NCBI GenBank assembly: GCA_038890875.1
Contig: JAWAFA010000001.1
Span: 419,910-483,909, forward strand
From: Candidatus Pacearchaeota archaeon
GTDB taxonomy: Archaea; Nanobdellota; Nanobdellia; Pacearchaeales; JAPDKA01
Direction: 5' to 3'
Length of the DNA: 64,000 nt
Shown here: one piece after another, positions 1-64,000 of the stretch
Layout: every line of letters starts with the position of its first letter
Numbering within the stretch: the first letter of the stretch is position 1
Translations under genes and position numbers: made by a program
Notes under the pieces: model-generated
Database searches by the model: none
Told to the model about the DNA's origin: nothing
The model's input: the letters and a program-made list of their open reading frames with translations, nothing else

Positions 1-1045
1 CTTGTTTAACAACCTCTGTGATAGTATTTATTATTTCCATAAAACTGACAGGCCCACTCGCGATTCCACTAGTTGTTAAAACAACATCATTTCTTGGACG
101 CAGTAAAGAATAATTCATTCCAACTCCCCCTCCTGCTTTACCGATGAAAGCTGCCTCGCTAGCAGATTTCATTATACTAACCAAACTATCTTCAATTGGT
201 AGAACAAAACAAGCACTTAGCTGTCCTAACTTATTTCCAGCATTCATAAGTGTAGGGCTATTTGGCATGAAGTCCTTACTAACCATCAAATCATAGTATT
301 CCTTAATATTTTTTTCATACTCTTTAAATTCCTCTCCCTCTAACTTTTCAATTAGCTTTCTTACATTAATTTTAATTTTTCCATCACGCAAAAGTCTTGA
401 ATAGCCAAGAAGCAAAGCCTCAACATGCCATTTGTTTAAACTATAATTACCAACATTAATCTTAATCCCTTCTCTCTCATTTCTAGCTTTTAACTCTTCA
501 ACTTCTTTTAACTCTTCTTCTATCTCTCTATCTTTTAAACAACCTATTCCATCCTTATTAAAAACACGTTGATCATGCAAAATATCAGCAAGTCCAATAG
601 AAATAGCAACTCTTTCAAAAAGTTGCTTCGGGCTTTCAATTATCTTGCCTTCTTCATCTTTATTTAAATACCTACTTGCTAGAACACGTAGAGCATTTAG
701 ATCAAAATTTTTATCAACTTCATCTATTCCATCTTTACAGAGTATTTTTTTCTTTTCCTCTCTTATAAAACGTCTTTCTTGTCTATAAAGTATATACGCC
801 TTAGCAGTCTTTGCATGACCCTCCTCAATCAAAACTTTTTCAACAACATCCTGAACATCTTCAACACTAGGAATTTTTTCAGTGAATACTCTTTCTAACT
901 CTTCTACAACTTTATCAGCGAGTTTATAAGCTAATTGTTTATCTCTTCCACCAACAGCTTTCACAGCTTTCCATATTGCTTCAGCAATTTTTGTTTTATC
1001 AAACTCGACGATTCTACCGTCTCTTTTGATAATCTGTTTTATCAT
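1..1045 (-). CDS. Ribonucleotide reductase large subunit, N-terminal part (ATP-cone + catalytic core start). The ORF is open to the window edge, so the C-terminus lies outside.
   Basis: Minus-strand translation from ATG at 1045-1043 gives MIKQIIKRDGRIVEFDKTKIAEAIWKAV (ATP-cone motif) and later NSPTLMNAGNKLGQLSACFVLP (RNR active-site region). No stop occurs before position 1. Confidence 0.75.
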   Translation of the reverse strand, partial: MIKQIIKRDGRIVEFDKTKIAEAIWKAVKAVGGRDKQLAYKLADKVVEELERVFTEKIPSVEDVQDVVEKVLIEEGHAKTAKAYILYRQERRFIREEKKKILCKDGIDEVDKNFDLNALRVLASRYLNKDEEGKIIESPKQLFERVAISIGLADILHDQRVFNKDGIGCLKDREIEEELKEVEELKARNEREGIKINVGNYSLNKWHVEALLLGYSRLLRDGKIKINVRKLIEKLEGEEFKEYEKNIKEYYDLMVSKDFMPNSPTLMNAGNKLGQLSACFVLPIEDSLVSIMKSASEAAFIGKAGGGVGMNYSLLRPRNDVVLTTSGIASGPVSFMEIINTITEVVKQ

Positions 1046-1205
1046 CCTCTTTTTTGTTTTTTATTTAATTTTAAAAAAAATTATTTTAAAAATATTTTAA
1101 TCGTTAAAAATATATATTAAATGTTAAAAAGAAACAAAGGTTATAATTGATTTTCATGTGGAATTTTTATCAAAATTTTTAAAAATATAAAATATAACCA
1201 GTTAT

Positions 1206-2345
1206 ATGGTCAACAAATTTTTAACCACATTAATAAAAATTATTCTAATAATCTTTGCAATAATCGGGGTTATTTTCGTCGGAATAACTATATATAAAAT
1301 CGCTTCGGATAAATATCCTGAGTTTGATTTTACTTTTTATATCGAAGAAACAGGTGAGCCACTTGACGGCAATGTTTATTTAGATGAAATATTCTTAGGA
1401 ACAACAAATAATGGAGTATTACATCTTGATAATATAAGTATCTTGCATTCAGGAGAATTAAAATTCAATGGGACATATAAAGGCATTCCTTTTGAATTTT
1501 ATTATGAGTTTTATAAAGATTTTATAGAGTATGGAACATATGGTTTTGTGGTAAGTTTAAACGAGTTAAAAGAACTTTCATTTGATGCATCAAAACTTGA
1601 TTTAAGAAAAATTGAAAGAGAAATATTTAATTTAGTTAATCTAGAGAGAAAAAAATATCCTGCTGCAGGAATGAGAGAATTAAGATGGAACGATAAAATA
1701 GCAGAAATCTCAAGACGCCATAGTCAAGATATGTTAAAGAAAGAATATTTTGCTCATAAAACATTAGAAAATGTAGAAACTTTAGAAACTACAGATTTTA
1801 AAGAAAGATTAAAAAAAGAAAAAATTTTTTATCTAGTCTCTGGCGAGAATCTTGCCTTAATTTCTGTCAACTCTTCAACAAATATAGCTAAAGAGGCTAT
1901 CGAAGGCTGGTTAAAAAGCCCTAGTCATAGGTCTACATTACTAGATTTAGATAATCTTTATAGCGATGCTGGTGTTGGTATTGCTTGTAGTAAGAATATT
2001 TGTTATATAACACTAGATCTTATATCTCTAATGATAGTTATTAATGAAGAAATGAAAAGAGGATATTGTTGGTTTGTCCCTTTATATGAACAATCTTTAC
2101 CCTTCGACTTTGATGTAAAAGCTAAAATCAAATTAAACTCCACTGAAAAAATTGACTTTTATATAGTAAAAAACGATTCTGCAGTAAGAGATTGCATCTA
2201 TCGACGCAAAATAAACGCTATTAAGGAATACAAAGATGTAAATAAATTAGAAGATGAAATAACACTATCAAAAGAAAATGGGGTCTTAATAAGTACTCCT
2301 TATTCAAACACAAATTTAACTATTTTTGTAGATTACATTAATTAA
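1206..2345 (+). CDS. Membrane-anchored or secreted CAP/SCP/PR-1 superfamily protein.
   Basis: N-terminal TM helix. CAP-domain motifs ELRWNDKIAEISRRHSQDM and GWLKSPSHRSTLLD...AGVGIA. Confidence 0.55.
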   Translation: MVNKFLTTLIKIILIIFAIIGVIFVGITIYKIASDKYPEFDFTFYIEETGEPLDGNVYLDEIFLGTTNNGVLHLDNISILHSGELKFNGTYKGIPFEFYYEFYKDFIEYGTYGFVVSLNELKELSFDASKLDLRKIEREIFNLVNLERKKYPAAGMRELRWNDKIAEISRRHSQDMLKKEYFAHKTLENVETLETTDFKERLKKEKIFYLVSGENLALISVNSSTNIAKEAIEGWLKSPSHRSTLLDLDNLYSDAGVGIACSKNICYITLDLISLMIVINEEMKRGYCWFVPLYEQSLPFDFDVKAKIKLNSTEKIDFYIVKNDSAVRDCIYRRKINAIKEYKDVNKLEDEITLSKENGVLISTPYSNTNLTIFVDYIN

Positions 2346-2429
2346 AATAATCTTGAATTTTCTCCAAAGAAAAAGAGAATTAAAATGTAAAAAAACAAAA
2401 ATTTAAATTTAACAAAGATTAAATTAAAA

Positions 2430-4172
2430 ATGCAAATCCGCCAACCAATCGTCACTGTAGCAGGTCATGTTGACCATGGCAAGACGTCGCTGCTAGATAC
2501 AATTAGGCAAACAAAAGTTGCCGAAAAGGAGGCTGGAGCAATAACACAGAAAATCTCTTTTAGCACTGTTACGAAGGAGTTTATTGAGACAAAATATAGT
2601 GAACTACTAAAGATGTTGAAAATTAAAATACAAGTTCCAGGCTTCCTTTTTATCGATACTCCAGGGCATGCCGCCTTTACTAATTTAAGACAAAGAGGTG
2701 GTAGCATTGCTGATCTAGCAATCTTGGTTATCGATATCAATGAAGGTATCATGGAACAAACTCGCGAAACGATAGAAATTTTAAAAGCAAATAGGACGCC
2801 TTTTTTAATTGTATTAAATAAAATTGATAAACTTCCTGGATGGAAGCCAAGTGAAAAGCCTATTTTCGAAACCTTGCAAATGCAGCAAAGTTTTACCTTA
2901 CAAGAATTTAATAGTAAGGTGGTTAATATTATAACAGCACTATCGATAATTGGTTTTGATGCTGAACTTTATTGGCAGATAAGTGATTTTACTAAAAAAG
3001 TAGCTTTAGTGCCTTGTTCGGCCAAAACTAAAGATGGAGTCGGCGATGTTCTTGTTGTGCTTGCAGGTCTTGCACAGAAATATCTTGTTAAAAAATTGCA
3101 TCTTGGTAAAGAAGCAAGAGGAAATATAATCGAAGTTATTAAAGAAAAAGGAATTATTCAATATGATTGTATCCTTTGTGATGGAACACTTAGTAAGGAT
3201 GACTATTTAATAATCGCTAGCTTTGAGGAGCCAATAGTAGCGAGAATAAAAGCGCTTTTTGAAGTTCTGCCTCTTGGTAAAGGCTTTAAACCAATTGAGA
3301 GCATAACTGCAGCAACAGGTTTTCGTGTATTACTTGCTACAGAAAAAGAGATCTATGCTGGCATGCCTTTTATTGCTTCAAAAATAGAAAAAATAAGCGA
3401 GGAGAAGAAAAATGAATTAGTAACCATAGTAAAAAATATATTAAAAGCTGATAAAAAAGGGATTATTGTTAAAGCTGAATCTCTTGGCTCACTCGAAGCA
3501 TTAATTGGCTTGTTAAAAAAGAATGGAATTTTGATTAAGAAAGCAATTATTGGAGATATAACCAAAAACGATGTTGTCCTTGCTTTGAGCAATCTTACCG
3601 AAGATCCACTAAATGCAGTGATTCTTGGTTTTAATGTCACTGTTACCCCAGAAGCGATCGCTGAAGCTGAAGGAAAAGTTGCTATTTTTACCAATAACAT
3701 TATCTATCGACTTATTGAAAATTTTTTTGCTTGGCGTGAAACTAAAGAACATGAACTTGAAAGGCAAAAGTTAGCGCAGCTAACATTCCCAGCAAAAATT
3801 CAATTGTTAAAAGGTATGGTTTTTAGAAGAAGTAAACCAGCAATTTGTGGAATAAAAGTGTTAGCCGGGCTGCTTAAAAAGGATACTCCCTTGATGAATG
3901 TTGAAGGTAAACACATTACTAAAGTTAAAAGTATGCAATCGGAAAATAAGCCAATCGAAGAAGCGAGAAAAAATGAGGAAGTAGCAATTTCTTTACCAGA
4001 TGTCACAATCGATAGACAGGTAAAAGAAGAAGAAATCTTATATAGTGATTTAAGTGAGGATGAGTTTAAAAAGTTAAAAGCCAATAAATCATTGCTCACA
4101 TCTGATGAGCTTCAATTGCTTGATGAAATTGCTGAAATAAAGCGAAGGCAGAAAGCAACCTGGGGTGTTTAA
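2430..4172 (+). CDS. infB: Translation initiation factor aIF5B (IF2 homologue).
   Basis: G1 motif GHVDHGKTSLLD and DTPGH. 580 aa with typical aIF5B domain order. Confidence 0.9.
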   Translation: MQIRQPIVTVAGHVDHGKTSLLDTIRQTKVAEKEAGAITQKISFSTVTKEFIETKYSELLKMLKIKIQVPGFLFIDTPGHAAFTNLRQRGGSIADLAILVIDINEGIMEQTRETIEILKANRTPFLIVLNKIDKLPGWKPSEKPIFETLQMQQSFTLQEFNSKVVNIITALSIIGFDAELYWQISDFTKKVALVPCSAKTKDGVGDVLVVLAGLAQKYLVKKLHLGKEARGNIIEVIKEKGIIQYDCILCDGTLSKDDYLIIASFEEPIVARIKALFEVLPLGKGFKPIESITAATGFRVLLATEKEIYAGMPFIASKIEKISEEKKNELVTIVKNILKADKKGIIVKAESLGSLEALIGLLKKNGILIKKAIIGDITKNDVVLALSNLTEDPLNAVILGFNVTVTPEAIAEAEGKVAIFTNNIIYRLIENFFAWRETKEHELERQKLAQLTFPAKIQLLKGMVFRRSKPAICGIKVLAGLLKKDTPLMNVEGKHITKVKSMQSENKPIEEARKNEEVAISLPDVTIDRQVKEEEILYSDLSEDEFKKLKANKSLLTSDELQLLDEIAEIKRRQKATWGV

Positions 4173-4175
4173 TAA

Positions 4176-4646
4176 CTAACCAAAGAGCTTGCCGATTACA
4201 AATGTAACTAAAATCACGACTGCAGCTATCGTCAAATGTTCTAAAATAACTTTATAAGATTTTATTTTTTCTTTTTTTGAAATATAGTAACTGAGCATAC
4301 TAAGAAGAAAGATTCCGTAGGTGATACTTAGTATTACTGCAATTGTTTTTGAAAAAAGAATGATAAAAATAAGAAAACTTAAGGCAATAAAAAATTTTGC
4401 TAGAAAAGTTGTAAATGTTGCTTCCCATATATATTTTGTTTTGTATTTTGCCTCAGCTTCAGTTCCAATATGCATGCCTAAAGCATCACTCAATGCATCA
4501 GCGATAGCAATAGTGATAACTCCTGCAACAACAATTGTTTTTGAATTGGCTGAAAAATATAACCCGATTATTAAACCAAGAGTAGTAATCACGGCTGATG
4601 CTAAGCCAAAACCAAATCCTCTCTGCAAAAAACTATCAAAAGCCAT
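4176..4646 (-). CDS. VIT1/CCC1-like (DUF125) membrane protein.
   Basis: Multi-TM protein. ADALSDALGMHIGTEAEAKY resembles the VIT-family GAlSMAaGEYvS motif. Confidence 0.4.
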   Translation of the reverse strand: MAFDSFLQRGFGFGLASAVITTLGLIIGLYFSANSKTIVVAGVITIAIADALSDALGMHIGTEAEAKYKTKYIWEATFTTFLAKFFIALSFLIFIILFSKTIAVILSITYGIFLLSMLSYYISKKEKIKSYKVILEHLTIAAVVILVTFVIGKLFG

Positions 4647-4675
4647 TTAAAATTAAGACGTCAGAGTTAAAAAAG

Positions 4676-4688
4676 CTTTTTAAATAAC
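4676..4688 (+). promoter_or_regulatory. TATA-like box about 23 nt upstream of the rps6e start (leaderless-type archaeal promoter).
   Basis: tttttaaata ends about 20 nt before ATG 4705. Confidence 0.3.
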
Positions 4689-4704
4689 AAAAATAAAAAA
4701 AATT

Positions 4705-5097
4705 ATGAAACTTGATATTGCTGCAAAAAATGGAAAAACTTATCATTATGAACTTGCTAAAGAGAAAGAGGTATTATTTATTGGTAAAAAGATAGGTGAA
4801 AAGATAGCCGGGGATGAATTAGGCAATGATTTTAAGGGCTATGAGTTTGAAATAACCGGTTTTTCAGATATTCGTGGATTTCCTGGAGTTAAGGGAATTC
4901 CTGGAAGTAATGTAAGAAAAGTTTTACTTGGTTATGGAGTAGGAATGCAGAAAAGAAGACCGAAAGGTATGAGAAAGAAAAAAAGTATTCATGGCGAAGA
5001 AATTGCTAATGATGTAGCCCAAGTGAATTTAAAGATAGTGAAAGAAGGTGAGAAAAAAATAGATGAAATTATCCCGCCAAAAGAAAAAAAAGAGTAA
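4705..5097 (+). CDS. rps6e: 30S ribosomal protein S6e.
   Basis: MKLDIAAKNGKTYHYEL...ITGFSDIRGFPGVKGIPGSNVRKVLL is typical S6e. Adjacent to aIF2-gamma as in many archaea. Confidence 0.85.
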   Translation: MKLDIAAKNGKTYHYELAKEKEVLFIGKKIGEKIAGDELGNDFKGYEFEITGFSDIRGFPGVKGIPGSNVRKVLLGYGVGMQKRRPKGMRKKKSIHGEEIANDVAQVNLKIVKEGEKKIDEIIPPKEKKE

Positions 5098-5152
5098 GCT
5101 TATTTCTAAAGCTTTTGCAAAACCTTTTTAAAAAACACAAATTAAGTTATTG

Positions 5153-6430
5153 ATGGAAAAACTAAAACAGGAAAAAATAGAAAAAGATAAAGTAAAATTT
5201 TTACAGCCCGATATAAATATTGGGTTAATTGGGCATATTGATCATGGCAAGACAACATTGCTTTACAAACTTTCTGGAAAATGGGCAGATGTGCATAGTG
5301 AAGAGTTAAAACGAGGGATTACAATAAAGCTTGGATATGCTAACATAATCATTAGAAAATGTGAGAAATGTGGTTATTTAACTTACAAAGAAAATTGCCC
5401 GAAATGTAAGGCTCAAACTTTACCTTTAAGAAGTGCAAGTTTCATTGATGCCCCAGGGCATAAGATGCTTATGGCCAGCATGCTCGGAGGAGCAGCGATA
5501 ATTGATGCAGCAATTCTTGTTATTGCCGCAAATGAGCCTTTTCCTCAACCACAAACAAAAGAACACTTTCTTGCTTTTAAAGCAAAAGGCATTAAAGATT
5601 TGATTATTGTCCAAAATAAAATCGATCTTGTAAGTAAGGAACAAGCACTTAAACAATATTATGAAATAAAAGAATTTATCAAAAAGAATTTTGACAAAGA
5701 AGTTTCTATCATTCCTTGCTCAGCTCAGCAAGAAGTTAACATCGACCTTGTTCTTAATGAAATCCTAAAATTGCCGAAACCTGAGCGCGATATTAATGCT
5801 ATTCCTTTATTCCTTGTTGTAAGAAGCTTTGATGTTAATCTTCCTGGCTCTAGCATTGATGATTTAAAAGGTGCCATTCTCGGGGGTACATTAAAGCAAG
5901 GCAGATTGAAAGTCGGGGATATAATTGAGATAAAGCCAGGCTTAGCTGTAACAAAAGAAGTAAAACATGAAAAAGTTATAGAATATAAAACTTTAAAAGC
6001 AAAAATAATAAGTTTAAGAAGTAATGGTGAATTGCAAGAAGCATTACCTTATGGCAATCTTGCAATTCAAACATCTCTCGATCCAGGATTAGGAAAAGCT
6101 GATAGACTTGCTGGTTCAATTGCTGGTCTCGAAGGAAGTTTGCCAGCGATAACAAAAGAAATTCAATTTAAAGCTCAACTTTTTGAAAAACTAGTTGGTA
6201 TAGAAAAGGAAGAGAGTATCAGCGATATTAAACCCAACGAGATTCTTCTTTTAAGCATAAATACTGCAGTGACTGTTGCTAAAGTTGTCAAAGTTGAAAA
6301 AAAAGGGAGAGAATTTTTCGTAAAAGCGAATCTTACAATACCAATTGTTCCCTTTGCAGGCTCTAATATAAGTATTGCAAGAAATTATCAAAACCAATGG
6401 CGTCTAATTGGTTGGGGAAGCCTGCTTTAA
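5153..6430 (+). CDS. eif2g: Translation initiation factor aIF2 gamma subunit.
   Basis: GHIDHGKTTL, the zinc-ribbon CEKCGY...CPKC, and DAPGH. The ORF track starts at TTG 5150; ATG at 5153 is more likely. Confidence 0.9.
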   Translation: MEKLKQEKIEKDKVKFLQPDINIGLIGHIDHGKTTLLYKLSGKWADVHSEELKRGITIKLGYANIIIRKCEKCGYLTYKENCPKCKAQTLPLRSASFIDAPGHKMLMASMLGGAAIIDAAILVIAANEPFPQPQTKEHFLAFKAKGIKDLIIVQNKIDLVSKEQALKQYYEIKEFIKKNFDKEVSIIPCSAQQEVNIDLVLNEILKLPKPERDINAIPLFLVVRSFDVNLPGSSIDDLKGAILGGTLKQGRLKVGDIIEIKPGLAVTKEVKHEKVIEYKTLKAKIISLRSNGELQEALPYGNLAIQTSLDPGLGKADRLAGSIAGLEGSLPAITKEIQFKAQLFEKLVGIEKEESISDIKPNEILLLSINTAVTVAKVVKVEKKGREFFVKANLTIPIVPFAGSNISIARNYQNQWRLIGWGSLL

Positions 6431-6443
6431 ACAAAAATTTAAA

Positions 6444-6851
6444 ATGAAAATTTTTCAACAAGAATTAAAATTGAAAACAAAGCAGAGAGTTGAAATTATT
6501 GATATAACTGAAAGTATTGATAAGGTAGTTAAACAATCAGGAATTAAAAATGGATTATGTTTTGTTAATGTTCTTCACGCTACGTCATGTGTAATTATTA
6601 ATGAGAATGAGCAAGGTTTATTAAAAGATATCAAAGCAAAAATTGAAGAACTTTTCCAAGGCAATTATAAACATGATCAAATTGATGATAATACAAAGGC
6701 GCATCTTGTCAGTGCTTTTATCGGCCAATCATGCAATTACCCTATCAAAGATAGCCATCTCGTTAGAGGAACATGGCAAAATTGTCTCTTTCTTGAGCTT
6801 GATGGCCCTCGTGAACGAAGAATATTTTTAACAATCTTTGGAGAAATATAG
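6444..6851 (+). CDS. YjbQ/UPF0047 family protein (secondary thiamine-phosphate synthase-like).
   Basis: HATSCVIINENE...DDNTKAHL...LVRGTWQNCLFLELDGPRERRIFL matches YjbQ signature regions. Start moved to ATG 6444 to avoid overlap with eif2g. Confidence 0.65.
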   Translation: MKIFQQELKLKTKQRVEIIDITESIDKVVKQSGIKNGLCFVNVLHATSCVIINENEQGLLKDIKAKIEELFQGNYKHDQIDDNTKAHLVSAFIGQSCNYPIKDSHLVRGTWQNCLFLELDGPRERRIFLTIFGEI

Positions 6852-6859
6852 CTCTTAGG

Positions 6860-9367
6860 CTAGGAGCTATTGGAGTTATTGAGGGTTGTTGGCTCTGTTT
6901 TTATAACATCGACATCTATAACTTCGTCATCCGATTTTAACTTAATAATTCTCACTCCTTGAGCAATCCGTGACATGCTCCTTATATCTTTAGCATTGAA
7001 TCTAATTATAATCCCCTGTTTTGTTATTAAAATTATACTCTCATTTCCTAGAATTGTTTTAATACAAACAACTTTTCCTGTTTTTTCACTTAATGAAATA
7101 TTCTTCACTCCTATTGCAGCCCTCTTTGTTAATCTATATTCTTCAATAGGTGTTTTTTTGCCATAACCTTTACTCGTAACTGTTAAAAGCTGTGAACCAG
7201 GTTCAACAATTGTCATGTCTGCAACTTGATCATTCTTTAGCTTAACAGCTGTCACTCCATAAGCAGCTCTTCCCATCTCTCTAACTTCACTACTATTAAA
7301 TCTTACAGCCATCCCTTGTGCGGTAGCAATTATAATTTCACTATCTTTTTCTAAAACAAATGCTTCAACAATTTCATCATCGAAAGGGAGTTTTATTGCG
7401 CGAATGCCACTCTTTTTTATATTTCTGAACTCTTCTAAACTTGTTTTCTTTATTATCCCTTTTCTTGTGACAATTAATAAAAATTGTCTTCCCCCTTTTG
7501 CTTCACCCTTTTCAGCCTTAGCCTTCATTACAATCACTGCTTTTAACCTTTCTTCAGGCTTTATTGCTAACAAATTACTTATATGCTTTCCTTTGCCATA
7601 TCTTGAAGATTTTTGAATTTCATAAGCACGAAGCAAAAATGCATTGCCTCGATTTGTTATAAAGAGAATGTTATCATGTGTTGAACATGCAATAATCTTA
7701 TTAATATAATCATTTTCAGTAAGCATAGTCCCAATTATTCCTTTACCACCTCTCTTTTGCTCGCGAAACTCTTCAATGCTGATAGCATTTATATACCCTC
7801 TATAACTCAATGTTAAAACTATATCCTCTTTTTTTATCAATTCAATCTCACGAATTTCTTTTTTTTCAGCCATGATCTTTGTTTTTCTTTCATCTCCATA
7901 CTTATTTTTTATTTCACGAAGTTCTTCTTCAATTACTTTCAAAATATTTTGTTCAGATTTCAAAATCTCACTAAGTTCAGAAATCTTTCTCTCAAGTTGT
8001 TGTTTTTCTTCCTGTATTCTTTCTTGTTCAAGTTTTGTTAAACGTGAAAGTTTTAAATCAAGAATTGCTTGCGCTTGTTTTTTAGTTAAACCAAAATTGC
8101 TGATTAGCAACTTTTCTGCAACTGTAACTGAATCAGCCTTTTTAATTGTTTCAATAACCTTATCTATCACGCCCAAAGCAATAATAAATCCATCAAGAAT
8201 ATGCTTCCTTTCAGTTGCAACCTCTAGCTCATATCTTGTTCTTCTTTTTACAACCTCTTTTCTATGCTTAACATAATACTCTATAGCATCTTTCAAATTT
8301 AGTAATTTTGGTATTCCAGAAACGAGAGCAACGAAAATTGCATTAAAACTAGTTTCAAGCGAAGTATAGTTATAAAGTCGATTTATTATCAATTTTTCAT
8401 TGGCCTCTTTTTTTAGTTGTAACACTATCCTAATCCCTGCCTTTGTCGATTCATCACGCAAATCGCTCACATCAGGAAGTTTTTTTGTTTCGATAAGCTT
8501 AGCTATCTCTTGAATTAAAATTGATTTATTAACTTGATATGGTAGTTCCTTAATTATAACATACTTTTTACCAGCTTTTTCTTCACTGCTTACCACACCA
8601 CGCATAATTATCTTACCAACTCCTTTTTCATACATTTCTTTCATTCCTTGAGTAAAAATAATGCCTCCCGTCGGAAAATCAGGACCTTTAATGTAATCTA
8701 AAAGTTCATTAATACTAATTTGTGAATTTTTTATGTAAGCAATAATAGCATCAACAACTTCAGTTAAATTGTGTGGTGGTATTGATGTAGCCATACCTAC
8801 AGCGATTCCTTGTGAACCATTTATCAATAAATTTGGCAATTTTGCTGGTAGCACAACTGGTTCTTTCATGCTGTTATCAAAATTGGGCATGAATGGAACA
8901 GTTTCTTTATCCAAATCTTTCAAGAGCTCAACAGCAATTTTACTCAGCTTTGCTTCAGTATAACGCATTGCTGCAGGCGCATCTCCATCAATGCTCCCAA
9001 AATTTCCTTGACCAATAATCAAAGGATAACGTAGAGAAAAATCTTGAGCCATCCTTACTAAAGCATCATAAACAGCAATATCTCCGTGTGGATGTAATTT
9101 TCCGAGACATTCACCAACAATCCTTGCTGTTTTCTTTGTTGGTTTTTCTGGTAAAAGTCCCATTTCATACATTGAATATAATATCCTTCGCTGAACAGGT
9201 TTCAAGCCATCTTCAACACTTGGTAAAGCTCGCGCAACAATTACTGACATTGCATAATCAATATAGGCTTTGCTAACCTCTTCACTTATTTCAGCTACAT
9301 GACCATTTTTATTATTATCACTATTCATATTGTTTTCATTTTTTTCGTCTTTCTTATCTTTCTCCAT
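6860..9367 (-). CDS. gyrA: DNA gyrase subunit A.
   Basis: [26 protein letters not shown] and the active-site Tyr region. 835 aa. C-terminal beta-pinwheel repeats. Confidence 0.95.
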
Positions 9368-9389
9368 TTTCTCAATCTATTTTATTTAA

Positions 9390-9755
9390 TCAACAAGTAA
9401 CATGAAACAAGCCAGCCTTTTTTTCTTTGATTTGATTAAATATTCTAATTGCTTCAGGTGTTTTAGCTATTTTATACTTTATTTTTAATCTCTTTAATAG
9501 TTCAATCGCTCCTTCTTCGAGTTGAGCACATCCCTCTTGCCCTATCCCAAAAACTATTATTTCTGGCCTACCTTTACTTAATAAATTTTCAATTTCTTCT
9601 TTACAAAAATAATGGCCAGTTCCATATTTAATTTTACTTAATTCTCTACTTCTCTCACTAATCTCGCCATTAGCAAAAATAAAGATATCATGTTCATAAG
9701 TTTTCTTATTAACAGTTATGCTTCCAAACTCGGTTTTATTAATATAAGCCTCCAT
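9390..9755 (-). CDS. Mth938-like domain protein (DUF498 family).
   Basis: 121 aa. FGSITVNKKTYEHDIFI...IIVFGIG pattern resembles Mth938/AAMDC proteins. Confidence 0.4.
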   Translation of the reverse strand: MEAYINKTEFGSITVNKKTYEHDIFIFANGEISERSRELSKIKYGTGHYFCKEEIENLLSKGRPEIIVFGIGQEGCAQLEEGAIELLKRLKIKYKIAKTPEAIRIFNQIKEKKAGLFHVTC

Positions 9756-9761
9756 TTTTAT

Positions 9762-11663
9762 TTAAATATCAAGTTCAGCTTCTTTTGCATGTTCAATGAT
9801 GAATTGTTTTCTTGGTTCAACTTTTTCTCCCATCAAAATCGTGAATGTTCTATCAGCTTCGATAGCATCTTCAATAGTAATTTGCTTTAGCTTTCTTGTT
9901 TTTGGGTCAAGTGTTGTTTCCCAAAGCTGTTCTGGGTTCATTTCACCAAGCCCTTTAAATCTCGTTACTTCAGCTTTTTCATCTTTAACTAAATCCTTCA
10001 ATTCATCTTCATTATAAACATAATAATCTTTATTCCCTCTTCTTACCCTATAAAGAGGAGGAACTGCTACATAGATATGCCCATTCTCAATAAGTTGAGG
10101 CATATATCTAAAGAAAAATGTTAGAAGTAATGTTTTAATATGCTGCCCATCGACGTCAGCATCGGTCATTATAATTATTTTACCATATCTAAGCTTTGTT
10201 AAATCAAATTCATCACCAACATTTGTACCAACACTTTTTATTAAGGCAGCTATTTCTTCATTGGCAAAAATTTTATTATGCCCTGCTTTCTCAACATTTA
10301 AAATTTTTCCACGGAGTGGTAATATAGCCTGAAATTCTTTGTTTCTTGCTTGTTTTGCACTACCTCCAGCACTGTCTCCTTCAACAATAAAAAGTTCAGC
10401 AATCTCTTTTTTTGTTGATGAACAATCGGCAAGTTTTCCTGGAAGATTCCCGGCAAAAAGAGCCCCTTTTCTTCTTACGAGCTCCTTAGCTTTTTTTGCC
10501 GCTTCTCTTGCTTTAGCAGCTTCGCTAACTTTTTGTAAGATTCTTTTGGCAATACTTAGATTTTCATCAAAAAATTGTGAAAGTTTATTATTGACAACAC
10601 TTTCAACAATTCCTTTAACCTCACTATTTCCAAGTTTTGTTTTTGTCTGGCCCTCAAACTGTGGATTCGGCAGTTTTACATTTATTATTGCTGTTAATCC
10701 TTCCCTCGTATCATCACCCATAATTTTTATTTTTGATTTTTCATCTGCATAATCGCTTAAAACTTTTGTTAAAGCTGTTTTAAAACCTATGACATGTGTA
10801 CCTCCTTCGATAGTATTAATAGTGTTAACAAAGCTAAAAATATGCTCAGTGTAACCATCAAAATACTGTAAAGCAATTTCTACAAACACTCCATTTTTTT
10901 GATCACTAAAATAAATTGGTTTATGTAAAGGATTTTTCTCTTTGTTCAACCATTCAATAAAATCAATAAGCCCGCCTTTAGAAATAAATCTTTCTTTTTC
11001 TCCAGAAGCCTCATTAATTAACTGTATTTCTAAATCTTTATTTAAAAAACTTAGTTCTTGAAGTCGGATTTTTATTAACTTTTGATCGAAGTTAATCGTT
11101 TTAAAAATTTCTGGATCAGGCCAAAACCTAACTTCTGTTCCTGTTTCATCTGTTGTTCCAATTACTTTAACAGGAGTTAAAGCATTACCTCGCTCATACT
11201 CTTGACAATAAATTTTTCCATCTCTATAAACTTTTACAATCATCTTCTTACTTAGTGCATTTACTACACTTGCTCCAACTCCATGGAGGCCTCCAGAAAT
11301 TGCATATACTTTATGATCAAATTTACCTCCAGCATGTAACATTGTCATCACTGTTTCAAGTGCTGATTTACCTGTTTCTTTGTGAATTTCTACAGGAATC
11401 CCTCGCCCATTATCTTTAACACTAACTGACCCATCTTTATGTAATGTAATTTTAATTGATGTGCAATATCCCGCCATTGCCTCATCAATGCTATTATCAA
11501 CAATCTCCCACATTAAATGATGTAATCCCTCTTTACCAGTGCTTCCTATATACATTGCCGGTCTTCGACGTACTCCTTCTAATCCTTTTAATACTTGTAT
11601 AGCTTCCGCTGTATAAGCTTTTGCTTTTTCTTTTTTTTCTTGTTTTTCTTTTTCGTCGGTCAT
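9762..11663 (-). CDS. gyrB: DNA gyrase subunit B.
   Basis: GHKL ATPase motifs (LHAGGKFD), the Toprim motif EGDSAGGSAKQARNKEFQAILPLRGKILNVEKA, and PLYR. Confidence 0.95.
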   Translation of the reverse strand: MTDEKEKQEKKEKAKAYTAEAIQVLKGLEGVRRRPAMYIGSTGKEGLHHLMWEIVDNSIDEAMAGYCTSIKITLHKDGSVSVKDNGRGIPVEIHKETGKSALETVMTMLHAGGKFDHKVYAISGGLHGVGASVVNALSKKMIVKVYRDGKIYCQEYERGNALTPVKVIGTTDETGTEVRFWPDPEIFKTINFDQKLIKIRLQELSFLNKDLEIQLINEASGEKERFISKGGLIDFIEWLNKEKNPLHKPIYFSDQKNGVFVEIALQYFDGYTEHIFSFVNTINTIEGGTHVIGFKTALTKVLSDYADEKSKIKIMGDDTREGLTAIINVKLPNPQFEGQTKTKLGNSEVKGIVESVVNNKLSQFFDENLSIAKRILQKVSEAAKAREAAKKAKELVRRKGALFAGNLPGKLADCSSTKKEIAELFIVEGDSAGGSAKQARNKEFQAILPLRGKILNVEKAGHNKIFANEEIAALIKSVGTNVGDEFDLTKLRYGKIIIMTDADVDGQHIKTLLLTFFFRYMPQLIENGHIYVAVPPLYRVRRGNKDYYVYNEDELKDLVKDEKAEVTRFKGLGEMNPEQLWETTLDPKTRKLKQITIEDAIEADRTFTILMGEKVEPRKQFIIEHAKEAELDI

Positions 11664-11680
11664 GATAGTCTTAAGTTTTC

Positions 11681-11699
11681 TTTATTTATAAATCTTTCG
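11681..11699 (-). promoter_or_regulatory. BRE + TATA box of the gyrB promoter. In sense orientation it reads CGAAAGA TTTATAAATAAA. The TATA centre is about 24 nt upstream of the ATG (leaderless).
   Basis: Plus-strand 19-mer tttatttataaatctttcg. An identical 19-mer recurs upstream of tuf at 49565-49583. Confidence 0.45.
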
Positions 11700-11771
11700 T
11701 CGATAAAACAGATTTTTCCGTCGAATTTTTTATAAAATGAGAAAAATAGAAGAAAAAAGTTTTTATAATTT

Positions 11772-12440
11772 TTATTTTTCTTCTTCGAGAATCACAGCTT
11801 TAATCTTGACCTTTTCAACTTCTTTTACAAAATTCATCGCATCATTAACATTTCCGACGATTTTTGCATAGTGCATTGGTATAGCTAAAAATGGTTTAAT
11901 CTTTTTAACAAGCTCACTTGCCTCTTTCCAATCCATTGTATAAGTGCCGCCAACTGGTAAGAGCATGATAAGGTTTTTTGCATATTTTGTTAAAACATTT
12001 TGCTCTGGAATGACATCAGTATCCCCAGCATGATAGATACATGCTTCCTTTGTCTTTATTACATAACCAACCCAATCATGAACACGAGGATGAAAATGTT
12101 TATTTATATTATATGCATGAATGCATTCAACTACAAATTTATTTAAATCAAAACTAACTCCTGGCACAGCAATTTTTACATTTATTTTTTGTTCGAGCCT
12201 CATCAATGTACTTTGGCAGTCAGCAGTTGCTACAATTACTGTTCCATCTTTGACTATCTTTTTTAAATCCTCCAAACTCAAATGATCATAATGCTCGTGA
12301 GTTATCAAGATATAGTCTGCCTTTTCATTTTCTGAAGTTTTTGCTATTTTATATGGATCTATATAGACGACGCTCCCACTAATTCTTAATCTAAATCCAG
12401 CATGCCCAAGCCATTCAATTTCTATATCTTTTATTTTCAT
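11772..12440 (-). CDS. MBL-fold metallo-hydrolase.
   Basis: HxHxDH motif in ILITHEHYDHL. 222 aa. Confidence 0.65.
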   Translation of the reverse strand: MKIKDIEIEWLGHAGFRLRISGSVVYIDPYKIAKTSENEKADYILITHEHYDHLSLEDLKKIVKDGTVIVATADCQSTLMRLEQKINVKIAVPGVSFDLNKFVVECIHAYNINKHFHPRVHDWVGYVIKTKEACIYHAGDTDVIPEQNVLTKYAKNLIMLLPVGGTYTMDWKEASELVKKIKPFLAIPMHYAKIVGNVNDAMNFVKEVEKVKIKAVILEEEK

Positions 12441-12458
12441 TTTGCTTTTTCTGCTTTT

Positions 12459-12809
12459 TTATCTTCCTGCTTTCCAAAATAAAATACTGGAAATTAGTAA
12501 CAAAATAAATGACTCAAGCCTAAAAGAAAATAGAGCTAACATAGCGATGACAAGTAAATAAAACCAACCTTTTAATTTTCGATATACTCTAATCAACGCT
12601 CCAAGTAAAATCACACTTAAAAAAATCCAAAATAAAGATAAAAAAGTTAAGCTGTTTTTTAAAGTTCCGGCATCAATGCCAGCAATTGTTGCCCCAGTTA
12701 TTAGTTCAGAGCCATACGCTAGGCCAATTATTGCATTTACTAATAAAAAAAATAATGCAAACAAGCTTAAAACAATACCGGCAATAAAATATCCTCTTTT
12801 TGTTTCCAT
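12459..12809 (-). CDS. Small integral membrane protein (3-4 TM), unknown function.
   Basis: Hydrophobic segments and codon usage consistent with neighbours. No recognisable motif. Confidence 0.3.
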   Translation of the reverse strand: METKRGYFIAGIVLSLFALFFLLVNAIIGLAYGSELITGATIAGIDAGTLKNSLTFLSLFWIFLSVILLGALIRVYRKLKGWFYLLVIAMLALFSFRLESFILLLISSILFWKAGR

Positions 12810-12855
12810 TATTTATTTATCTTTTCTTATTTAAATTTTTATCTAATCTTTTTCT

Positions 12856-13176
12856 TTATTCATTCTCAACTTCTTCGCTTCTTTCATCTTCCCTTTCATC
12901 AGCCCCTTCATTATTACTTTCACTACCTTTTATAATCTCTTCGCTCTCCGAAAGTAATCTTTGCATAATTTCTTTATCACCCATTTTCTCATTTCTATAT
13001 TTCAATGTTCTTACAATCGCAGCAACAGCAATTCTTTTTACATCAACTTTCAAATCAAGTTGGTCAAGAATAGCTTCGAGTACTTTTTCCTCACTAACCG
13101 CTGGATGTTCCTTACAATAATTTAATGTTTTTGAAGCTGCATTAACAATTATCATTTTTATTTTCTCTGATCTCAT
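12856..13176 (-). CDS. Hypothetical protein with an acidic C-terminal tail.
   Basis: 106-aa ORF. C-terminus EGADEREDERSEEVENE. The overlapping plus-strand ORF is a low-complexity shadow. Confidence 0.3.
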   Translation of the reverse strand: MRSEKIKMIIVNAASKTLNYCKEHPAVSEEKVLEAILDQLDLKVDVKRIAVAAIVRTLKYRNEKMGDKEIMQRLLSESEEIIKGSESNNEGADEREDERSEEVENE

Positions 13177-13223
13177 TTTATTTATCTAACTATATATTTT
13201 AAAAATATTTTGATATTTTATTT

Positions 13224-13541
13224 TCATTTCTCTTTATTCTCAATTTTCTTTTTTAATTTTTTCAAAGTTCCACTGACATAAACACATTCTGGTCTAGATT
13301 CGCAAAGCAATAATGCCCCTCTTGCTTGACTTAAATACTTTCTATGAATGCTTAGAATTAAAAATTTAGGCCTGCCTATGTTAATAAAAAAAGGTCTTGC
13401 CCTGGCATAATTGACAATCCCGACAAAAAGAAGAAATCCATTCTTAATCTCTTGTTTTACTTTTTCTTTTGATCCTTTATATTTAATAAGCAGATATCTT
13501 CGCGGTTCTTTCCAACTTGGCAAGATTTTCATAAAATGCAA
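13224..13541 (-). CDS. Hypothetical basic protein.
   Basis: 105 aa, K/R-rich. No confident family match. Confidence 0.25.
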   Translation of the reverse strand: MHFMKILPSWKEPRRYLLIKYKGSKEKVKQEIKNGFLLFVGIVNYARARPFFINIGRPKFLILSIHRKYLSQARGALLLCESRPECVYVSGTLKKLKKKIENKEK

Positions 13542-13599
13542 GAATAAGAATATTTAAATATTTTGCATTAATATAATCTTTTTTGCCATTCGCATATTG

Positions 13600-14616
13600 C
13601 TAAAGTTTTGCTCTTTCAAATATCCACGGCTTATAGATAGGAAAAAGTGTTACTTTCCAAGCTTCTACTTTATACTTTTTAGCTAATTCTCTTGCTTTCT
13701 CCACGCTTGTTTCAGCTAAATTATGCCCTTTATAATGCACTTTCCACTTTTCTGCCAATTTTTTATTACATTTAACTTCACCATAAACAAGATAACCATA
13801 TTTGTTTATTTTTTGCCAAGGTCGCTTTATGTTTTTAACTCTCCGCTTCAATCTTTCTACAAGCTGTAGCATAAATTTTGTTTTTACAGAACAAAAATGT
13901 GCATTAACACTTTTTCTTGCAGCATACTGCAAAATTTTTTCTCCTAATTCAAGTGAGCCTTTTACAGCATAGCTCTCGCCAATAGGCTTAAATCCATGCT
14001 TTCTCATCTCTTGCCAATTTGTTTCTGAAAACTCAAATTCATTTAAGTTAAGAAATACTTGCTTAATTTTACTTATCTTTGCACAAAAATCGACTATCTC
14101 TTTTAATTTTTTCTCATTTCCAGGAATGCAGGGAGTTTCAATGCCAACATTAAAACCAAACTTCACGGCTTCTTTAATCTTATTTGGTAAGAATGAGTGA
14201 AATCTGAGTTCATCTAAACCAGCATTTTCAAGAAGCCGCAAAACATGTTGATTAATAGTGTAGCCATAAGTATAAAGATGAACATGAAATGGTTTAAACC
14301 TTTTTTTAAAATATCGAATGTAGGTTAAAGTTTTATTTATAATTTGTGTATTCAATAAAGGTTCACCGCCAGTTATGCTCATCCCTAATGCGTTCATTTC
14401 TCTTGCTTCTCTTAAAGCATCAACAAAGTTTTTTACTGGTCTCTCGTTAGCATAAACTACATTCTTACCTTTTCTCTCGTCTGAGATAGGGCAATACCAG
14501 CATTTTAACTTGCATCTTCCAGTAACAAAAAGCACCATTTTTGCACCTTTCCAACATAACCTACAACCTTCGGGAAGAAAGTTATAAATAGAGCTAAACT
14601 TATTTTTGAATAGCAT
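13600..14616 (-). CDS. Radical SAM enzyme, PflA-like; probable AmmeMemoRadiSam-system radical SAM.
   Basis: CxxxCxxC in VLFVTGRCKLKCWYCP followed by the GGEPL glycine-rich SAM motif. An AMMECR1 gene lies two genes upstream on the same strand. Confidence 0.7.
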   Translation of the reverse strand: MLFKNKFSSIYNFLPEGCRLCWKGAKMVLFVTGRCKLKCWYCPISDERKGKNVVYANERPVKNFVDALREAREMNALGMSITGGEPLLNTQIINKTLTYIRYFKKRFKPFHVHLYTYGYTINQHVLRLLENAGLDELRFHSFLPNKIKEAVKFGFNVGIETPCIPGNEKKLKEIVDFCAKISKIKQVFLNLNEFEFSETNWQEMRKHGFKPIGESYAVKGSLELGEKILQYAARKSVNAHFCSVKTKFMLQLVERLKRRVKNIKRPWQKINKYGYLVYGEVKCNKKLAEKWKVHYKGHNLAETSVEKARELAKKYKVEAWKVTLFPIYKPWIFERAKL

Positions 14617-14617
14617 A

Positions 14618-15457
14618 CTAAATCTTTAGAAGCCTTTTTACTCTTTCTTCAACAGGTGGGTGGGTTGAAAAAAGTTTTACAAATCCGCTTGCTGAAAATG
14701 GACTTATTATAAATAAATTCTCCGTTGATTCAAAACCTAGAGCCTTGCTTGATGGAATTTTTGCCTGTCTTTCAAGTTTTAAAAGTGCATTTGCTAAAGG
14801 TTTACCTTTTCCTATTAACTTTGCTCCACTCTCGTCAGCTAAAAATTCACGACTGCGGCTTATGGCCAGCTGTATCAATAAAGCTGCAAAAGGAGCAATA
14901 ATTGCTATTATAAGCAAGGCAATCAAATTTATTATCCCTTCTCTACCTTCACCTTCTAATCCCCCAAAAATGAGGTTCCATCTTAACATTGCTGCAAGAT
15001 ACATTATTACTCCCGCAAGCACGCTAGCTATCGTTGCTATTAAAATATCTCTATTTTTAACATGACTTAACTCATGACTTATAACCCCAAGCAATTCTTC
15101 TTTGCTTAACATCTCAATAATCTTCTTTGTTACAACAACTGCAGAATGCTCAGGATTTCTACCAGTAGCGAATGCGTTAGCAATTGGAAATTCGCTTACG
15201 CACAATTTTGGCATAGGTATTCCCGCCTTTTTAGCAAGCTTTTCTGTTTCTGCATAGAGCCAATGTCCTTTTGGCAATGGTCTTGCTCTATACAAAAACA
15301 ACACTACCTTATCAGAAAAATAATAACTAAAAAAATTCATTGCAAGAACAAAGATAAAAGCAACTAAGAGTCCAACCTTACCAAAAATACTTCCTATAGC
15401 TAAAACTATAGCAGTTAAAATAAAGAGCAATAAAAATGTTTTAATACGACTATCCAT
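14618..15457 (-). CDS. htpX: HtpX-like M48 zinc metalloprotease (membrane).
   Basis: N-terminal TM helices. HExxH in ISHELSHVKNRD. C-terminal ERVKRL-type tail typical of HtpX. Confidence 0.7.
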   Translation of the reverse strand: MDSRIKTFLLLFILTAIVLAIGSIFGKVGLLVAFIFVLAMNFFSYYFSDKVVLFLYRARPLPKGHWLYAETEKLAKKAGIPMPKLCVSEFPIANAFATGRNPEHSAVVVTKKIIEMLSKEELLGVISHELSHVKNRDILIATIASVLAGVIMYLAAMLRWNLIFGGLEGEGREGIINLIALLIIAIIAPFAALLIQLAISRSREFLADESGAKLIGKGKPLANALLKLERQAKIPSSKALGFESTENLFIISPFSASGFVKLFSTHPPVEERVKRLLKI

Positions 15458-15501
15458 AATTAAATTTTTGTTTTTTATTTTTAAAGCTTACGATTAACAA
15501 A

Positions 15502-16065
15502 TTAAAACCACTCTCCTTCAAAACGAAAGATTTTTGTATCTTTATCTTGCCAGGCATCCTTGTTCAATCCAGCCTTAAGGCAGGTTTGTTGTAGAAATGT
15601 TAAGGCATCAAAACTATGTTCAATTGCAACTTGTGGTAAAAGCAAACCACTCTGTTCTAACCTTAAATTATTTACGATTAACCCATGCTTTCCAATTTGA
15701 ATACTCTCAAATAATTCTTTAATTTTTTTTGTTTTTATTTCCTCTGGCGTAGAAAGTAAGGTTATCTCGATTTTAATTTTTTCTAATTCCTCTTTTGTTA
15801 GCGGCATAAACCTCGGATCATTGAAAGCGGCTAATTTTGCTGCTTGGATAATAGATCTACCTAAAGGTCTAACTATAGGGAAACCAATACAGCCACGGAG
15901 TTCTTCTTTAATTTTCAAAGTTACGAAGACGCCAGCAGAATATCTATCTAATTCTTTACTTAACATCTTTATTTTTTCAATTTCATTTTTAGTCGGATCA
16001 AGTTCATTTTTTATTGCAAGCAATGCTAATTCCTTAGCTTTTTCTCTTTCAATTTTAGTGAGCAT
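15502..16065 (-). CDS. AMMECR1 domain protein.
   Basis: GVFVTLK...LRGCIGFPIV...NDPRF matches the conserved AMMECR1 core, including CIG. Confidence 0.75.
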   Translation of the reverse strand: MLTKIEREKAKELALLAIKNELDPTKNEIEKIKMLSKELDRYSAGVFVTLKIKEELRGCIGFPIVRPLGRSIIQAAKLAAFNDPRFMPLTKEELEKIKIEITLLSTPEEIKTKKIKELFESIQIGKHGLIVNNLRLEQSGLLLPQVAIEHSFDALTFLQQTCLKAGLNKDAWQDKDTKIFRFEGEWF

Positions 16066-16176
16066 GTTTATATTAAGTTATGATAGCTTAAATATTTTAT
16101 TGTTATTTAATAGTAACAAAAAGATTTATAAACTCAAATTTATTATTATTTAATAGTAACAAAATTAAACCCTGAG

Positions 16177-16863
16177 TTGGAAATGAAATCAAGAAAAAAT
16201 ACTATCAAAGATAAAAGCTATTTTTATGGCCTATCTGTTTTATTTAAATCGCTTTATGCTGCCAATATCCCTGCCGTCTTAGTTGGAGGCACAGCTGTCC
16301 AAGTAAGAATTGCTCGCGCTTTGGCTAAACATAATAATAGCAAGCCAGACATCTCGAAAATTAATGACATTGAAAAATATCTAAGACCGACGAATGACTA
16401 TGATATCTGTGCTTTAAGTAAAGATGACGCGCTCCAAAAAGTAATCCAAGGATTAAATATTGAAGAAGAAATTGATGATGAAATTTATCAAATCGAAGTT
16501 AGTCGAAATGGAATTGTCAAGCCAAAAATCAAAGTTTATAGCTTAAATGGTGCTTATAATGAAACTGAGATTGTATTAAATTTTTCAAGAAATGCTAGCA
16601 ATACAAATTTTTTTAAAGATTATTATGATGAAATGATTTTTTCTGGAGAGGAGATTAGTTTATTTAACGAGCAATTAAAAGCTGAAATTACTGTAGCTAA
16701 ACCAGAATATATTGTTGCGGCAAAACTTATGAGGGGAAAAGAAAGAGATTTTCATGATATTAACCTTTTACTCAACTTTGAAAAAATCGATAAACAAGAA
16801 TTAGCAAGGATTATGAAGCATGAAATTTATCGTTTTGAGAACTTAACCGATCTAAATCATTAA
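16177..16863 (+). CDS. Nucleotidyltransferase-fold protein (minimal NTase, possibly AbiEii/DUF1814-like).
   Basis: Glycine-rich VLVGGTAV followed by DYDI (GS...DxD arrangement of pol-beta-like NTases). Confidence 0.3.
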   Translation: MEMKSRKNTIKDKSYFYGLSVLFKSLYAANIPAVLVGGTAVQVRIARALAKHNNSKPDISKINDIEKYLRPTNDYDICALSKDDALQKVIQGLNIEEEIDDEIYQIEVSRNGIVKPKIKVYSLNGAYNETEIVLNFSRNASNTNFFKDYYDEMIFSGEEISLFNEQLKAEITVAKPEYIVAAKLMRGKERDFHDINLLLNFEKIDKQELARIMKHEIYRFENLTDLNH

Positions 16864-17560
16864 CCAATTCATCGATGAATTGTTCAAGATATTCGAGAAT
16901 AACAAGTCCACTATAATTTTTTTCTTTCAAATTTTCAAGAAATTTTTCAATTGGCAAATCTCCCATCGCTATTGGTAAATGCTTCTTTGGACCCTGATTT
17001 TTATTCAGTCGGTTGTAATACTTATTACTTAAATGTACTACTTTTATTTTTTCTCTGTATTTATTAAATTCTTCTATTATGTCAACATCTCGTGTATGGC
17101 TTATATCATAAGTCATACTAATAAAATCGAAGTTTAAATTAAAAATTTGTTCTGGCGTGTTAATCCATCTTCTTCTTTTCTTTTCAAAATTTTCATAACA
17201 CAGGACTATACCGAGGTTTCTTATAGCTTGCGCTTTATTTTTTAAAGCTTCAAGTGCAAAATAATAACTCTCATTTCGTGGATTTAATGTAAAAATCTTA
17301 ACCTCGTAGTTTTGCTTAATCTGGGCTATTACATTAATAAACTCCTCATTAAAAACATCAATATTAGGTAAATGTGCTGAGATTATGTTAATATCATAGT
17401 CTTTTATTATTCTCCTTACCTTATCATGGGGAGTAGCTTTAAAGTCTTCAAGTTTGTGAAAAGAAATTTCAACTGCTTTACCCTTAAATCTCTCGAGCTT
17501 TTTTTCTAATCTTTCTGCATTCCGATCAGGATAAATAAATATTGATGCGCCAAATTTCAT
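16811..17560 (-). CDS. TIM-barrel sugar phosphate isomerase/epimerase-like (xylose isomerase-like fold).
   Basis: 249 aa with alternating beta/alpha pattern and conserved acidic/His positions typical of the AP-endonuclease-2/xylose-isomerase-like superfamily. Weak. Confidence 0.35.
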   Translation of the reverse strand: MKFGASIFIYPDRNAERLEKKLERFKGKAVEISFHKLEDFKATPHDKVRRIIKDYDINIISAHLPNIDVFNEEFINVIAQIKQNYEVKIFTLNPRNESYYFALEALKNKAQAIRNLGIVLCYENFEKKRRRWINTPEQIFNLNFDFISMTYDISHTRDVDIIEEFNKYREKIKVVHLSNKYYNRLNKNQGPKKHLPIAMGDLPIEKFLENLKEKNYSGLVILEYLEQFIDELVNDLDRLSSQNDKFHAS

Positions 17561-17569
17561 TTTATATTT

Positions 17570-20500
17570 TTAATGGCGCACTTTTTTCACTATTATTGCC
17601 ACGGCTAGGATTACTATGATTAAACCAAGTAAAGCAATTATAGCAATATGCCAGTTGCTTTTTAACCAACCTATTACCCCACCAGTTACTGGGATTATGG
17701 GTAATCTGTCGACAAATAAGCCAATTATTGCTGCAGAGTCTACCAACGCTACTACTTTTCCATTCTCTTTATCCCAAACACTCTCTATTTTCCTCCATCC
17801 ACCACCTTCATAATTATAGATAAACAAGTTAGCTCCTTCAGCGAACTCCTCATTGATCTTTATTATTAACTCTACATCTTCACCGAATCTCACAGCTGGC
17901 GTAAACTTGTACGCTCGCACTAAATAAACATCTTGTGGCAATGTTGGAAGCAGCGTTAAATCAGTGATTTTTTCAATTTTTATAGTATTTGGATCGATTT
18001 TATTATTATTGTTATTTACTACCTCTATACTTGATAGTAGCCTCACTATTACTAATCTATCATCACTTTTTATTTCAATAGCCTTAACTTTTGGTTTTGG
18101 CGTTGTTGTAACTGTTAAATTTGGAATAATTTTGCAATCTTGCGGGCAATAAACACTTTCATTGCCTTCACAAATGTTATTGCCACATATTGGCGCTACG
18201 AGAGCTTCTCTTCCTCCTCCACCTCTTTCCTCTACTATCTTTTGCACAACTCTAAAACTAATTGTGCTCCATGCTGAAGTTCCGTGAACATCAGTAACCT
18301 TTACTTTGGCAATATACCTTCCTGGATTGTTATACGTATGAGTTGCTGTTGAAACATTTATTGCACTATAATCAAATGTCCCATCATTTGTCCAGTCCCA
18401 TTCATATGTTATATTATCATTTGTATTAAATTGTCCTCCTATTAATGCATTGAATGAAATCGATTCATCTTCATAATAAGGAGATGGGCTTGTGATAACA
18501 ATTCTTACAGATGGTAATGCAGAACTATTACTTAAGTTTAGTGGGGTGTTATTTGTTGCATTATAAGTGAAATTTGTTGTTATTATAGTACCATTATAAA
18601 GAACATTATCAGTAACATTTGCATCTATTAATGTCGCATTTCCGAGTGTTGAATTTGTTATAATTGTATTGGTTGCCGTTATATTCTCTAAATCAGAATT
18701 AATAACAGTACTATTATTTAAACTTGAATTATTTATTGTTGAATTTGTGACGTTGGAATCATTGAGCATAGAGTTTGTAATTGTTGAATTGTTTGTTGTT
18801 GAATTTGTTAAAGTTGAGTTTTCAATCTCAGAGTTTTCTACAGTTGAATTTATGAGCATTGAATTTGCAACTATTGAATCGCTAATATTACTATAATCCA
18901 AATTTGAGCTTTCAATTGTTGAGTTACTAATATTTGAATAGGTGATATTCGATTCGTTTATTATAGCCTTATCAACATTGGAGTATGTTATATTTGAATA
19001 ACTAACGTTGGAGTAAGTAACATTTGACTGATATGTGTGTGAGTTCGTTAAGTTTGAACCAGTTAAGTTGTTAGTTGGTTGTGGGGGGTCATAGATGCCA
19101 TCAGCAAGATAGCAGTTTGAAGCTATTATACCTTTAACTGTTGCATTGATTACCGTACAATTATTTAAAATTGAATTATTAATTATTGATGCTGTCGCAT
19201 TTACAGCCGTTAGCCAGGAATTTTCTACAGTTGAATTATCTATATTTGAATCTAAGATTAAAATATCCTCATTAAAGTTACCTCCAGCTGATGCTTTAAT
19301 GGTTGAGAAATTCTTTATTATTGAATCATTTATATTATTAAATATTCCTGTTGACTGACTCACATAGAATGTGCCGTTCACTGTCGAATTAAATATCCAG
19401 CCAGTGTCAAGAGTTACTACACTTGTTGTTGTTGATGTAATATTACTAATGCTTGTATTTGAATTGCTTGTTGCAATTACATTTACAATATAAACCCCTG
19501 GATTGGAATCACTAACAGTGAGACTAACTATATAACTTCCCCCTTGATTTAACATAGGAGTTGTTGTTTCATTCAAAATTGCTTGATCAGCATTATTAAT
19601 ATTTTGTATTGTTAAATTAAAGTTGTCTTGAGTATCGCCGATGTTTGTTATATTTATTGTATAAATGGCTGGCTCAAGTAAGCCGACAGTTTGTGATGAT
19701 GGAGTTGCTGTTATGCTTACACCATAGTCTGGAACTGGATTAACTGTTACAATAATAGTGTCATTTGCACTGTATTCGCCATCCGATGCTATAAGTGTAA
19801 CCTCAGCAATTCCATTCCAATTTGGATTTGCTGTTATATTAACTCTTGTGCCAACAAATGTGACGATAACATTACTATTATTTGAAGTAAATGAATAAAC
19901 TAATGTTGCATTATCAACATCCGCAAAGTAATTTGTCATGTCAAGGCTATCATTGTAACTATCTTCGTCGAAAGTTACATCTGGAATTAAGGTGATTAAG
20001 TAAGGAGCATCATTTACAGGGACAACATTTATTGTAACCGTGGCTATATTACTATTAGCTTCTCCATCATTAGCAACATATGTAAAGCTATCTATACCAT
20101 TAAAGTTTGCATTTGGTATATATGTGAAGGAACCGTCAGAGTTGAGAGTTAAGACACCATTGGAGACGTTTGTTACTAAGATTGCTGAAAGTATATCAAT
20201 ATCAATATCAGAATCATTAACTAATAACCCTTGAGCTGTGGGAACAGTTAAGATGTTATCCTCATTTGTGTTATAAACATCATTTTGTATAACTGGAGGC
20301 GTATTTTTTATATCTTTTACTACTGTTATATTACCAGAAAACTCTATTCCATCAAACGCGCCAGCAATTACCAACACATCATCATTTTTATTACAGCCAG
20401 CTGAGGTTAAGCAGTCGAATGTATTATTCGTAGACCAGGTTTGTAATATAACTCCTGTTGCATTATTTCTAAATTCATAATAATAAGTGATAATATCACC

Positions 20501-23341
20501 ATCAACATCGATTGAGCCTGTTGCATTAGCAATTAAGGTTGAACTCTTATAAGCTGGTGTTGGTTCAACTATCAAGCTTGGAGGAGTTGTTGGCGCGTCA
20601 TTTATAGGGTTAACTATAACAGTAACCGTTGCTATGTTTGAAATATTTGCACCATCATTAGCTATATACCTAAAGCTGTCTATTCCATACCAATCAGGTT
20701 CAGGTATATAAATGAAAGATCCATTTGCATTTAATACCAAATTACCATGAGAAACACTATTTACAAGGACGGCTGTTAGTGTATCACCATCTACATCACT
20801 ATCATTTGCTAAAACTCCAGGAGCAGAAATTGTAAGTATATCATTTTCATTTACACTATAAGTATCATCATTAGCAAGAGGAGCATCATTTACTGGACTC
20901 ACATTTATTGTTACAGTTGCAACAGAACTATTATCCATGCCATCACTTACTATATAGCTAAAGCTATCAATGCCGTTGAAGTTTGGATCTGGGGTGTATA
21001 TGAAAGAGCCGTCTGAGTTGAAAATTAAGTTACCATTGCTAACACTACTCACAAGAATTGCTGTTAATGTATCGCCATCAGTATCATTATCATTTGCAAG
21101 CACACCCGGAGCTGGAATGCTTAATGATTCGTCCTCCAAAATTTCATAATAATCATCATTTGCAATAGGCGCATTATTAATTACAGTTGTCGTTATATCT
21201 TGAGTTTCATTATATAATCCTGCATTTATTGTTGAATTGGCATAGACTCTAACTACATAACTTCCTGGAATGCTTGAACTCACGTCGAGCTGTACGAGCT
21301 TACTTTCGCCAGCTCCAAGAATTATAGAACTTTCATTTAGCCAGACATTTGCACCATTATAATTTATAACACCAAGCACAAAATTATTCCAAACATTCCC
21401 AGTGTTTGTTATATTAATAATGTAAGTTGCATTGGCATTTTTTGAAACTGTTCTTGCGTAACTATCACTCTCCAAGATAACACCAAGTTGCAAATCATTA
21501 CTAAATCCTCTCGTGCATTGCTGGAATTGCCAATCACTTAAAGTATTAGTATCTTGGCCATTTGGCACTCGTGCCCAGCAAAGATCATTGCCAAGAGTGT
21601 CGGCAAGATTATAAGATACATCATCAACAATCTGATTGAAGTTATCATACAAAGTTATATTTTCACCACCATTGTTCAATAAGTTTGATGCAGATCTGAT
21701 TAAGTAACTTCCAGCATTGATAATCTGATTTAATGGAAGCACATTTCCTGCAGCGTCACGAATATACCAGCCAGTGACATTAACATCATTTGCTGTCGGG
21801 TTATAAAGCTCTATCCAATCTCCGCTAGGAGTTCCGTTATTGCTTTCAAATTCATTTATGATAATAGCTGGTGGTGGTAAGAGTACAGTAAAGGCAACAG
21901 ATGCGCTTGCTAAATTTCCACTAGTGTCATTTGCCCATGCCTCAATTACATGCATGCCTTGAGCAAAAGTTTGTAAAATTGAATTTGTATATGTTATATT
22001 CACCCCCCCATCAATACTATACCAAACCTGATCAATAGCTACGTTATCGCTAGCACTAATATTTATCAAAATATCGCTTACAGTGTATGTTATGTTTTCA
22101 GGACTAACGATTATTATACTAGGAGCTTGTGTGTCTTGCACAGAAATATTAAAGCTAACACTTGCCGAGCCAACATTGTTGCTTACATCTTGAGCATAGA
22201 TGAATAGTGTATATGCACTATTTGCCAAGGTAAGAGTTGTGTTCTGGCAGCCTGGCAAGTTTTGAGGGGCCCCACCATTTAAAACATACCAACAAGCAGC
22301 TATACCATCATCATCAGAGACAATATAGTTTAATGGAATTGGCAATGATGCATAAGTTTGACCATCTTCAGGGCTAATTATAATGACACTTGGAGCATTG
22401 ATATCCCCAACTATGATTTGTTTTGTTGTACTTCTTTCATCACCATCAGCATCTCTTGCTGTCAACACAACATCGTAAGTGCCAGGCATGTTATAAGCAT
22501 GGCTTACACTTTGGCCATTTGCAATACCACCATCACCAAAATCCCAGCTAAAAGTAAGTGGTGCATCAAATGCTGTTCCACTCGCAATGAAACTTACGAC
22601 TTGGCCTATTGACGGAGAGCTCGGAGAAAAGCTGAAATCAATATTTTCAGGGACAGTATCTATAATGGTAACTCTCCAACCAGCAGAGGCTGTATTACCT
22701 CTACCATCACTTACAATAACTGCTATGTCAAAAACTTGAGCATCATTTACATTTGGTAGCTGCAATAGAAAGCTGTTTCCGCTTGCACTCTGTTGCTGAT
22801 TGTTGACATACCAAGTATAACTCAAAGTATCGCCATTTGGATCACTGGCAATTACAACAAAACTTTGTTGCAGTACGGCTTCACTTACACTAAAGGTATC
22901 TTGTGATGGGCTTTTGCTTGTTATTTGCGGTGGCTGATTAGATCCTTCAAAATAAATCCTTAATGTTTCACTTGTTGCGGTTTTGCCGCTTTTATCTTTT
23001 GTTCTTGCGTAAAAACTATGCCAGCCTGCTGTGTTATGCGTTACAATAGTTTGTAATGCACATGTACTAAAACCAGCACAATCTTTTTCAGAATAGAGTG
23101 CACCATCTTCATAAAGCCATATTTTTATAAGTCCAGCATTGTCGTCAATATCAATCCCATTGGCAAGTAGCGTAGATTGTGAAAATATTGGATTATGTGA
23201 AATTTCGCTTAGGGTAATCTTCGGAGCATAGTCATAAGCTTTTGCTAATTTGAGCATAAATAAGCTAAACATAAATATACTTATTACTAAAAAAGCCAAT
23301 ATCTTTCTATTCATCTTATAATTAATTTTAATGTTTACCAT
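17570..23341 (-). CDS. Giant (1923 aa) cell-surface protein. Domain order: signal peptide/TM, Ig-like repeats, lamin-tail domain, three cadherin-like repeats, NST-x-x pentapeptide repeat tract, PKD domain, Cys-rich stalk, C-terminal TM anchor.
   Basis: N-terminal hydrophobic MNRKILAFLVISIFMFSLFML. LTD signature PPPAIIINEFE...DWIELYNPT...VNVTGWYIRD. Three ~100-aa repeats, each ending VNDAP (DGDTLTAxLVxSVSxGNL...NGIDSFxY). A tract of NSTVENSEIENSTLTNSTTNNSTITNS... PKD-like WDWTNDGTFDY...HTYNNPGRY. C-terminal IAIIALLGLIIVILAVAIIVKKVRH. Very many N-x-S/T sequons. Confidence 0.85.
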   Translation of the reverse strand: MVNIKINYKMNRKILAFLVISIFMFSLFMLKLAKAYDYAPKITLSEISHNPIFSQSTLLANGIDIDDNAGLIKIWLYEDGALYSEKDCAGFSTCALQTIVTHNTAGWHSFYARTKDKSGKTATSETLRIYFEGSNQPPQITSKSPSQDTFSVSEAVLQQSFVVIASDPNGDTLSYTWYVNNQQQSASGNSFLLQLPNVNDAQVFDIAVIVSDGRGNTASAGWRVTIIDTVPENIDFSFSPSSPSIGQVVSFIASGTAFDAPLTFSWDFGDGGIANGQSVSHAYNMPGTYDVVLTARDADGDERSTTKQIIVGDINAPSVIIISPEDGQTYASLPIPLNYIVSDDDGIAACWYVLNGGAPQNLPGCQNTTLTLANSAYTLFIYAQDVSNNVGSASVSFNISVQDTQAPSIIIVSPENITYTVSDILINISASDNVAIDQVWYSIDGGVNITYTNSILQTFAQGMHVIEAWANDTSGNLASASVAFTVLLPPPAIIINEFESNNGTPSGDWIELYNPTANDVNVTGWYIRDAAGNVLPLNQIINAGSYLIRSASNLLNNGGENITLYDNFNQIVDDVSYNLADTLGNDLCWARVPNGQDTNTLSDWQFQQCTRGFSNDLQLGVILESDSYARTVSKNANATYIINITNTGNVWNNFVLGVINYNGANVWLNESSIILGAGESKLVQLDVSSSIPGSYVVRVYANSTINAGLYNETQDITTTVINNAPIANDDYYEILEDESLSIPAPGVLANDNDTDGDTLTAILVSSVSNGNLIFNSDGSFIYTPDPNFNGIDSFSYIVSDGMDNSSVATVTINVSPVNDAPLANDDTYSVNENDILTISAPGVLANDSDVDGDTLTAVLVNSVSHGNLVLNANGSFIYIPEPDWYGIDSFRYIANDGANISNIATVTVIVNPINDAPTTPPSLIVEPTPAYKSSTLIANATGSIDVDGDIITYYYEFRNNATGVILQTWSTNNTFDCLTSAGCNKNDDVLVIAGAFDGIEFSGNITVVKDIKNTPPVIQNDVYNTNEDNILTVPTAQGLLVNDSDIDIDILSAILVTNVSNGVLTLNSDGSFTYIPNANFNGIDSFTYVANDGEANSNIATVTINVVPVNDAPYLITLIPDVTFDEDSYNDSLDMTNYFADVDNATLVYSFTSNNSNVIVTFVGTRVNITANPNWNGIAEVTLIASDGEYSANDTIIVTVNPVPDYGVSITATPSSQTVGLLEPAIYTINITNIGDTQDNFNLTIQNINNADQAILNETTTPMLNQGGSYIVSLTVSDSNPGVYIVNVIATSNSNTSISNITSTTTSVVTLDTGWIFNSTVNGTFYVSQSTGIFNNINDSIIKNFSTIKASAGGNFNEDILILDSNIDNSTVENSWLTAVNATASIINNSILNNCTVINATVKGIIASNCYLADGIYDPPQPTNNLTGSNLTNSHTYQSNVTYSNVSYSNITYSNVDKAIINESNITYSNISNSTIESSNLDYSNISDSIVANSMLINSTVENSEIENSTLTNSTTNNSTITNSMLNDSNVTNSTINNSSLNNSTVINSDLENITATNTIITNSTLGNATLIDANVTDNVLYNGTIITTNFTYNATNNTPLNLSNSSALPSVRIVITSPSPYYEDESISFNALIGGQFNTNDNITYEWDWTNDGTFDYSAINVSTATHTYNNPGRYIAKVKVTDVHGTSAWSTISFRVVQKIVEERGGGGREALVAPICGNNICEGNESVYCPQDCKIIPNLTVTTTPKPKVKAIEIKSDDRLVIVRLLSSIEVVNNNNNKIDPNTIKIEKITDLTLLPTLPQDVYLVRAYKFTPAVRFGEDVELIIKINEEFAEGANLFIYNYEGGGWRKIESVWDKENGKVVALVDSAAIIGLFVDRLPIIPVTGGVIGWLKSNWHIAIIALLGLIIVILAVAIIVKKVRH
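18650..19075 (-). repeat. Intragenic tandem 15-nt/pentapeptide coding repeats (NST-x-x units) inside the giant surface-protein gene.
   Basis: Repeated gttgaatttgt / attgaattat-like units on the plus strand. They encode N-S-T/N-x-T pentapeptides, likely a beta-helix or glycosylated stalk. Confidence 0.6.
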
Positions 23342-25197
23342 TTTGCCTTAAAACCTAGATAAATTTCCCCAGATTTAATTTTGTTGCCAACAGTATTCAT
23401 TTCACCGCATCCAAAAATTCCCCAACTTTTTCTTTTTCCTTCACTACAAACACTGTAACTATTACGATTTTGATTTGTATCTAGAGAATATTTACTTTCA
23501 ACTCCCCACTTTTCATTTCCATAACCAAAAGTGAAACCATAATTAGGTCGATTCTTGTCAAAGTTAACATCAACACCACCATAAAAGCTTGTTGCATTTA
23601 ATAACTTTTCTATATCATTAATCTTATTCAAACCTTCAGGATTTGGTAGATAATTTAAATAAATTTTGTGTTGCCTATTGAAATAATTATTATTACCATA
23701 CCAAAGCGAGATTTTGTTATTTGCATCATCTTTGAAATAATTAATGATTAACGAGTTAGGACCAATATTATAAGCAAAATTTAAAATACCTTCGACATGG
23801 TCAGTGTTATCCACATTAGGTCCAATATTAACAAGAGGGACAAATTTTAATTCTAACTCTTTATGCTTATACTCTAAACTCGCTCCTATAGGAAAAACTC
23901 TTTTAATCTCTCTCATTTTGTCACTATATGATATTGTGTCATAATTTTGTATTTCGAAAGTATCACAAGAAACCTCTTCACCATTTATATAAACACATGT
24001 TGTGCCAGATGTTTTATTATTAACAATCTCTACTAAATCTAACTTATTCTTCACTCTACTTTCTTCGATCCCTCCGATTATCCCTCCATAAAGCCTTCCA
24101 ATTTTTTGCTTTGCTTTAATTCTTGCTTTTGTTAAAAGTTCATCTGTTTTGCTTTTTCCATTAACATTAATAAATGTTTCAATATCGCCTTGTGTTACCG
24201 TTCTAATTTCAAAAGGATTGTTCGTTATGTCTTCTTCGTAAAAAGGAGTTATTTCTTGATAAGTCTCATTTATATCATCTCTACTCATCTTAGTAGTAAT
24301 ACTAACATTCCCTTCAATATTCAAGAAGGCATTCTTCCAACCAATAGAGCCATGATATATCATTGGCATTTCTAATAAAGTTCCTTTTTCTTTTTTTTCA
24401 AAACTAATGCCCAGATCTCCATAGATATCACTTTCTCTACCTTTTCCGATCCCTTTCCTTCCCTCTCCAAACAACGTTACTCTTTGTTCTTTTCTTCCTC
24501 CCGTACCAAAAAAGAATACCTCAATATTATCTCTATTATTTTCACCAACATTTACTTTTGCATCATAACTAACAATTCCTTGACTATTATAATCTAAATC
24601 TCCTAAAAAAGAGACTGAACTAGGTTTTATTATTTTTATCTCATTTTGTCGAGGTGGTATTTGAGGTTTGATTTGCAATAGTTCTTGAGGTTTTGGCTTT
24701 TCTTTCTTTTCTTTTTCTTTGATGATAGTTTCAACTTGCTCAGAAATTATCTCTTCTTCTTTAGGTTTTTTCTTAACTTCTTGTGCCATCATCTCTTTTT
24801 TTTCTCCTTTGAATAAAACCCCATAAGATTTAGGATCGATTAATTTTTTAATCTCGTCCAAATTATTTGGTTGTAATGAGTAAACATAACCTCCTGCTTT
24901 AACAAAAATCTCTTGAGAATTATTTTGAATAAAAACTAATGTTACGGGATCAGACAAGTTTAAGCAATTACTAAGCACTGTTTGAATCTCAGGATCAACT
25001 ATTGTATACTCTGTTCCAAGTGAATATTCAATAGCTTTTACAGATGTTTTGTAGTCTTTACTTTCTTTTTTACTCCAAAAATCTTCAGCTCTTGGGCATC
25101 CTGACTGGTTTTCTAACCCTTGTGTTAAACCAAGACTACCAAGAGCAATTCCCAAAGCAAAAATTATGCTCTCCAGAGTTCTTTTCAATTTTGTCAT
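23335..25197 (-). CDS. Secreted 620-aa protein with a beta-strand-rich, OMP-like C-terminal domain. Co-transcribed with the giant surface protein (7-nt overlap).
   Basis: N-terminal signal peptide (IIFALGIALGSLGLTQG). Central K/E-rich linker. C-terminal approx. 300 aa with alternating hydrophobic dyads (FTFGYGNEKWGVESKYSL, GEIYLGFKAKW) ending in W. Confidence 0.55.
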   Translation of the reverse strand: MTKLKRTLESIIFALGIALGSLGLTQGLENQSGCPRAEDFWSKKESKDYKTSVKAIEYSLGTEYTIVDPEIQTVLSNCLNLSDPVTLVFIQNNSQEIFVKAGGYVYSLQPNNLDEIKKLIDPKSYGVLFKGEKKEMMAQEVKKKPKEEEIISEQVETIIKEKEKKEKPKPQELLQIKPQIPPRQNEIKIIKPSSVSFLGDLDYNSQGIVSYDAKVNVGENNRDNIEVFFFGTGGRKEQRVTLFGEGRKGIGKGRESDIYGDLGISFEKKEKGTLLEMPMIYHGSIGWKNAFLNIEGNVSITTKMSRDDINETYQEITPFYEEDITNNPFEIRTVTQGDIETFINVNGKSKTDELLTKARIKAKQKIGRLYGGIIGGIEESRVKNKLDLVEIVNNKTSGTTCVYINGEEVSCDTFEIQNYDTISYSDKMREIKRVFPIGASLEYKHKELELKFVPLVNIGPNVDNTDHVEGILNFAYNIGPNSLIINYFKDDANNKISLWYGNNNYFNRQHKIYLNYLPNPEGLNKINDIEKLLNATSFYGGVDVNFDKNRPNYGFTFGYGNEKWGVESKYSLDTNQNRNSYSVCSEGKRKSWGIFGCGEMNTVGNKIKSGEIYLGFKAKW

Positions 25198-25275
25198 TGT
25201 AAAATTACAATACTTCCAATTTAAAAAACTTTCTCTTAATTTTTGTTACTACTTTTAGGTAATTTTTAATAAATT

Positions 25276-25530
25276 TCATTCGCTAGATTTTGCAAGAGCA
25301 CGCCGTATGCTTATAATTATAATAACTAAAAGGATTATTAAGAATAAAATCAAAAATGAAAAGAACCAAATAGTAGAATTGCTAATCTTTCCATCATTGA
25401 CTACCCCTCCACTTATGGCATTATTGACCTCATTGACCTTTAAAGCATCGACAAATAAAAAAATAAGCACTGCAATAAAGATTATTATTATAAGAATAAA
25501 CACTGCTCCTGGATTTCCTTCTTCTTCCAT
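25276..25530 (-). CDS. Small two-TM membrane protein.
   Basis: Start trimmed to MEEEGNPGAVFILIIIIFIAV. The longer ORF would overlap the divergent downstream gene. Confidence 0.3.
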   Translation of the reverse strand: MEEEGNPGAVFILIIIIFIAVLIFLFVDALKVNEVNNAISGGVVNDGKISNSTIWFFSFLILFLIILLVIIIISIRRALAKSSE

Positions 25531-25628
25531 CTTTTTTAATATTTTTAGAACTTTTAAAATTATTGCTTTATAGAAATGTTTAAATATATTTAAATATATA
25601 TTTACTCTTGTTTTTAAAAGAGTAAAAA

Positions 25629-26480
25629 ATGTCAGATAAATTTGAAGAAATCTATAAAGCAATAAAGACATTAAAGATCCAAGGAGCCGAGAATGTTGCA
25701 AAAGCTGCACTTAAAGCTTTGCGTTATAGAAATGATAAAAAGGCAATTGCAAGACTTGTAAAGTTAAGGCCAACAGAACCAGCCTTGCGCAATGCTATAG
25801 CTTTAACTATGACTATCGTCGATAAAGGCAAAAGTTGGAATGAGGCAATAAGAACAATTGAGCAATACTTTGAAACTTTTGATAAGAAAGTAGAAGAATA
25901 TGCGGCAAGAATAATTGAAAATGATTCTGTAATCTACACTCATTGTCATAGCAATACTGTAGAGAGAGTGTTGAAGCTTGCAAAAATGCTTGGTAAGGAG
26001 TTTAAGGTGTATGTAACAGAAACAAGACCACTCTTTCAAGGCAGAATTACTGCTGAAAGGCTTGCAAAAGCAGGAATTCAAGTAGTACTTGGAGTTGATA
26101 GCAATGCTACCCACTTCATAAAAAAAGCTGATATGTTTCTTTTTGGTGCAGATGCGATAACTGCTGAAGGAAATGTTATAAATAAAATAGGGACAAATAT
26201 GTTTGCAGAAATCGCTCAGCGTTATGACGTGCCTTGCTATTGCCTCACTATAGGTTTAAAGTATGACCCGGCGACTAAATATGGTTACGAAGAGCCAATC
26301 GAAGAAAGGTCAAGTAAGGAAGTTTGGGAGAAAAAAATAAGAAATGTGAAAATAGTCAATCCTGCTTTTGAGATTGTTGAAGCAAAAAATATAAATGCAA
26401 TAATTAGTGAATTTGGAATTTTAAGCCCAGCCCAGTTTGTTATCGAAGCAAATAAACTTTGGCGAGATAGTTTAATTTAA
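25629..26480 (+). CDS. eIF-2B alpha/beta/delta-family protein (aIF-2BI / ribose-1,5-bisphosphate isomerase-like).
   Basis: YTHCHSNTVERVL...VYVTETRPLFQGR...GADAITAEGNVINKIGT matches the IF-2B family core. Confidence 0.75.
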   Translation: MSDKFEEIYKAIKTLKIQGAENVAKAALKALRYRNDKKAIARLVKLRPTEPALRNAIALTMTIVDKGKSWNEAIRTIEQYFETFDKKVEEYAARIIENDSVIYTHCHSNTVERVLKLAKMLGKEFKVYVTETRPLFQGRITAERLAKAGIQVVLGVDSNATHFIKKADMFLFGADAITAEGNVINKIGTNMFAEIAQRYDVPCYCLTIGLKYDPATKYGYEEPIEERSSKEVWEKKIRNVKIVNPAFEIVEAKNINAIISEFGILSPAQFVIEANKLWRDSLI

Positions 26481-26600
26481 TAATAGTTGATTTTGTATTG
26501 ATTTTCTCATTATTAGGAACAAAAAATTAGAGTATAAGATACTACTAATAAATTGTACAAAAAACAAAAGGTTTATAAATAATTATTCTGAAGTTAATAT

Positions 26601-26912
26601 ATGATCACTAACAACTTGATGAAAAAGATTGAACTATTGTTATTTAGTAGTTTTATGGCATTCAATATTTATGGTAATGACTCATCTAAAGAGTATGAAC
26701 TCTGTCTTGAACTTGCTGAAAAAACTTACAAATCCTGCCTCGAGGCAAATAAAGAAAAACTTTACAGATGTTTAATCGACAATTGTACTAATGCTACTTA
26801 TGCTGAATTATGTTCTGAGGCTTGTTTTGAAGAAAATGAAAACAATGATTTAGCTTGCAAAGATAATTATGATATTGCAAAGATTGAATGCGAAGATATT
26901 CTTAAAAAATAA
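26601..26912 (+). CDS. Small secreted cysteine-rich protein (10 Cys).
   Basis: Hydrophobic N-terminus (LLLFSSFMAFNIYG) followed by a Cys-rich acidic domain. Confidence 0.35.
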   Translation: MITNNLMKKIELLLFSSFMAFNIYGNDSSKEYELCLELAEKTYKSCLEANKEKLYRCLIDNCTNATYAELCSEACFEENENNDLACKDNYDIAKIECEDILKK

Positions 26913-26916
26913 TCGA

Positions 26917-27414
26917 TCAATAAATTAAAGCGATCACAACACCTCTAATTTGCTCAAATCTAACTTTTTCTATATCAGCATATTCATTGTTGTCGCCTTT
27001 TGTTATGGCATACCAACCTTTCTCATCATCGCCTATTTTTACAATTCTATGTATTATTACATCTCCAGAAACTGATCTATAAGAAATTATATCCCCCACC
27101 TGCAAATCACTTGGTTTTTCTGGTTTAATTTCAATAGCATTAGCTTCAACATCGAGTACAGGATCCATGCTTTTCGTTGCTGCAAATCTTACTAAAAAAG
27201 AGTTAGGTATTACAATCACAACTTTATCTTCATATATATGTATGCTACTTTCATTGATTCTATCCGCTGGCGAAGGTAAATCATTAGCTATACCAAATGG
27301 CTTTTCATTGAAAGAAAGCGCAAGCTGGCTTAAATAGAACATTGAAAATAATAATGCTAATAAAAAGAAAAATTGCAAAATTATCCAAATTTTGATTTTC
27401 ATTTTTATACTCAT
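26917..27414 (-). CDS. Signal peptidase I (archaeal/ER-type S26B, Sec11-like).
   Basis: N-terminal TM anchor. SMDP (SGSMEP-type) box, and GDNN box in ITKGDNNEYAD. Confidence 0.6.
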   Translation of the reverse strand: MSIKMKIKIWIILQFFFLLALLFSMFYLSQLALSFNEKPFGIANDLPSPADRINESSIHIYEDKVVIVIPNSFLVRFAATKSMDPVLDVEANAIEIKPEKPSDLQVGDIISYRSVSGDVIIHRIVKIGDDEKGWYAITKGDNNEYADIEKVRFEQIRGVVIALIY

Positions 27415-27522
27415 TTTAAAGTAAGAAAATTTTTTAATTTAAAAATATTTGTTATTACCATTCCAAAGTTGCAATGAAATTATTTAAGTGGGTAAAAAAT
27501 AAAGAAGTAAAAAACTAGAAAA

Positions 27523-28215
27523 ATGAAGGCCAAAGCACCTTATAAAATACCTTATAAAATTCTTTTTATTGATTTTGATGGAACTTTAATTGATAGTTTG
27601 AAAGCTCATTATCATGCTTTCAATGAAACTTTTCGCATTCATAATCTACCGCCAGTAAGTTTACAAAAATTTAAACATCTTTTTGGTTATTTCTCTGAAC
27701 AAATTATAAAGTATTTATTCCCTTATCTTAGTGAAAACGAAGTTAAAAAACTGGCTGAATATAAAAAAAAGATTTTTATTACTAAAATCTATAAACAAGT
27801 AAAACTTTTTCCTGCTGTTAATAAAACTTTGAATATTCTAAAAAAGCATTACCTTCTTGTTCTTGAGTCAAATGCTAGTTTTGCTGAAATAAAAAAAATT
27901 GCGCGATTTTGTAAACTTAACCTTAATTATTTTAGTTTAATATTAAGTAAGGAAAAAGTAAAACATAAAAAGCCAGACCCAGAATTAATAAAAAAAGCCG
28001 AGAAGTTTTTTAAGTTAAATAAACATGCCAAACATGCAACTGAGTATGTTGTTGGTGATAGTTTTGTTGATGTGCAACTAGCAAAGAGGGCAAAAGTAAA
28101 GTCAATTATAATAGCTCGCGATATTGAAACAAAGCAACTTATAAGAAAATATAAACCAGATCATATAATAAAAAATTTTAGTGAAATAATCAATATAACA
28201 AACAAAAACATCTAA
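27523..28215 (+). CDS. HAD-superfamily hydrolase (phosphatase-like).
   Basis: Motif I FIDFDGTLIDS. Later K and GDS.VD motifs (VVGDSFVDVQ). Confidence 0.7.
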   Translation: MKAKAPYKIPYKILFIDFDGTLIDSLKAHYHAFNETFRIHNLPPVSLQKFKHLFGYFSEQIIKYLFPYLSENEVKKLAEYKKKIFITKIYKQVKLFPAVNKTLNILKKHYLLVLESNASFAEIKKIARFCKLNLNYFSLILSKEKVKHKKPDPELIKKAEKFFKLNKHAKHATEYVVGDSFVDVQLAKRAKVKSIIIARDIETKQLIRKYKPDHIIKNFSEIINITNKNI

Positions 28216-28526
28216 AAATCGCTCCCTAAAATCTCTTTGCTGATTTTCATTAATTCATTGTATACTGCCCCAGGACTTTTTCTTTCTTCTTTACTTTTTT
28301 CTAAACTTACTATCCCAAGCATCTTTCTGATTGCCTCAACCTTATAACCTTCGTTGCCGCCTTTAAATTTCTCTTTTCTGCTTATTGAGAATAAACGGTT
28401 ACCATATTGTAACTGCGGCTCTCCTGACTTCGAAACTCCTCTATATTTTACACCCAACTTTTCTAATAATTTTTTAAATACCTCTTCAGAAGCATATTTA
28501 ACAGGCATAATCTTTTTATAATCCAC
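28212..28526 (-). CDS. Hypothetical small basic protein.
   Basis: 104-aa ORF. No clear family. Confidence 0.3.
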   Translation of the reverse strand: MDYKKIMPVKYASEEVFKKLLEKLGVKYRGVSKSGEPQLQYGNRLFSISRKEKFKGGNEGYKVEAIRKMLGIVSLEKSKEERKSPGAVYNELMKISKEILGSDF

Positions 28527-28618
28527 TCTTTATAATTTTTACTGCTGCTATTGACTTTGATTGTTCCAATTTTTTAATTACAACAGAAGAATTAAAAAAT
28601 TTCTTTACACCTGTCTTA

Positions 28619-30334
28619 ATGGTAACTAAAACAAAAAACTTAAAAACAATACTTGTGGCTGGGCAGGCAGGACAAGGAATTGATAAAACTTCTGACATCA
28701 TTTGTTTAGCTTTGACAAAACTTGGGTATTATGTCTTTAATTATCGTTATTATCAAACTATCATTACTGGTGGTAAAAACTTTAATGTTATTACATTTTC
28801 AGAGTCAGAGATTAATTGTCACGAAGATAACTATGATGTTGCAATTTTTTTGCATGAAGATATTGAAGATTATATAAAAAAGCTTAAAAGAAATGCTATA
28901 ATTATTTGTGATGAAAAGATAGCTGAAAATTATTTTTCTTCACTAAAAAAATTAAATGTTCATTTATTAACTATAGACTGTGAAAAAATAATGAAAAAAA
29001 ATGAATTAGCAAAAGTTGTTAAAAATTCTATTTTAATGGGTACTTTTGCTAATGCTTTAGGTATCCAACGTGAGGTTTTTTTTGAAATTTTTGAAACAGA
29101 ATTTAAAAAACTTTTAAAAGAAAATAAACTTGGTTTTGAGGAAGGTTATAAATTAGGTAAACGTTTGATAAAGTTAAGGCAAAGAAAGAAAAAAATTGTT
29201 TATTTCAAGGGTAATGATGCTATTGCTTATGCTTTTAGGCTTGCCGGTATTGATGCTTATCTTGCTTATCCAATGACTCCTTCAACAGGGCTTTTGCATA
29301 ATCTTGCTAAAACAAATGGCTTCGTTTATCAACCAGAAAATGAAATTGCTGTGATAAATGCAGCTCTTGGTATAGCTGCTTGTGGTAAAAAAGTTGCTAT
29401 AGGCTCGAGTGGAGGTGGTTTTGCTTTAATGATTGAAGCATTAAGTTTTGCTGGAATGGCAGAGCTACCACTTGTTATCTATCTTGTGTCAAGATATGGG
29501 CCATCAACAGGAGTTCCGCCATGCACAAGCCAAGCCGATTTAAAATTCGCCATAAATGCTGGGCATGGAAGCTTTGCTAAAATTGTGCTTAGTTTAAGTA
29601 CAATTGAAAATGCAATGATCAATGCGATTGATGCTTTTAACTTTGCTTATTCTTATAGAATACCTGTAATTTTATTAACTGACAAGCATTTTGCCGAAAG
29701 TGGCTTTAGTATGGAAGAAAAACAATTAAGAAAAATCGAAGCTTATGCATATAATTCTTTAAAAAAATTAGAAAAATTTAGGAATAAAAAACAAAAAGCA
29801 ATATTTAACTTAACTAAAAGTTATCCTTTAAATAATGAATTTGCTCCCTTGCCATTAATAGGCTATGATATTTTTAAATTAAATAGCTATGAGCATGATG
29901 AATATGGATTTTTTAGCGAAGACTCTAAGGTAATGAAGATGATGAGTATTAGAAGGAAAGAAAGAATTGATAAAATAAAGAAAATGTTAGAAAATAGATA
30001 TCAGGTGTATGGAAATAAAAATGCAAAAAATCTGATCATCTCATGGGGTTCCACTATCAATAGCTTGCTCGATTTTGTCAATGAAAATAAAAAATATAAG
30101 CTTATAGACATAGTTTCACTCTCTCCATTCCCAGAAATAAAAAATGAAATAAAAAAAGCAATAAAAAAGGCAAAAAATGTTTATGTTTTTGAATGTTCCC
30201 CAACCTCGCAGCTCAGTGATTTGATTGCTGAAAATACTGGCATAAAAATTCCTGATAAAAATAAGATTTTAAAATATGATGGTACGCCTTTCCTTCTCGA
30301 TGATATAAAAAAAGCACTGAAAACAAAAATATAA
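28619..30334 (+). CDS. korA: 2-oxoacid:ferredoxin oxidoreductase alpha subunit (fused gamma-alpha, Sulfolobus/Kor two-subunit type).
   Basis: N-terminal gamma-domain GQAGQGIDK. Alpha-domain GNDAIAYAFRLAGIDAYLAYPMTPST. Immediately followed by the TPP-binding beta subunit. Confidence 0.8.
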   Translation: MVTKTKNLKTILVAGQAGQGIDKTSDIICLALTKLGYYVFNYRYYQTIITGGKNFNVITFSESEINCHEDNYDVAIFLHEDIEDYIKKLKRNAIIICDEKIAENYFSSLKKLNVHLLTIDCEKIMKKNELAKVVKNSILMGTFANALGIQREVFFEIFETEFKKLLKENKLGFEEGYKLGKRLIKLRQRKKKIVYFKGNDAIAYAFRLAGIDAYLAYPMTPSTGLLHNLAKTNGFVYQPENEIAVINAALGIAACGKKVAIGSSGGGFALMIEALSFAGMAELPLVIYLVSRYGPSTGVPPCTSQADLKFAINAGHGSFAKIVLSLSTIENAMINAIDAFNFAYSYRIPVILLTDKHFAESGFSMEEKQLRKIEAYAYNSLKKLEKFRNKKQKAIFNLTKSYPLNNEFAPLPLIGYDIFKLNSYEHDEYGFFSEDSKVMKMMSIRRKERIDKIKKMLENRYQVYGNKNAKNLIISWGSTINSLLDFVNENKKYKLIDIVSLSPFPEIKNEIKKAIKKAKNVYVFECSPTSQLSDLIAENTGIKIPDKNKILKYDGTPFLLDDIKKALKTKI

Positions 30335-30341
30335 AAGGAAA

Positions 30342-31172
30342 ATGGAAAACGAAAAAACTGTTTGTGAGAGTATTGAAAGTAGTTACAAAAAAACATGGTG
30401 CCCGGGATGCCCTAATTATATGCTTTTCCGATCTTATGTTGATGCACTTAATGATTTGATTAAGGAAAAAAAGCTTTCTCGAGAAAAAATTGTCCAAGTG
30501 TGCGGTATTGGCTGTCATGGAAAAGTTCATGATTATACAAATATCACGAGCATAAATGCCTTGCATGGTCGTGTCTTACCAGTAATTTTTGGTATTAAAG
30601 CTATGAAACCAGAAGTAAAAGTAATTGGAATAAGTGGGGATGGTGATAGTTACAATGAAGGTATCTCGCACTTAATTCATGCGGCTCGTTATAACATCGA
30701 TGCAACTTTTATTGTTCATAATAATCAATCTTTTTCCTTGACAGTAGGCCAACATACAGCAACCACTCAACAAGGTTTTCTGAGCAAGAGTTTGAGAAAT
30801 GCTGTTAAAGACGAACCTCTGAATCCACTAAAACTAATGTTAAGTCTAGATACAAGTTTTGTAGCACGCTGTTATGCTCTTGAAATTGAACATACTAAAA
30901 ATATTATGAAAGAAGCATTCATGCATAAAGGATTTAGCTTTATCGAAGTTTTACAGCCTTGCATTGTTTTTAATGATTCAAGAGAATATATAAGTAAGAG
31001 AATTTATAAACTAAACAGACATAACATAAGTTCTTTCGAGCAAGCATGGAAAAAAGCTTGTGAGTGGGATTACAATTTCTCCGAAGAAGCAAAAATTCCT
31101 ATAGGGATTTTTTATAAGAAAGTAAAACCAACCTTTGCAGAAAAATACAACTTGGAAATTAATAAAGAATAA
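30342..31172 (+). CDS. korB: 2-oxoacid:ferredoxin oxidoreductase beta subunit (TPP-binding).
   Basis: WCPGCPN and GISGDGD (TPP motif). Confidence 0.85.
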   Translation: MENEKTVCESIESSYKKTWCPGCPNYMLFRSYVDALNDLIKEKKLSREKIVQVCGIGCHGKVHDYTNITSINALHGRVLPVIFGIKAMKPEVKVIGISGDGDSYNEGISHLIHAARYNIDATFIVHNNQSFSLTVGQHTATTQQGFLSKSLRNAVKDEPLNPLKLMLSLDTSFVARCYALEIEHTKNIMKEAFMHKGFSFIEVLQPCIVFNDSREYISKRIYKLNRHNISSFEQAWKKACEWDYNFSEEAKIPIGIFYKKVKPTFAEKYNLEINKE

Positions 31173-31199
31173 ATAAGAAAATTTAATAATAAAAATAAG

Positions 31200-31955
31200 T
31201 TAATAGAGACTAAAGCGACATTCTTGAGAATCCTGAACTTGCTCATTATAACTTGAGTCACCTTTATAAAAAATTAAATTATAAAAAACAGCCCCATTCA
31301 CCCCTTTATCAGTTATTTGAGCTTCATGCATCACCTCCTTTGCATCATAAGTAAGCTCTGCCTTTCCGCTTAATTTAACTCCAGTTTCAAATTCTTCTGG
31401 AGATTTTACATAAGGATTTAATTCAATTTTTACTACATACCCTTTGTTTATTTCAGCTAATTTATTAGCATACTCTTGCCACTTTTTTTCTTGCCTTTCA
31501 GCAAGATATTTCCCAATTTTAACCCCAATCGCAGGAAAACCAAGACCTGCAATCACTAGTTGATGCGCTAGCTCTTCAAGTTTTCTTTCCAGTAGGGTTG
31601 GTGGAGAAACATGCCTCACTGAAGTATACTTTTTTATTGCATCATAAATAACAACTTCTTCATTAACATTTCTTACTTCTACCCCTTTAGGAATGATTAA
31701 ATAAATTCTTGAATCTTGACTTAAATTAATAAAATTTATTTTTCCTAAAGCTCTATCAAGAGTAAGATTTTTAACATCAGCAAAAGTTTCTGGCTTTTCA
31801 TAATCGATTATGATGTCAAAATTATTTCCATAGCAATTAACACCAACTTGCACAGCTTTATTCAAAACATAATAATTTTTTAATTCAGCTTTAATTGGAG
31901 AAAACATAAAAAATAAACTTAACAATGAAATTTTTATTTTTTGCCTCATTTTCAA
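31200..31955 (-). CDS. Secreted hypothetical protein.
   Basis: Signal peptide MKMRQKIKISLLSLFFMFSPIKA. No family match. Confidence 0.35.
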   Translation of the reverse strand: MKMRQKIKISLLSLFFMFSPIKAELKNYYVLNKAVQVGVNCYGNNFDIIIDYEKPETFADVKNLTLDRALGKINFINLSQDSRIYLIIPKGVEVRNVNEEVVIYDAIKKYTSVRHVSPPTLLERKLEELAHQLVIAGLGFPAIGVKIGKYLAERQEKKWQEYANKLAEINKGYVVKIELNPYVKSPEEFETGVKLSGKAELTYDAKEVMHEAQITDKGVNGAVFYNLIFYKGDSSYNEQVQDSQECRFSLY

Positions 31956-31960
31956 GCAAA

Positions 31961-32401
31961 CTAACTCTGTAAATTTTTAATTTCTTCTTCAATGATTTTG
32001 ATTTCGTTAAGAATTTTTTGCGCTTCATTGCTAAGAATAGTTTTTAACATTGAAAGTTCTTCTATTCTTGCTTCAATAATCTTTTTAGCATCTTCAGAAC
32101 TCTTTTCTAAAATAACATTCTTACCAACATTTATTAATACTTTATCATTTTCTAATGCTTTAGCCATCACAAAAATACCTTCAGCCAGATTCGCGAGTAT
32201 TTCTTTATCTTTAATTTTTTTTACTTCATTTAAATTTTGTTTTGTTAATTCGAGACTGATAATGTTTTGTTCAAGTATTGCATATTGTTCTTCTATTCTC
32301 CTCAACTCTTGATCAAGTGCTAAAAGCTGTAAACCTCTTTCCTGAATTATTCTTTTTTCTTCTTTTTCTTTTGCTTGTTTTTCTTTACTCTCTTTTTCCA
32401 T
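31961..32401 (-). CDS. pfdA: Prefoldin alpha subunit.
   Basis: Coiled coil - beta hairpin - coiled coil. Central EILANLAEGIFVMAKALENDKVLINVGKNVILEKSSEDAKK matches the prefoldin-alpha hairpin. Confidence 0.6.
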   Translation of the reverse strand: MEKESKEKQAKEKEEKRIIQERGLQLLALDQELRRIEEQYAILEQNIISLELTKQNLNEVKKIKDKEILANLAEGIFVMAKALENDKVLINVGKNVILEKSSEDAKKIIEARIEELSMLKTILSNEAQKILNEIKIIEEEIKNLQS

Positions 32402-32413
32402 TTATCTTTTATC

Positions 32414-32881
32414 TTACTGTATTTTTAAAACTTTCCTTAAAACAATATTAAAAATCGAAGTAAAAATTATGAATGAAAGCAACCAGCCAGCACCATCCCC
32501 AACAATAGGCAAATTAGCTCCCCAACTTATTATATTCCCAACACCAGCAGCATCATAACTTTTTTTCAAAAACCAGAAAATAAAAATTAAAGGTAATAAT
32601 ATGATTAACAATGGTTTTATGCTTAATCTCATATTTTCCATACTTAACTTTACTAATTCATTATTCAATTCTTTTATCCTTTTTATATCGTTTGTTTTTT
32701 TCAATTCATCGCTGATAGTTTTCTGTTTTTCTTTTATCTCTTTTATCCTTCCCTGATCACTCAATACTTTGAACACCAAAACCTGAAAGAAAGTAATTAA
32801 TAATGAAATAATGATTATGCTAATTAAGCCAGGAGGTAGGCCTCCCAAACTATATGCAATAAATTCTGTCCAAAAACTCAT
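32414..32881 (-). CDS. DUF106 / EMC3-TMCO1-like membrane protein (archaeal YidC/Oxa1-like insertase candidate).
   Basis: TM1, then charged coiled-coil (KEIKEKQKTISDELKK...), then two further TM helices. 155 aa. Confidence 0.4.
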   Translation of the reverse strand: MSFWTEFIAYSLGGLPPGLISIIIISLLITFFQVLVFKVLSDQGRIKEIKEKQKTISDELKKTNDIKRIKELNNELVKLSMENMRLSIKPLLIILLPLIFIFWFLKKSYDAAGVGNIISWGANLPIVGDGAGWLLSFIIFTSIFNIVLRKVLKIQ

Positions 32882-32882
32882 T

Positions 32883-33173
32883 TTATTTTTTGTAATATTT
32901 TTTTACTACATTTATCAATCTTAAAAATAAAAACTCTTCATTTTCAAATATCTTCTTTTTTTCACTTTCATTCATTGGCGCTTCATTGAGGATATTTCTT
33001 AACTTTTCAACAAATCGATCTCTTCTAGACATATCAAGAATAGCCCAAACTTCATAGTTATTGTTAGGTAAGATAACCCCAATCTTTTCACATCCATCTC
33101 TCTCGTAATAAATATTATATCCTAACTCTACTTTGAATTTTTTTTCATTTTCCCTTTCGATATGCTCTTTCAT
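32883..33173 (-). CDS. Hypothetical 96-aa protein, last gene of the RSH-like module.
   Basis: 20-nt gap after the RSD gene. No motif recognised. Confidence 0.3.
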   Translation of the reverse strand: MKEHIERENEKKFKVELGYNIYYERDGCEKIGVILPNNNYEVWAILDMSRRDRFVEKLRNILNEAPMNESEKKKIFENEEFLFLRLINVVKKYYKK

Positions 33174-33193
33174 TTTAACTTTTTTAAACTTAT

Positions 33194-34273
33194 CTAACTT
33201 TGTTTTTCTTCATTTTCTTTTTCCATAATATAATTGTATAGCCCCTTTATAATTTTTTGTTTCTCTTTTGGGATATTCACTTTATTTAGATTTTCTTTAT
33301 ATCTTTCCAAATAAGCATTTCCAAACTCATTATTCTCTAAACTTTCTTTATCTGTAAATCTTACTTCAATACCTTCAATAACATTCGGCTGTCTTAAATT
33401 ATAATGCAAAGCATTATAACCGCTTTTTTCTTTTTTTTCTACACATTCTTTTATACAAAAATATTTCCCAATTCTACTAATTATGCTTTCAGCCAATTTA
33501 TAAAACTCTTTTCCAAAAATTTTATATTTTAAGACAAAATTAACTCCGCCAAGATCATCAATACATAGTTCACTTTTAATTTCATTATTTTTTTGATCTT
33601 CAATATAGTTTTTAATGACCTTACAAATGTCACTATCTTGTAAAGTTTTAATTATGCATCCAGGAATTTCACGAATCTTCTCATGTATCCTTACATTATC
33701 AGTTTTTAATATCAATTTTTTTAAAATGCCATCGTACTTACTTAATGAATTAACTGCTACACTAGTCCTTATCCTGCTTTTTAATGAAGCATAACTATTT
33801 GTAATCCCCTCCTTTAGCGTTTTTATTTCTGACTCTAAACATATAATATCTACTCCAAATTTAAGAAAATTTGGAATTTCTTTTTCAATCTTTTGGGCAA
33901 TACCAAAAATCTTTTTTTTAATTACTTTGTCAAGAAAACTTTTAGATTTCTTTACTCTAGTTATTATTGCTTCAATATCTTTTGTATTTATTGGGTAATA
34001 CTTCATATCGATCTCCATATCATATCTCATATCTTTTTCTACTTTTTGATTTTTTAATAGTGCGGCATATTCACTTCTTTTTTCTAAAATTACATACTTG
34101 AATTTATTTTCTGGAATGAATAATCTCACTATTCTTTCTAGATTCTCTTTTGTTTTATTTCTCCTATCTTTTAAAAGCAAATAAATTGGTTCAAACAGGC
34201 TTTCATCATCTTCATTTATGCATTTATAAATATATTGCCCTACAGGTATTTCTGCAATTTCAATCCTTTCCAT
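33194..34273 (-). CDS. RelA/SpoT-homologue synthetase-domain (RSD) nucleotidyltransferase protein (small-alarmone-synthetase-like) with an about 170-aa N-terminal extension.
   Basis: C-terminal region SRIRTSVAVNS...IREIPGCIIKT...SGYNALHYNLRQPN...IEGIEVRFTDKES...NEFGNAYLERYK parallels RelA/SpoT synthetase motifs (RxKxxxSi, DixGiRvi, GYqSLH, vEvQIRT, AhhGxAAHwxYK). Confidence 0.6.
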   Translation of the reverse strand: MERIEIAEIPVGQYIYKCINEDDESLFEPIYLLLKDRRNKTKENLERIVRLFIPENKFKYVILEKRSEYAALLKNQKVEKDMRYDMEIDMKYYPINTKDIEAIITRVKKSKSFLDKVIKKKIFGIAQKIEKEIPNFLKFGVDIICLESEIKTLKEGITNSYASLKSRIRTSVAVNSLSKYDGILKKLILKTDNVRIHEKIREIPGCIIKTLQDSDICKVIKNYIEDQKNNEIKSELCIDDLGGVNFVLKYKIFGKEFYKLAESIISRIGKYFCIKECVEKKEKSGYNALHYNLRQPNVIEGIEVRFTDKESLENNEFGNAYLERYKENLNKVNIPKEKQKIIKGLYNYIMEKENEEKQS

Positions 34274-34274
34274 T

Positions 34275-35402
34275 TTATCGCAACGTTTTTTCCAATTTAT
34301 AAATTCCTGGAATTAATTTGAATTTTCTTCTTTTCATTTTTTCTGCAAATTTTTTAAACCCAATCAAATCAAGATGGGCTCTTAATTCAATATTGCTCGC
34401 ACTATCTAAATCTAAACCTAAAGTTTCCTCTTTTGCATAGCCAAGAAGAATTTTGCCATATCTCATCCATGTTCCATCAAGTAAATTAGGTGAAGGGAAA
34501 GTTGCTCTTTCAAAACCGCGGCTCTTATCATAATTAGCAACAAGTTCATAATTCTTCTTTATTACATCTTTCGTCAAGCTCACCATTTCTTCGAAATAGT
34601 ATGTCCATGCTTGCGCTCTTTCTTCGATACTTTCTACAAGTTTTCTCGTAAGACATTGCACTTTCTTATAGAACTTTTTCTCTTTCTTTAATCCCTTAAT
34701 CTTTGTTTTAACTTCATTTGTTAAGAGGAGACCTTTATAAAATGAATAAAGAGCTGATTGAACATTAAAAGGGCTCTTTTCTGCTTCAAGTGGTGTTGGC
34801 AAGGATTTAATATTATCGAGCATGTCGGCAAGTTTTATTTCTATAGAACGCATAATGATTATATTTTTATCTTTGTGATTAAATCGGTATTCAATAAAAT
34901 CTTTTATTTTATCTACCCTAGCCTTATTATTCCCATTTTGTTCTATTTGTTTTTTTATTTTTTCATTTAACTCATTGATTACTTCTTTGTTATAGAAGAG
35001 ATTGTAGAGATAGTCAAAATAGGTTTGGTTTGGTTGTTTTGTTAATCTATATACAAGTTGTAAGATAAAGTTATAATCTCTTTTATATTTTTCATCGAGC
35101 AAGTTAAATCTCTCATAAAGCTCATAAAGTTTAAATGCAAAAGCTGTTAGCTCTTGCCAAAAATTATTGATATCACTTTTACCCTTTATCTTTTCTTCAA
35201 TCGTGTCATGAAGTAAAGCAGACGCTTTAATGATATAACTTTCACTTATCTGATTTAAGTAGCGGCAAACATTTTTAGGATGTTCAATAAATGGACTACC
35301 ATTTTTTCTGAAACTTCCTTTATGATAAGTCAAGGCTAAGCCTTCAAACTCATCAATAAGCTTTTTTTCCAAATCTTCAAATTTAATATTCATATTTTTC
35401 AT
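34275..35402 (-). CDS. RelA/SpoT-type HD-domain (p)ppGpp-hydrolase-like protein (SAH-like) with an about 180-aa C-terminal extension.
   Basis: GSPFIEHPKNVCRYL...ASALLHDTIEE (HD motif as in Rel/SpoT: GePYIxHPLxVA...AALLHDvvED) and IEIKLADMLDNIKSL (Rel/SpoT KLADRLHNMRTL motif). 1-nt spacing to the RSD gene. Confidence 0.65.
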   Translation of the reverse strand: MKNMNIKFEDLEKKLIDEFEGLALTYHKGSFRKNGSPFIEHPKNVCRYLNQISESYIIKASALLHDTIEEKIKGKSDINNFWQELTAFAFKLYELYERFNLLDEKYKRDYNFILQLVYRLTKQPNQTYFDYLYNLFYNKEVINELNEKIKKQIEQNGNNKARVDKIKDFIEYRFNHKDKNIIIMRSIEIKLADMLDNIKSLPTPLEAEKSPFNVQSALYSFYKGLLLTNEVKTKIKGLKKEKKFYKKVQCLTRKLVESIEERAQAWTYYFEEMVSLTKDVIKKNYELVANYDKSRGFERATFPSPNLLDGTWMRYGKILLGYAKEETLGLDLDSASNIELRAHLDLIGFKKFAEKMKRRKFKLIPGIYKLEKTLR

Positions 35403-35468
35403 TTTTGTATATTTAATAATTCAATATTTATAAACATTTTTATTTTTTATCACTTTAGAATTAAAAAA

Positions 35469-35891
35469 TTACTTACTTATTTTCTTTGTTAACTCTTCAA
35501 ATTTTCTAAGTTTTTCTTCCCCCATTTCAGCCTTAAGCTTTTCCCTTAACTTTTTGCTTTTTCTAATTCTAAGCATAATCAAATGTTCAAGAAAGTAGGT
35601 AAATATAAAAAATAAAAAAATTATTATTGCTGCTATAAGCGGGCCTAGCATTTTCAATAGCGCCCCAACAAGCATTGCTATTACACCAGTCATAGCCAAT
35701 ATTATAACAAGCCCTAAAGTAATAAAAAAAATAGTTATTGATGAAAAAAGAGTGATGTCTTTGATTATACTATAAAACCAGGCCAAAAAGAAAATCAGAA
35801 CAATCCCACACAACCCAAACAAAACTAGATCAGTACTTCTTGTTCCAAAGAGTGCTTGTAAAAGGCCTATCCATGAAAAAGTTAGAGGCAT
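35469..35891 (-). CDS. Small membrane protein, member of a four-gene paralogous tandem array (C-terminal ...KLRKFEELTKK).
   Basis: 3-4 TM helices. C-terminal amphipathic tail sharing the FEELTK motif with 36501..37046. Confidence 0.45.
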   Translation of the reverse strand: MPLTFSWIGLLQALFGTRSTDLVLFGLCGIVLIFFLAWFYSIIKDITLFSSITIFFITLGLVIILAMTGVIAMLVGALLKMLGPLIAAIIIFLFFIFTYFLEHLIMLRIRKSKKLREKLKAEMGEEKLRKFEELTKKISK

Positions 35892-35935
35892 AAATACTTA
35901 ATCAAAAAGATTTTAAATAATTTTTTGATTAATTA

Positions 35936-36499
35936 TTATTTGAATTTGCCAACTTCTTTTAATATTTCCATACCCTTCTTAATTTCTACTCCTTTTTTAT
36001 GCGCTTCTATCATTGCTTTTCTTCTAAAGATCCATTTGTTAAACCCAGATAAACCAAGATGAACAATTACTAAAGCAACAAAAGCACTTACTATGACTAT
36101 GGCAACAGCCAAAACACCAAGCCCAGCTGTGATGCCAAAGATATAATGTGCTAACTTCAAAATCCCTTTTGTTAAGGCTGCTATAACTGCCAAACCAAAG
36201 CCCAGAATGTAAGAAGTACTTTTCTTAAACATGGTGAAAGTTTCTATTATATCACTAAATGCAAAGAAAAGCATGAAAAAAATCACAACAAGGATTGTAA
36301 CAAAACGCCAATCAGCTCCGGTGGTTAGTGCACTATAGCCAAAAGCATCAGCAATCCACTTTCCTATGGCTCTGCCAATATCTCCAATTGAAGTAGCTTG
36401 TCCACCTTGTGCAAGAATAAAAGGCGAAATAAATAAAAAAGAGACTAGTAATAAAGCAATAAGTTTCCACGCTTTTTTACTTTTCATTTTCTTTTTCAT
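35936..36499 (-). CDS. Secreted/membrane protein, paralogue of 36501..37046 (signal peptide ending ILAQGGQ).
   Basis: Signal peptide + 4 TM. Shares N-terminal ...LAQGG and overall topology with the upstream paralogue. Confidence 0.45.
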   Translation of the reverse strand: MKKKMKSKKAWKLIALLLVSFLFISPFILAQGGQATSIGDIGRAIGKWIADAFGYSALTTGADWRFVTILVVIFFMLFFAFSDIIETFTMFKKSTSYILGFGLAVIAALTKGILKLAHYIFGITAGLGVLAVAIVIVSAFVALVIVHLGLSGFNKWIFRRKAMIEAHKKGVEIKKGMEILKEVGKFK

Positions 36500-36500
36500 T

Positions 36501-37046
36501 TTATTTTGTTAATTCTTCAAATTCTTTAAGTTTTCGCCATGCTGTTGCTGGTTCCATTGCTCCCTTCAAAGCTTCAGCCTTAACTTTTCTCTTGAGCGCC
36601 CACTTAAAAGCCTTATCAGAATACCATGCTAGTCCAATAAAAATTATAAATGCAAGCACAAGTTCAGCTGTAACTGCAAATGCACCTAATGTAGCTACTA
36701 ATCCAAGTAGTAAAGAAGCCAGATATGTTAGAGCTCTACTTAAAGCAATAATAAAACTCAAACCAATTGAAATTATTAATACTGTTCGGCGTGAAAAAAA
36801 AGGTGCAGTCAAAGCTAAAATATCAACAAAAGCCGATGCAAAAATCAAAATTAATAAGATAAAAAGTAATAATTGGCCGACAGTGGTTACATCAGAAAAA
36901 CCAAACAGCCATTTGAGCCATGTAGGTGTCTTAAGTGGTGCATTAAGCCCTCCCTGCGCCAAAACAAATGAGGGAAGAAATATGAACGCAAGCAAAAAAA
37001 TAATTGATATTGGAACAATAAATGAAAGCGATTTACTCTTTTTCAT
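36501..37046 (-). CDS. Secreted/membrane protein, paralogue (signal peptide ending FVLAQGG; C-terminal KLKEFEELTK).
   Basis: Same architecture as 35936..36499. Same C-terminal motif as 35469..35891. Confidence 0.45.
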   Translation of the reverse strand: MKKSKSLSFIVPISIIFLLAFIFLPSFVLAQGGLNAPLKTPTWLKWLFGFSDVTTVGQLLLFILLILIFASAFVDILALTAPFFSRRTVLIISIGLSFIIALSRALTYLASLLLGLVATLGAFAVTAELVLAFIIFIGLAWYSDKAFKWALKRKVKAEALKGAMEPATAWRKLKEFEELTK

Positions 37047-37064
37047 TATAAAATATTAAAATGC

Positions 37065-37385
37065 CTATTTAAAAACTTTTTGTTTACTCTTGCCAATACC
37101 TAGATGCCTAAGCATAAACAATATAAAAATTATGGCAAGCACTATAGCAAGAGCTACTGCAAAGCCGCCTGCACTGACTTGCAAGATCTTAAGCGCAAGA
37201 GCTCGTGTCAAGCCTGTCTGCAAGGCAATTAGTGTTATTATTAAAGCTATGATTGCTGCGAAGGGTTTTTTAAACAAGCGCAATCTACTCAGAATATCAA
37301 AAAGAATAACGAAGATGATCAAAATTAGTATAAAAATTAAAATATTTTGCGTTACACTTTCGCCGAGCACTTTTGCAAGCACCAT
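37065..37385 (-). CDS. Small membrane protein, probable fourth member of the paralogous array.
   Basis: TM pattern ALQTGLTRALALKILQVSAGGFAVALAIVLAIIF aligns with the core helices of the other three. Confidence 0.4.
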   Translation of the reverse strand: MVLAKVLGESVTQNILIFILILIIFVILFDILSRLRLFKKPFAAIIALIITLIALQTGLTRALALKILQVSAGGFAVALAIVLAIIFILFMLRHLGIGKSKQKVFK

Positions 37386-37508
37386 AAAAACTTAATTATT
37401 TGAATTTAAATAAATTACTCCAAATTAAAATTTAAAGTTTTATGAAAAAGTTTTAAAATAGTAAGAAATATAAAGGAGATAGGATAAAAGAAAAAAATAA
37501 AGAAGAAA

Positions 37509-37928
37509 ATGGGGTTGAAAGTAAATAAGCTTGTGAAAAAGCGAAAGAAGTTTAGGTGGAATGATAAAACATTTAGAAAGAAGGCACTTGGATTAGATGT
37601 AAGTACAGACCCCCTTGAAGGAGCCCATCAAGCAAGAGGTATTGTTCTCGAGAAAGTGCAATTAGAAGCGAGGCAGCCTAACTCCGCAATGCGAAAATGT
37701 GTTCGTGTTCAGCTCTTGAAAAATAATAAGATGATTACCGCTTTCGCTCCAGGAGACAGGGCAATTAAATTTATCGATGAGCACGACGAGGTTATTGTTG
37801 AAAAGATTGGCGGAAAGCAAGGGCGTGCGAAAGGCGATATTCCTGGAGTTAGATTCAAAGTTATAAAAGTAAATGATCAACCATTGGAAATGCTTAGAAG
37901 AGGAAAAATAGAAAAGGCGAGGCGTTAA
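37509..37928 (+). CDS. rps12: 30S ribosomal protein S12 (uS12).
   Basis: [27 protein letters not shown] and KVNDQPLE. Confidence 0.95.
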
Positions 37929-37929
37929 A

Positions 37930-38532
37930 ATGGAGTTCAAATTTAAACTTTTTGATTTGTGGGATGTAAGTAATATCGTTGTTAATGACCCTGGTTTAAA
38001 ACGCTATCTTAATCTTGATCCAAGGCTTATCCCCCGAAGTTGTGGTAGGCTTGCAAAAAAGCGTTTCGCAAAAATAAAAATGCATGTTATTGAAAGACTT
38101 ATTAATATGTTACAAGTTCCTGGGCATCGAGGAAAAAAACATCGAATAATCACACGTTGGGCAACAGGAAAATTTAATAAAAAAATGGCTATTGTTATTG
38201 ATGTTTTTAAAAAGATCGAAGCACAAACCAATGAAAACCCGATTCAAGTTTTTGTCAGAGCGATTGAAAATGCCTCTCCCTGTGATGAGATTACAACAAT
38301 CGAATATGGTGGAGCAAGATATCCTGTCGCCGTTGATACTAGCCCATCGCGACGTCTAATGCTTGCATTAAGGCATATGGTTTGGGGAGCTTATGATAAT
38401 TCTTTTAATAAAAAACAAGATTTAGTTAACGCACTCGCTAGCGAGATTGTGCTTGCAAGTAAAAACAGTTCAGATAGTTTTGCAATAAAAAAGCGCACTG
38501 AGATTGAAAGGCAGGCTGATTCAGCAAGATGA
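37930..38532 (+). CDS. rps7: 30S ribosomal protein S7 (uS7).
   Basis: Immediately follows S12. LINMLQVPGHRGKKHRIITRW and GGARYPVAVDTSPSRR. Confidence 0.9.
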   Translation: MEFKFKLFDLWDVSNIVVNDPGLKRYLNLDPRLIPRSCGRLAKKRFAKIKMHVIERLINMLQVPGHRGKKHRIITRWATGKFNKKMAIVIDVFKKIEAQTNENPIQVFVRAIENASPCDEITTIEYGGARYPVAVDTSPSRRLMLALRHMVWGAYDNSFNKKQDLVNALASEIVLASKNSSDSFAIKKRTEIERQADSAR

Positions 38533-38569
38533 TTTAAGATGATTCAGCGAGTATTTTAATTTTTATTTT

Positions 38570-39943
38570 CTACTCTCCAATAAACTTTCTTAGAGCAGGA
38601 TTCATGTCATACATGTGCTGTTGGGAAATCTCTTGATAAAGCCTATGAACAATCATTACACTAAGTAAAAGCCCTGTTCCTCTAACAAGCGCTCCTAGCA
38701 AATCTGCAAATCCTGCTAACAATCCAACAGTTGCTCCTCCCATAACTGCTAGAGGCATAATATAACGCGCTAAAATTAGCTCAATTATGCGAGGGTCAGT
38801 TCTAAAGCCAGGAATGCGTAAACCACTTGCCACCATCTGCTCAGCCACACTTCTTGCATCCATTCCACTTGTTTGTACCCAAAATATACTGAATAAAATA
38901 CTAGCACCAACTAAAAATAAAAGATAGACAAATGCTTGAAGTAGCATTATTGGCTGAAAAGCACCTCTGATGATGGCTTCAATAATAGGAGGACTTGAAA
39001 GCCAAAAAGCAAGACCAGAGACAGCTTGACCTTGACTATTAAATCCTCCTAAAAAAGTTGCATGACCAGTATACCTTTGTGCTAATGTCGCAAAAAGTTG
39101 AATATTTGCAAGTAAGGCAGCGGCGAGGATAACAGGAATATTACTTGTGTATAAGAAAGAAAGAGGCCACCTTACACCAAGGCCTCTAATTCTACCAAAA
39201 CTAAGTGGGATCTCTGCACGAATAGACTGTACATAAATAACAAAAATAAAAATAAAGATTGTCGCTAAAATTGCGATAAGTGCTGATGTGGCTTCAATAG
39301 TATTGCCACTGGCAAAAGAACTAAACAACAACCAAACTTTGCCTATTGGTTGCAAATTACCTTGAGGACCAATGAAAGTGAAAGCCCTGATAAATAGTTC
39401 ATATGCTACGCCACCGACAATAAATAAAGAAACACCACTCCCAAAACCCCATTTTGTCACAACTTCATCCATAAAAATCACAAGTATCCCACCAATAGTT
39501 AGTTGTAAGATTAATAACCATTCTAAGCCAGGCACAGCTTCAAGTCCTCGCATCAAGACATAAACACTAGCTTCAAAAATAGTAAAAACCAAAGCTAAAA
39601 ATTTCTGAAGCCCCTGGAAATAAGCCCTACCTTCGTGAGTTCTTAGATCAATATTGAGAAGTTTACTCCCGACGAGAAGTTGAAGGATTATACTTGCAGT
39701 AACGATTGGCCCAATTCCCAAACTCATAATACTGCCAAATTTAGCACCAAGAATAATTGCTAGAAATTCAAAACGTGAAAGAGCATTTTCACTTAGGCCA
39801 TAAAGAGGAATTGATGAAAGAACAAAAAAAGCTCCTAAAATAATCAACACCCATTTTAACTTCTCATTAAAACTTAGCCTCCTCTCAGGTTTCTTAACCT
39901 CGGGCAAATTCAATAAAAAATCCTTAAATCCCATTTCCTCCAT
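38570..39943 (-). CDS. secY: Preprotein translocase subunit SecY.
   Basis: 10-TM protein. GIGPIVTASIILQLL (TM2 plug region) and the C-terminal PGFRTDPR motif. Confidence 0.9.
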   Translation of the reverse strand: MEEMGFKDFLLNLPEVKKPERRLSFNEKLKWVLIILGAFFVLSSIPLYGLSENALSRFEFLAIILGAKFGSIMSLGIGPIVTASIILQLLVGSKLLNIDLRTHEGRAYFQGLQKFLALVFTIFEASVYVLMRGLEAVPGLEWLLILQLTIGGILVIFMDEVVTKWGFGSGVSLFIVGGVAYELFIRAFTFIGPQGNLQPIGKVWLLFSSFASGNTIEATSALIAILATIFIFIFVIYVQSIRAEIPLSFGRIRGLGVRWPLSFLYTSNIPVILAAALLANIQLFATLAQRYTGHATFLGGFNSQGQAVSGLAFWLSSPPIIEAIIRGAFQPIMLLQAFVYLLFLVGASILFSIFWVQTSGMDARSVAEQMVASGLRIPGFRTDPRIIELILARYIMPLAVMGGATVGLLAGFADLLGALVRGTGLLLSVMIVHRLYQEISQQHMYDMNPALRKFIGE

Positions 39944-39956
39944 TACCTCTTTTTAT

Positions 39957-40436
39957 TTATTCCTTTTTCTTTATCTTATTTTTGTTCTCTTCTTTTACTT
40001 TTACATTCACCCCATAATTTTCAAGAATCTCTTTTGCCTTTTTGCTGATACTCGCACATATCACCTCTTTACCTTTAAGTTTGTCAAAATATCCCTCAAG
40101 TTTTTTGACTACTTCAAGATTTCCAGCCAAAATTTTATATTCATCTAAATTAATTACTTTCTCTTTAGTATCATGAAACCTATAAATAATTCCTTCCAAA
40201 CTAATGTGACTTATCTTTCTTCGCTTCACTTTCTTTCTACTTTTAAATCCATACCTCCCAAGATATTTTCCATAATATCTATATACATAAGTTAACTTTT
40301 GTCCAGCTCTTTTTCCTGTTCCTGCCATTCCTTTTCCTCCCTTACTTCCCTTACCTCTATGTTTTTTTCTCGAACCGTAACCACAAGTTCTTCTTCCTCG
40401 AAGTCTGCTTCTTGCACTCCTTTTTTTTAGTTTCAT
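39957..40436 (-). CDS. rpl15: 50S ribosomal protein L15 (uL15).
   Basis: RGRRTCGYGSRKKHRGKGSKGGKGMAGTGKRAGQK glycine-rich N-terminus typical of uL15. Confidence 0.85.
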   Translation of the reverse strand: MKLKKRSARSRLRGRRTCGYGSRKKHRGKGSKGGKGMAGTGKRAGQKLTYVYRYYGKYLGRYGFKSRKKVKRRKISHISLEGIIYRFHDTKEKVINLDEYKILAGNLEVVKKLEGYFDKLKGKEVICASISKKAKEILENYGVNVKVKEENKNKIKKKE

Positions 40437-40753
40437 TTTAAAGTTTGTAACCTTTTTATTAAATCTTTTTTCATTTCTTGAAACATTTGTTTATCCTTAC
40501 TCTTGTTTTCCCCATAAATTATAATTTGATAATCACAATTTAAACAATTATATAAAAGAGATAAAGTAAGACTTACTTTACTTCTCTTATTTTCATCATT
40601 ATTCTCAAATCTCCATTGGTTTGTTTCTGTTTGATAAACATCACATGCCTGATAATTCTTAATAAAAGTATCATATGTTTCTTCAAGTAACTGCCCTCTT
40701 AAATTAACTATCTCTTTGCTTTTACCACAAAAAATCTCAAAAAATTTTTCCAT
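40433..40753 (-). CDS. Hypothetical 106-aa protein inserted between rpl30 and rpl15.
   Basis: Open frame with good codon usage. 4-nt overlap (ATGA) with the rpl15 start. No family recognised. Confidence 0.4.
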   Translation of the reverse strand: MEKFFEIFCGKSKEIVNLRGQLLEETYDTFIKNYQACDVYQTETNQWRFENNDENKRSKVSLTLSLLYNCLNCDYQIIIYGENKSKDKQMFQEMKKDLIKRLQTLK

Positions 40754-40761
40754 TTTAAATT

Positions 40762-41193
40762 TTAAATCATTCTTTCGATTAATTCATTTATTTTATCACC
40801 AATATCACCTTTAATCCCTTGAGGCCACATCAGCTTTTGGCTTTTTTTAAACCCGCCTCGCGGTGGCGAAAGTCTGAAAAAAGGTTTTATTTTTTGAAAC
40901 GCTTCATCAAGTTTTTCTTTACTAAGCAATTTGATTATTTCATCAACCTCTTTTTTTTCAAGCTTTTTATTTCCAGGCTTTCTTCCCCGCTCTTCAATCA
41001 ACTTTTTCAATATCTCTTCATTAATTCTACCATAACTAATATATGCTGCTACTTTTTTCAACATACCTAAAATCTCTGGTTTTTCTAAGTATAATGAACA
41101 AGCAAATTTTTGTCTTAAACGAAGCATAAAAAGAGTATCTTTAATTTCTTTTGGTATATTCACTCTGCCCTTGATTCTAATTGCTGCAATCAT
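40762..41193 (-). CDS. rpl30: 50S ribosomal protein L30 (uL30, L7-type).
   Basis: MIAAIRIKGRVNIPKEIKDTLFMLRLRQKFACSL. Confidence 0.85.
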   Translation of the reverse strand: MIAAIRIKGRVNIPKEIKDTLFMLRLRQKFACSLYLEKPEILGMLKKVAAYISYGRINEEILKKLIEERGRKPGNKKLEKKEVDEIIKLLSKEKLDEAFQKIKPFFRLSPPRGGFKKSQKLMWPQGIKGDIGDKINELIERMI

Positions 41194-41200
41194 TTTCCTC

Positions 41201-42058
41201 TTATTCTACCAATCTATTTAATTTTTTTAAGGCAAGAATTACGCTTTTAATATGATTTATTTTTGTTCTTGTTTTTCCCCGTGATTGTACATAAATATCT
41301 TTTATTCCTGCGAGTCTAAATATCTTCTTACATTCATCATCAGCTACTAAGCCTGTTCCTCTTGGTGCTGGCTTTAAAACAACACTTGAACTTCCGCACC
41401 TAGCTTCTATCTTAACTGGGATGCTATGTTGTTCATTGCACCCGCAATCGAAACTACCGCAACCTCTTACCACTTTAAAAATGTTTATTTTAGCATTTCT
41501 AATAGCTTTTTCTCTAGCTGGAAGGGTCTCTTTAGCTTTTCCATAGCCAATCCCAATATGCCCGGCTTTATCTCCAACTACAACAAGTGTAGAGAATTCA
41601 GGCACATTTCCTTCAGCTGTCTTTTTTTGTGTTTGTCTCCATGCTCTTCTCTTGCCACCACCAAATTTTCCTCGTGCGTGACCTATGTTTATTAGTTCGT
41701 ATTCAAGTGAGGGAAGTAAAATATCAATTATCTCTGATTCAAATATTTTTCTCCCTAATAATTCATCAATATTCATAATTTTTCCTTGTTTAACTTCTAA
41801 TCCAAGAGCTGTTTTTGGTTTCCAACTAGCTAATTTTTCTTCTCGCTCTTTTTTTATTTTTTCTTCAGGTGTAAGCTCAATTTCTTCCTTTTCCTTAATC
41901 CCTTCTATTCCCTCTTCAACTTCTTCCTTTGTAATCTCTTCAACAAGTGGTTCAATGAGTGGTTCAACTTTCTCTTCTATTCCTTCTCGCCCAATCTCTT
42001 TTTTTTCACTTTCTAATATGTCACGTTTTTTGCTCATACCTCTTCCTTTTGTTCCCAT
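41201..42058 (-). CDS. rps5: 30S ribosomal protein S5 (uS5) with an about 100-aa E/K-rich N-terminal extension.
   Basis: Core GHIGIGYGKAKETLPAREKAIRNAKINIF...RGCGSFDCGCNEQHSIPVKIEARCGSSSVVLKPAPRGTGLVA. N-terminus is highly acidic/basic with EEIxxG repeats. Confidence 0.9.
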   Translation of the reverse strand: MGTKGRGMSKKRDILESEKKEIGREGIEEKVEPLIEPLVEEITKEEVEEGIEGIKEKEEIELTPEEKIKKEREEKLASWKPKTALGLEVKQGKIMNIDELLGRKIFESEIIDILLPSLEYELINIGHARGKFGGGKRRAWRQTQKKTAEGNVPEFSTLVVVGDKAGHIGIGYGKAKETLPAREKAIRNAKINIFKVVRGCGSFDCGCNEQHSIPVKIEARCGSSSVVLKPAPRGTGLVADDECKKIFRLAGIKDIYVQSRGKTRTKINHIKSVILALKKLNRLVE

Positions 42059-42064
42059 CTTATT

Positions 42065-42556
42065 TTATTTTGTTAAAATTTTATTTTCAATTGCTTTCAC
42101 ATTAGCCTCTATTTCATGACTTATATGCCTACCATAAATTCTCTCATTTACTGGTAATATTTTTTCATTGAGGTTTATCTTTAAAAATTTGCTTGCTCCA
42201 TAAGCAGCTGTAAAAAGCCTATTCCCTTTGGTAGCTCGATTAAGCCCAATATCAACAATTGCTTCATCAATCCCTCTTTCTTTTGCAAGTTTGCCTAAAA
42301 GAAGGCCTGTTAAATAACATGCAGGTAAATTCTTAAAACTATATTTCCATCCCAGATCTGCTAGTTTCTTTGAGGTAACTCCGATAACCACACTATCTTG
42401 CGCTTCCTTGCTTATTACAATCTGTGCTATTAAATACCTACTAGTCTTTCTAACAACTAGCCTTGGCTTTCTTCCTTCAAGTAACTTTAATCTTTTAGCA
42501 TAATTAGTTTTACCTTCACGCCTTCTTCGTTTCTGAATTGCAATTCTCTTCCCCAT
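42065..42556 (-). CDS. rpl18: 50S ribosomal protein L18 (uL18).
   Basis: TNYAKRLKLLEGRKPRLVVRKTSRYLIAQI. Confidence 0.85.
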   Translation of the reverse strand: MGKRIAIQKRRRREGKTNYAKRLKLLEGRKPRLVVRKTSRYLIAQIVISKEAQDSVVIGVTSKKLADLGWKYSFKNLPACYLTGLLLGKLAKERGIDEAIVDIGLNRATKGNRLFTAAYGASKFLKINLNEKILPVNERIYGRHISHEIEANVKAIENKILTK

Positions 42557-42557
42557 T

Positions 42558-43004
42558 TTAAATTTTTTTACCTTCGTTTACTCTTAAATATTCTATAAGT
42601 GCCTTCTTGCTTTTAAAAAGTCCGGATTTGGCAAACTTTCTTAATTTTTTGTACTCTTTACTATTTATAACCCCTCTATTTTTCAAAGCTTTTAAATAAG
42701 CTCGAAGATTTCTTATTAAAATTACATACTCTCTTTTTCTTCTTACAATATACTTTTTAATTTTTCCTGGGCCGCGTTTTCTGCCTTTTTTCTTTCTTGC
42801 CTGCCTTTTTCTTCCTGCTCTTCTTTTATACCCTTTAACTGGTTTCTTTGTGATTGCTTTATCTTTTATTAACTCTTCAATATCTTTTCTTGTTATAGCA
42901 TCTTTGATTTCATCAAGCCTCTCAGGATCAAATTTAACTCTACCTAAACCAACTTTCATAATTCTTGCTGCCAATCTCTTCTGCATTCTTAAATTTACCA
43001 TCAA
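42558..43004 (-). CDS. rpl19e: 50S ribosomal protein L19e.
   Basis: VNLRMQKRLAARIMKVGLGRVKFDPERLDEI and the basic C-terminal region. Confidence 0.85.
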   Translation of the reverse strand: MMVNLRMQKRLAARIMKVGLGRVKFDPERLDEIKDAITRKDIEELIKDKAITKKPVKGYKRRAGRKRQARKKKGRKRGPGKIKKYIVRRKREYVILIRNLRAYLKALKNRGVINSKEYKKLRKFAKSGLFKSKKALIEYLRVNEGKKI

Positions 43005-43196
43005 AAGAAGAATTTCTATAGTTTTTAAAGATTTTTGTAAGCATTCTTAACCAAGTTTAGACTTTTTGTGAAGCATTTTAAGCTTACTTGCTTAAATTTT
43101 CCATTTATTTCTTTGAAAAGTAATAATTACTTTATAATAGCAAAATTTAAAATTTTTCCAAAGAAATCTTTAAAAACATATTTTACATTTCTTTTA

Positions 43197-43550
43197 ATGG
43201 AAATTGAAGTTGGGAAGGTTACACATTTTTTTACTAACATCAGTGTTGCCGTTATTGAACTCAAAGACAAAATTGCCGAAGGAGATAAAATTCATATAAA
43301 AGGAGCAACAACTGATTTTATGCAGAAAATAGAGAGTATGCAGATAAATCACAAACCTGTAAAAGAGGCTGGCTATGGACAAAGTATAGGACTAAAGGTA
43401 AAGGATAGGGTAAGAGAGGGGGATATTGTATACAAAATTGTTGAGGAAGAAGTGGAAGCAGAAAAAGCAGAGAAAGGAGGAAAAGTCGGAAAAGCAGAGA
43501 AAGCTACTGAGGTAAAGGTTAAAAAAAGAGGTCGGCCAAAGAAAAAATAA
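43197..43550 (+). CDS. Small beta-barrel (translation-protein-like fold) protein with a C-terminal AT-hook-like tail (KRGRPKKK).
   Basis: Start trimmed to MEIEVGKV. GDKIHIKG...GDIVYKIV pattern resembles EF-Tu domain-2-like barrels. Terminal KVKKRGRPKKK. Confidence 0.35.
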   Translation: MEIEVGKVTHFFTNISVAVIELKDKIAEGDKIHIKGATTDFMQKIESMQINHKPVKEAGYGQSIGLKVKDRVREGDIVYKIVEEEVEAEKAEKGGKVGKAEKATEVKVKKRGRPKKK

Positions 43551-43651
43551 CAAGTAAGAGAAATACACTAAAGAAGAAAAAATAACGAGAGATAATTAGA
43601 CTAGAGTAGAATAAAAATAGCAGTCAGTAAATAATCATTTTAATTCTTCAA

Positions 43652-44266
43652 ATGGGAAGAAATCTAGCAGAATCGAAATTGGTAATTGGTCTGATGGGAA
43701 CTATTGCTAGTGGAAAAGGGACTGTGGCTAGCTATCTTGTTGATAGATGGGGCTTTAAACGAATAATTCTGGGAAATCTTGTCAGAGCTCTAGCGAGAAA
43801 GCAGGGAATAAAGCCTACACGTGAGAACTTGCATAACTTGCAAGCAAAGTATAGAGCTAAAGATCAGGCGTATTTTATAAAAAAAGTAATCGCCAAAATT
43901 GGAAAAAGCAAATATGACAAATGGGTTGTCGATGGTCTACGCAATCCTGAAGATGCACGCTGGTTAAAAAAATTTTTCGATGCCAAATTAGTTTTTATTG
44001 ACGCACCTCTCAAACTTAGATGGGAAAGAGCAAAAAAGAGAAGGCGAGGTAAAGAAAAAGAGGAAAGTCTTGGCGAGTTTAAGAAAATAGAAAAAGAAGA
44101 AAACAGAATATTTCATTTTAACATAACTAAGCGCTATGCTGATTTTAAAATCATCAATGATGGAAGTAAGGAGAAAGCTTGGCAAGAAATGGAAAGGATA
44201 TTAAGTGAGATAGGACTTAAAACTAAAAGAAAAGTACAACAAGCAAAGCCAATACAAACATATTAA
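43652..44266 (+). CDS. P-loop nucleotide kinase-family protein (adenylate/dNMP/CoaE-like).
   Basis: Walker A GLMGTIASGKGT, later DGLRNPED (NMP-kinase-like), and a basic lid RRRGKEKEE. Confidence 0.4.
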   Translation: MGRNLAESKLVIGLMGTIASGKGTVASYLVDRWGFKRIILGNLVRALARKQGIKPTRENLHNLQAKYRAKDQAYFIKKVIAKIGKSKYDKWVVDGLRNPEDARWLKKFFDAKLVFIDAPLKLRWERAKKRRRGKEKEESLGEFKKIEKEENRIFHFNITKRYADFKIINDGSKEKAWQEMERILSEIGLKTKRKVQQAKPIQTY

Positions 44267-44948
44267 GAAAATCTGCAAAAGAAGTTGTAATAGGGATCAA
44301 AAAGTTGTTCGGATCTTCACCTTTCTTATAATAATACTTTCCAGCAAGCAAAGCAATGAGAAACATTAGTGAGATTATAAAAATAGTGTTAATCATGACA
44401 ATTGCAAATACTTTTAGCGCAATTATAAAATTAAATTGTGAGAAGAAACTAGAAATGGCACTTGCTATCACAACTCCTAAAAAAGCAAAGAAGAGCCCAA
44501 CAATTAATATCTGGGCCAGAAGCTTGTTTAACTCTCGTTTCAATTTCCTTGTTTCAAGTCGCTCATGTAACATTGTGGAATATTTGGAAGTAATTATCGT
44601 GCCATAATCACCGATCATATCGTTTAAAAAAGGAAGTAAAATAAGAATTGGTAGAATAGTAACAAAAAGTTCTTTAATTTTTTCCAAAGCAATTCCTCCA
44701 ATTGAGCTGATAAGTGAAGCGACAAGCAAAATGAGCAAACTTTCATTTATTATAACTTTGGGAATGTTCGAATGCGGGCCGTACTCTTTTATATATAATA
44801 ATGTCTTTTTTGAAAGCCCACTCTTCTTATGCACTTTATGAATTAATGGATGATATCTATGTCTTGCTATCTTTTTAATTATCTTTAACTCTTGCCGTGC
44901 TTTTCTTAACGCCTTTTTTCCTAACTTTTTAAACTTTATTACAACCAT
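44223..44948 (-). CDS. MgtE/SLC41-type divalent-cation transporter membrane domain protein (half transporter).
   Basis: 5 TM. C-terminal GEDPNNFLIPITTSFADFLNMF matches the MgtE DPAxxxxPxxTTxxDxxG motif. Confidence 0.5.
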   Translation of the reverse strand: MVVIKFKKLGKKALRKARQELKIIKKIARHRYHPLIHKVHKKSGLSKKTLLYIKEYGPHSNIPKVIINESLLILLVASLISSIGGIALEKIKELFVTILPILILLPFLNDMIGDYGTIITSKYSTMLHERLETRKLKRELNKLLAQILIVGLFFAFLGVVIASAISSFFSQFNFIIALKVFAIVMINTIFIISLMFLIALLAGKYYYKKGEDPNNFLIPITTSFADFLNMFVLALLVVLFF

Positions 44949-44959
44949 TTTAAATCTAT

Positions 44960-45529
44960 TTAAATTATGATTAATGCTAATAACAATGAACCTATGCTAA
45001 CAATATCTCCTATTGAGGTTAGGAAAGGGCCCATGATATTGTTTGGGTCATGGCCGGCTTTAAATAAATAGAGAGTAGTCAAGATTGTTATTGGAATTTC
45101 TATGATATTAGCTATAAACCCAGCAATTATAGGCAAGAATAAAATTTCTATAACTAGCATTCTAAAGGCAAAAAAAGTAAAAACTACCCCAACTAAACCA
45201 AGAAAAGTACAAATTATTAAGGCAAGAAGAAAAGATGCAATTATATTCCCTTTAATTAGTTTTTCTCGACGGTAAAGGTGTTTTGTATCGATGAACCCAA
45301 TAAACAGACCAGAGCTTATTCGTGAAGCCAAAGTCCCACTTAAATTCCCTTGCATTTCGAGAAAGCCAGGTAAAATAAACAATATCCCTGGAATAAAGAT
45401 AAGCTTATTAGTTGAAATTGCTAAAAGAATTCCTGCGATTAAACCAAGTGAAATTGAAATTGCTTCTGAAAAAAATATTTCTTTAAAGCTTTTATCAAAT
45501 ACTACCATATTTTTTAATAGTACATGCAA
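44960..45529 (-). CDS. MgtE/SLC41-type divalent-cation transporter membrane domain protein (second half).
   Basis: PGFLEMQGNLSGTLASRIS and C-terminal GHDPNNIMGPFLTSIGDIVSIG (MgtE motifs). Confidence 0.5.
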   Translation of the reverse strand: MHVLLKNMVVFDKSFKEIFFSEAISISLGLIAGILLAISTNKLIFIPGILFILPGFLEMQGNLSGTLASRISSGLFIGFIDTKHLYRREKLIKGNIIASFLLALIICTFLGLVGVVFTFFAFRMLVIEILFLPIIAGFIANIIEIPITILTTLYLFKAGHDPNNIMGPFLTSIGDIVSIGSLLLALIII

Positions 45530-45542
45530 TTAAAAATCTTAA

Positions 45543-45615
45543 GGGGCTGTAGTCTAACCTGGTAGGATTCAGGCTTCGGGAGCCTGCGATCTGGGTTCGA
45601 ATCCCAGCAGCCCCA
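45543..45615 (+). tRNA. tRNA-Pro (anticodon CGG).
   Basis: Cloverleaf folds: acceptor GGGGCTG/CAGCCCC, T-arm CTGGG-TTCGAAT-CCCAG, anticodon stem CAGGC/GCCTG with loop TTCGGGA, discriminator A. No encoded CCA. Confidence 0.85.
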
Positions 45616-45673
45616 TCGCTAAAAAGCAAAAAATAGCAAGAAATATTTAAAAACTGTAAAAACAAGAAAAAGC

Positions 45674-45940
45674 ATGGTAATCGAGGCCATAGTTGCTAAT
45701 TTTAGACGAGGTAAACATACTTATAAACCAAGGCAGTTTTTGTTAGTCGTTGATATGCCCCGAGAAAAAGCCAAAGAGCTGATTGGAAAAGAAGTAGTTT
45801 ATGAATGCCCAGGCAAAAAAGGCAAGAAGATAAAAGGAATTGTCAAGAGGTTTCATGGGAACAAGGCAACATTACTTGCCTATTTCGAGAAAGGGTTGCC
45901 TGGTCAGGTGCTTGGAACTAAAGTAAAAATTTTTGTTTAA
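45674..45940 (+). CDS. rpl35ae: 50S ribosomal protein L35Ae.
   Basis: RRGKHTYKPRQFLL...GKEVVYECPGKKGKKIKGIVKRFHGNKATLLAYFEKGLPGQVLG. Confidence 0.8.
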   Translation: MVIEAIVANFRRGKHTYKPRQFLLVVDMPREKAKELIGKEVVYECPGKKGKKIKGIVKRFHGNKATLLAYFEKGLPGQVLGTKVKIFV

Positions 45941-46478
45941 AATGGTAATAAAAAAAGCTAGTGCATTTAGTAAGCCGAAAAGCCCAGCATATACAAGAAA
46001 AAGTAAGAAGCGAAAGCTAAATTTTGTTAAAGGATGGCTTCCAATTAAAATACAAAAATTTACTATGGGAAACCTTGATGCTTTCAATGCTGGTAAATTC
46101 AATTTTTATGTAAAACTTGTTGGTAATGAGCCGATACAAATAAGAGATAATGCAATCGAAGCGTGTAGGAGACAAATTTTGCGACATCTTGATGCTAAAG
46201 TTGGCAAGAATAATTATTATTTTATTGTTGCTAAATATCCTCATCAAATTTTACGGGAAAATAAAATAGCAACAGGAGCCGGAGCTGATAGAACTTCAAC
46301 AGGAATGCAACTTGCTTTCGGTGCTGTTGTAGGGAATGCCGCGATAATAGCTCCAGGTGATCCGATCTTTCTTATAGCAACAACAAAAGAATTTATAAAC
46401 TATGCAAGAGATATTTTTGATAGGGTTTGCCCCAAATTACCAGGAAAAAAAAGAATAGAAGTTGAAGAAATAAAATGA
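45933..46478 (+). CDS. rpl10e: 50S ribosomal protein L10e (uL16).
   Basis: PAYTRKSKKRK...ACRRQILRHL...GADRTSTGMQLAFGAVVGNAAIIAPGDPIF. Confidence 0.85.
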   Translation: MFKMVIKKASAFSKPKSPAYTRKSKKRKLNFVKGWLPIKIQKFTMGNLDAFNAGKFNFYVKLVGNEPIQIRDNAIEACRRQILRHLDAKVGKNNYYFIVAKYPHQILRENKIATGAGADRTSTGMQLAFGAVVGNAAIIAPGDPIFLIATTKEFINYARDIFDRVCPKLPGKKRIEVEEIK

Positions 46479-46783
46479 TAGCGAGAATAAAACTAATGAG
46501 TATAAATATAGATGAGCTAAATCAGGTAGTTGAGGCTATTTTAGATTCTGCAAAAAAACAAGGAGTAATTGTGAGAGGGCCTATTCCTCTGCCAACTCAA
46601 AGATTAAAAATAACAACAAGGAAAAGCCCATGTGGAAATGGCACTGAAACTTATGATAAATTTGAAATGCGTATTCACAAACGTGTTATTGATATCCCTG
46701 CTGATGAAAAACTTTTGCACAACATAATAAGGCTTCCTATTCCAAGAGAGGTTAATATTGAAATAAAGATGAAAGAAGAGTAG
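46475..46783 (+). CDS. rps10: 30S ribosomal protein S10 (uS10).
   Basis: ARIKLMSINIDELNQVVEAILDSAKKQGVIVRGPIPLPTQRLKITTRKSPCGNGTETYDKFEMRIHKRVIDI. Confidence 0.85.
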   Translation: MIARIKLMSINIDELNQVVEAILDSAKKQGVIVRGPIPLPTQRLKITTRKSPCGNGTETYDKFEMRIHKRVIDIPADEKLLHNIIRLPIPREVNIEIKMKEE

Positions 46784-46834
46784 AATAAAAGAAAAATATA
46801 TGCGATATTATATATACGATATTTAATAAGATAT

Positions 46835-48175
46835 TTACATAAAAAATTCTTTGTAAAGTGCATTTACAGCTTTCTTTGCATCCTTGTTTTTTACACCAAA
46901 AATCATATTTATCTCTGATGCTCCTTGATTCATTATTCTTATGTTTATTTTTTCCCTAGCCAAAGCTCCTGTTGCTCTAGAGGCAATTCCAGGAGTGTAC
47001 TTCATGCCAATTCCAACAACACATATTAATGAAAGTTCATCATCTATTTCTAAAGAGTCTGGTCTCAATTTTTCTTTTATCTTTAGGCATAATCTTTCAA
47101 GCTTATTCCCAAGCTGGCTTTCATGAATGACAAGAGATAAATTATCAATGGCTCCAGGCATATGCTCAAACGAAACATCTTCTTCATAAACGATATCGAA
47201 TAATTTTTTACAAAATCCCTTTTCTCTATTCATCAACCATTTTTTTATATTTATACTTATGAAACCATCTTTCACAGCTATTCCGCTTACTAACTCACTA
47301 GGCTCACGCTTATTTACAATGAGTGTCCCTTGATTTGGATAGTTAAATGTATTTCTAAGATGTATTGGTATCTGGGCTTCAACACAAGGAAAAACAGCCT
47401 CTTCTTGCAAAGCCGTAGTTCCCATATAACTAAGCTCTCTCATTTCTTCATAAGTTAAAACATCAATCTTCTTTGGATTGGCAACGATTTTTGGATTAGC
47501 AGCAAAAATGCCATCAACATCTGTGAAATTTTCATAGACCTCTGCATTTACAGCCTTGGCAATTACTGCTCCTGTAAGATCACTTCCTCCTCTTGCAAAT
47601 GTTGCAATCTTGCCTTCTTTAGTAATACCATAAAATCCAGGTATAACTACAACCTCTTGAATTTCTTGCAATATTTTTAGATTATTATAAGCCTCATGAA
47701 GAGGCAAAGCATTTCCAAATTCAGAGCTAACAACAAGACCATATTCTTCAGGTAATACTAACTTCGTGTTTACTCCTTGTGCAAGAAGGTATCTTGCAAT
47801 GAGCTCAGCATTTAGTCTCTCACCAGTCGCTTTGACATAATCAAAGTATTCTTCTTCGCTTTTATGTTCATTTAAACTTTTAACTCTCTTTTGCAATCTA
47901 CTTTCTAAAGGCATGTCAATGTTAAGCTGATCGCATATTTGTTCAAATTTTTTATATAACAACCAAAACTCATCAGAGAGCTCTTCTTTCTTAAAATAGA
48001 TTTCAGCACATTTGATTAATAAATCTGTTACTTTAATATCATTAGCATTTTCTTTGCCAGGCGCAGAAACAACAATATATTTTCTATTCGGATTATCTTT
48101 AATTATTTCATAAACTCGATGAATTCGCTCGGCATTGGCAAGAGAAGTGCCTCCAAACTTACATACATATACCAT
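46835..48175 (-). CDS. lysC: Aspartate kinase.
   Basis: MVYVCKFGGTSLANAERI (amino-acid kinase N-terminus), FARGGSDLTGA, and C-terminal ACT-domain repeats. Confidence 0.85.
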   Translation of the reverse strand: MVYVCKFGGTSLANAERIHRVYEIIKDNPNRKYIVVSAPGKENANDIKVTDLLIKCAEIYFKKEELSDEFWLLYKKFEQICDQLNIDMPLESRLQKRVKSLNEHKSEEEYFDYVKATGERLNAELIARYLLAQGVNTKLVLPEEYGLVVSSEFGNALPLHEAYNNLKILQEIQEVVVIPGFYGITKEGKIATFARGGSDLTGAVIAKAVNAEVYENFTDVDGIFAANPKIVANPKKIDVLTYEEMRELSYMGTTALQEEAVFPCVEAQIPIHLRNTFNYPNQGTLIVNKREPSELVSGIAVKDGFISINIKKWLMNREKGFCKKLFDIVYEEDVSFEHMPGAIDNLSLVIHESQLGNKLERLCLKIKEKLRPDSLEIDDELSLICVVGIGMKYTPGIASRATGALAREKINIRIMNQGASEINMIFGVKNKDAKKAVNALYKEFFM

Positions 48176-48234
48176 GCTAAAAAGTAAAGAATTAACTTAA
48201 AAATTTATCGCAGTTTTTTTATCACTCAAAAAAA

Positions 48235-49518
48235 CTAAATCTGCTTTGCCTTAACTTCTATACAAACACCTGCAGCAACTGTTCTGCCAGCATCTCTCAC
48301 CGCAAATCTTGATAAATGAGGATTAACTTTTTGTGTTTCGATAACTACTGGCTTAAGAGGCTTAAGTTTTACAATAGCTACATCACCATTCTTAATAAAC
48401 TCTGGTTTTTCTGGCAATGCTTGCCCTGTTTTGGGGTCGATTTTTTTCTGAATTTCAACAAATTGACAAGGAACTTGTGCTGTATGTATATGAAAGACAG
48501 GAGTATAACCAGGAGCAATAACACTAGGATGATTTATTACAGCTATCTGTGCTATAAACTCTTCGGCTACAGTTGGTGCTTTGTCAACATGAGCAATTAC
48601 ATCTCCTCGTTCAATATCCTGTTTCCCGACTCCTCTAATATTAACACCGACATTATCTCCAGCAACTGCTTCTGGTAATGATTGATGGTGCATTTCAATA
48701 CTCTTAATCTCTCCAACAACTCCTTTTCCCATTCTTGCCGGTAATATAATAACTTTATCCCCAGGTTTCATTCTGCCAGTTTCTATTTTACCAACAGGTA
48801 CGGTACCAACTCCAGTAATGCTATAAACATCTTGTATCGGCATGCGTAATGGCAAATCAACTGGTTTTTTTGGCTCTTCAAACAAATCAAATTGTTCAAG
48901 AACAGTAGGTCCTTTATACCATGGCATTTTTTCACTTTTCTTTGTTATGTTCTCACCATAATAACCAGAAGCTGGTATAAAGTTAATTTTATCAAGCTTA
49001 TAACCAGCAGCTTGAAGTTGCTTTGAAACAGCAGCTTTGACTTCTTCAAATTTTTTCTGTTCATAATTTACAGTGTCCATCTGGTTTATAACAACTGCAA
49101 GTTGATCAACGCCCATTGTTCTTGCGAGAAAGATATGCTCAACTGTTTGTGGCATTACCCCATGCTGAGCTGCTACTATAAGAAAAGCAGCATCAGCCTG
49201 GCTTGCTCCAGTAATCATATTCTTAATGAAGTCTTTATGACCAGGGGCGTCTATAATTGTTACTTGATACTTTTTTGTTATAATTTTACGATAAGCAAGA
49301 TCAATGGTAAGCCCTCGCTCTCGTTCTTCCTTTAATCTATCCATTACAAAAGCAAATTCAAAACCTGCCTTACCAAGTTTTTCAGCAACTTCCTTCATTT
49401 TTTTCAATTCTGTTTCACTAAAATTACCAGTCTCAAAAAGAAGTCTACCTACAGTAGTTGATTTTCCATGATCAACATGTCCTATAAACACAACATTTAA
49501 ATTTGGTTTTTCCGGCAT
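48235..49518 (-). CDS. tuf: Translation elongation factor EF-1 alpha.
   Basis: [21 protein letters not shown]. 427 aa. Confidence 0.95.
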
Positions 49519-49564
49519 TTTTTATTTGTTAAATTGAATTTTTGATTATTTCTTATTAAACTGA

Positions 49565-49583
49565 TTTATTTATAAATCTTTCG
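49565..49583 (-). promoter_or_regulatory. BRE + TATA box upstream of tuf (same 19-mer as the gyrB promoter). The TATA centre is about 53 nt upstream of the ATG.
   Basis: Plus-strand tttatttataaatctttcg, identical to 11681-11699. Confidence 0.4.
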
Positions 49584-49762
49584 CTTTAAAAAATTTTAAA
49601 ATTTTTTTCTCGAAGTTTTTCCTCGAAGCAAAAGTGCCCCCAGCTTGCCTTGCAATCAATTGTGTCTCTATTTCAATATTTGATTATCTCAAACGAAAAA
49701 TTTTTAAAGATTGTCACTATTATATAATAACAAAAAACAAAAAACTGACATTTGTGATTAAA

Positions 49763-50065
49763 ATGAAAGATATCAATGATCTTTATAGATTAAAAATTAA
49801 TGATGAAGTTTTACAAGGCATTTTTATGTGGCAAACTGTAGTTATTGATGATGGTATAAAAGATTATTTGTTGCCTGAAGAAAAAGTTGATGAATATATA
49901 AATCTTTTATGCATAAAACCTGAAAAAGTATTGATGAATATGGCTGAATATAGTTGGAAAAAAGTTCCATGTAATTGTAACCTAGAGGATTGGTTTTCCC
50001 ATGCACTTCATAGTATGAATCTTTCTGAAGCTCTTGAGAAAAAGATTAGTAACATGCTTTCATAG
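49763..50065 (+). CDS. Hypothetical 100-aa protein (CNCN...H...H cluster).
   Basis: Start trimmed to ATG 49763 (MKDINDLY). The upstream part of the ORF is AT-rich promoter-like sequence. Confidence 0.3.
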   Translation: MKDINDLYRLKINDEVLQGIFMWQTVVIDDGIKDYLLPEEKVDEYINLLCIKPEKVLMNMAEYSWKKVPCNCNLEDWFSHALHSMNLSEALEKKISNMLS

Positions 50066-50084
50066 ATCCATATTATATCAATTA

Positions 50085-50417
50085 ATGGTTCAACAACTTC
50101 AACCATATGCGATGGGTGCAATAATGGAGGGGGAAGTAAGAGAAGGTGAATTTCGTGAAGGTCATGCATATAATATAGTTTTTATTCCACAAACAAAAAA
50201 GAGATTTTTAGTTGATACAGCACTTTTGGATGATGGTCAACCAATTGTTGCAGACTATAGTTGTGTTGAAAAATTAGGAGAATACGAACAAATTACAATC
50301 ATATTAAAAGATGGTAAAAAAAGAAAATATTCTGGGTATATATTAGAATATTTAAAAGATCCGGAAAAAACAAAAAAAACTTTTAAAAGCTTACTTATTG
50401 AACTCTGGGAAAGATAA
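50085..50417 (+). CDS. Hypothetical 110-aa protein.
   Basis: Start trimmed from TTG 50034 to ATG 50085. Different frame from the upstream ORF. Confidence 0.3.
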   Translation: MVQQLQPYAMGAIMEGEVREGEFREGHAYNIVFIPQTKKRFLVDTALLDDGQPIVADYSCVEKLGEYEQITIILKDGKKRKYSGYILEYLKDPEKTKKTFKSLLIELWER

Positions 50418-50504
50418 TATTCCATCGGCTTTGAACAAATGCTTGTATATCCCACTTTTTAATTTTTTATTTTTTTAGATTAAAAGATGTTTAAGAAAAA
50501 TTTA

Positions 50505-50577
50505 TGCCCCGGCCGAGATTCGAACTCGGGTCGCAAGCTCGAAAGGCTTGCATGCTTGGCCTCTACACCACCGGGGC
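50505..50577 (-). tRNA. tRNA-Glu (anticodon UUC).
   Basis: Reverse complement folds: acceptor GCCCCGG/CCGGGGC, T-arm CCGAG-TTCGAAT-CTCGG, anticodon stem CAAGC/GCTTG with loop CTTTCGA. Confidence 0.85.
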
Positions 50578-50579
50578 GA

Positions 50580-50688
50580 TGGGCCCTAGCGGATTTGAAC
50601 CGCTGACCTCTGGTTATCCTAGCGCTCTTGTCAAATTGACAAGTGGCCATATAAGACCAGCGCTCTAACCTAGCTGAGCTAAGGGCCC
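50580..50688 (-). tRNA. tRNA-Ile with anticodon UAU, containing a 34-nt intron at the canonical 37/38 position (about 50616..50649).
   Basis: Reverse complement: GGGCCCT-TA-GCTCAGCTAGGTTAGAGC-G-CTGGT-CTTATA[intron TGGCCACTTGTCAATTTGACAAGAGCGCTAGGAT]A-ACCAG-AGGTC-AGCGG-TTCAAAT-CCGCT-AGGGCCC-A. The exon sequence is of the archaeal tRNA-Ile type. Confidence 0.7.
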
Positions 50689-50758
50689 TTAATTTTACCT
50701 AATCCTTTTATTTTAAAAAACTTTACTAATTTACTCGCAAAGCTTTCTCTCTATCCCT

Positions 50759-52246
50759 TTAAATCTTCTTAAATAAAATTTCACTAGTTTCAATTTTATA
50801 ACTTTCTTTTATTCCGAACTTGCAATCACTCATACTTTTAATTTCAAAACCATATTGCTTGGCAATTTTTTCGCACGTTGCTGGAATAAAAGGCCAGAGC
50901 AGAATGACAATTATTCTTATGCCTTCGGCAAGGGTATACAGATTCTGAGAAAGTTTTTCTTTATCCTGCTTCCAAAGTTGATTTTCTTGGATGTAAGCAT
51001 TGCAAAAATCAACAAGCTCAAATATGCTAGCAAGAGCATGATTTATCTTATAATTGTTCATTTCTTCCTTAATTTGTTTTATTTTCTTATTAAATACTTC
51101 TTTAAATTCAGATATAATTTTTGTTTTTTTTATTTCGAGGTTTTTGGCTAGCCCTGCAATTCTTGCTACAAGATTTCCTAGTTTGTCTGCAAGCTCATTG
51201 TTATGCCTTTCAATAAGCTTTTGTTCTGAAAAATCACCATCTTCACCAAAGACGAAATTGCGGCAAATAAAATAACGGACGCTATCAGCGCCATAAGTAT
51301 TGACAAGATAGATTGGCGAGATTACATTTCCTAGGCTTTTACTTATTTTTTGTCCATTGACTGTTAAAAAGCCATGAATAAAAACAGTTTTAGGCAGTTT
51401 ATATCCTGCAGACATCAACATTGCCGGCCATATCACAGCATGAAACCAACCATTATCTTTTCCTAATAAATGTACATCAGCTGGCCAAAACTCTTTCTGC
51501 TTTCCTGCTCCAGTAATATAATTAAGCAATGCATCAAACCAAACATAAACAACATGTTTAGTGCTCGAAGGAAAAGGAATACCCCAACTAAAACCAGTTC
51601 TTGTTATGCTTAAATCTTGAAGCCCTTCTTTGACTCTATTCACGATCTCATTTCTTCTTGTTTCTGGTAAGATAAATTCTGGATGTTTGGCATAAAGTAC
51701 AAGCAATTTATCTTGATACTTGCTTAGTCTAAAAAAATATGATTCCTCACGCAATTTTTCAATCTTTATTTTATGAACAGGGCAACTTCCATCGATCAAA
51801 TCTTTCTCTGTATAATATGCCTCACATTGTGTACAATAATAGCCTTCATAAAATCCTTTATAAATATCCCCTTTTTCATTTACTTTTTTAACAAACTCTA
51901 TAACAAATGCTTCATGATCTTTGTCAGTTGTTCTAATAAATCTGCTGTAATTAATATCTAACTTATCCCATGATTCTTTGAATTTTGCTGCAAGCTTGTC
52001 AACAAACTCTTTCTCACTTAACCCGGCAGCTTTTGCTGCAAGGGCTATTTTTTTCCCGTGCTCATCTGTTCCTGTTAAAAACCATACATTGTAACCAAGT
52101 AATTTATGCCATCGAGCAAGCACATCAGCAATGATTTTTTGGTATGCATGACCTATATGTGGTTCTGCATTAACATAATCAATAGCAGTCGTTACATAAT
52201 ATTTTTTTTGATTCTTTTTACCTCTCTTTTTCAATTTTTCTTGCAT
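50759..52246 (-). CDS. metG: Methionyl-tRNA synthetase.
   Basis: HIGH motif (PHIGHAYQ), zinc knuckle CTQCEAY...CPVH, and KISKSLGN (KMSKS). Confidence 0.9.
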   Translation of the reverse strand: MQEKLKKRGKKNQKKYYVTTAIDYVNAEPHIGHAYQKIIADVLARWHKLLGYNVWFLTGTDEHGKKIALAAKAAGLSEKEFVDKLAAKFKESWDKLDINYSRFIRTTDKDHEAFVIEFVKKVNEKGDIYKGFYEGYYCTQCEAYYTEKDLIDGSCPVHKIKIEKLREESYFFRLSKYQDKLLVLYAKHPEFILPETRRNEIVNRVKEGLQDLSITRTGFSWGIPFPSSTKHVVYVWFDALLNYITGAGKQKEFWPADVHLLGKDNGWFHAVIWPAMLMSAGYKLPKTVFIHGFLTVNGQKISKSLGNVISPIYLVNTYGADSVRYFICRNFVFGEDGDFSEQKLIERHNNELADKLGNLVARIAGLAKNLEIKKTKIISEFKEVFNKKIKQIKEEMNNYKINHALASIFELVDFCNAYIQENQLWKQDKEKLSQNLYTLAEGIRIIVILLWPFIPATCEKIAKQYGFEIKSMSDCKFGIKESYKIETSEILFKKI

Positions 52247-52333
52247 TACACTCCATGATTAAGAAATTTATAAAGTTTAGTATTAAAAGAAAAATAATAA
52301 GAAAAATATTAAAAGGTAAATACATCTTGTTTC

Positions 52334-53506
52334 ATGCTCATTGGTATTGTTGGCAAGCCAAATGTTGGGAAAAGTACTTTTTTCAAAGCTCTAACACTTA
52401 GTGAAGTTGAAATTGCTAATTATCCTTTTACAACAATAAAGCCTAATGAAGGTATAGCTTATGTGAAAGTTCGTTGTGTTGAGACTGAATTTGGAGTTAA
52501 ATGTGAACCAAATCATGGTTATTGCCTTGATGGTTGGCGTTTTTTGCCTGTAAAAGTGCTTGATGTTGCTGGGCTTGTACCGAAAGCTCATCTTGGCCGA
52601 GGCCTAGGTAATAAGTTTCTCGATGATTTAAGGCAAGCAGATGTACTTTTACATATTGTTGATGCAAGTGGTACTGTTGATGAAGAAGGCAGACCAACTG
52701 CAAACTATAATCCTGCCAACGATGTTAAATGGTTAGAGGAAGAGATAGAAGCGTGGTTTTACAATTTAATAACTAAAGATTGGGAAACTTTAAAGCGAAA
52801 ATCTACGCATGAGACAAAGCCACTAAATCTACTCATTGAGAGGTTTATTGGACTTGGTATTAGTGAAGAACAAATAATCCAAGCCCTGTTGAGACTAAAC
52901 CTTGATGAAAACTTTGCTAATTGGGAGAGCGAACAATTACGAGAATTTATAATCGAATTAAGAAAAATAAGCAAGCCAATAGTTGTTGTAGCTAATCGAC
53001 TTGATATCCCGAATGCTGATAAAAATTTAGAAAAGATTCGGCAAGTAACTAATGGTAAAGTCTTTGCTGCATCAGCAATAGCTGAACTTGCACTAAAAGA
53101 AATGGCAAGAAGGGGCTGTATTGAATATATCCCTGGAACGAGTAAAATAAAAATTAAGAATTGTGACGAGAAAGATAAAATAAGAATTGAAGCTATTACA
53201 AAATATTTGGAAAAATACGGTTCAACAGGGGTACAAGATGCAATCGACTACACTGTTTTCGAATTATTAAAGTATAAAGTCGTTTACCCTGTTGAAAATG
53301 AAACAAAAAAAAGTGATAAACAAGGTAAAATACTCCCCGACGCACATCTAATGCCCCCTCGAAGTAAAGCAATAGATCTTGCTTATAAAATACATCAAGA
53401 TATAGGAAAAAATTTTGTTTCAGCAATTGATGTTAAAACACACCGAAGACTTGGTAAAGATTATGAATTAAAGCATAATGATGTAATAAAAATCTTAATA
53501 CATTAA
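52334..53506 (+). CDS. OBG/YchF-family GTPase (archaeal Ygr210-like) with C-terminal TGS-like domain.
   Basis: G1 IGIVGKPNVGKSTFFKALT, G3 DVAGL, NRLD-like ANRLD. C-terminal DVIKILIH. Confidence 0.65.
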   Translation: MLIGIVGKPNVGKSTFFKALTLSEVEIANYPFTTIKPNEGIAYVKVRCVETEFGVKCEPNHGYCLDGWRFLPVKVLDVAGLVPKAHLGRGLGNKFLDDLRQADVLLHIVDASGTVDEEGRPTANYNPANDVKWLEEEIEAWFYNLITKDWETLKRKSTHETKPLNLLIERFIGLGISEEQIIQALLRLNLDENFANWESEQLREFIIELRKISKPIVVVANRLDIPNADKNLEKIRQVTNGKVFAASAIAELALKEMARRGCIEYIPGTSKIKIKNCDEKDKIRIEAITKYLEKYGSTGVQDAIDYTVFELLKYKVVYPVENETKKSDKQGKILPDAHLMPPRSKAIDLAYKIHQDIGKNFVSAIDVKTHRRLGKDYELKHNDVIKILIH

Positions 53507-54531
53507 ATTTTTCGCCAAAAAACTTCAACATCATCCGTTCGTTGATGTGGCTTAATTTCTATTCTTTCTATTTCTTTTTTGTCAAATTCAAATTTCTTCG
53601 CCATTACCATAAACTGAGCTGTTAATGCAATCATTGCCGCATTATCGACAAGTAAGGAGGCTTCTGGAATAAAACATCTTCCTTTTCTTACTTTTACCAT
53701 AGCTTTTGCCATTTCTTGTAATCTCTTATTACAAGCAACGCCACCGCCGAGAGCTAGCTCTTTCTTACCGAGATGTGCCATTGCTCTTTCTGTAACTTCA
53801 ATAAGCATGGCAAAAGCATGCTCTTGCAAACTATAGCACAAATCTTCGAGAGCGTATCTCTGAGAGTTAAATTTTTGTTGTAAATTCGTTAACATGCCAG
53901 AAAAAGCAACATCCATCCCTTTAACTGTGTAAGGAAGCCTAATTAATTTTTTTCCTTTTTCTGCAAGCTCTGCTATTTTTGGCCCGCCAGGAAAGCCGAG
54001 GCCAACATATCTCGCAAATGTATCAATAAAATTGCCAACACCTATATCAAGGGTTTCACCAAAGACACGATAGCGATTGGCAGCATAGGCAATAACTTGG
54101 GTATTAGCCCCGCTTGTATAAAGCAAGACTGGATCACTTGCTTTTGTCACAGCCCTTACAACTTCAAGATGGGCTATGCAATGATTTACTGGTATTACGG
54201 GAATAGCCAATCTTAAAGCTAACTCTTTAGCAAAATTCTTGCCAACTAGCAAGCATGGCGGCAATCCTGGGCCTTGGGAGAATGCTACAGTATCAATATC
54301 TTTAATTTTAACATTTGCCACGCTTAATGCTTGTTCAAAAACTTTTTCTTTAATTTGCATATGGTGTTTTGCGGCCTCAACAGGTATAATCCCTCCTTTT
54401 TCTGTAGTATAAACATCTCTGATATTACTTAAAATTTTATGACCTTCAACAATAGCCACACCAAATGTATGAGCAGTCGATTCTATACCAAGACAAATTT
54501 TTTTTCTTTCTATCATTTTGTTCTCTTTCAT
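53503..54531 (-). CDS. kae1: tRNA N6-adenosine threonylcarbamoyltransferase Kae1.
   Basis: ICLGIESTAHTFGVAIV...GIIP..AAKHH...SGGVACN-type motifs of Kae1/TsaD. Confidence 0.85.
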   Translation of the reverse strand: MKENKMIERKKICLGIESTAHTFGVAIVEGHKILSNIRDVYTTEKGGIIPVEAAKHHMQIKEKVFEQALSVANVKIKDIDTVAFSQGPGLPPCLLVGKNFAKELALRLAIPVIPVNHCIAHLEVVRAVTKASDPVLLYTSGANTQVIAYAANRYRVFGETLDIGVGNFIDTFARYVGLGFPGGPKIAELAEKGKKLIRLPYTVKGMDVAFSGMLTNLQQKFNSQRYALEDLCYSLQEHAFAMLIEVTERAMAHLGKKELALGGGVACNKRLQEMAKAMVKVRKGRCFIPEASLLVDNAAMIALTAQFMVMAKKFEFDKKEIERIEIKPHQRTDDVEVFWRKI

Positions 54532-54573
54532 CTAACCTTTATTTTAAAAATATCCCTCTTATGAATTCTTATA

Positions 54574-54801
54574 TTATTCAGATATTAATATATCCCACAA
54601 TAAAGTATTGCCACAAATACAAGTGAACCAAATTAAGTCAATTTCCTCCTTATCAAATCTTTCTCTAGAAATTATCAACTTATTGTTATCAATTTTTACA
54701 TAATTCTTATCAAATATTTCAAAAACAGAATAGAACTTTTCATTTTCATCATGATGTAATTCATATTCCCTCTTACAAACTTTGCATATCTTATATTCCA
54801 T
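54574..54801 (-). CDS. Small zinc-ribbon-like protein.
   Basis: CKVCK...CICGN cysteine pairs. 75 aa. Confidence 0.3.
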   Translation of the reverse strand: MEYKICKVCKREYELHHDENEKFYSVFEIFDKNYVKIDNNKLIISRERFDKEEIDLIWFTCICGNTLLWDILISE

Positions 54802-54891
54802 AGCTCTATTAATAGAGGGAATATAAAAATTTTATTGAACTTAAGATTTAAAAATAAAAATAAAAAAGGAAAAGGAAGTTGAAATTACTTC

Positions 54892-55134
54892 TTATTTCTT
54901 CCTTTTTCGTCCGCCTTTAGCCATCTTTGCTTCACAGACATTACCTTTAGCATCTATATAGTAAAGGTAGCCTTCTTTTCGTTTTACTGCATTTTTCACA
55001 ACTACCTTCTTAGTGCCTTTTCCTTTCTTCTTTCCTCGTGCCATCGGTACTTCCATTACATTACCTTTAGCATCAACATAGTAAAGAAAACCAGGTTTTC
55101 TTTTAACAGCATTTTTCAATATAACTTGTCCCAT
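54892..55134 (-). CDS. Small basic protein made of two tandem copies of an about 38-aa module; candidate nucleic-acid-binding protein.
   Basis: VILKNAVKRKPGFLYYVDAKGNVMEVPMARGKKKGK // VVVKNAVKRKEGYLYYIDAKGNVCEAKMAKGGRKRKK. The DNA shows the same internal duplication. Confidence 0.45.
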   Translation of the reverse strand: MGQVILKNAVKRKPGFLYYVDAKGNVMEVPMARGKKKGKGTKKVVVKNAVKRKEGYLYYIDAKGNVCEAKMAKGGRKRKK

Positions 55135-55179
55135 CTTCCTCTTTTTTATTTATTTATTTATTTATTATAATTGCATACT

Positions 55180-55590
55180 TTAAATATTTTTCTCTCGATA
55201 AAGTTTTTCCGATGACGATTTGTACTCTTTATACAAAGTTTCGACGGCTTTAGAATTCACAAAATCATGATGGCGAAAGCCTCCACCAAAAGATTTTGGA
55301 ATGTGGAGAAGTTCATGAATTAGGATTTTAATCTTCTCATCTTCGTCAAGCCTATCAAACTTTTCACTTATTACTTCAATAACATAACGTGGCGAAAGTT
55401 TAAATGCAATTTGTAATGGCTTGCTAAGGCTGTAGCACCTCGCAATAGCGCTTGTTCTTGCATTTTTCGAACGAATACATTCAAGAGAGTCGAGAGCAAT
55501 ATATTCCATTCCTAGTATTTCTACAATTTTCTTAACTTTTTCTTTTATATCATTTGCTTCTTCATAAATAATCGATTTTCTTCGTTTCAT
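55180..55590 (-). CDS. Putative zinc-dependent metallopeptidase (HExxH; SprT/WLM/DUF45-like).
   Basis: ILIHELLHIPKSFGGGFRHHDF. Confidence 0.35.
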   Translation of the reverse strand: MKRRKSIIYEEANDIKEKVKKIVEILGMEYIALDSLECIRSKNARTSAIARCYSLSKPLQIAFKLSPRYVIEVISEKFDRLDEDEKIKILIHELLHIPKSFGGGFRHHDFVNSKAVETLYKEYKSSSEKLYREKNI

Positions 55591-55626
55591 TAAAATAAAA
55601 AACTAAATGCGTTTAAAAAATTTTTA

Positions 55627-56073
55627 TTATATTAACTCTTTAATATAACCAGTATGGTCAAAATCAAAATTAAAATGTATTAAAAAATCTTCAATGATTC
55701 TTTTTTTATTCTTGAGCTTGCTTTTTTTTATTATTTCATAAATAGATTCAGTGAAGCAGTATGGGCAAATAAAAACATTCCCTTTACATTTAATGCACTT
55801 AGTTGAGGGAAAGTCATATTTGCTAAGTCTCAACATCTCGCTGCCAATTTCATGCCTGAGTTTCTCATACTTTTTACCTTTTAAACTTTGAATCGCCCAA
55901 GTATTAACTTCTTTTGTCAGACATTTAGGACAAATTGGAGTAAAAATCGCTTCTTGACATATTAAACATAATTCGACTCTATTTATCCTCAAATCATTAA
56001 TTATCTCATCACCTTTAGTGCTTCCTATACTTTTTCTATATTTGTTATATTTATTATACAGTTTTAAACTCAT
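55627..56073 (-). CDS. Zinc-finger protein with two Cys4 ribbons.
   Basis: CLICQEAIFTPICPKC and CIKCKGNVFICPYC. Confidence 0.35.
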   Translation of the reverse strand: MSLKLYNKYNKYRKSIGSTKGDEIINDLRINRVELCLICQEAIFTPICPKCLTKEVNTWAIQSLKGKKYEKLRHEIGSEMLRLSKYDFPSTKCIKCKGNVFICPYCFTESIYEIIKKSKLKNKKRIIEDFLIHFNFDFDHTGYIKELI

Positions 56074-56355
56074 CTTAAAACCCCTTTCTTCCCTTCAAAA
56101 AGTTTAGGGAAGTTTAATGGGCGATAACAAATTTTAGTACGTAAGCGAAAGTAGGATATGAAGGAATAACCCACCAAGAAATTCTTCTAAGCATAGCGCT
56201 TGCATTCCTACTTTCCATAAAATAAATAAAAAAAAATATTTAAAAATTTTTGTAATCAATACCAAGAGACAAAAAGTAAAAAATTATGATAGAAAGGTTT
56301 ATAAAACCTAAAAAGATTTTTATTTATAACTAAATAATAGTAACACACAAAAACC

Positions 56356-57087
56356 ATGAAAAATTTCGATTTTTTAGAACATGCAACTAAAAGATTAAAG
56401 ATAGTTAGAAATTTTTATAAACCGCACTATAAGTGCAAAATGCTTCTTAGTAAGGTGATTGATGACTTAAAAGAGAATCAAATCCTTCTTTTTGATATTT
56501 TGAATGCTAAAACAGAGAATTTAATGGATATTATAAAAAATGATAAAAAATTATACGAGCACAGTAAAAATGTTGCTGAGTTATCCTATAAAATAGCAAA
56601 AAAAATGAATTTTAACGAAGAGGACTGTGATCAGATTTATATTGGTGCATTTATTCATGACATAGGTAAGTTATTCAGTAATAATTATAATAATAAAAAA
56701 ATAATCAATGGTTGTGAAAAAGCTGAGCATGCCATACTTGGAGATATATTAATGTATCTTAGAAATGCGAATAAAAAATATAAAAAAAATAATAAAAATA
56801 ATATTGTAGAAAAGATAGTTTCTTTGCATCATCAAAGAGAAAATATCTGCAGCGAGCTTTGTTATCCTTTTAACTTACCCTTTAACTCAAAAACTATGAC
56901 TTTTCAAATTGTTCAGCCAGCTGATACATTTGATGCTATGTACAGAAGGGGTATATATCAAAAAAATTTTAACATTAGTGAAATAATCAATCATTTTAAG
57001 AAAGGTATCAAAGAAGGTTTGTATGCTAAAGAGCCAGTTATTGAATTAATTGCTATTATTAATGAACAAGTAAGTTATAAAGATTAA
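56356..57087 (+). CDS. HD-domain phosphohydrolase, degenerate HD-GYP-like.
   Basis: H...HD in AFIHDIGK. Later LHHQRENICSELCYP in the position of the HHExxDGxGYP motif. Confidence 0.55.
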   Translation: MKNFDFLEHATKRLKIVRNFYKPHYKCKMLLSKVIDDLKENQILLFDILNAKTENLMDIIKNDKKLYEHSKNVAELSYKIAKKMNFNEEDCDQIYIGAFIHDIGKLFSNNYNNKKIINGCEKAEHAILGDILMYLRNANKKYKKNNKNNIVEKIVSLHHQRENICSELCYPFNLPFNSKTMTFQIVQPADTFDAMYRRGIYQKNFNISEIINHFKKGIKEGLYAKEPVIELIAIINEQVSYKD

Positions 57088-57102
57088 CTTTTTACTTTCT
57101 TA

Positions 57103-57504
57103 TTATTGTTTCTTTTCGTACTTTTCGTAATTTTTTATTGCATTCATTAAAGCGTCTCTTCCAAGAATCGAACAATGAAATTTTTGTTTTGGTAAGTCGC
57201 CAAGTTGTTTAACAATCTCACTTTCTGAAATCTTTTTTGCTTCCTCAAGTGTTTTACCTTTTACCATCTCTGTAAGTATAGAACTAACAGCGATTGCTGC
57301 TGCACACCCTAATGTTTCAAATTTTATATCTTTAATATATTCTACTATTTTTCCTTTTATTTTTTTCTTACCAATCTTTAAATATAACTCCATAACATCT
57401 CCACATATAGGGTTTCCAGCTTTACCAACTGCATCAGGATTTTTTATCTTTCCCAAATTTCTTGGCTTCAAGAAATGTTCCATAACCTTCTTACTGTAAA
57501 GCAT
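57103..57504 (-). CDS. iscU: Fe-S cluster assembly scaffold IscU/NifU-like.
   Basis: GNPICGDVMELYLKI, LGCAAAIAVSS, FHCSILG (three conserved Cys). Confidence 0.85.
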   Translation of the reverse strand: MLYSKKVMEHFLKPRNLGKIKNPDAVGKAGNPICGDVMELYLKIGKKKIKGKIVEYIKDIKFETLGCAAAIAVSSILTEMVKGKTLEEAKKISESEIVKQLGDLPKQKFHCSILGRDALMNAIKNYEKYEKKQ

Positions 57505-57532
57505 TTTATTTTTTATTTATTTAAATTTTTAT

Positions 57533-58696
57533 TTATTTAAACGGGCTTATTTTTTTTAATTTTTTTATTGCCTCAGGTAACACCTCTAGAAAATAGTCTG
57601 TGTCTCTCTTTGTTGTGTACCTACCGAGCGTTACACGTAGGCTTCCATGGGCTTCTTGTGGCTTTAGACCAAGTGCAAGTAGCACGTGGCTTGGCTCAAG
57701 TGTTTTTTCACTGCAAGCACTCCCTGTACTTGTGGCTATTCCTTTTTCATTTAACATCAGCACAAGAGCCTCCCCTTCTATACCATAAAAACTAAAATTT
57801 GCATTGTTAAATATCCTCTTCTCGCGCGAGCCATTAAGTCTTACTTTTATAAAATCATAATCAAGAACTTCATCGATTATTTTATCACGAAGCTTAGCTT
57901 GCCTTTCTCCTTCTTTATCGAGGTTTTTTAAACATAACTCAATTGCTTTTGCAATTCCAACAATCCCCGGCACATTTTCAGTAGAACTTCTTAAGCCATT
58001 TTCCTGGCCTCCACCATGCAAAAGCGGCATTAGCCTAATATCAGCTCTCTTATATAAAAGAGCAGTTCCTTTTGGGCCATAAATTTTATGCCCACTTGCA
58101 CTTAGCATCCCTATGTTTAATTCTTTAACATCAAAATGCATTTTTCCAATCGCTTGAACCGCATCAGTATGGAAACAAATTCCTTTTGCATTGCAAATTT
58201 TTGCTATCTCGTCTATTGGCTGGATAGTGCCTATTTCATTATTCACAGTCATAACACTGATAAGGATAGTATCTTTTCTAATCTTTTGTTCAAGCTCATC
58301 AAGCTTAACTATCCCTTCACTATCAACATTAACAAACTCGACTTCAAAGCCCTGTTCCTTTAACCATTTAGCTGGATTTATAACTGCTTTATGCTCAATT
58401 GTGCTTATTAAAATATGCTTTCCTTTTTGCTTATTGGCTAGGGCAAAACCCTTAATTGCTAGATTATTTGCCTCTGTTCCCGAGCTTGTAAAAATTATCT
58501 CGTGAGAATTTGCATTTATCAAACGGGCAATCTTTTCTCTCGCATCATCTATGGCTTGCTTTGCTTCTTGGCCAAAGCTATGAAGTGAGCCTGGATTGCC
58601 AAACTTCTTGCTAAACCAAGGTTGCATAGCTTTTAATACTTCTTGGTCAAGCGGTGTTGTTGCAGCATAATCAAGATAAACACGCTTCATTATCAA
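57533..58696 (-). CDS. iscS: Cysteine desulfurase IscS/NifS.
   Basis: YLDYAATTP, PLP lysine in SASGHKIYGPKGTALLY, active-site loop SSGSACSS-like STGSACSEKTLEPSH. Confidence 0.9.
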   Translation of the reverse strand: MIMKRVYLDYAATTPLDQEVLKAMQPWFSKKFGNPGSLHSFGQEAKQAIDDAREKIARLINANSHEIIFTSSGTEANNLAIKGFALANKQKGKHILISTIEHKAVINPAKWLKEQGFEVEFVNVDSEGIVKLDELEQKIRKDTILISVMTVNNEIGTIQPIDEIAKICNAKGICFHTDAVQAIGKMHFDVKELNIGMLSASGHKIYGPKGTALLYKRADIRLMPLLHGGGQENGLRSSTENVPGIVGIAKAIELCLKNLDKEGERQAKLRDKIIDEVLDYDFIKVRLNGSREKRIFNNANFSFYGIEGEALVLMLNEKGIATSTGSACSEKTLEPSHVLLALGLKPQEAHGSLRVTLGRYTTKRDTDYFLEVLPEAIKKLKKISPFK

Positions 58697-59030
58697 TACA
58701 AAATTTATTTATTTCTTTATTATACTTTTTACATACCTTACAAGTTATCCCTAGTTTTTTTGCCAAATCTAAAAGCAAATTAATCTCTTTCAAGAGTAAT
58801 TTTTTATTTTTAATTAATCTATTTGCAGATTTTTCAAACTCTTTTTTCATTTTATTAAATTTAACCTCTTGCCCTCGTTTTCTATGCAAATATTGGCTTA
58901 CTGCTGAAGGTGTTGTTGCCAGGATATTTGCTATCTCAGTAATCTTTGTTTTATCTTTTAATGCTTTTGCCAGATTACATTTTATGGCCGGTATGACGTA
59001 CCATGTTTCTATCTCTTGAGGGTGTATCAT
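58671..59030 (-). CDS. HTH (sigma-70 region-4-like / DUF134-like) transcriptional regulator with a C-terminal Cys4 cluster. Candidate regulator of iscSU.
   Basis: ITEIANILATTPSAVSQYLHRKR helix-turn-helix. C-terminal CKVCKKYNKEINKFCIDNEAC. Overlaps the iscS start by 26 nt on the same strand. Confidence 0.45.
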   Translation of the reverse strand: MIHPQEIETWYVIPAIKCNLAKALKDKTKITEIANILATTPSAVSQYLHRKRGQEVKFNKMKKEFEKSANRLIKNKKLLLKEINLLLDLAKKLGITCKVCKKYNKEINKFCIDNEACLS

Positions 59031-59098
59031 TTTAACAATTGTGAAAATCTATTTAAAAATCTTACTATCCAATCTTACTATCAAAAATACTAATTGCT

Positions 59099-59554
59099 TT
59101 ACTTCTTGCTTTGCAAAAACAAAATTCTTATTTTACCAGAATAGTTTCCATAACTCGCATTTGCTGGAACAATTGCAATTAGAGTTATAGTTTTGTTTTC
59201 CTTTGGCAATATCACTCTAGAGCTATCTTTAGCATAGACAAAGTTTGATATGTTCCCTTCTACTTCAATATTAATCTTAAAACTTTTGTTTAAACTATTA
59301 TAAATAAAAATGTCCTTTGTAGAACTTCCATTTGGTGGCACTATCCCAAAATGCACATACTCTTGAGATAAGTCAAAACCAACTTTATCGCCAACAATAA
59401 GATAAGCATCATATTCAAATATTTTGTAAACCTCTAACTTCTTTAATAAACCAATCAAACCAATAACTATTGCAATCAACAATAATAAAATTAAAATGAT
59501 TCGATATTTATCTTTTCTGTTACTTATAATAATTTTGCTTTTAGTTTGCTTCAT
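59099..59554 (-). CDS. N-terminally anchored beta-rich surface protein (last gene of the surface-protein locus).
   Basis: Basic N-terminus + TM (YRIILILLLLIAIVIGLIGLL), then a beta-sandwich-like glycosylatable domain. Confidence 0.4.
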   Translation of the reverse strand: MKQTKSKIIISNRKDKYRIILILLLLIAIVIGLIGLLKKLEVYKIFEYDAYLIVGDKVGFDLSQEYVHFGIVPPNGSSTKDIFIYNSLNKSFKINIEVEGNISNFVYAKDSSRVILPKENKTITLIAIVPANASYGNYSGKIRILFLQSKK

Positions 59555-59555
59555 T

Positions 59556-60737
59556 TTATTTTCTTTTAAATTTCTTTTCTTCTTTTTTTCTTCTATCTTT
59601 TTTTATTTTCTTAATAATTATGACTAAAAAAGTTATAAGTATGACTATTATTATAATTAAAATTATCAAAATAACTAGCATCATATTAATTCTCTGTTTG
59701 AATCTAACTTGGCCATACGCATTTGATGTTGAATTTTTATAATATAATGTTATATTCATTAAATAATCTCCGGGTTCAATTCCTTTTGTATCAAACCAGC
59801 TTTTTACTTTTTTTCTTTCCCATGCTCCAATTTCAAACATTGGCGTCTTGAAATCCATTACTTTTGTTTTTAGATCGCTTTCCCAAACTTCAACATTGCC
59901 ATAAACATTTTCGATTTTTTCATTCCACTTGCTTTGTAACTCTAATATCAAAGGTTCTATACTCTCTACTTTGAATTCTTTGTTAAAATCAAGGATTTCA
60001 ATTAAGATATTCCCTATCTTAAATTCTTTAACATCTTCGGCAGTTTTATTATCATAATTAACAATTACTTTTGCTCTATAAATTCCTTCGTGATTGCCAG
60101 AACTGTTCCAACTTTCTTCTAGAAATTTTTCCTCATTTGCATTAATTATTATTTGATCAATTTTTTTATGATAAATTTTATTGCCCCCTTCATAAATCTC
60201 TAATTCTAGCTCCGCTTTGGCAACAACTTTTCCCATATTTTTTATTTTTATATTAAATTGTGCTGTTTCATTTATAGCAATATCCTTAGCTTCTAGTTCA
60301 ACTTTAAGATATGCTCCTTCATAAGGAACAAAAATATCAATGGGAGTTTGCACTGCTGTAAAAGCAGCCATTACCCCAACATCACTTATTGGATACTCTC
60401 GCGCCCCTATTAAAATTCGGTGCATCCCTGGAGTAAGATTAGTTGTTAATGGTAAAGTAACATATGTTGTAAATTTTTTTGCTCCGTTTATATTAATAGG
60501 TTCACTTAATTTTACAGAATTGTTAAACTCTGGATCAAGATATTTAACATAAAGTTCAAGAGCTGTGCCTGATGGCTTCATTCCTATAACATAAAAATCA
60601 AAAGATTCTTTATAACCCGGTTCAAATTGTATGTAAATTTTAGCAGGAGTTATCCCTATCCCATAAGCAAAATCTGTAGAAATTATCAAAAAAATAAGAA
60701 AAAGAAAAAAAAACATAAAGAATATTTTATTCTTCAT
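59556..60737 (-). CDS. Double-anchored (N-terminal signal/TM + C-terminal TM) surface protein, paralogue B.
   Basis: N-terminal ISTDFAYGIGITPAKIYI. Internal GNILIEILD...SKWNEKIENVYG...ITLYYKNS shared with 61664..62899. C-terminal TM + KKIKKDRRKKEEKK. Confidence 0.5.
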   Translation of the reverse strand: MKNKIFFMFFFLFLIFLIISTDFAYGIGITPAKIYIQFEPGYKESFDFYVIGMKPSGTALELYVKYLDPEFNNSVKLSEPININGAKKFTTYVTLPLTTNLTPGMHRILIGAREYPISDVGVMAAFTAVQTPIDIFVPYEGAYLKVELEAKDIAINETAQFNIKIKNMGKVVAKAELELEIYEGGNKIYHKKIDQIIINANEEKFLEESWNSSGNHEGIYRAKVIVNYDNKTAEDVKEFKIGNILIEILDFNKEFKVESIEPLILELQSKWNEKIENVYGNVEVWESDLKTKVMDFKTPMFEIGAWERKKVKSWFDTKGIEPGDYLMNITLYYKNSTSNAYGQVRFKQRINMMLVILIILIIIIVILITFLVIIIKKIKKDRRKKEEKKFKRK

Positions 60738-60789
60738 CCTAAATGATTTCTATTTTTTTACCTTTATACAATCTTTACAATCTTTAGCT

Positions 60790-61392
60790 TTAAGCTGCGG
60801 TTGCAGTTGCAGTAAACGTATCTGATCTTGCTCCTGGTAGGGCATCTGAAGGTATTACAATTCTTACGTCGACATCTACGGCATCACTTGAATCAACAAA
60901 TTGTAATGGATTACATACAGTTGTTCCAGGGCTTGTTGCATTAACATCTGTATAAGTTGTAGGTGTTATACCAATACATGCATTGGGTTCATTTACCGTC
61001 ATCTTATATTGATATGAGGGATTTGTCCCACCAAGCAACACTGTGGCATTTTTACCTGTCGCAAGCTGAAGTGTTACATTTGTGTTTCCTATGTTCTCAA
61101 TTGTAAAACCATTATTCTGAGTAGTAAAACTTGTACAATCCGCTCCATTTGTGCCTTCTGTATCAAGAGTACACGAAGAGTAACCTTCAGTAACCCAACC
61201 GCTACCCCAATTTATTACGTCATCTGTGAAATTTATTGCTGTATACCCTGTTATTGTTACGCTTAATGTTCCTGTATCGGTAACTTTGCCTCCAATTTGC
61301 CTTGGTAGAAAAATTCCAACTAACCCTATCACTATAGCTACTGCAAGTAAGATCGCTAATATATTGTTTGAAATTTCTCCTTTTCTATTCAT
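60790..61392 (-). CDS. Type IV pilin-like protein with class III signal peptide.
   Basis: MNRKGEISNNILAILLAVAIVIGLVGIF (basic-KG then hydrophobic helix, prepilin-peptidase-type site). Thr/Asn-rich beta domain. C-terminal VIPSDALPGARSD motif. Confidence 0.5.
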   Translation of the reverse strand: MNRKGEISNNILAILLAVAIVIGLVGIFLPRQIGGKVTDTGTLSVTITGYTAINFTDDVINWGSGWVTEGYSSCTLDTEGTNGADCTSFTTQNNGFTIENIGNTNVTLQLATGKNATVLLGGTNPSYQYKMTVNEPNACIGITPTTYTDVNATSPGTTVCNPLQFVDSSDAVDVDVRIVIPSDALPGARSDTFTATATAA

Positions 61393-61420
61393 TTTTATTT
61401 TTTTATTTATATTTAGATTT

Positions 61421-61624
61421 TTATTTTGCTATAACAAATCTTACGCTAGCATGATCGTTGGTTGTTGTTGGTTTGCCTATGCCTAGCATAAGATTCCCAG
61501 TGCTTTCGCTTTCTTTTATTTCAAGAAACTTAACTTGTGGCTGAACTATGTTTACTACAAGAGAAGTTATTGCAAGCAAAAGCACGATTATAACCAAAAC
61601 TGTAAGCAAAGTTTTTGATGTCAT
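61421..61624 (-). CDS. Small N-terminally anchored protein (possible minor pilin-like subunit).
   Basis: 67 aa: TM helix TLLTVLVIIVLLLAITSLVV, then a short soluble tail. Confidence 0.3.
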   Translation of the reverse strand: MTSKTLLTVLVIIVLLLAITSLVVNIVQPQVKFLEIKESESTGNLMLGIGKPTTTNDHASVRFVIAK

Positions 61625-61663
61625 CTTTCCTCTTTTATTCTTTTATTTGTATTTAATTATTAT

Positions 61664-62899
61664 CTATTTAATTATTTTTAAATTTTTTCTTTTACTTAAA
61701 AAATAATAAAATAAAACAAAAACAAAAATTATAAAAGTTATAACAAATACCGTAACTAATCCTATAACTGCTTTTCTAAGTAAATCACTTTCTTTAGTTA
61801 TTACATTTATTTGACCTACTTTACTTCTGCTCTCATTTAAATAAAATAAAGTTATATTTATATCATAAACACCAATAGGAATTTTTGTTTCCCAGTAAGT
61901 GCTAATTAACTTTTTTTCATTAGGAGCAAAATCATACCATGAGCTTCGTAGTTCATCAATCTCTCCGCTTTTATTATATATCTCTATTTTAGCGTAAACA
62001 TTTTTTATTTTTTTATTCCATTCACTTTTCGCTTCAATATCAAATTTGTTTACTTCATCAAAAACAAAATATCTAGTATAATCAAGAATTTCTATCACCG
62101 CATTGCCAACAACAAAATCTTTACCAATTTCAATAACATAGTTATCATAATTTATAGTAGCCGTTGCCCTATAAGTTCCATTTTTAAAATTTTCCATATT
62201 CAAAGAATTAAAGAATTCTGTTGTTTGCTTCAAGTCTAAAGATTTTTTCTCTGTTTTAACCAATTCTAAAAGTTTTTCTTCATTATCATCGGTCTGATAA
62301 ATTTCATAAGTTACAAATATAGAATCTATTCTTTCTGTTCCTTTGTTTATAACATAAGTTACTAAATCAATAGTTTCATCTGATTTTACAACATTAAAAT
62401 TAACATCAATATATTTTCCAATGTAAGGAACAAAAATTTCTACTTTTGAAATAACCTTAAGTTTAGCATAAATATTCTTAGTATCAGTTTCTTGTCCTAA
62501 TCCTCCTAAATTTAAATTTTCTTCAATTATAATTTTTCCTTCATGCTTTCCTGGAATTGAAGCAAGGTCATTGATTTTTTTAAAATGCCATTTAAATGGT
62601 TTTATTTCTTCATAGCTTTTAACAATAACTGATTTATCATCAATCTCGATATATTCTGCAAGTTCACCGCTTGCATAAATTGATAAATTTAGGTCTTTAT
62701 GTTCATTGTTTATAATATAATAAGTAAATTCATTCTCTTTTTTCAAAATTTCAACGTCAATTGACTTTACTGCAGGGCTTATCCCTAAGGCAGTTACTTT
62801 ACTTAGTAAAAAAATGAATATAATAATGAATATAATAATTACAATTAAGCTTTTTACATTTTTTCTACTTTTTTCTTTTCTTTTACTTTTTTTTACCAT
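61664..62899 (-). CDS. Double-anchored surface protein, paralogue A of 59556..60737.
   Basis: N-terminal basic + TM ... ALGISPAVKSIDVEI. Shared GNAVIEILD...SEWNKKIKNVYA...ITLFYLNES motifs. C-terminal TM + KRKNLKIIK. Confidence 0.5.
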   Translation of the reverse strand: MVKKSKRKEKSRKNVKSLIVIIIFIIIFIFLLSKVTALGISPAVKSIDVEILKKENEFTYYIINNEHKDLNLSIYASGELAEYIEIDDKSVIVKSYEEIKPFKWHFKKINDLASIPGKHEGKIIIEENLNLGGLGQETDTKNIYAKLKVISKVEIFVPYIGKYIDVNFNVVKSDETIDLVTYVINKGTERIDSIFVTYEIYQTDDNEEKLLELVKTEKKSLDLKQTTEFFNSLNMENFKNGTYRATATINYDNYVIEIGKDFVVGNAVIEILDYTRYFVFDEVNKFDIEAKSEWNKKIKNVYAKIEIYNKSGEIDELRSSWYDFAPNEKKLISTYWETKIPIGVYDINITLFYLNESRSKVGQINVITKESDLLRKAVIGLVTVFVITFIIFVFVLFYYFLSKRKNLKIIK

Positions 62900-62911
62900 T
62901 TTCTCTTTGTC

Positions 62912-64000
62912 TTATTCACCTATTTCAGCAGTTATTGTTATAATTGAATCTCTTGAGCCAGGAGGTTCATCACTAGGCACAATAAGCTTTATTTCGATCT
63001 CTGCCGTATCACTTTCATTTTTATACTTTAGATCGGCAATATCAATATCTATATTAGTTGCTGACATATTTGTCCAATTCATCGTTGAAAAATTTTCATT
63101 AAAACTACCACTTTCATTGATACCTATTTTATATTGATAATAACTAGTTGGATTTGGTTGCATAAGCCAAAGATCACTCCCATTAATAATGATGTCTATA
63201 ATAACATTCCCATCATTTTGCACAATGATAGGCGGAGGAGTATTGTCTGTTGTATCATTTTCTTCATTTGGCAACATTGAACTAAAATTAATACTGTTTA
63301 TTGGTAAAGAAATTATTAAAGACGATAATATTGTAAAGTTTCTTGTGGCTGACCAGCCACTATATTTTTTACCATCATAAGCACGAACTTTCCAATATAG
63401 AGTGCCTATAGGTAAATCGTTTATTGGTTCATACGAAGTTAAATTACCCCAATTTTGACTATGATTTCCCGAACCTTCTGTAATATTGGTAACATTAATA
63501 ACAATTGTATTACTTATAAAATTTGAAGAATTCGCAACAAGAAGATCATAAGTTATTATATCTCCTTCAGCATCACTTGAGTTATACCATTCGAAATTTG
63601 GTATTCTACTATAAAGTTGCGCTCCAGCATCAGGCTTATAAAGTCGCGGTACTGTTGGGGGAGTTTGCATTACTAAATAAGGAGGGGATTGATAACCAGG
63701 GATAACATAATAACTGTTGTTGAATGTGTCATTCCATATGTAATCATTTCCAGTTCCTTGCGCAACAAAGGCACTTGCCTTAAAATAGCGACAATCACCT
63801 TGATTTAAACCAGCTATTGATTCAACCATAGAGCAATTAGTTATCCCTTGGGTTACACATCCTTGGCAATAAATTATTCGTAGGCCACCAGGGCCAAAAC
63901 AAATAGGATTGACTGTATCATCAACTAAAATTAAATCAATATCGACTGTGCCATTGACATAACTAATATAAGTTGCATCATTACTAACATTAGTACAGCT
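62912..64000 (-). CDS. Large secreted N-glycosylation-sequon-rich protein (N-terminus beyond the window edge), sharing the C-terminal VPSDEPPGSRDS motif with the pilin-like protein.
   Basis: Frame stays open upstream of the annotated Met all the way to position 64000. Numerous N-x-S/T sequons. C-terminus IEIKLIVPSDEPPGSRDSIITITAE. Confidence 0.45.
   Translation of the reverse strand, partial: SCTNVSNDATYISYVNGTVDIDLILVDDTVNPICFGPGGLRIIYCQGCVTQGITNCSMVESIAGLNQGDCRYFKASAFVAQGTGNDYIWNDTFNNSYYVIPGYQSPPYLVMQTPPTVPRLYKPDAGAQLYSRIPNFEWYNSSDAEGDIITYDLLVANSSNFISNTIVINVTNITEGSGNHSQNWGNLTSYEPINDLPIGTLYWKVRAYDGKKYSGWSATRNFTILSSLIISLPINSINFSSMLPNEENDTTDNTPPPIIVQNDGNVIIDIIINGSDLWLMQPNPTSYYQYKIGINESGSFNENFSTMNWTNMSATNIDIDIADLKYKNESDTAEIEIKLIVPSDEPPGSRDSIITITAEIGE

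Follow-up and report, generated by a model that had tools for sequence, protein, structure and literature searches.

An open reading frame for a giant surface protein, overlapped at its start by the frame of a secreted protein lying just upstream, raises the question of what the two products are and whether they work together. An earlier note had read them as a multi-domain adhesin and an OMP-like partner, forming a dedicated export/anchoring pair. They lie within the window, the whole 64-kb stretch of DNA that was analysed, where a tRNA with an intron and translation factors of archaeal type are also encoded. Both frames are real, as is the 7-nt overlap ATGGTAA between the stop of the 620-aa ORF and the start of the 1923-aa ORF. 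They belong to the following arrangement:

17570..23341, minus strand: giant surface protein gene, 1923 aa (ORF list and translation)
23335..25197, minus strand: upstream secreted protein gene, 620 aa (ORF list and translation)
25276..25530, minus strand: gene of a small membrane protein with two transmembrane (TM) segments, 84 aa, first in the cassette (sequence read)
25531..25628, no strand: AT-rich intergenic region separating the cassette from a divergent IF-2B-family gene (sequence read), a probable promoter region

The giant is 100% identical to P0003, which GenBank lists from a Candidatus Pacearchaeota MAG under the name "tandem-95 repeat protein"; the 620-aa protein is likewise 100% identical to a protein from a Candidatus Pacearchaeota MAG. 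The source organism is therefore a DPANN archaeon. Since the giant gene holds internal repeats, the ORF might have been an assembly artefact produced by collapsed or chimeric repeats, a danger that the earlier note had itself raised. Nucleotide identity between the repeats is only 63-71%, and apart from a 34-nt trace TRF reports no tandem array. An identical 1923-aa product is present in two sources (NCBI and Logan), on two contigs, and collinear, full-length orthologues occur in five other assemblies; lengths of 2057-2367 aa were recorded for collinear orthologues. We consider an artefact extremely improbable; by its identity to the GenBank protein, the giant is a genuine member of the known tandem-95 class.

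Translation of the giant gene reveals these regions, from the N-terminus to the C-terminus:

23237..23341, minus strand: signal peptide region, aa 1-35 (…KILAFLVISIFMFSLFMLKLAKA / YDY; sequence read)
22937..23236, minus strand: distal N-terminal domain, aa 36-135, with one Cys pair (88/94)
21881..22936, minus strand: Big_9-like domain (aa 136-232), PKD domain 1 (233-312) and two Big_7 domains (313-487) (Pfam)
21509..21880, minus strand: lamin-tail domain (LTD), aa 488-611 (PF00932)
21179..21508, minus strand: beta-sandwich module, aa 612-721, weakly CARDB-like
20603..21178, minus strand: tandem-95 / bacterial cadherin-like repeats 1 and 2, aa 722-913 (Pfam, NCBIfam)
20303..20602, minus strand: module aa 914-1013, with Cys pair 977/983
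19751..20302, minus strand: tandem-95 repeat 3 (aa 1014-1109, DSDIDID) and degenerate repeat 4 (1110-1197)
19445..19750, minus strand: beta-sandwich module, aa 1198-1299
18527..19444, minus strand: sequon-dense beta-helix region, aa 1300-1605 (Pfam, register analysis, PDB)
18206..18526, minus strand: PKD domain 2, aa 1606-1712 (PKD_4 35.1 bits, PKD 29.4 bits)
18047..18205, minus strand: Gly-rich hinge, 4-Cys motif CGNNICEGNESVYCPQDC and Pro/Lys/Thr linker, aa 1713-1765
17573..18046, minus strand: juxtamembrane domain (aa 1766-1888), TM helix (~1893-1917) and basic tail KKVRH

Altogether about 17 Ig-like modules can be distinguished, including three to five of the Big_9/tandem-95 type, two PKD, two Big_7 and the LTD. 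Pfam matches were counted where they exceeded the curated cut-offs, and the LTD, cadherin-like and PKD domains named in the earlier note were all recovered in this way: Big_9 with 197.9 bits, Cadherin_5 with 184.2, Cadherin_4 with 172.3, PKD_4 with 85.6, PKD with 68.9 and LTD (aa 491-578) with 49.0 (cut-off 34.3). In NCBIfam, the match to tand_rpt_95 reaches 227 bits. The counts given earlier need some correction. Two PKD domains are present instead of one (Pfam boundaries ~238-312 and ~1632-1710), the first of them matching the ColH PKD domain in PDB (E 1.8e-10). Three cadherin-like repeats do exist, accompanied by the Big_9-like domain at 136-232 and the degenerate fourth repeat (Big_9 21.2 bits), and only two of the three end in VNDAP (aa 817 and 1109), the remaining one ending in INDAP (913). 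Repeats 1 and 2 carry the motifs DNDTDGD and DSDVDGD. Within aa 136-487, Big_9 reaches 24.8 bits, PKD_4 69.5 bits and Big_7, in two stretches, 48.3 bits.

Several modules have no Pfam match, namely aa 36-135 (47-68% identity with the orthologues), aa 914-1013 (missing or badly aligned among orthologues) and the juxtamembrane/TM region; no significant Pfam family was found for aa 1198-1299 either, a module with 87% identity in L006. The module at aa 612-721, 84% identical in L006, resembles CARDB below significance (E=0.41).

The N-terminal signal and the C-terminal anchor described earlier were both found. The hydrophobic N-terminal segment covers aa 12-35, with a predicted cleavage site between …KILAFLVISIFMFSLFMLKLAKA and YDY, and the TM helix is followed by KKVRH. 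The Cys-rich segment corresponds to the motif CGNNICEGNESVYCPQDC, with cysteines 1719/1724/1732/1736. Sequons are indeed very dense: 81 were counted, compared with 42.5 +/- 5.4 in composition-preserving shuffles (z ~7). Together with the Cys pairs located within single domains, this excess points to an extracellular location of the giant.

Nearly half of the sequons (39/81) fall within aa 1300-1600. The NST-x-x tract reported there is, from its strict 5-residue register, a true pentapeptide-repeat region, spanning aa ~1425 to ~1600 with the consensus S-N-[LIV]-T-N. The isolated segment matches Pentapeptide_4 with 41.5 bits (cut-off 38) and the PDB beta-solenoids 4yfo (E 1.6e-8) and 2j8k. It follows the A(D/N)LXX-type repeat of pentapeptide repeat proteins (PF13599; Rfr-fold, Np275/Np276, 2j8k); unlike these, it is an extracellular module of an adhesin, and its repeat doubles as an N-glycosylation sequon.

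The architecture suggests the following mode of action. The giant would be exported by the Sec pathway through its N-terminal signal peptide, and some 1,850 residues would remain outside the cell, oriented according to the positive-inside rule. The external part is a chain of about 17 Ig-like beta-sandwich modules with the pentapeptide-repeat beta-helix near the membrane, and the sequence shows an anchor in the cytoplasmic membrane made up of the juxtamembrane domain, one TM helix and the short basic cytoplasmic tail. Going by the family, the DxDxDGD loops in the tandem-95 repeats are probable Ca2+ sites that would stiffen the rod. Glycans, concentrated on outward-facing Asn residues of the helix, may shield the stalk. 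The distal N-terminal modules would be the likely ligand-binding end, contacting a host cell or a surface.

The closest known counterparts are giant, fibrillar bacterial adhesins of the tandem-95/Big_9/VCBS type (NF012211; PF17963, PF17892, PF17803), which share the ~95-aa repeat with DxDxDGD, PKD and other Ig-like modules and a length of about 2000 aa. In contrast to them, the giant is archaeal and relies on a Sec signal together with a TM helix at its C-terminus instead of T1SS/RTX, a T9SS CTD or autotransporter barrels; PF00353, PF18962 and PF03797 gave no match in it, although matches of this kind occur in several of the bacterial relatives listed. The glycosylatable pentapeptide helix and the lineage-specific juxtamembrane module are further additions. 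Among DPANN symbionts, giant adhesion proteins anchored by a C-terminal TM segment are a recognised feature, represented by SPEARE proteins of Nanohaloarchaeota (Hamm et al. 2019, PMC6642349). These are also mostly extracytoplasmic, carry adhesion domains and a TM segment near the C-terminus, and have been proposed to act in host contact (PMC6642349). The giant differs in being about three times smaller, in lacking serine-protease, laminin-G and toxin domains, and in having a cytoplasmic part of only 5 residues, without a restriction-endonuclease domain.

The description as a giant, multi-domain, adhesin-like surface protein of a DPANN archaeon is thus borne out by domains, topology and full-length orthologues. 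A role in host attachment is suggested by domain types. The same module types are also found in S-layer, sheath and enzyme-tethering proteins. The giant could be chiefly structural, acting in the envelope as S-layer substitute, sheath or spacer and not as a host-contact adhesin. Dense sequons combined with a membrane anchor and many Ig-like modules are reminiscent of archaeal S-layer glycoproteins, and Pfam and NCBIfam searches turned up no domain of the lectin, protease or toxin type. We nevertheless regard this as unlikely: NCBIfam searches revealed neither PGF-CTERM or another archaeosortase signal nor an S-layer family, the long tandem-95/PKD rod is that of bacterial fibrillar adhesins, and repeat number varies among orthologues (1923-2367 aa), which is typical of adhesins.

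The 620-aa protein begins with a signal-like N-terminus (aa 1-~27), followed by a conserved alpha/beta N-domain (aa 34-130) with the motif CP..FW..YK.S. A linker rich in Lys and Glu (131-195) leads to the beta-rich C-domain (196-620), whose last residues are …IYLGFKAKW. Because its family retains 25-39% identity and invariant motifs over three lineages, it is a real coding gene, whose product is clade-restricted, secreted and fast-evolving; its identity to the L006 orthologue is 38%, compared with 57-60% for the giant. Fast evolution of surface proteins is known from Nanoarchaeota (PMC6142677). Sequons of the 620-aa protein show no excess (7 vs 6.1 expected).

According to the earlier note, this protein would be OMP-like, a putative beta-barrel that exports or anchors the giant. 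On this reading the barrel would span an outer membrane of the archaeon or the membrane of the host. Such a pair would have analogues in TpsB/TpsA, autotransporters and T9SS PorP/SprF-SprB, where the gene of a mid-size, beta-rich protein likewise lies next to that of a giant adhesin, probably on a common transcript. The C-terminal aromatic amphipathic strand is shared as well: in every lineage the terminus is aromatic after alternating hydrophobic residues (GIEYRF, GINVEF, GVEIKF, IYLGFKAKW), a pattern seen in only 3/197 other ORFs. Beta-type amphipathic periodicity of the C-domain exceeds that of shuffles (z 0.7-2.8), and two AF2 runs, both of low confidence, agree on the positions of long beta-hairpins. 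Some archaea, ARMAN-type DPANN among them, do possess two membranes (PMC4243693).

Searches for homology speak against a barrel. The 620-aa protein has no family, structure or binding-domain match in Pfam, NCBIfam or PDB, and the members of its family scanned contain no OMP, Omp85, POTRA or autotransporter family above threshold; the best barrel score is a sub-threshold Autotransporter match of one orthologue (14.7 bits against a cut-off of 26, E 0.026). Comparison with a true autotransporter beta-domain by hhalign gave a probability of 0.7%, a PDB profile search with the C-domain returned 0 matches at E<=10, and the AF2 models (pLDDT 33 and 29) show neither a confident fold nor a barrel. Probable disulfide pairs lie inside the putative strands. 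In contrast to the adhesins of the analogous systems, the giant is self-anchored; with a signal peptide and a TM helix of its own, it needs no protein dedicated to its export or anchoring. Pacearchaeota are not known to possess an outer membrane or machinery for barrel assembly. The OMP-like assignment and the export/anchoring pair thus find no support in these comparisons, and we judge them quite improbable.

We propose, with a probability of roughly 60%, that the giant is a type-I-anchored, heavily N-glycosylated cell-surface fibre whose gene is the last of a cassette, and that the 620-aa protein is its clade-restricted accessory or envelope partner. We take the latter to be an extracellular companion of the fibre and not its exporter.

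Arrangement of the genes bears on this partnership. The 7-nt overlap is weak evidence for specific translational coupling, which the earlier note had derived from it. A second in-frame ATG of the giant, Met10 (nt 23314, MNRKILAF...), would replace the overlap by a 20-nt spacer, and as this genome does not use Shine-Dalgarno sites, either start is possible. Same-strand gaps are moreover tight genome-wide, typically 1-13 nt; downstream, an AP-endonuclease gene begins 9 nt past the giant stop. Co-transcription of the giant with the 620-aa gene fares better. It is most likely, as all related loci recovered keep the two genes paired, -14 to +22 nt apart; the reservation is that housekeeping neighbours (IF-2B, HAD, AP endonuclease, AMMECR1, M48) are as syntenic as the pair itself. 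The argument for a functional link would thus be adjacency within an equally syntenic block.

The two proteins might alternatively have no specific partnership, the 620-aa product being an independent secreted or envelope component (for example S-layer-like or matrix) whose gene shares a compact, conserved surface-protein island with that of the giant. Synteny of the whole neighbourhood, tight spacing throughout the genome, a TATA-like TTTTTTAAA ~30 nt upstream of the 620-aa gene ATG and the faster divergence of its product are all compatible with this, as is the presence of different, non-homologous surface proteins in the equivalent slot of a sister clade. Yet in 5/5 independent loci of this clade the partner gene immediately precedes the giant in the same orientation, without space for a separate promoter before the giant, and among the loci recovered its family is never found where the giant is missing. 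We hold independence to be possible, if somewhat unlikely, and retain the accessory-partner reading.

A new finding is that the pair belongs to a conserved cassette of three genes, which occupies a fixed slot in the genome. Its order is small two-TM protein, 620-675-aa secreted protein and giant, and it is kept in L001, L003, L005, L006 and L007; the slot, between IF-2B and AMMECR1/M48, is fixed in at least four related lineages. The 84-aa protein has 35-38% identity to 120-123-aa proteins at the equivalent position in L001, L003 and L005, and L006 carries a 91-aa equivalent.

In the sister clade (L009, L010, L011), the equivalent slot is filled by a non-homologous cassette, also new. As in the locus studied here, a secreted beta-rich protein (475-491 aa) stands just upstream of a giant, in this case one of ~2000 aa with Ig repeats, overlapping it by 11 nt in L011; this too favours partnership. 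By hhalign (0.1%), this upstream protein is not detectably homologous to the 620-aa family, and the cassette contains an additional Kazal/Cys-rich membrane protein. Shared with our giant is the anchor module of Cys motif, juxtamembrane domain and TM helix, which is carried there by a separate CARDB protein of 555-584 aa. The C-terminal anchor region of the giant, its most conserved block in comparison with more distant orthologues, aligns with the 584-aa protein of L009, over the C-terminal half of the latter, at 39% identity; the 4-Cys motif is kept in that protein. Judged by this alignment, the anchor module is portable.

Two smaller proteins and a giant surface protein are encoded side by side on the minus strand of the window, their genes lying as follows:

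17570-23341 (-), the giant, a 1923-aa adhesin-like surface protein
23335-25197 (-), its partner, a 620-aa secreted protein
25276-25530 (-), a small 84-aa protein with two transmembrane (TM) segments, from an unannotated-looking ORF that the ORF list includes only within a 144-aa GTG ORF, which overlaps the start of the IF-2B gene

Both the giant and the partner are 100% identical to proteins of one Candidatus Pacearchaeota MAG, and NCBI taxonomy places Candidatus Pacearchaeota as an Archaea clade under Nanobdellati, i.e. DPANN. The window has a GC content of about 31% and carries aIF2-gamma, aIF5B-type and IF-2B-family genes, as well as genes for gyrase and pyruvate:ferredoxin oxidoreductase.

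The giant is a multi-domain protein. The earlier note had named lamin-tail (LTD), cadherin-like and PKD domains, and domain searches recover all three above their Pfam cut-offs. The protein was scanned whole and then segment by segment, the second scan adding further domains.

Regions of the giant assigned by position:
aa 136-232, N-terminal Big_9-like domain (segment scan)
aa ~238-312, first PKD domain, 69.5 bits (PF00801/PF18911, cut-off 27)
aa 313-487, two Big_7 domains (segment scan)
aa 491-578, LTD (PF00932), 49.0 bits, profile positions 6-108 of 109, cut-off 34.3
aa 1110-1197, fourth tandem-95 repeat, degenerate (segment scan)
aa ~1425 to 1600, about 35 pentapeptide repeats
aa ~1632-1710, second PKD domain, 35.1 bits (cut-off 27; segment-wise scan)

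In the segment scan, aa 36-135, 612-721, 914-1013, 1198-1299 and 1766-1888 are without significant family match. Big_9 (PF17963) scores 197.9 bits over four stretches (Pfam cut-off 23.6 bits), and the NCBIfam model NF012211, from which the name tandem-95 repeat protein is derived, scores 227 bits, likewise over four stretches (cut-off 90). The bacterial cadherin-like families Cadherin_5 and Cadherin_4 (PF17892 and PF17803) exceed their curated Pfam cut-offs; the only other match of this kind is a weak one to PF16184, and the classical cadherin PF00028 is absent from the giant in Pfam. Three good repeats are present, as previously described, although they do not all end in VNDAP: the order is VNDAP, INDAP, VNDAP. 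Acidic loops of DxDxDGD type within the repeats (DNDTDGD at 751, DSDVDGD at 847, DSDIDID at 1043) are the presumed Ca2+ sites. In the whole-protein scan PKD/PKD_4 covers two stretches, and against PDB the PKD region matches ColH PKD structures (E 1.8e-10). Cysteines occur in close pairs inside modules and in the motif CGNNICEGNESVYCPQDC, an arrangement consistent with an extracellular protein.

The pentapeptide repeats keep a strict five-residue register with the consensus S-N-[LIV]-T-N. Pentapeptide_4 (PF13599) reaches 41.5 bits on the isolated segment (cut-off 38), but only 29.7 bits with the whole giant, and the region matches pentapeptide beta-solenoids in PDB (4yfo, E 1.6e-8; also Np275/276, 2j8k). 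By its sequence, what had been called an NST-x-x tract is a true array of pentapeptide repeats, with a putative beta-solenoid fold. The N-[LIV]-T within the repeat also makes it a sequon. In total the giant contains 81 N-x-S/T sequons, whereas shuffles give 42.5 ± 5.4, and the previously reported density is real; 39 of the 81 lie in aa 1300-1600.

At the C-terminus, KKVRH comes directly after a hydrophobic helix of 25 residues (…PVTGGVIGWLKSNWH-TM-KKVRH). This helix and the N-terminal signal predict a type-I membrane protein of which about 1,850 residues are extracellular, in agreement with the signal and anchor originally proposed. The 7-nt overlap with the partner gene (ATGGTAA) exists if the first ATG is used. 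Nine codons further on lies another in-frame ATG (MNRKILAFLVISIF…), from which a signal peptide could start just as well; its use would leave a 20-nt spacer to the partner in place of the overlap. As no Shine-Dalgarno motifs precede the genes of the window, Met1 and Met10 are indistinguishable, and the N-regions of the orthologues vary in length and give no choice between them.

A collapsed repeat array, which could have produced such an ORF during assembly, is contradicted by several observations. TRF detects no tandem DNA array in the gene except a 34-nt trace, and repeat copies share only 63-71% DNA identity. The identical 1923-aa protein is found on two contigs from two sources (NCBI, Logan), and full-length collinear orthologues of 2057-2367 aa, differing in repeat number, occur in other assemblies. 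Some domains share 84-95% amino-acid identity between lineages; recent inter-lineage recombination of giant segments was rejected as the cause because nucleotide identity is only 71-80%, and the mosaic is partly due to repeat misalignment.

The adhesin reading of the giant is reasonable, and the original observation is essentially correct. Among DPANN symbionts, giant, mostly extracytoplasmic adhesion proteins with C-terminal TM anchors, for example SPEARE, have already been recognised as a hallmark (PMC6642349). SPEARE is defined by protease, laminin-G and cytoplasmic nuclease parts (PMC6642349), whereas the giant described here lacks all three: Pfam and NCBIfam find no serine protease, laminin-G or type III restriction-enzyme domain in it, and its cytoplasmic tail is 5 aa long. 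Compared with PGF-CTERM/archaeosortase S-layer glycoproteins, it has no NCBIfam CTERM sorting domain and no PGF motif; unlike T1SS RTX adhesins (LapA/SiiE type), it lacks PF00353 and has a TM helix at its C-terminus. The giant is a protein of an expected type, and it is already auto-annotated in GenBank. The present analysis adds a conserved three-gene cassette, a portable anchor module, a variable island at a fixed slot and a rare 620-aa protein family.

Gene order is fixed in five related Pacearchaeota loci (L001, L003, L005, L006 and L007): an IF-2B-family gene is followed by the small two-TM protein, a 645-675-aa partner and the giant. The 84-aa ORF is 35-38% identical to 120-123-aa proteins of the relatives and is present at the matching position in all related loci. 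Partner and giant overlap by up to 14 nt or lie at most 22 nt apart; a promoter of its own for the giant would not fit in between, and co-transcription of the two genes is therefore likely, as judged from gene layout. Three points qualify this: housekeeping neighbours are equally syntenic, most gaps between same-strand genes of this genome measure only 1-13 nt, and the next gene downstream, coding for an AP-endonuclease-family TIM barrel, begins 9 nt beyond the stop codon of the giant. Compared with L006, amino-acid identity is 71% for IF-2B, 57-60% for the giant (71-80% nucleotide) and 38% for the partner (65% nucleotide over one fragment), which makes the partner the fastest-evolving gene in the block. 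Fast evolution of surface proteins has been described in Nanoarchaeota (PMC6142677).

Several smaller differences were seen around the cassette. In the clade of L001, L003 and L005, the small protein has an extra cytoplasmic tail (…GMSKHQIMKNLLDAGWSKEKIY…), which also ends a 686-aa Kazal/Cys-rich membrane protein of the sister-clade locus L009. In L001, L003, L005 and L007, two more genes without Pfam match, one for a 314-aa membrane protein and one for a secreted protein of 261-274 aa (in L001 at 3720-4664 (-) and 4802-5587 (+)), lie between IF-2B and the cassette; they are absent from the window and L006. A 203-aa cytoplasmic-looking pentapeptide-repeat protein is encoded shortly downstream of the giant in L001 (15329-15940 (-)), L003 (16256-16867 (-)) and L005 (16584-17195 (-)), but not in the window's stretch. 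In L001 and L002, the AP_endonuc_2 gene that follows the giant appears as two short ORFs (119/109 aa, 125 aa; L001 14176-14909) where the other loci have one gene of 228-249 aa, perhaps through a frameshift or because it is a pseudogene. In the window, an AbiEii/DUF6036-like nucleotidyltransferase ORF (16177-16863 (+)) converges on the AP-endonuclease-family gene (16811-17560 (-)) with a 3' overlap of about 53 nt; in L006 its place is taken by a different, 195-aa ORF and a 151-aa ORF, and the region looks like a small variable insertion.

Three sister-clade loci from more distantly related Pacearchaeota (L009, L010, L011) carry a different cassette in the same slot, between IF-2B and AMMECR1/M48. 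It consists of:

Cys-rich membrane protein, 678-718 aa (L009 2043-4103; L010 1092-3248; L011 363-2399), upstream of the giant and without equivalent in the window
small protein gene, next in order
secreted beta-rich protein, 475-491 aa, ending …VILQYGF in two of the three
Ig-repeat giant, 1910-2073 aa, without anchor
CARDB protein, 555-584 aa

In L009 and L011 the Cys-rich membrane protein includes a protease-inhibitor domain of Kazal type. Over aa 1691-1905, the window's giant shares 39% identity with the C-terminal half of the L009 CARDB protein, which comprises CGNGICE…CPQDC, the juxtamembrane domain and the TM. This makes the anchor module portable, and the slot behaves like a variable surface-protein island. 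The 475-491-aa proteins were considered as homologues of the partner family and rejected (hhalign 2% and 0.1%); they are at most its analogues by position.

The partner begins with a signal-like N-terminus, followed by a conserved N-domain of about 100 aa, in which C-P…F-W…Y-K-x-S never varies, then by a linker rich in Lys and Glu and a C-domain of about 425 aa. A lipobox at the invariant Cys34 was rejected, as orthologues read QQRQC there. No Pfam or NCBIfam model matches the partner, and its family members give nothing above threshold in either collection at E<=10; its sequon count equals expectation, and neither the window nor the related loci compared contain paralogues of its domains. An exhaustive phmmer search of 1.8 billion representative proteins retrieved no more than a fragment with 95% identity and a single relative, P0123 (677 aa, 39% identity), and a word-indexed search returned only the protein itself and the same fragment. 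One locus was found in a genome scan, and none and one in two metagenome scans. Further members, with 25-28% identity, came from genes adjoining giant orthologues and resemble the partner in the N-domain motifs and over the last ~90 residues. These sequence comparisons show a genuine, rapidly evolving family that is so far known from a single Pacearchaeota clade; because of its rarity, a deep alignment cannot be built.

The earlier note had also proposed that the partner, as a putative OMP-like beta-barrel, forms a dedicated export/anchoring pair with the giant. Some archaea, including ARMAN-type DPANN, possess two membranes (PMC4243693), so the idea is not absurd. All partner lineages end in an aromatic residue after alternating hydrophobic ones (…GIEYRF, …GINVEF, …GVEIKF, …IYLGFKAKW), a pattern that is suggestive but not OMP-specific, being matched by 3 of 197 other ORFs in the compared sequences. 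Amphipathic beta-type periodicity of the C-domain is somewhat above shuffles (z 0.7-2.8), and two low-confidence AF2 runs, made independently on the full length as single sequence and on the C-domain with a 3-sequence MSA, predict beta-hairpins in matching places; however, pLDDT never exceeded 35 (33.4 and 28.8, respectively). Models of OMP, POTRA, Omp85, Bac_surface_Ag and autotransporter families remain below threshold for every family member; the best, PF03797 in one orthologue, scores 14.7 bits against a cut-off of 26, and the window protein matches 0 families. Alignment by hhalign with the bona fide autotransporter barrel of P0040 gave 0.7%, and a PDB profile search returned 0 matches at E ≤ 10 for the C-domain and, for the full length, only a chance TrmBL2 match in the linker. 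Moreover, with a signal peptide and a membrane anchor of its own, the giant can do without a dedicated exporter or anchor. The barrel reading of the partner is not supported, and we consider it unlikely. Slightly less probable still is its stronger form, in which the family, with its C-terminal aromatic strand resembling a beta-signal, numerous amphipathic hairpins, lack of similarity to known families and place immediately upstream of a giant adhesin, would be a new transmembrane beta-barrel or beta-pore of DPANN archaea, inserting in an archaeal outer membrane or in the host's membrane where the fibre makes contact; if true, it would be the first native archaeal beta-barrel membrane protein family and a candidate for the long-sought symbiont-host conduit. 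The partner family is better described as rare, foldless and carrying an OMP-like C-terminal signature. It is the only potentially surprising part of the locus: present evidence does not establish that it is a beta-barrel, and it deserves proper structure prediction.

Our proposed mechanism builds on the domain composition, topology signals, sequon excess and cassette conservation observed here. The giant would be exported by Sec and N-glycosylated by an AglB-type system, and Ca2+ may stiffen its tandem-95 repeats. With an Ig-like module measuring about 4 nm and a beta-helix coil 0.48 nm, its approximately 17 Ig-like modules and 15 coils of beta-helix could form an extended rod of about 70 nm. 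Ligands would probably be bound at the distal modules, and the partner may act as an extracellular accessory. Pacearchaeota are uncultivated, and we know of no account of how they contact hosts or surfaces. The cassette provides a conserved candidate for this contact: a predicted glycosylated fibre of roughly 70 nm that has a portable anchor module and is accompanied, at a fixed slot, by two small putative accessory proteins. As different clades fill the slot with different sets of surface proteins, it makes a useful marker when the host-interaction repertoires of Pacearchaeota are compared.

A bacterial promoter/terminator scan of the window, which is not applicable to an archaeon, gave counts at shuffle level. 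Elsewhere in the window, bacterial-type DNA gyrase A and B genes are located at 6860-11663 (-) with a 121-aa ORF in between. An intron-containing tRNA is presumed at 50580-50688 (-), where a 109-nt match over the full Rfam model adjoins tRNA-Glu without an ARAGORN call. Finally, the 379-aa product of the gene at 1206-2345 (+) contains a CAP/SCP (cysteine-rich secretory protein) domain and is probably also secreted.

Follow-up and report, generated by a model that had tools for sequence, protein, structure and literature searches.

Organisation of the locus

On the reverse strand of the window (the whole 64-kb stretch of DNA analysed), a CDS at positions 23335-25197 was found to encode a target protein of 620 amino acids, ending at a TAA stop codon (23335-23337). 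These coordinates match one ORF exactly, and the protein is identical to hypothetical protein QW244_02505 in NCBI, from a Candidatus Pacearchaeota metagenome-assembled genome. With this identity, and with flanking genes of an archaeal housekeeping nature, the host named in a preliminary description of this DNA (a secreted protein in an archaeon) was confirmed. Intact orthologues were identified in a sister strain (95% identity) and in a second Pacearchaeota species (38-39% identity); the target is a genuine, conserved protein-coding gene.

The gene immediately upstream of the target, in each of the two lineages, is a small ORF of 84 amino acids (25276-25530, reverse strand) with two hydrophobic helices (2-TM) and a conserved ISIRRA motif, sharing 45% identity with positions 7548-7823 of the related locus L003. 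Downstream is the gene of a giant adhesin of 1923 amino acids (17570-23341, reverse strand), with PKD, Big_9/cadherin-like and lamin-tail domains, a pentapeptide-like Asn/Ser/Thr-rich region, a C-terminal TM anchor and 81 N-glycosylation sequons. The first ATG of this gene overlaps the target stop codon by 7 nt; were translation to begin instead at 23314 (MNRKILAF...), the two genes would be 20 nt apart. An adhesin orthologue of 2154 amino acids follows the target orthologue at L002 and L003, and the order of small 2-TM ORF, target and giant adhesin (1,900-2,150 aa) is shared by the window, L001, L002 and L003, with the same eIF-2B and AMMECR1/HtpX neighbours flanking the module at all four loci. 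These genes constitute a conserved, operon-like three-gene surface module, which is a new finding. Nothing suggestive of a second membrane was seen in the 64-kb window, and no outer membrane or Omp85/BamA component was seen in the window or in the related loci of approximately 20 kb.

Architecture of the target protein

The N-terminal segment (residues 1-28; 25114-25197, reverse strand) consists of a basic start (MTKLKR), a hydrophobic core of 14-18 residues and the small residues T-Q-G. The sole 19-residue Kyte-Doolittle window of the target exceeding 1.4 covers residues 6-29, and the orthologue has an equivalent segment. Read heuristically, residues 1-28 are likely to be a Sec-type signal peptide, as expected of outer-membrane proteins (OMPs) and here putatively cleaved, or else an uncleaved signal anchor. 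The segment is followed by a small alpha/beta globular domain of approximately 100 amino acids (N-domain, residues 29-134; 24796-25113, reverse strand), of which C34 and C78 are kept in both lineages. A match of this domain to MBG (a beta-grasp adhesin domain) at an E-value of 0.03 failed the cut-off, was not reproduced in the orthologue and was dropped.

Residues 135-200 (24598-24795, reverse strand) make up a low-complexity spacer rich in Lys (21%), Glu (19%) and Pro (10%). The spacer of the orthologue is longer and Gly/Glu/Lys-repetitive, with spacer length differing both between and within lineages (65-110 aa). The longest Pro-free stretch in the target spacer is approximately 22 residues, and such proline interruptions argue against a coiled coil.

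The remainder of the protein is a beta domain (residues 201-620; 23338-24597, reverse strand) with OMP-like amphipathic strands and a content of 10.5% Gly, 10.7% Asn and 11.7% aromatic residues. It carries a conserved cysteine pair (C583 and C596) and conserved polar blocks (GIEES, TDHxEG, KDD and SKTDE). Charged residues account for 26% of the target and 22% of the orthologue, compared to 15-21% in eight E. coli barrels. N-glycosylation sequons occur in the target at chance level (1.1 per 100 aa, versus 4.2 in the adhesin), fewer than would be expected of an archaeal surface domain that is fully exposed.

Strand periodicity and the C-terminal strand

Across residues 201-620, the mean 180-degree hydrophobic moment was greater than that of composition-preserving shuffles (z of 2.6 on the Kyte-Doolittle scale and 2.0-2.2 on the Wimley-White scale), with this period-2 amphipathicity being absent in the N-domain and in the neighbouring beta-rich adhesin (z of -0.5 to -0.9). 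Alternate-apolar runs of five, the length of a transmembrane (TM) strand, numbered 11 in the target against 5.5 expected (z 2.8), and runs of six numbered five against 2.1 expected (z 2.2). For periodicity, apolar runs, Gly and aromatic residues, the target lay within the values of E. coli OmpA, OmpC, BamA and FadL, while no such run enrichment was found in the controls (Ig-like fimbrial proteins, chaperones and the adhesin). A lack of periodicity on quantitative analysis had been set beforehand as a possible refutation of the porin-like reading; periodicity was instead present at OMP-like levels.

The three peptides that had been cited for this reading are all present, namely FTFGYGNEKWGVESKYSL (residues 555-572), ISLWYGNNNYF (496-506) and GEIYLGFKAKW (610-620). 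Amphipathic strands had been proposed for the last 300 or so residues; the pattern itself was found, but not its extent, as all 420 residues of the domain carry it, residues 201-420 more strongly than the last 200 (z 1.8 and 0.95). In the orthologue, too, the statistics are weaker than in the target (z 1.5 and 1.2). Runs of TM length with an apolar face numbered 11 in the target and nine in the orthologue, eight of which were common to both. Conserved TM-length strands with a fully apolar face thus number only eight in 420 amino acids, with none in residues 305-366, 378-434 and 444-537 and with gaps between them of up to 94 residues.

The target terminates in an amphipathic strand (GEIYLGFKAKW, residues 610-620; 23338-23370, reverse strand) with W at position 0, A, F, L and I at positions -2, -4, -6 and -8, and G at -5. 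The terminus of the orthologue (GVEIKF) has F at position 0, I, V, T and I at the alternate positions and again G at -5. That the protein ends in W in the manner of bacterial OMPs held, with W at residue 620 and an amphipathic strand ending in W or F in both known orthologues. A C-terminal rule was defined as an aromatic last residue with at least three of the four positions -2, -4, -6 and -8 hydrophobic. It was obeyed by the target and its 39%-identical orthologue and by seven of eight E. coli OMPs, compared to three of 89 non-OMPs (one of 44 E. coli proteins and two of the 45 other ORFs of the window, both of the latter being plain TM helices). In its residues, the target terminus shares the grammar of the C-terminal signal of bacterial OMPs (beta-signal).

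Homology searches, distribution and structure prediction

No OMP, POTRA, SLH, usher or secretin match was obtained in Pfam at E ≤ 10 for the full protein, its sub-domains or the orthologue; the remote homology to OMP, secretin and usher families that was to be checked for was consequently not found, and no other Pfam family was matched above threshold. Searches of NCBIfam, PHROGs and PDB sequences and profiles with whole proteins and sub-domains likewise gave no match to the target. Alignment of the family profile (hhalign) with eight E. coli barrels and twelve controls gave no signal, with a probability below 1% for the barrels. When 1.84 billion representatives were scanned exhaustively with HMMER, only Pacearchaeota proteins from two lineages were recovered, and no further relatives were found among 5.8 billion clustered proteins. 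The same two lineages alone were returned by word-indexed searches (one of which used a linker-free alignment against low-complexity candidates) and by scans of GTDB genomes and JGI metagenomes. A sole metagenome match (L004) lay in a phage structural-gene cluster and was rejected as a short peptide common by chance. The target family is thus new and of very narrow distribution, so far comprising two Pacearchaeota lineages.

AlphaFold2 gave a pLDDT of 35.8 for the full-length protein (three-sequence alignment) and 29.6 for the C-domain alone (two-sequence alignment). These low values, at which neither model can be used for the beta domain, are due to there being only two diverged lineages to align. 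Confidence was limited to the N-domain (pLDDT 58-83 over residues 31-130), for which the topology was beta-beta-alpha-beta-beta-beta-alpha. Helices at residues 467-478 and 526-533 appeared in both runs, each with low confidence. A Foldseek search of the PDB with the full-length low-confidence model returned noise (best E-value 0.06, TM-scores 0.05-0.1). Internal repeats, in the form of a hairpin or propeller-blade duplication, were also considered and rejected, as the best self-alignment score of 37 lay inside the shuffle range of 29-48.

Sequence evolution

Between lineages, the target shares 38% identity compared to 67-84% for neighbouring genes, and so evolves much faster than these. Comparison of the window with strain L001 (99.07% identical) showed 21 nonsynonymous and two synonymous codon changes in the target, against 31 nonsynonymous and 33 synonymous changes in the flanks (Fisher p = 3.6e-4). 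This strain-level excess of amino-acid changes was not significantly above neutrality (p = 0.07-0.13) and did not recur in the second lineage, where five members of 99% identity were compared. Diversifying selection was rejected as a general property, the pattern being confined to the comparison of the window with L001, for which it remains an observation. Hypervariation of the DGR type was also rejected, as the 24 strain differences, spread over CDS nt 409-1175, involve all base types and are neither adenine-specific nor localised. The fast evolution and the strain-level changes argue for surface exposure of the protein.

Comparison with known systems

Transmembrane beta-barrels count as a hallmark of the outer membranes of bacteria, mitochondria and plastids. 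We know of no integral beta-barrel membrane protein family established in archaea, and for this reason the target is a concrete candidate for an archaeal barrel that is cheap to test. Our literature search found no paper tying Pacearchaeota to beta-barrel or outer-membrane proteins. With BAM-dependent barrels of bacteria (porins, OmpA-like and Omp85-type), the target shares a signal peptide, a composition rich in Gly, Asn and aromatic residues, period-2 strands of TM length and a terminal strand whose last residue is W or F and whose positions -2, -4, -6 and -8 are hydrophobic. It differs from them in lacking sequence or profile similarity, in its higher charge (26%), in its long regions without TM-like strands and in its cysteine pair. 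Its host is also dissimilar, being an archaeon for which neither outer membrane nor BamA is known, and barrel closure is only putative here.

Pairs of genes for a barrel and a giant adhesin occur in bacteria, namely TpsB/TpsA of two-partner secretion and PorP/SprF with SprB of the T9SS. The target, too, has a very large repetitive adhesin as its direct neighbour, with probable co-translation of the two. POTRA, ShlB, Bac_surface_Ag and Haemagg_act matches, however, are absent from both proteins, as are PorP_SprF from the target and a TPS domain or T9SS C-terminal domain from the adhesin. The adhesin has its own signal peptide and C-terminal TM anchor, and an outer-membrane transporter would therefore not be needed.

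The module order of the target (N-anchor, extended spacer and large C-terminal beta domain) is that of OmpM/SlpA of diderm Firmicutes and Deinococcus (PMC10628300, PMC9388160) and of the Thermotoga toga (PMC10160955). No SLH domain is present at the N-terminus, in contrast to OmpM/SlpA (no Pfam match), and in place of a trimeric coiled-coil stalk the spacer is Pro-interrupted and of low complexity. Archaea are also without the peptidoglycan or secondary cell-wall polymer used in binding of the OmpM/SlpA type. Giant surface proteins and attachment structures described in DPANN archaea (PMC11329633, PMC11420986, PMC11291902) share with this locus a small genome, a huge PKD/cadherin-like protein, presumed to mediate cell-cell contact, and fast-evolving lineage-specific accessory genes, but none of these systems includes a protein with the OMP-like grammar of the target. 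A barrel-shaped envelope complex to which no protein is assigned has been imaged in ARM-1, a DPANN archaeon (PMC11329633).

Interpretation

The target is perhaps best explained as a beta-rich protein that is exported by Sec, tethered at the cell surface and partnered there with the adhesin, a reading to which we give an even chance of being correct. Its export and tethering, its pairing with the adhesin and the soluble or peripheral state of its beta domain are our inferences. Sec would export the protein, which would stay at the cell surface with the adhesin, its N-terminal part lying close to the membrane and possibly touching the 2-TM protein. The spacer may act as a tether of up to approximately 20 nm, carrying a beta domain that is exposed and probably oligomerises, in the form of a sheet or barrel-like module. 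The role of this module would be to hold up or position the adhesin, or to attach to a partner cell, and not to act as a BAM-inserted integral pore. A canonical BAM-type barrel is less likely because of the 26% charged residues, the sparse conserved TM-length strands, the conserved cysteine pair and the absence of a known outer membrane in this group. A non-integral beta domain is further favoured by the conserved polar blocks, the helices placed by both low-confidence AlphaFold2 runs, the lack of OMP, POTRA, SLH, usher and secretin matches and the lack of any sign of a second membrane in the window. Standing against the surface-partner reading are statistics that agree with true OMP barrels and not with the Ig-like soluble controls, a terminal aromatic strand that is rare in non-OMPs (3/89), a sequon density at chance level, and a strain-level excess of amino-acid changes that is not significantly above neutrality and did not recur in the second lineage.

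It is unlikely that residues 201-620 form an integral transmembrane beta-barrel, which would lie in an unseen outer envelope layer or in the membrane of a partner cell and serve as the pore or distal anchor of the adhesion module, tethered by the N-domain and spacer as in OmpM/SlpA. To our knowledge, archaea are without Omp85/BamA and no outer membrane is known for Pacearchaeota, and neither was found in the window. The charge, the eight conserved TM-length strands with gaps of up to 94 residues and the orthologue z of only 1.5 and 1.2 also weigh against such a barrel, as do a conserved cysteine pair within what would be the last hairpin, the absence of SLH, coiled coil and POTRA, and the lack of OMP-family homology (Pfam, and hhalign with E. 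coli barrels). It would, on the other hand, account for amphipathicity, TM-length runs and Gly and aromatic content inside the E. coli OMP range, for a C-terminal rule obeyed in both lineages and for the low sequon density. It is also consistent with the layout of domain, spacer and beta domain like that of OmpM/SlpA (PMC10628300, PMC9388160), with the unassigned barrel-shaped complex of another DPANN archaeon (PMC11329633) and with a possible PopA-like relative in Altiarchaeales (PMC12228718). If the barrel were instead a bacterial OMP gene gained by horizontal transfer, as the preliminary description had suggested, only the general OMP-like sequence grammar would speak for it. This origin is close to refuted, because only two Pacearchaeota lineages carry the gene among 1.8 billion representatives; neither these nor the profile searches yielded a bacterial homologue, Pfam and NCBIfam gave no OMP match, the GC content (0.31-0.35) is that of the local background and synteny with archaeal genes is kept in the second species.

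The export signal, variable-length spacer and large beta domain, together with a gene position beside the main surface adhesin, would also suit an S-layer-like or sheath-like envelope protein, self-assembled into a lattice in which the N-terminal part and spacer form a stalk and the beta domain a canopy pierced by the adhesin. S-layers are present on cultivated DPANN archaea (PMC11329633), and the Thermotoga toga is a lattice of beta-barrel proteins (PMC10160955). Such a role is nevertheless rather improbable, as no S-layer family was matched in Pfam or NCBIfam, sequons are sparse by the standard of archaeal S-layer proteins and a family restricted to two lineages is not what one would expect of an essential envelope protein, which related Pacearchaeota should share. 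The target might also act on the adhesin as a secreted enzyme or processing factor, such as a protease or a protein that binds or modifies glycans, with the polar blocks as a putative active site; this is suggested by the coupling to the adhesin gene and by GIEES, TDHxEG, KDD and FGCGE being invariant at 39% overall identity. We consider this very unlikely, with no catalytic family match in Pfam, NCBIfam, PDB sequences or PHROGs and polar motifs that fit none of the catalytic signatures tested.

Were the target to be a true barrel, it would be an OMP-type barrel that is independent of, or has diverged beyond recognition from, the Omp85-dependent families of bacteria, in a lineage without BamA. 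It would then be a candidate building block for barrel-shaped envelope complexes in DPANN cells, and would bear on how beta-barrels may be inserted without BAM and on the connection between DPANN cells and their hosts. Should the beta domain be soluble, it would caution that amphipathic periodicity and a C-terminal aromatic residue alone do not identify an OMP, and the locus would still define a new three-gene surface module in an uncultivated lineage.

Genomic context of the 620-aa protein

Positions 23335-25197 of the window (minus strand) were found to correspond to exactly one ORF of 620 codons with a TAA stop, and a deposited entry identical to its product is annotated as a hypothetical protein on a 486-kb contig of a Candidatus Pacearchaeota MAG. 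The three peptides quoted in the preliminary description, which had likened the C-terminal part of the protein to a porin or outer-membrane protein (OMP), correspond to residues 555-572, 496-506 and 610-620; Trp is the C-terminal residue, as claimed. The archaeal context of the gene is sound, since the window contains a set of archaeal housekeeping genes (aIF2-gamma, aIF5B, an eIF-2B-family protein, archaeal signal peptidase I, Kae1, MetRS, 2-oxoacid:ferredoxin oxidoreductase, gyrase and HtpX) and is uniformly AT-rich (GC 0.27-0.37 throughout), the composition showing no shift at the gene.

Elsewhere in the window, an exported protein (1206-2345, plus strand) was identified to contain a CAP (cysteine-rich secretory protein) domain (E = 2e-10), which is uncommon among archaea. 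Genes for the A and B subunits of DNA gyrase, a bacterial-type topoisomerase in an archaeal genome, lie side by side at 6860-11663 (minus strand). A series of exported or unannotated proteins is encoded at 59099-63829 (minus strand), which may represent a second surface or pilus locus. Among these are a Gly/Thr-rich protein of 200 aa with a pilin-like N-terminus (MNRKGEISNNILAILLAVAIVIGLV), a protein of 393 aa that is strongly amphipathic with period 2 (z 2.6, Kyte-Doolittle) and has a weak CARDB match, and two proteins of 411 aa and 305 aa with no family match.

A conserved three-gene module

The gene was found to be preceded by a small ORF and followed by the gene of a giant adhesin, an order shared by the window, the sister-strain locus L001 and the loci L002 and L003 of a second Pacearchaeota lineage. 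On one side, the genes beyond this trio are not the same in both lineages, and the conserved unit is therefore the three-gene module. The small ORF (25276-25530, minus strand; 84 aa, 45% identical between lineages) encodes two hydrophobic helices and an ISIRRA motif, and lies directly 5' of the 620-aa protein gene in every genome having the latter, with its counterparts (L003 7548-7823, L002 191-466 and L001 9668-9922) giving a length range of 84-91 aa. It had no family match except a weak one to a PHROG 'membrane protein' (E = 0.009), and is probably part of the same surface module.

The adhesin gene (17570-23341, minus strand; 1923 aa) lies directly downstream, its first ATG overlapping the stop codon of the 620-aa protein (ATGGTAA), with an alternative start 20 nt further on. 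Its product possesses a signal peptide of its own, PKD, Big_9/cadherin-like and lamin-tail domains, a long pentapeptide-like Asn/Ser/Thr-rich region (NSTxxNST...), 81 N-glycosylation sequons and a C-terminal TM anchor. The orthologue in L003 (2154 aa) is 67% identical overall, with blocks ranging from 45% to 87%. At 13600-16065 (minus strand) of the window, the gene for an AMMECR1-family protein (AmmeMemoRadiSam system protein A) is close to those for a radical SAM enzyme and HtpX, and AMMECR1 and HtpX are likewise situated downstream of the adhesin in L003.

Domain organization and predicted structure

Residues 1-28 consist of a basic N-terminus and the sole strongly hydrophobic segment of the protein, features of a predicted signal peptide or signal anchor. 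These are followed by a small alpha/beta domain (residues 29-134) with two Cys kept in both lineages, the only region with a confident AlphaFold2 model (pLDDT ~60-83). A low-complexity Lys/Glu/Pro-rich spacer (residues 135-200; K 21%, E 19%, P 10%) is variable even between 99%-identical strains; that of the orthologue has greater length and is Gly/Glu-repetitive. The remaining beta-rich domain (residues 201-620; Gly 10.5%, Asn 10.7%, aromatics 11.7%) contains a second conserved Cys pair (C583 and C596) and several invariant polar blocks. No internal repeat was found in the protein.

AlphaFold2 models of the beta-rich domain were unusable, mean pLDDT being 35.8 from an alignment of three sequences and 29.6 from one of two, and Foldseek with the first model returned only noise. 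Both runs concur on the secondary structure of residues 380-601, predicting five beta-hairpins (strands of 7-17 residues) and two short helices, an agreement that, with pLDDT this low, is only a hint.

Relatives of the protein

When 1.84 billion representatives were scanned exhaustively with HMMER, just two relatives emerged, namely a partial copy from the sister strain (P0002, 95% identical) and a 677-aa orthologue from the second lineage (P0003, 39% identical). The 90% cluster of the latter holds five members from different MAGs, and a scan of GTDB genomes recovered its lineage on L003, a Pacearchaeota contig of 87 kb. No additional relatives came from word-indexed searches, whether these used the protein itself, the family alignment or an alignment without the linker. 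Pfam, NCBIfam, PHROG and PDB sequences likewise gave no match, even at E <= 10, to the protein or any of its sub-domains, nor to the orthologue. The sole match of the metagenome scan, contig Ga0181369_1000006, has the short peptide EVYTIVDPE in common with the N-domain; it was rejected as a chance match, the contig being a phage structural-gene cluster.

On these searches, the protein is assigned to an orphan family. The preliminary description had also raised horizontal acquisition and suggested remote-homology comparison with OMP families. As relatives were found only in Pacearchaeota and no OMP family was matched, with hhalign giving no signal against E. coli barrels, horizontal transfer of a bacterial OMP was rejected.

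Sequence divergence

Between lineages the protein is 38% identical, compared to 67% for the adhesin, 71% for eIF-2B, 70% for AMMECR1 and 84% for HtpX. Comparison of window 23965-25197 with L001 10001-11233, from two strains sharing 99.07% identity across 11 kb, revealed 21 nonsynonymous and 2 synonymous differences in codons 1-411 (pN/pS 2.7), an excess not significantly beyond neutrality (p about 0.07-0.13). Eleven flanking genes combined showed 31 and 33, respectively (pN/pS 0.23; Fisher p = 3.6e-4 against the protein). Nineteen of the 21 changes lie within residues 229-392 and none in the N-domain. The variation does not resemble that of a DGR, as the changes are not adenine-specific. No such excess occurred among the five second-lineage members, where the spacer is the main difference. 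We read this pattern as suggesting that, in one population, selection on an exposed domain has been relaxed or diversifying, and not as a general property. The L001 contig stops within the gene, possibly because strain heterogeneity disrupted assembly.

OMP-like sequence statistics

Eight E. coli K-12 outer-membrane barrels (OmpF, OmpA barrel, OmpC, LamB, FadL, FhuA, BamA barrel and the ElfC usher) served as positive controls. The negatives were 44 further E. coli proteins encoded in the same regions, among which were Ig-like fimbrial subunits and chaperones, and every other window ORF that reached 150 aa (45 in all) provided a control of matching composition. In residues 201-620, the period-2 hydrophobic moment exceeded that of shuffled sequences (z = 2.2, Wimley-White; 2.7, Kyte-Doolittle), compared to z 0.7-4.3 for the barrels, less than 1 for most negatives and -0.8 for the adhesin. 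Alternate apolar runs were also enriched in this region, with 11 of five residues (5.5 expected, z 2.8) and 5 of six residues (2.1 expected, z 2.2). OmpA, BamA, OmpC and FadL behaved similarly, while no soluble control had z > 2 on both measures; the orthologue gave weaker values (z 1.5 and 1.2). The amphipathic pattern attributed to the C-terminal part is thus beyond chance by quantitative test, but its signal is weaker in the last 200 residues than in residues 201-420.

The terminal strand fits a simple C-terminal OMP rule, as do those of seven of the eight barrels, one of the 44 E. coli non-OMPs and two of the 45 window ORFs, both of the latter being simple hydrophobic helices. The orthologue (39% identical), with its terminus GVEIKF, also conforms to the rule, and both termini have Gly at -5. 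The OMP-like sequence pattern of the protein is real.

Interpretation of the beta-rich domain

These statistics and the terminal strand would be consistent with an integral OMP-like barrel, as would a sequon density at chance, 1.1 per 100 aa where the adhesin has 4.2, yet the protein is 26% charged residues, exceeding all eight barrels (15-21%). Furthermore, just eight strands of TM length have a face that is apolar throughout in both orthologues, and the gaps of 57-94 residues between them hold strands that are short or contain polar residues, while Cys pairs and polar motifs are conserved. Neither an outer membrane nor Omp85 is known in archaea, and nothing suggestive of these was seen within the window. 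On the side of a barrel, the domain-spacer-beta layout recalls that of OmpM/SlpA (PMC10628300, PMC9388160); against it, the protein is without an SLH domain or coiled coil, and also without a POTRA domain. Cultivated DPANN archaea possess a single membrane and an S-layer, but imaging of one of them has shown a barrel-shaped envelope complex of unassigned protein (PMC11329633), and Altiarchaeales have been reported to contain a possible PopA-like relative (PMC12228718). The prior for a barrel is therefore low, though above zero. An integral barrel, which would be a notable finding if true, is retained as an alternative of low probability.

The reading that we prefer, and regard as about equally likely to be right or wrong, is that the protein would be exported via Sec and would stay tethered as a beta-rich partner of the giant adhesin, in a lineage-specific three-gene surface module that may serve cell-cell or surface attachment.

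Follow-up and report, generated by a model that had tools for sequence, protein, structure and literature searches.

In the window, i.e., the whole 64,000-nt stretch of DNA analyzed, three minus-strand genes were recognized as one cassette (Table 1). The source organism is labeled by NCBI as Candidatus Pacearchaeota (DPANN), a tiny-genome archaeon. The two larger ORFs, of 375 and 359 aa, were both real and separated by a 1-nt gap (TAA a ATG), as the initial annotation had described. The strings it had reported were read again in the translations, i.e., GSPFIEHP, ALLHDTIEE, and IEIKLADMLDNIKSL in the HD protein, and SGYNALHYNL, GIEVRFTDKES, and NEFGNAYLERYK in the synthetase-like protein. The 96-aa ORF and the membrane protein gene (former DUF106) that it had placed next after the pair were also found. 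Its central claim, a Rel/SpoT-type HD hydrolase gene adjoining an RSH-synthetase-like gene in a DPANN archaeon, was supported by the following results.

Direct reading of the sequence revealed a TATA-box-like element, TTTATAAATA, in the 66-nt spacer that separates the HD gene from the upstream membrane-protein gene, and this element may serve as the cassette promoter for a leaderless transcript. Because such strings are common in a genome of 68% A+T, the element counts as weak evidence.

Table 1. Coordinates of the cassette genes, their predicted parts, and neighboring features, counted from the first letter of the window.
Feature	Position	Strand	Evidence or remark
TATA-box-like element, TTTATAAATA	35425..35434	(-)	23-32 nt upstream of the HD start codon
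Gene 1, Rel/SpoT-type HD (SAH-like) phosphohydrolase, 375 aa	34275..35402	(-)	TIGR00691, PDB, HD_4, and PHROG matches
HD residues 22-80, motifs YHkGxxRKxGxPfIEHP and LLHDxIE	35163..35339	(-)	HMMER alignments to Rel/SpoT/RelA structures
HD residues 184-201, MRSIEIKLADMLDNIKSL	34800..34853	(-)	Secondary HMMER domain alignments, family alignment
HD C-terminal region, residues ~205-375	34278..34790	(-)	Family alignment
Gene 2, divergent RSH synthetase-fold (RSD/SYNTH) protein, 359 aa	33194..34273	(-)	
RSD residues 106-121, RVKKSKSFLDKVIKKK, predicted R-x-K-xxx-S-xxx-K ATP-phosphate-binding motif	33911..33958	(-)	Invariant columns, hhalign
RSD residues ~141-235, inserted alpha/beta subdomain	33569..33853	(-)	AF2 secondary structure, hhalign
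RSD residues 236-330, predicted catalytic core	33284..33568	(-)	Invariant columns, hhalign, PF04607 positions 10-111, register test
Gene 3, 96-aa protein	32883..33173	(-)	Position shared by the four lineages with the cassette
EMC3/TMCO1 (former DUF106) membrane protein	32414-32881		PF01956, E=3.7e-5; prefoldin gene next

The HD protein was matched by NCBIfam TIGR00691 (E=5.7e-9) over residues 23-80 only, i.e., the HD motif region, and by PHROG 990, 'metal-dependent phosphohydrolase' (E=1.4e-12). When the profile of the HD family was searched against PDB, all 18 matches were RSH/Mesh1/SAH hydrolase domains, with a best value of 9e-8. Pfam HD_4 was matched by each of the four family members (best E=8.8e-5), and the window protein, at 14.4 bits (E=0.032), did not reach the PF13328 gathering score of 27.2 bits. 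R32, H41, H65, D66, and E69 were invariant across five lineages in the family alignment. The same was true of D193 and N197 in MRSIEIKLADMLDNIKSL, which corresponds to the Rel motif vRviLvKLADRLHNMRTL. In alignment to Rel/SpoT structures, the H...HD...D metal-binding tetrad and the Rel-specific Arg, Glu, and Asn were all kept, and the residue that follows E69, the Asp position of the ED diad, varied as E/N/T in the family. These alignments showed gene 1 to encode a putative HD protein of the Rel/SpoT/Mesh1 class, in which the predicted H..HD..D metal site is intact.

The extra domain assigned earlier to the C-terminus of the HD protein was recovered as ~170 aa, but the assignment was incomplete, and the alignment revealed a further insertion of ~60 aa between the HD and KLAD motifs. 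The C-terminal region, which had no Pfam match, keeps LYSFYKG, GFER, and DGT..RY..ILLG in all lineages. The AF2 model of the HD protein, made from a two-sequence alignment, was all-helical and too poor for a fold search (pLDDT 53.5).

The RSD protein gave no significant match in Pfam, NCBIfam, PADLOC, or PHROGs. Its expected membership of PF04607 was not borne out for the window protein alone (E=1.2, 9.8 bits vs. a cut-off of 27). The other members scored 19.1 (P0002), 19.2 (P0005, the family best), and 12.9 bits (P0006), all under 27, and PF04607 was the sole Pfam family common to all four members. Nothing relevant was found in PDB by phmmer or hmmsearch with RSD profiles of one, two, or four sequences, and an HMM built from 11 RSD sequences did not find the window RSD ORF. 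Profile-profile comparison was significant (P=4e-6). In hhalign, the RSD family scored 35.0 against 11 genuine RSDs with the full protein and 44.1 with an inserted subdomain excised, which raised the probability from 32% to 87%. Shuffled-column nulls scored 13-14 ± 2.3 (maximum 21), and the observed score was reached by 0 of 150 shuffles. Because the RSD motifs are invariant among members just 33-55% identical and the hhalign scores lie far above the shuffled nulls, the motifs are more than chance.

In Foldseek search of the RSD model against PDB, the top 19 matches were all RSH synthetases, and the top matches in BFVD were phage Tas1 and a phage RelA/SpoT protein. RSH domains took all top places in the fold ranking and stood above every other NTase by 1-4 Z units. 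The structural comparison showed that gene 2 has the RSH synthetase fold.

The R-x-K-xxx-S-xxx-K motif is formed by R106, K108, S112, and K116, which are invariant in the RSD family. Their hhalign partner is GRPKHIYSIWRK of RelA, and the R-x-K motif was paired with E. coli RelA from residue 251 on (GRPKHIYSIWRKM). This motif is also where the PF04607 match of P0005 begins, at profile position 1. The motif had been overlooked in the initial annotation, and the single N-terminal extra domain of ~170 aa proposed there had to be abandoned, as the RSD fold begins near residue 100. The extra material consists of an N-terminal part of ~95 aa and an insertion of ~95 aa, neither of which had a Pfam match. 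The insertion separates the RxK helix from the catalytic Asp strand and is foreign to canonical RSH synthetases.

Four motifs were assigned in the core, i.e., I-D240-x-G-G243 (Asp strand), K283-S-G-Y286-x-A-x-H290 (G-loop Tyr/His), E300-G-I-E303-V-R305 (Glu strand), and E316-F-G-x-A-Y-xx-R-Y325-K326. The invariant D240 and G243 were aligned to D-x-x-G-x-R, whose Arg position is N/N/N/A in the RSD family. G285, Y286, and H290, also invariant, were aligned to NGYQSIH (G-loop G-Y-x-S-x-H, with the acceptor-stacking Tyr). Invariant E303 and R305 lie on the strand equivalent to E-x-Q-x-R-T. In the register test for the catalytic Glu, two registers were rated equal, i.e., E303 at this position scored 2.1 and G301 scored 3.2 (E303 then falls on the Gln), and the others scored -9 or less. 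The ungapped register, which also matches E316, G318, Y325, and K326, places E303 on the Glu. The alignments thus showed that gene 2 keeps the predicted ATP-phosphate-binding residues R106, K108, and K116, the putative catalytic Asp D240, the putative acceptor-stacking residues Y286 and H290, and a candidate Glu/Arg pair.

The 96-aa protein had no match in Pfam, NCBIfam, PADLOC, or PHROG. It is the fastest-evolving cassette member, i.e., its identity to the window copy was 56% in lineage L001, 25% in L018, and undetectable in L017, and an invariant Tyr lies close to its C-terminus. For the other two proteins, the identities to L001, L018, and L017 were 71, 46, and 40% (HD) and 55, 40, and 33% (RSD). 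The flanks were slower than the cassette, i.e., ~63% for the EMC3-like protein and 52-65% for prefoldin.

The three genes were found at the same locus and in conserved order in four Pacearchaeota lineages. In a fifth lineage (L019), the cassette is missing, and the flanks are directly adjacent, i.e., a TM187-like gene, a TM140-like gene, a 28-nt spacer, and the EMC3-like gene. The 96-aa ORF is absent from this empty site and shares one unit of presence and absence with the HD and RSD genes. A weak match between the small protein of L018 and a 98-aa ORF of L019 (tblastn E=0.001) was rejected as homology because the L019 ORF resembles ribosomal protein L14e and the aligned part falls in a tail rich in K and E. 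The HD and RSD genes, 1 nt apart in the window, overlap by 10 nt and 8 nt in relatives, and the RSD gene and the 96-aa ORF are spaced by 20 nt. This arrangement showed the cassette genes to be translationally coupled and, as judged from their distribution, inherited or lost as a single unit.

The HD gene was frameshifted in one contig (L018). The shift falls within a run of A and leaves each half whole, which is compatible with assembly error. The idea that the pair is one frameshifted gene was rejected, as the two genes are separate, with different spacings and overlaps, in three further lineages. Codon differences between near-identical strains, summed over three non-independent pairwise comparisons, were 16 synonymous vs. 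2 non-synonymous in RSD and 30 vs. 14 in HD. Both genes are under purifying selection.

The family was limited to four 50%-identity clusters among 1.84 billion representatives, all from Pacearchaeota. A GTDB genome scan returned one locus, which was already known, and a metagenome scan anchored on the EMC3-like neighbor returned one locus, the empty site of L019. No relatives were found in the viral contig scan. There was no PADLOC defence-system match and no membership in a validated toxSAS subfamily. Apart from A/T-rich chance matches, the flanks carried no direct or inverted repeats, a tRNA was not found nearby, and Rfam elements were absent. In GC, GC3, and amino-acid composition, the cassette stayed inside the gene-to-gene spread of the window (RSD GC 0.257; mean 0.318, sd 0.035). 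Because repeats, tRNA, Rfam element, and composition anomaly were all lacking at the locus, neither a recent horizontal insertion nor a mobile-element origin is supported. A single locus on the housekeeping strand, in lineages down to 33% identity, looks like vertical inheritance rather than mobility.

Among known systems, the closest layout considered was the aTfaRel-faRel-aT2faRel operon of Cellulomonas marina. In its descriptions (Jimmy et al. 2020, PMC7229694; Kurata et al. 2024, PMC11782079), the RSD gene is likewise flanked by an HD-domain SAH gene and a small domain-less protein. There as here, a synthetase and the hydrolase that opposes it share a tight, overlapping operon, a likeness that leaves aside the side on which the SAH gene lies relative to faRel. 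Conserved overlapping SAS operons were the criterion of toxSAS discovery (PMC7229694), and the SAS gene studied here stands in a tight or overlapping conserved operon with a SAH gene and a small gene. However, by sequence the cassette could not be assigned to FaRel or to any other toxSAS subfamily. Its HD protein is about twice the size of an SAH and has a conserved C-terminal region, and its RSD protein differs from FaRel in the N-terminal part, the inserted subdomain, and the lack of the DxxGxR arginine. The host is an archaeon, and the chromosomal position is fixed among housekeeping genes.

Unlike RelP and RelQ (SAS2/SAS1; PDB 6fgk, 6ewz, 5dec), which PDB sequence search with the RSD protein did not detect, the RSD protein has a subdomain between the first helix and the Asp strand, no arginine after the Asp motif, and a shorter loop ahead of the GY Tyr (K-S-G-Y vs. 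P-K-x-N-G-Y). The HD protein resembles SAH, Mesh1, and the hydrolase domains of Rel and SpoT (HD_4; PDB 7oiw, 6s2t, 4yf1, 5vxa, 7smg) in its N-terminal ~80 residues, the KLADxLxN motif, and the conserved R32, H41, H65-D66, E69, D193, and N197. It differs from them in its score under the Pfam gathering threshold, the ~60-aa insertion, the ~170-aa C-terminal extension, and the unconserved second residue of the ED diad. With long bifunctional RSH (Rel/SpoT), the cassette shares both catalytic domain types in hydrolase-then-synthetase order, but it has two genes in every lineage, other extra domains, and no TGS, helical, ZFD, or ACT region. Neither TGS nor ACT was matched in the cassette proteins by Pfam or NCBIfam.

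The three-gene cassette of HD hydrolase, RSD pyrophosphokinase, and small protein is probably a very divergent, lineage-restricted branch of the RSH superfamily. The RSD protein is predicted to take the beta-gamma pyrophosphate from ATP and attach it to an acceptor 3'-OH, possibly that of a purine nucleotide, yielding (p)ppGpp or (pp)pApp, or that of the tRNA CCA end. The HD protein would strip the same pyrophosphate off again, and therefore the cell would carry a self-contained make-and-break pair. The acceptor is not readable from the sequence. According to Kurata et al. (PMC11782079), tRNA-targeting toxSAS have no clear signature.

Tentatively, and only slightly ahead of plain stress signaling, we lean to the reading that the cassette would work like the bacterial three-gene faRel toxSAS operon. 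By analogy with faRel, the RSD enzyme would arrest growth, the HD protein would be a type IV antitoxin destroying its product, and the small protein may be a type II-like antitoxin that binds and blocks the enzyme. Candidate sensor or regulatory elements would be the N-terminal part of the RSD protein and its inserted subdomain. This toxin-antitoxin-like reading is favored because the cassette evolves faster than its flanks and forms a conserved overlapping operon. The absence of PADLOC match, viral relatives, repeats, tRNA, and composition anomaly, together with the fixed locus among housekeeping genes, was noted as running against a toxin-antitoxin or defence role.

Ordinary alarmone signaling is a possible, somewhat doubtful reading in its own right. 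The SAS and SAH pair would then set (p)ppGpp or (pp)pApp on starvation or host contact, the 96-aa protein would be a regulator or unrelated, and the system would be housekeeping-like where present. The stable position in four lineages, where the neighbors in an operon-like run are membrane proteins, the EMC3-like insertase, and prefoldin, agrees with signaling, as do the purifying selection and the lack of mobility or defence signatures. In bacteria, a SAS without hydrolase is seldom tolerated, and organisms with only SAS and SAH exist (PMC3153485); ~21% of Pacearchaeota are reported to carry RelA/SpoT annotations (PMC8407392). However, the cassette is dispensable in L019, a sister lineage of similar divergence, the family is limited to its four clusters, and all three genes evolve much faster than their neighbors.

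It is unlikely that the RSD-fold protein is a pseudo-enzyme or a nucleotidyltransferase of other chemistry, with the HD protein being a general metal-dependent phosphohydrolase for another substrate and the RSH likeness merely ancestral. Such a reading would account for the lost DxxGxR arginine, the large inserted subdomain, the sub-threshold HMM scores, the variable second residue of the ED diad, and the ambiguous Glu register, since one register puts Gly/Met at the catalytic Glu position. But a dead site is hard to square with R106, K108, S112, K116, D240, G243, Y286, H290, E303, R305, Y325, and K326 being invariant at 33% identity. Moreover, RSH domains outrank all other NTases in the fold ranking, and the partner is a Rel-type, not a generic, HD protein in all lineages.

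Least likely, and quite improbable, is a remnant of a bacterial long RSH (Rel), horizontally acquired, split in two, and drifting toward loss, with adjacency as history rather than a working two-gene system; the HD-then-SYNTH order, the predicted bacterial origin of DPANN RelA/SpoT genes (PMC8407392), the L018 frameshift, and the absence from one lineage fit it, but no trace of TGS/ACT is left, conserved extra sequence of ~170-190 residues has been added to each protein, both genes are under purifying selection, and the frameshift is compatible with assembly error. The initial description of a split long RSH gained no support, as a TGS/ACT region is missing, the extra domains are not what a plain fission would leave, and each of the four lineages has the two genes apart. 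Because they are separate with different overlaps at 33-40% identity, the split is considered old and maintained.

The statement that RSH proteins are rare and patchy in archaea is correct for archaea in general (PMC3153485, PMC8646023) but overstated for DPANN (PMC8407392). The significance of the cassette is limited by its very narrow distribution, i.e., four 50%-identity clusters, all in Pacearchaeota. To our knowledge, nothing has been tested so far in the DPANN genomes annotated with RelA/SpoT. The cassette, as two short clonable genes and a third, makes archaeal use of alarmone-type chemistry directly testable, with D240, E303, and Y286 (synthetase) and H65 and D66 (hydrolase) as predicted catalytic residues.

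The cassette shows that RSH diversity reaches past what the models of Pfam, NCBIfam, and PADLOC detect. Therefore, the alarmone and toxSAS systems of archaea and other under-sampled lineages have probably been undercounted in surveys. It is conceivable, although doubtful, that the cassette is a previously unrecognised archaeal RSH system, in which a dedicated, enlarged hydrolase and a small protein that binds would keep a sensor-decorated pyrophosphokinase in check. Its active-site variant, with the DxxGxR Arg missing and the G-loop shortened, may point to a new specificity for acceptor or donor. On this reading, the cassette would be either the first DPANN-native toxSAS-like module for growth arrest or antiviral action, or the first demonstrable archaeal alarmone producer.

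A cassette of three minus-strand genes was found in the window, i.e., a Rel/SpoT-type HD hydrolase-like gene (HD), a RelA/SpoT homologue (RSH) synthetase-like gene (RSD), and a small ORF. The HD and RSD ORFs were separated by 1 nt (..TAA a ATG..). All peptide strings that the initial annotation had quoted for these two proteins were found in the translations. Its guess of a DPANN host was also right, since identical public proteins are labelled 'hypothetical protein, Candidatus Pacearchaeota archaeon'.

Coordinates of the cassette genes and their downstream neighbours in the window
Feature	Position	Strand	Basis or placement
HD ORF, 375 aa	34275-35402	minus	ORF reading
RSD ORF, 359 aa	33194-34273	minus	ORF reading
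Small ORF, 96 aa	32883-33173	minus	ORF reading
EMC3/TMCO1-like (former DUF106) membrane protein	32414-32881	minus	downstream of 96-aa ORF
Prefoldin	31961-32401	minus	after EMC3/TMCO1-like gene

Four small membrane proteins (106, 181, 187, and 140 aa) were encoded immediately upstream of the cassette (35469-37385, minus strand), and no Pfam match was found for them. At least the 181- and 187-aa proteins were paralogues, and two of the four had a near-identical K/E-rich C-terminal tail in DNA (35480-35514 and 36500-36534, 86% identical). These small proteins were kept in the cassette-bearing relatives L001-L004 and L018, and some had homologues in L019, a cassette-free metagenome contig. Elsewhere in the window, a 1923-aa ORF (17570-23341, minus strand) was overlapped by 7 nt by a 620-aa ORF (23335-25197).

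The HD protein was searched against curated single-sequence models, where its matches were sub-threshold yet specific. The scores were 20.2 bits for Pfam HD (cut-off 22) and 14.4 bits for HD_4 (cut-off 27.2). NCBIfam TIGR00691 (spoT_relA) matched residues 23-80 (E=5.7e-9), and PHROG 990, 'metal-dependent phosphohydrolase', also matched (E=1.4e-12). The 18 PDB sequence matches of the protein and its family profiles (best 9.1e-8) were exclusively hydrolase domains, i.e., those of Rel, SpoT, RelA, Mesh1, SAH, and one (p)ppApp hydrolase. By HMMER, MRSIEIKLADMLDNIKSL was aligned with vRviLvKLADRLHNMRTL. The equivalents of the Rel metal and catalytic residues, R32, H41, H65-D66, E69, D193, and N197, were invariant in the HD proteins of five lineages, and the position that follows E69, where the ED diad has its Asp, was variable (E/N/T). 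An insertion of ~60 aa separates the HD and KLAD motifs. The C-terminal region of ~170 aa was conserved and had no Pfam match. The AlphaFold model, built from a two-sequence alignment, was poor (pLDDT 53.5).

The RSD family is very small. Three clusters were recovered when 1.84 billion representatives were searched exhaustively with the profile, and with the close relative P0002 four members are known. The window protein alone had no significant match in Pfam, NCBIfam, PADLOC, or PDB. This includes the PF04607 (RelA_SpoT) match proposed as a check in the initial annotation, which gave E=1.2; however, PF04607 was the sole family common to all four members when scanned one by one (P0002, 0.0016; P0005, 0.0015; P0006, 0.13). 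The invariant columns of the four-member alignment fall in five blocks in RSH order, i.e., R106-V-K108-xxx-S112-xx-D-K116, D240-x-G-G243-xx-F, K283-x-G285-Y286-x-A-x-H290-Y, E300-xx-E303-x-R305, and F317-G-x-A-Y-xx-R-Y325-K326.

The family was aligned by hhalign with a reference of 11 genuine RSH synthetase domains, which came from E. coli RelA, from four RSHs of the long type, and from six proteins annotated as small synthetases in plasmid records. The family scored 35.0 (P=4.7e-4) at full length, and cutting out the predicted inserted subdomain raised the score to 44.1 (P=4.2e-6, probability 87%). Column-shuffled nulls scored 13-14 ± 2.3 and at most 21, so the observed score was reached in 0 of 150 shuffles; reversed sequences scored 14. 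The AlphaFold model from the four-sequence alignment was confident (pLDDT 82.2, pTM 0.80). The top 19 Foldseek hits of this model in the PDB were all RSH synthetases, and the top hits in a viral structure library were a Tas1 and a RelA/SpoT protein, both from phages. With the HD matches, RSD motifs, hhalign, and Foldseek, the core reading of a Rel/SpoT-type HD and RSH synthetase-like gene pair was confirmed, and both proteins are placed in the RSH superfamily, RSD by fold and motifs and HD by its motifs.

The RSD protein nevertheless departs from canonical RSH synthetases. Its RxK helix and Asp strand are separated by an inserted alpha/beta subdomain of ~95 residues (~141-235), and an additional N-terminal part of ~95 residues is present. 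Extra regions in both proteins had been annotated initially; they stand, with the RSD layout corrected to these two parts and the HD insertion added. The canonical DxxGxR arginine is replaced by N/N/N/A across the family, with the invariant R305 and R324 as candidates to take its place, and a shortened loop precedes the stacking Tyr. From sequence, the Glu-strand register was ambiguous (score 2.1 with E303 at the catalytic Glu, 3.2 with G301, and ≤ -9 in every other register). The ungapped register with E303 at Glu also matches E316, G318, Y325, and K326 to the AExG...YK motif and agrees with the predicted strand and helix boundaries. We infer E303 as the favoured catalytic Glu position.

The entire neighbourhood was syntenic with the window in the close relatives L001-L004. 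In L017, the most distant member (33% identity to the window RSD, 40% to HD), the order of HD, RSD, small ORF, EMC3-like, and prefoldin genes was kept, the genes upstream differed, and HD and RSD overlapped by 8 nt. In L018, the HD gene was present, though frameshifted. The contig L019 is of comparable divergence (EMC3-like 54-63%, prefoldin 55-66% identical), and in it a spacer of 28 nt separates the EMC3-like gene from the preceding genes, which resemble those of the 187- and 140-aa membrane proteins. Homologues of HD, RSD, or the small ORF were not found there within 10 kb either side. Therefore, the three genes form a presence/absence cassette between the 140-aa membrane protein and EMC3-like genes, gained or lost as a block. 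The adjacent pair first annotated holds as a unit, extended from two genes to three by the small ORF.

Two side observations concern these loci. The L018 HD gene is split at ~1925-1945 in an A-rich run (..TATAAAAATATAAT..), with both halves open and conserved, KLSDMIDN included; this could be recent pseudogenisation, programmed slippage, or an assembly error, the last because of the A-run site and the intact halves. In L019, a 98-aa ORF (10538-10834, plus strand) with a KOW-like N-terminus (RGKERNMPCVIVDVIDKNFVVIDG) separates the EMC3-like gene from prefoldin and appears similar to ribosomal protein L14e; no L14e-like gene occupies this position in the window.

Evolution is faster in the cassette than in the flanking genes, and fastest in the small ORF. 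Identities to the window in L001, L018, and L017 were 71, 46, and 40% for HD, 55, 40, and 33% for RSD, and 56%, 25%, and undetectable for the small ORF, against ~63% for the flanking EMC3-like protein and 52-65% for prefoldin. The EMC3-like protein was about equidistant among the window, L001, L017, and L018, whereas HD/RSD identity fell from 71/55% to 40/33%; cassette rates are therefore very uneven between lineages. Among near-identical strains, RSD and HD are under purifying selection, with 16 synonymous and 2 non-synonymous codon differences in RSD, and 30 and 14 in HD (sums over the same three non-independent pairwise comparisons).

The RSD protein has the RSH fold and conserves the residues for donor-phosphate binding, metal binding, and acceptor stacking; its gene is translationally coupled to that of a Rel-class HD protein with an intact metal site. 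The RSD protein may catalyse ATP-dependent pyrophosphorylation of a 3'-OH, which the HD protein would undo. The candidate acceptors are GDP/GTP, ADP/ATP, or the tRNA CCA end, among which the sequence does not discriminate. According to Kurata et al. (PMC11782079), no clear sequence signature marks the toxSAS that target tRNA, and tRNA pyrophosphorylation is reversible by some SAHs.

By analogy, the cassette is tentatively considered toxSAS-like, because of the overlapping operon, block-wise presence/absence, rapid evolution, most of all in the small ORF, and the faRel operon, a close architectural parallel of the three-gene cassette. A Tyr near the C-terminus of the 96-aa protein (32883-32925, minus strand) was invariant in all lineages (KKYYKK, IYRE, RYDL). 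In the toxSAS antitoxins ATfaRel2 and pZFD-CapRel, neutralisation is mediated by a C-terminal YXXY motif (PMC11782079), and the Tyr may be comparable to it, as a lead only. A role in signalling is a possible and only slightly less probable reading. It is favoured by a locus fixed among housekeeping genes, by inheritance that appears vertical, and by the absence of signatures of mobility or defence. No meaningful flanking repeats, nearby tRNA, or Rfam element were found at the cassette, no viral relatives or PADLOC model were found for it, and its composition lies within the spread of the genome. It is unlikely that the RSD enzyme is inactive or differently active, or that the cassette is a decaying split long RSH.

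The rarity of RSH proteins, as first annotated, stands for archaea as a whole (PMC3153485, PMC8646023) and needs correction for DPANN, where RelA/SpoT annotations are reported from ~21% of Pacearchaeota genomes (PMC8407392). Since toxSAS subfamilies were also reported from 'even some archaea', RSH-like genes in DPANN are not new per se. No experimental study of any archaeal RSH was found in the literature searched, and curated HMM thresholds would call neither protein. The novelty of the cassette is the inserted subdomain, the absent DxxGxR arginine, the enlarged HD partner, the archaeal (DPANN) host, and the three-gene organization at a fixed locus. Tempered by its very narrow distribution, the cassette is relevant to the RSH and TA fields and to archaeal signalling.
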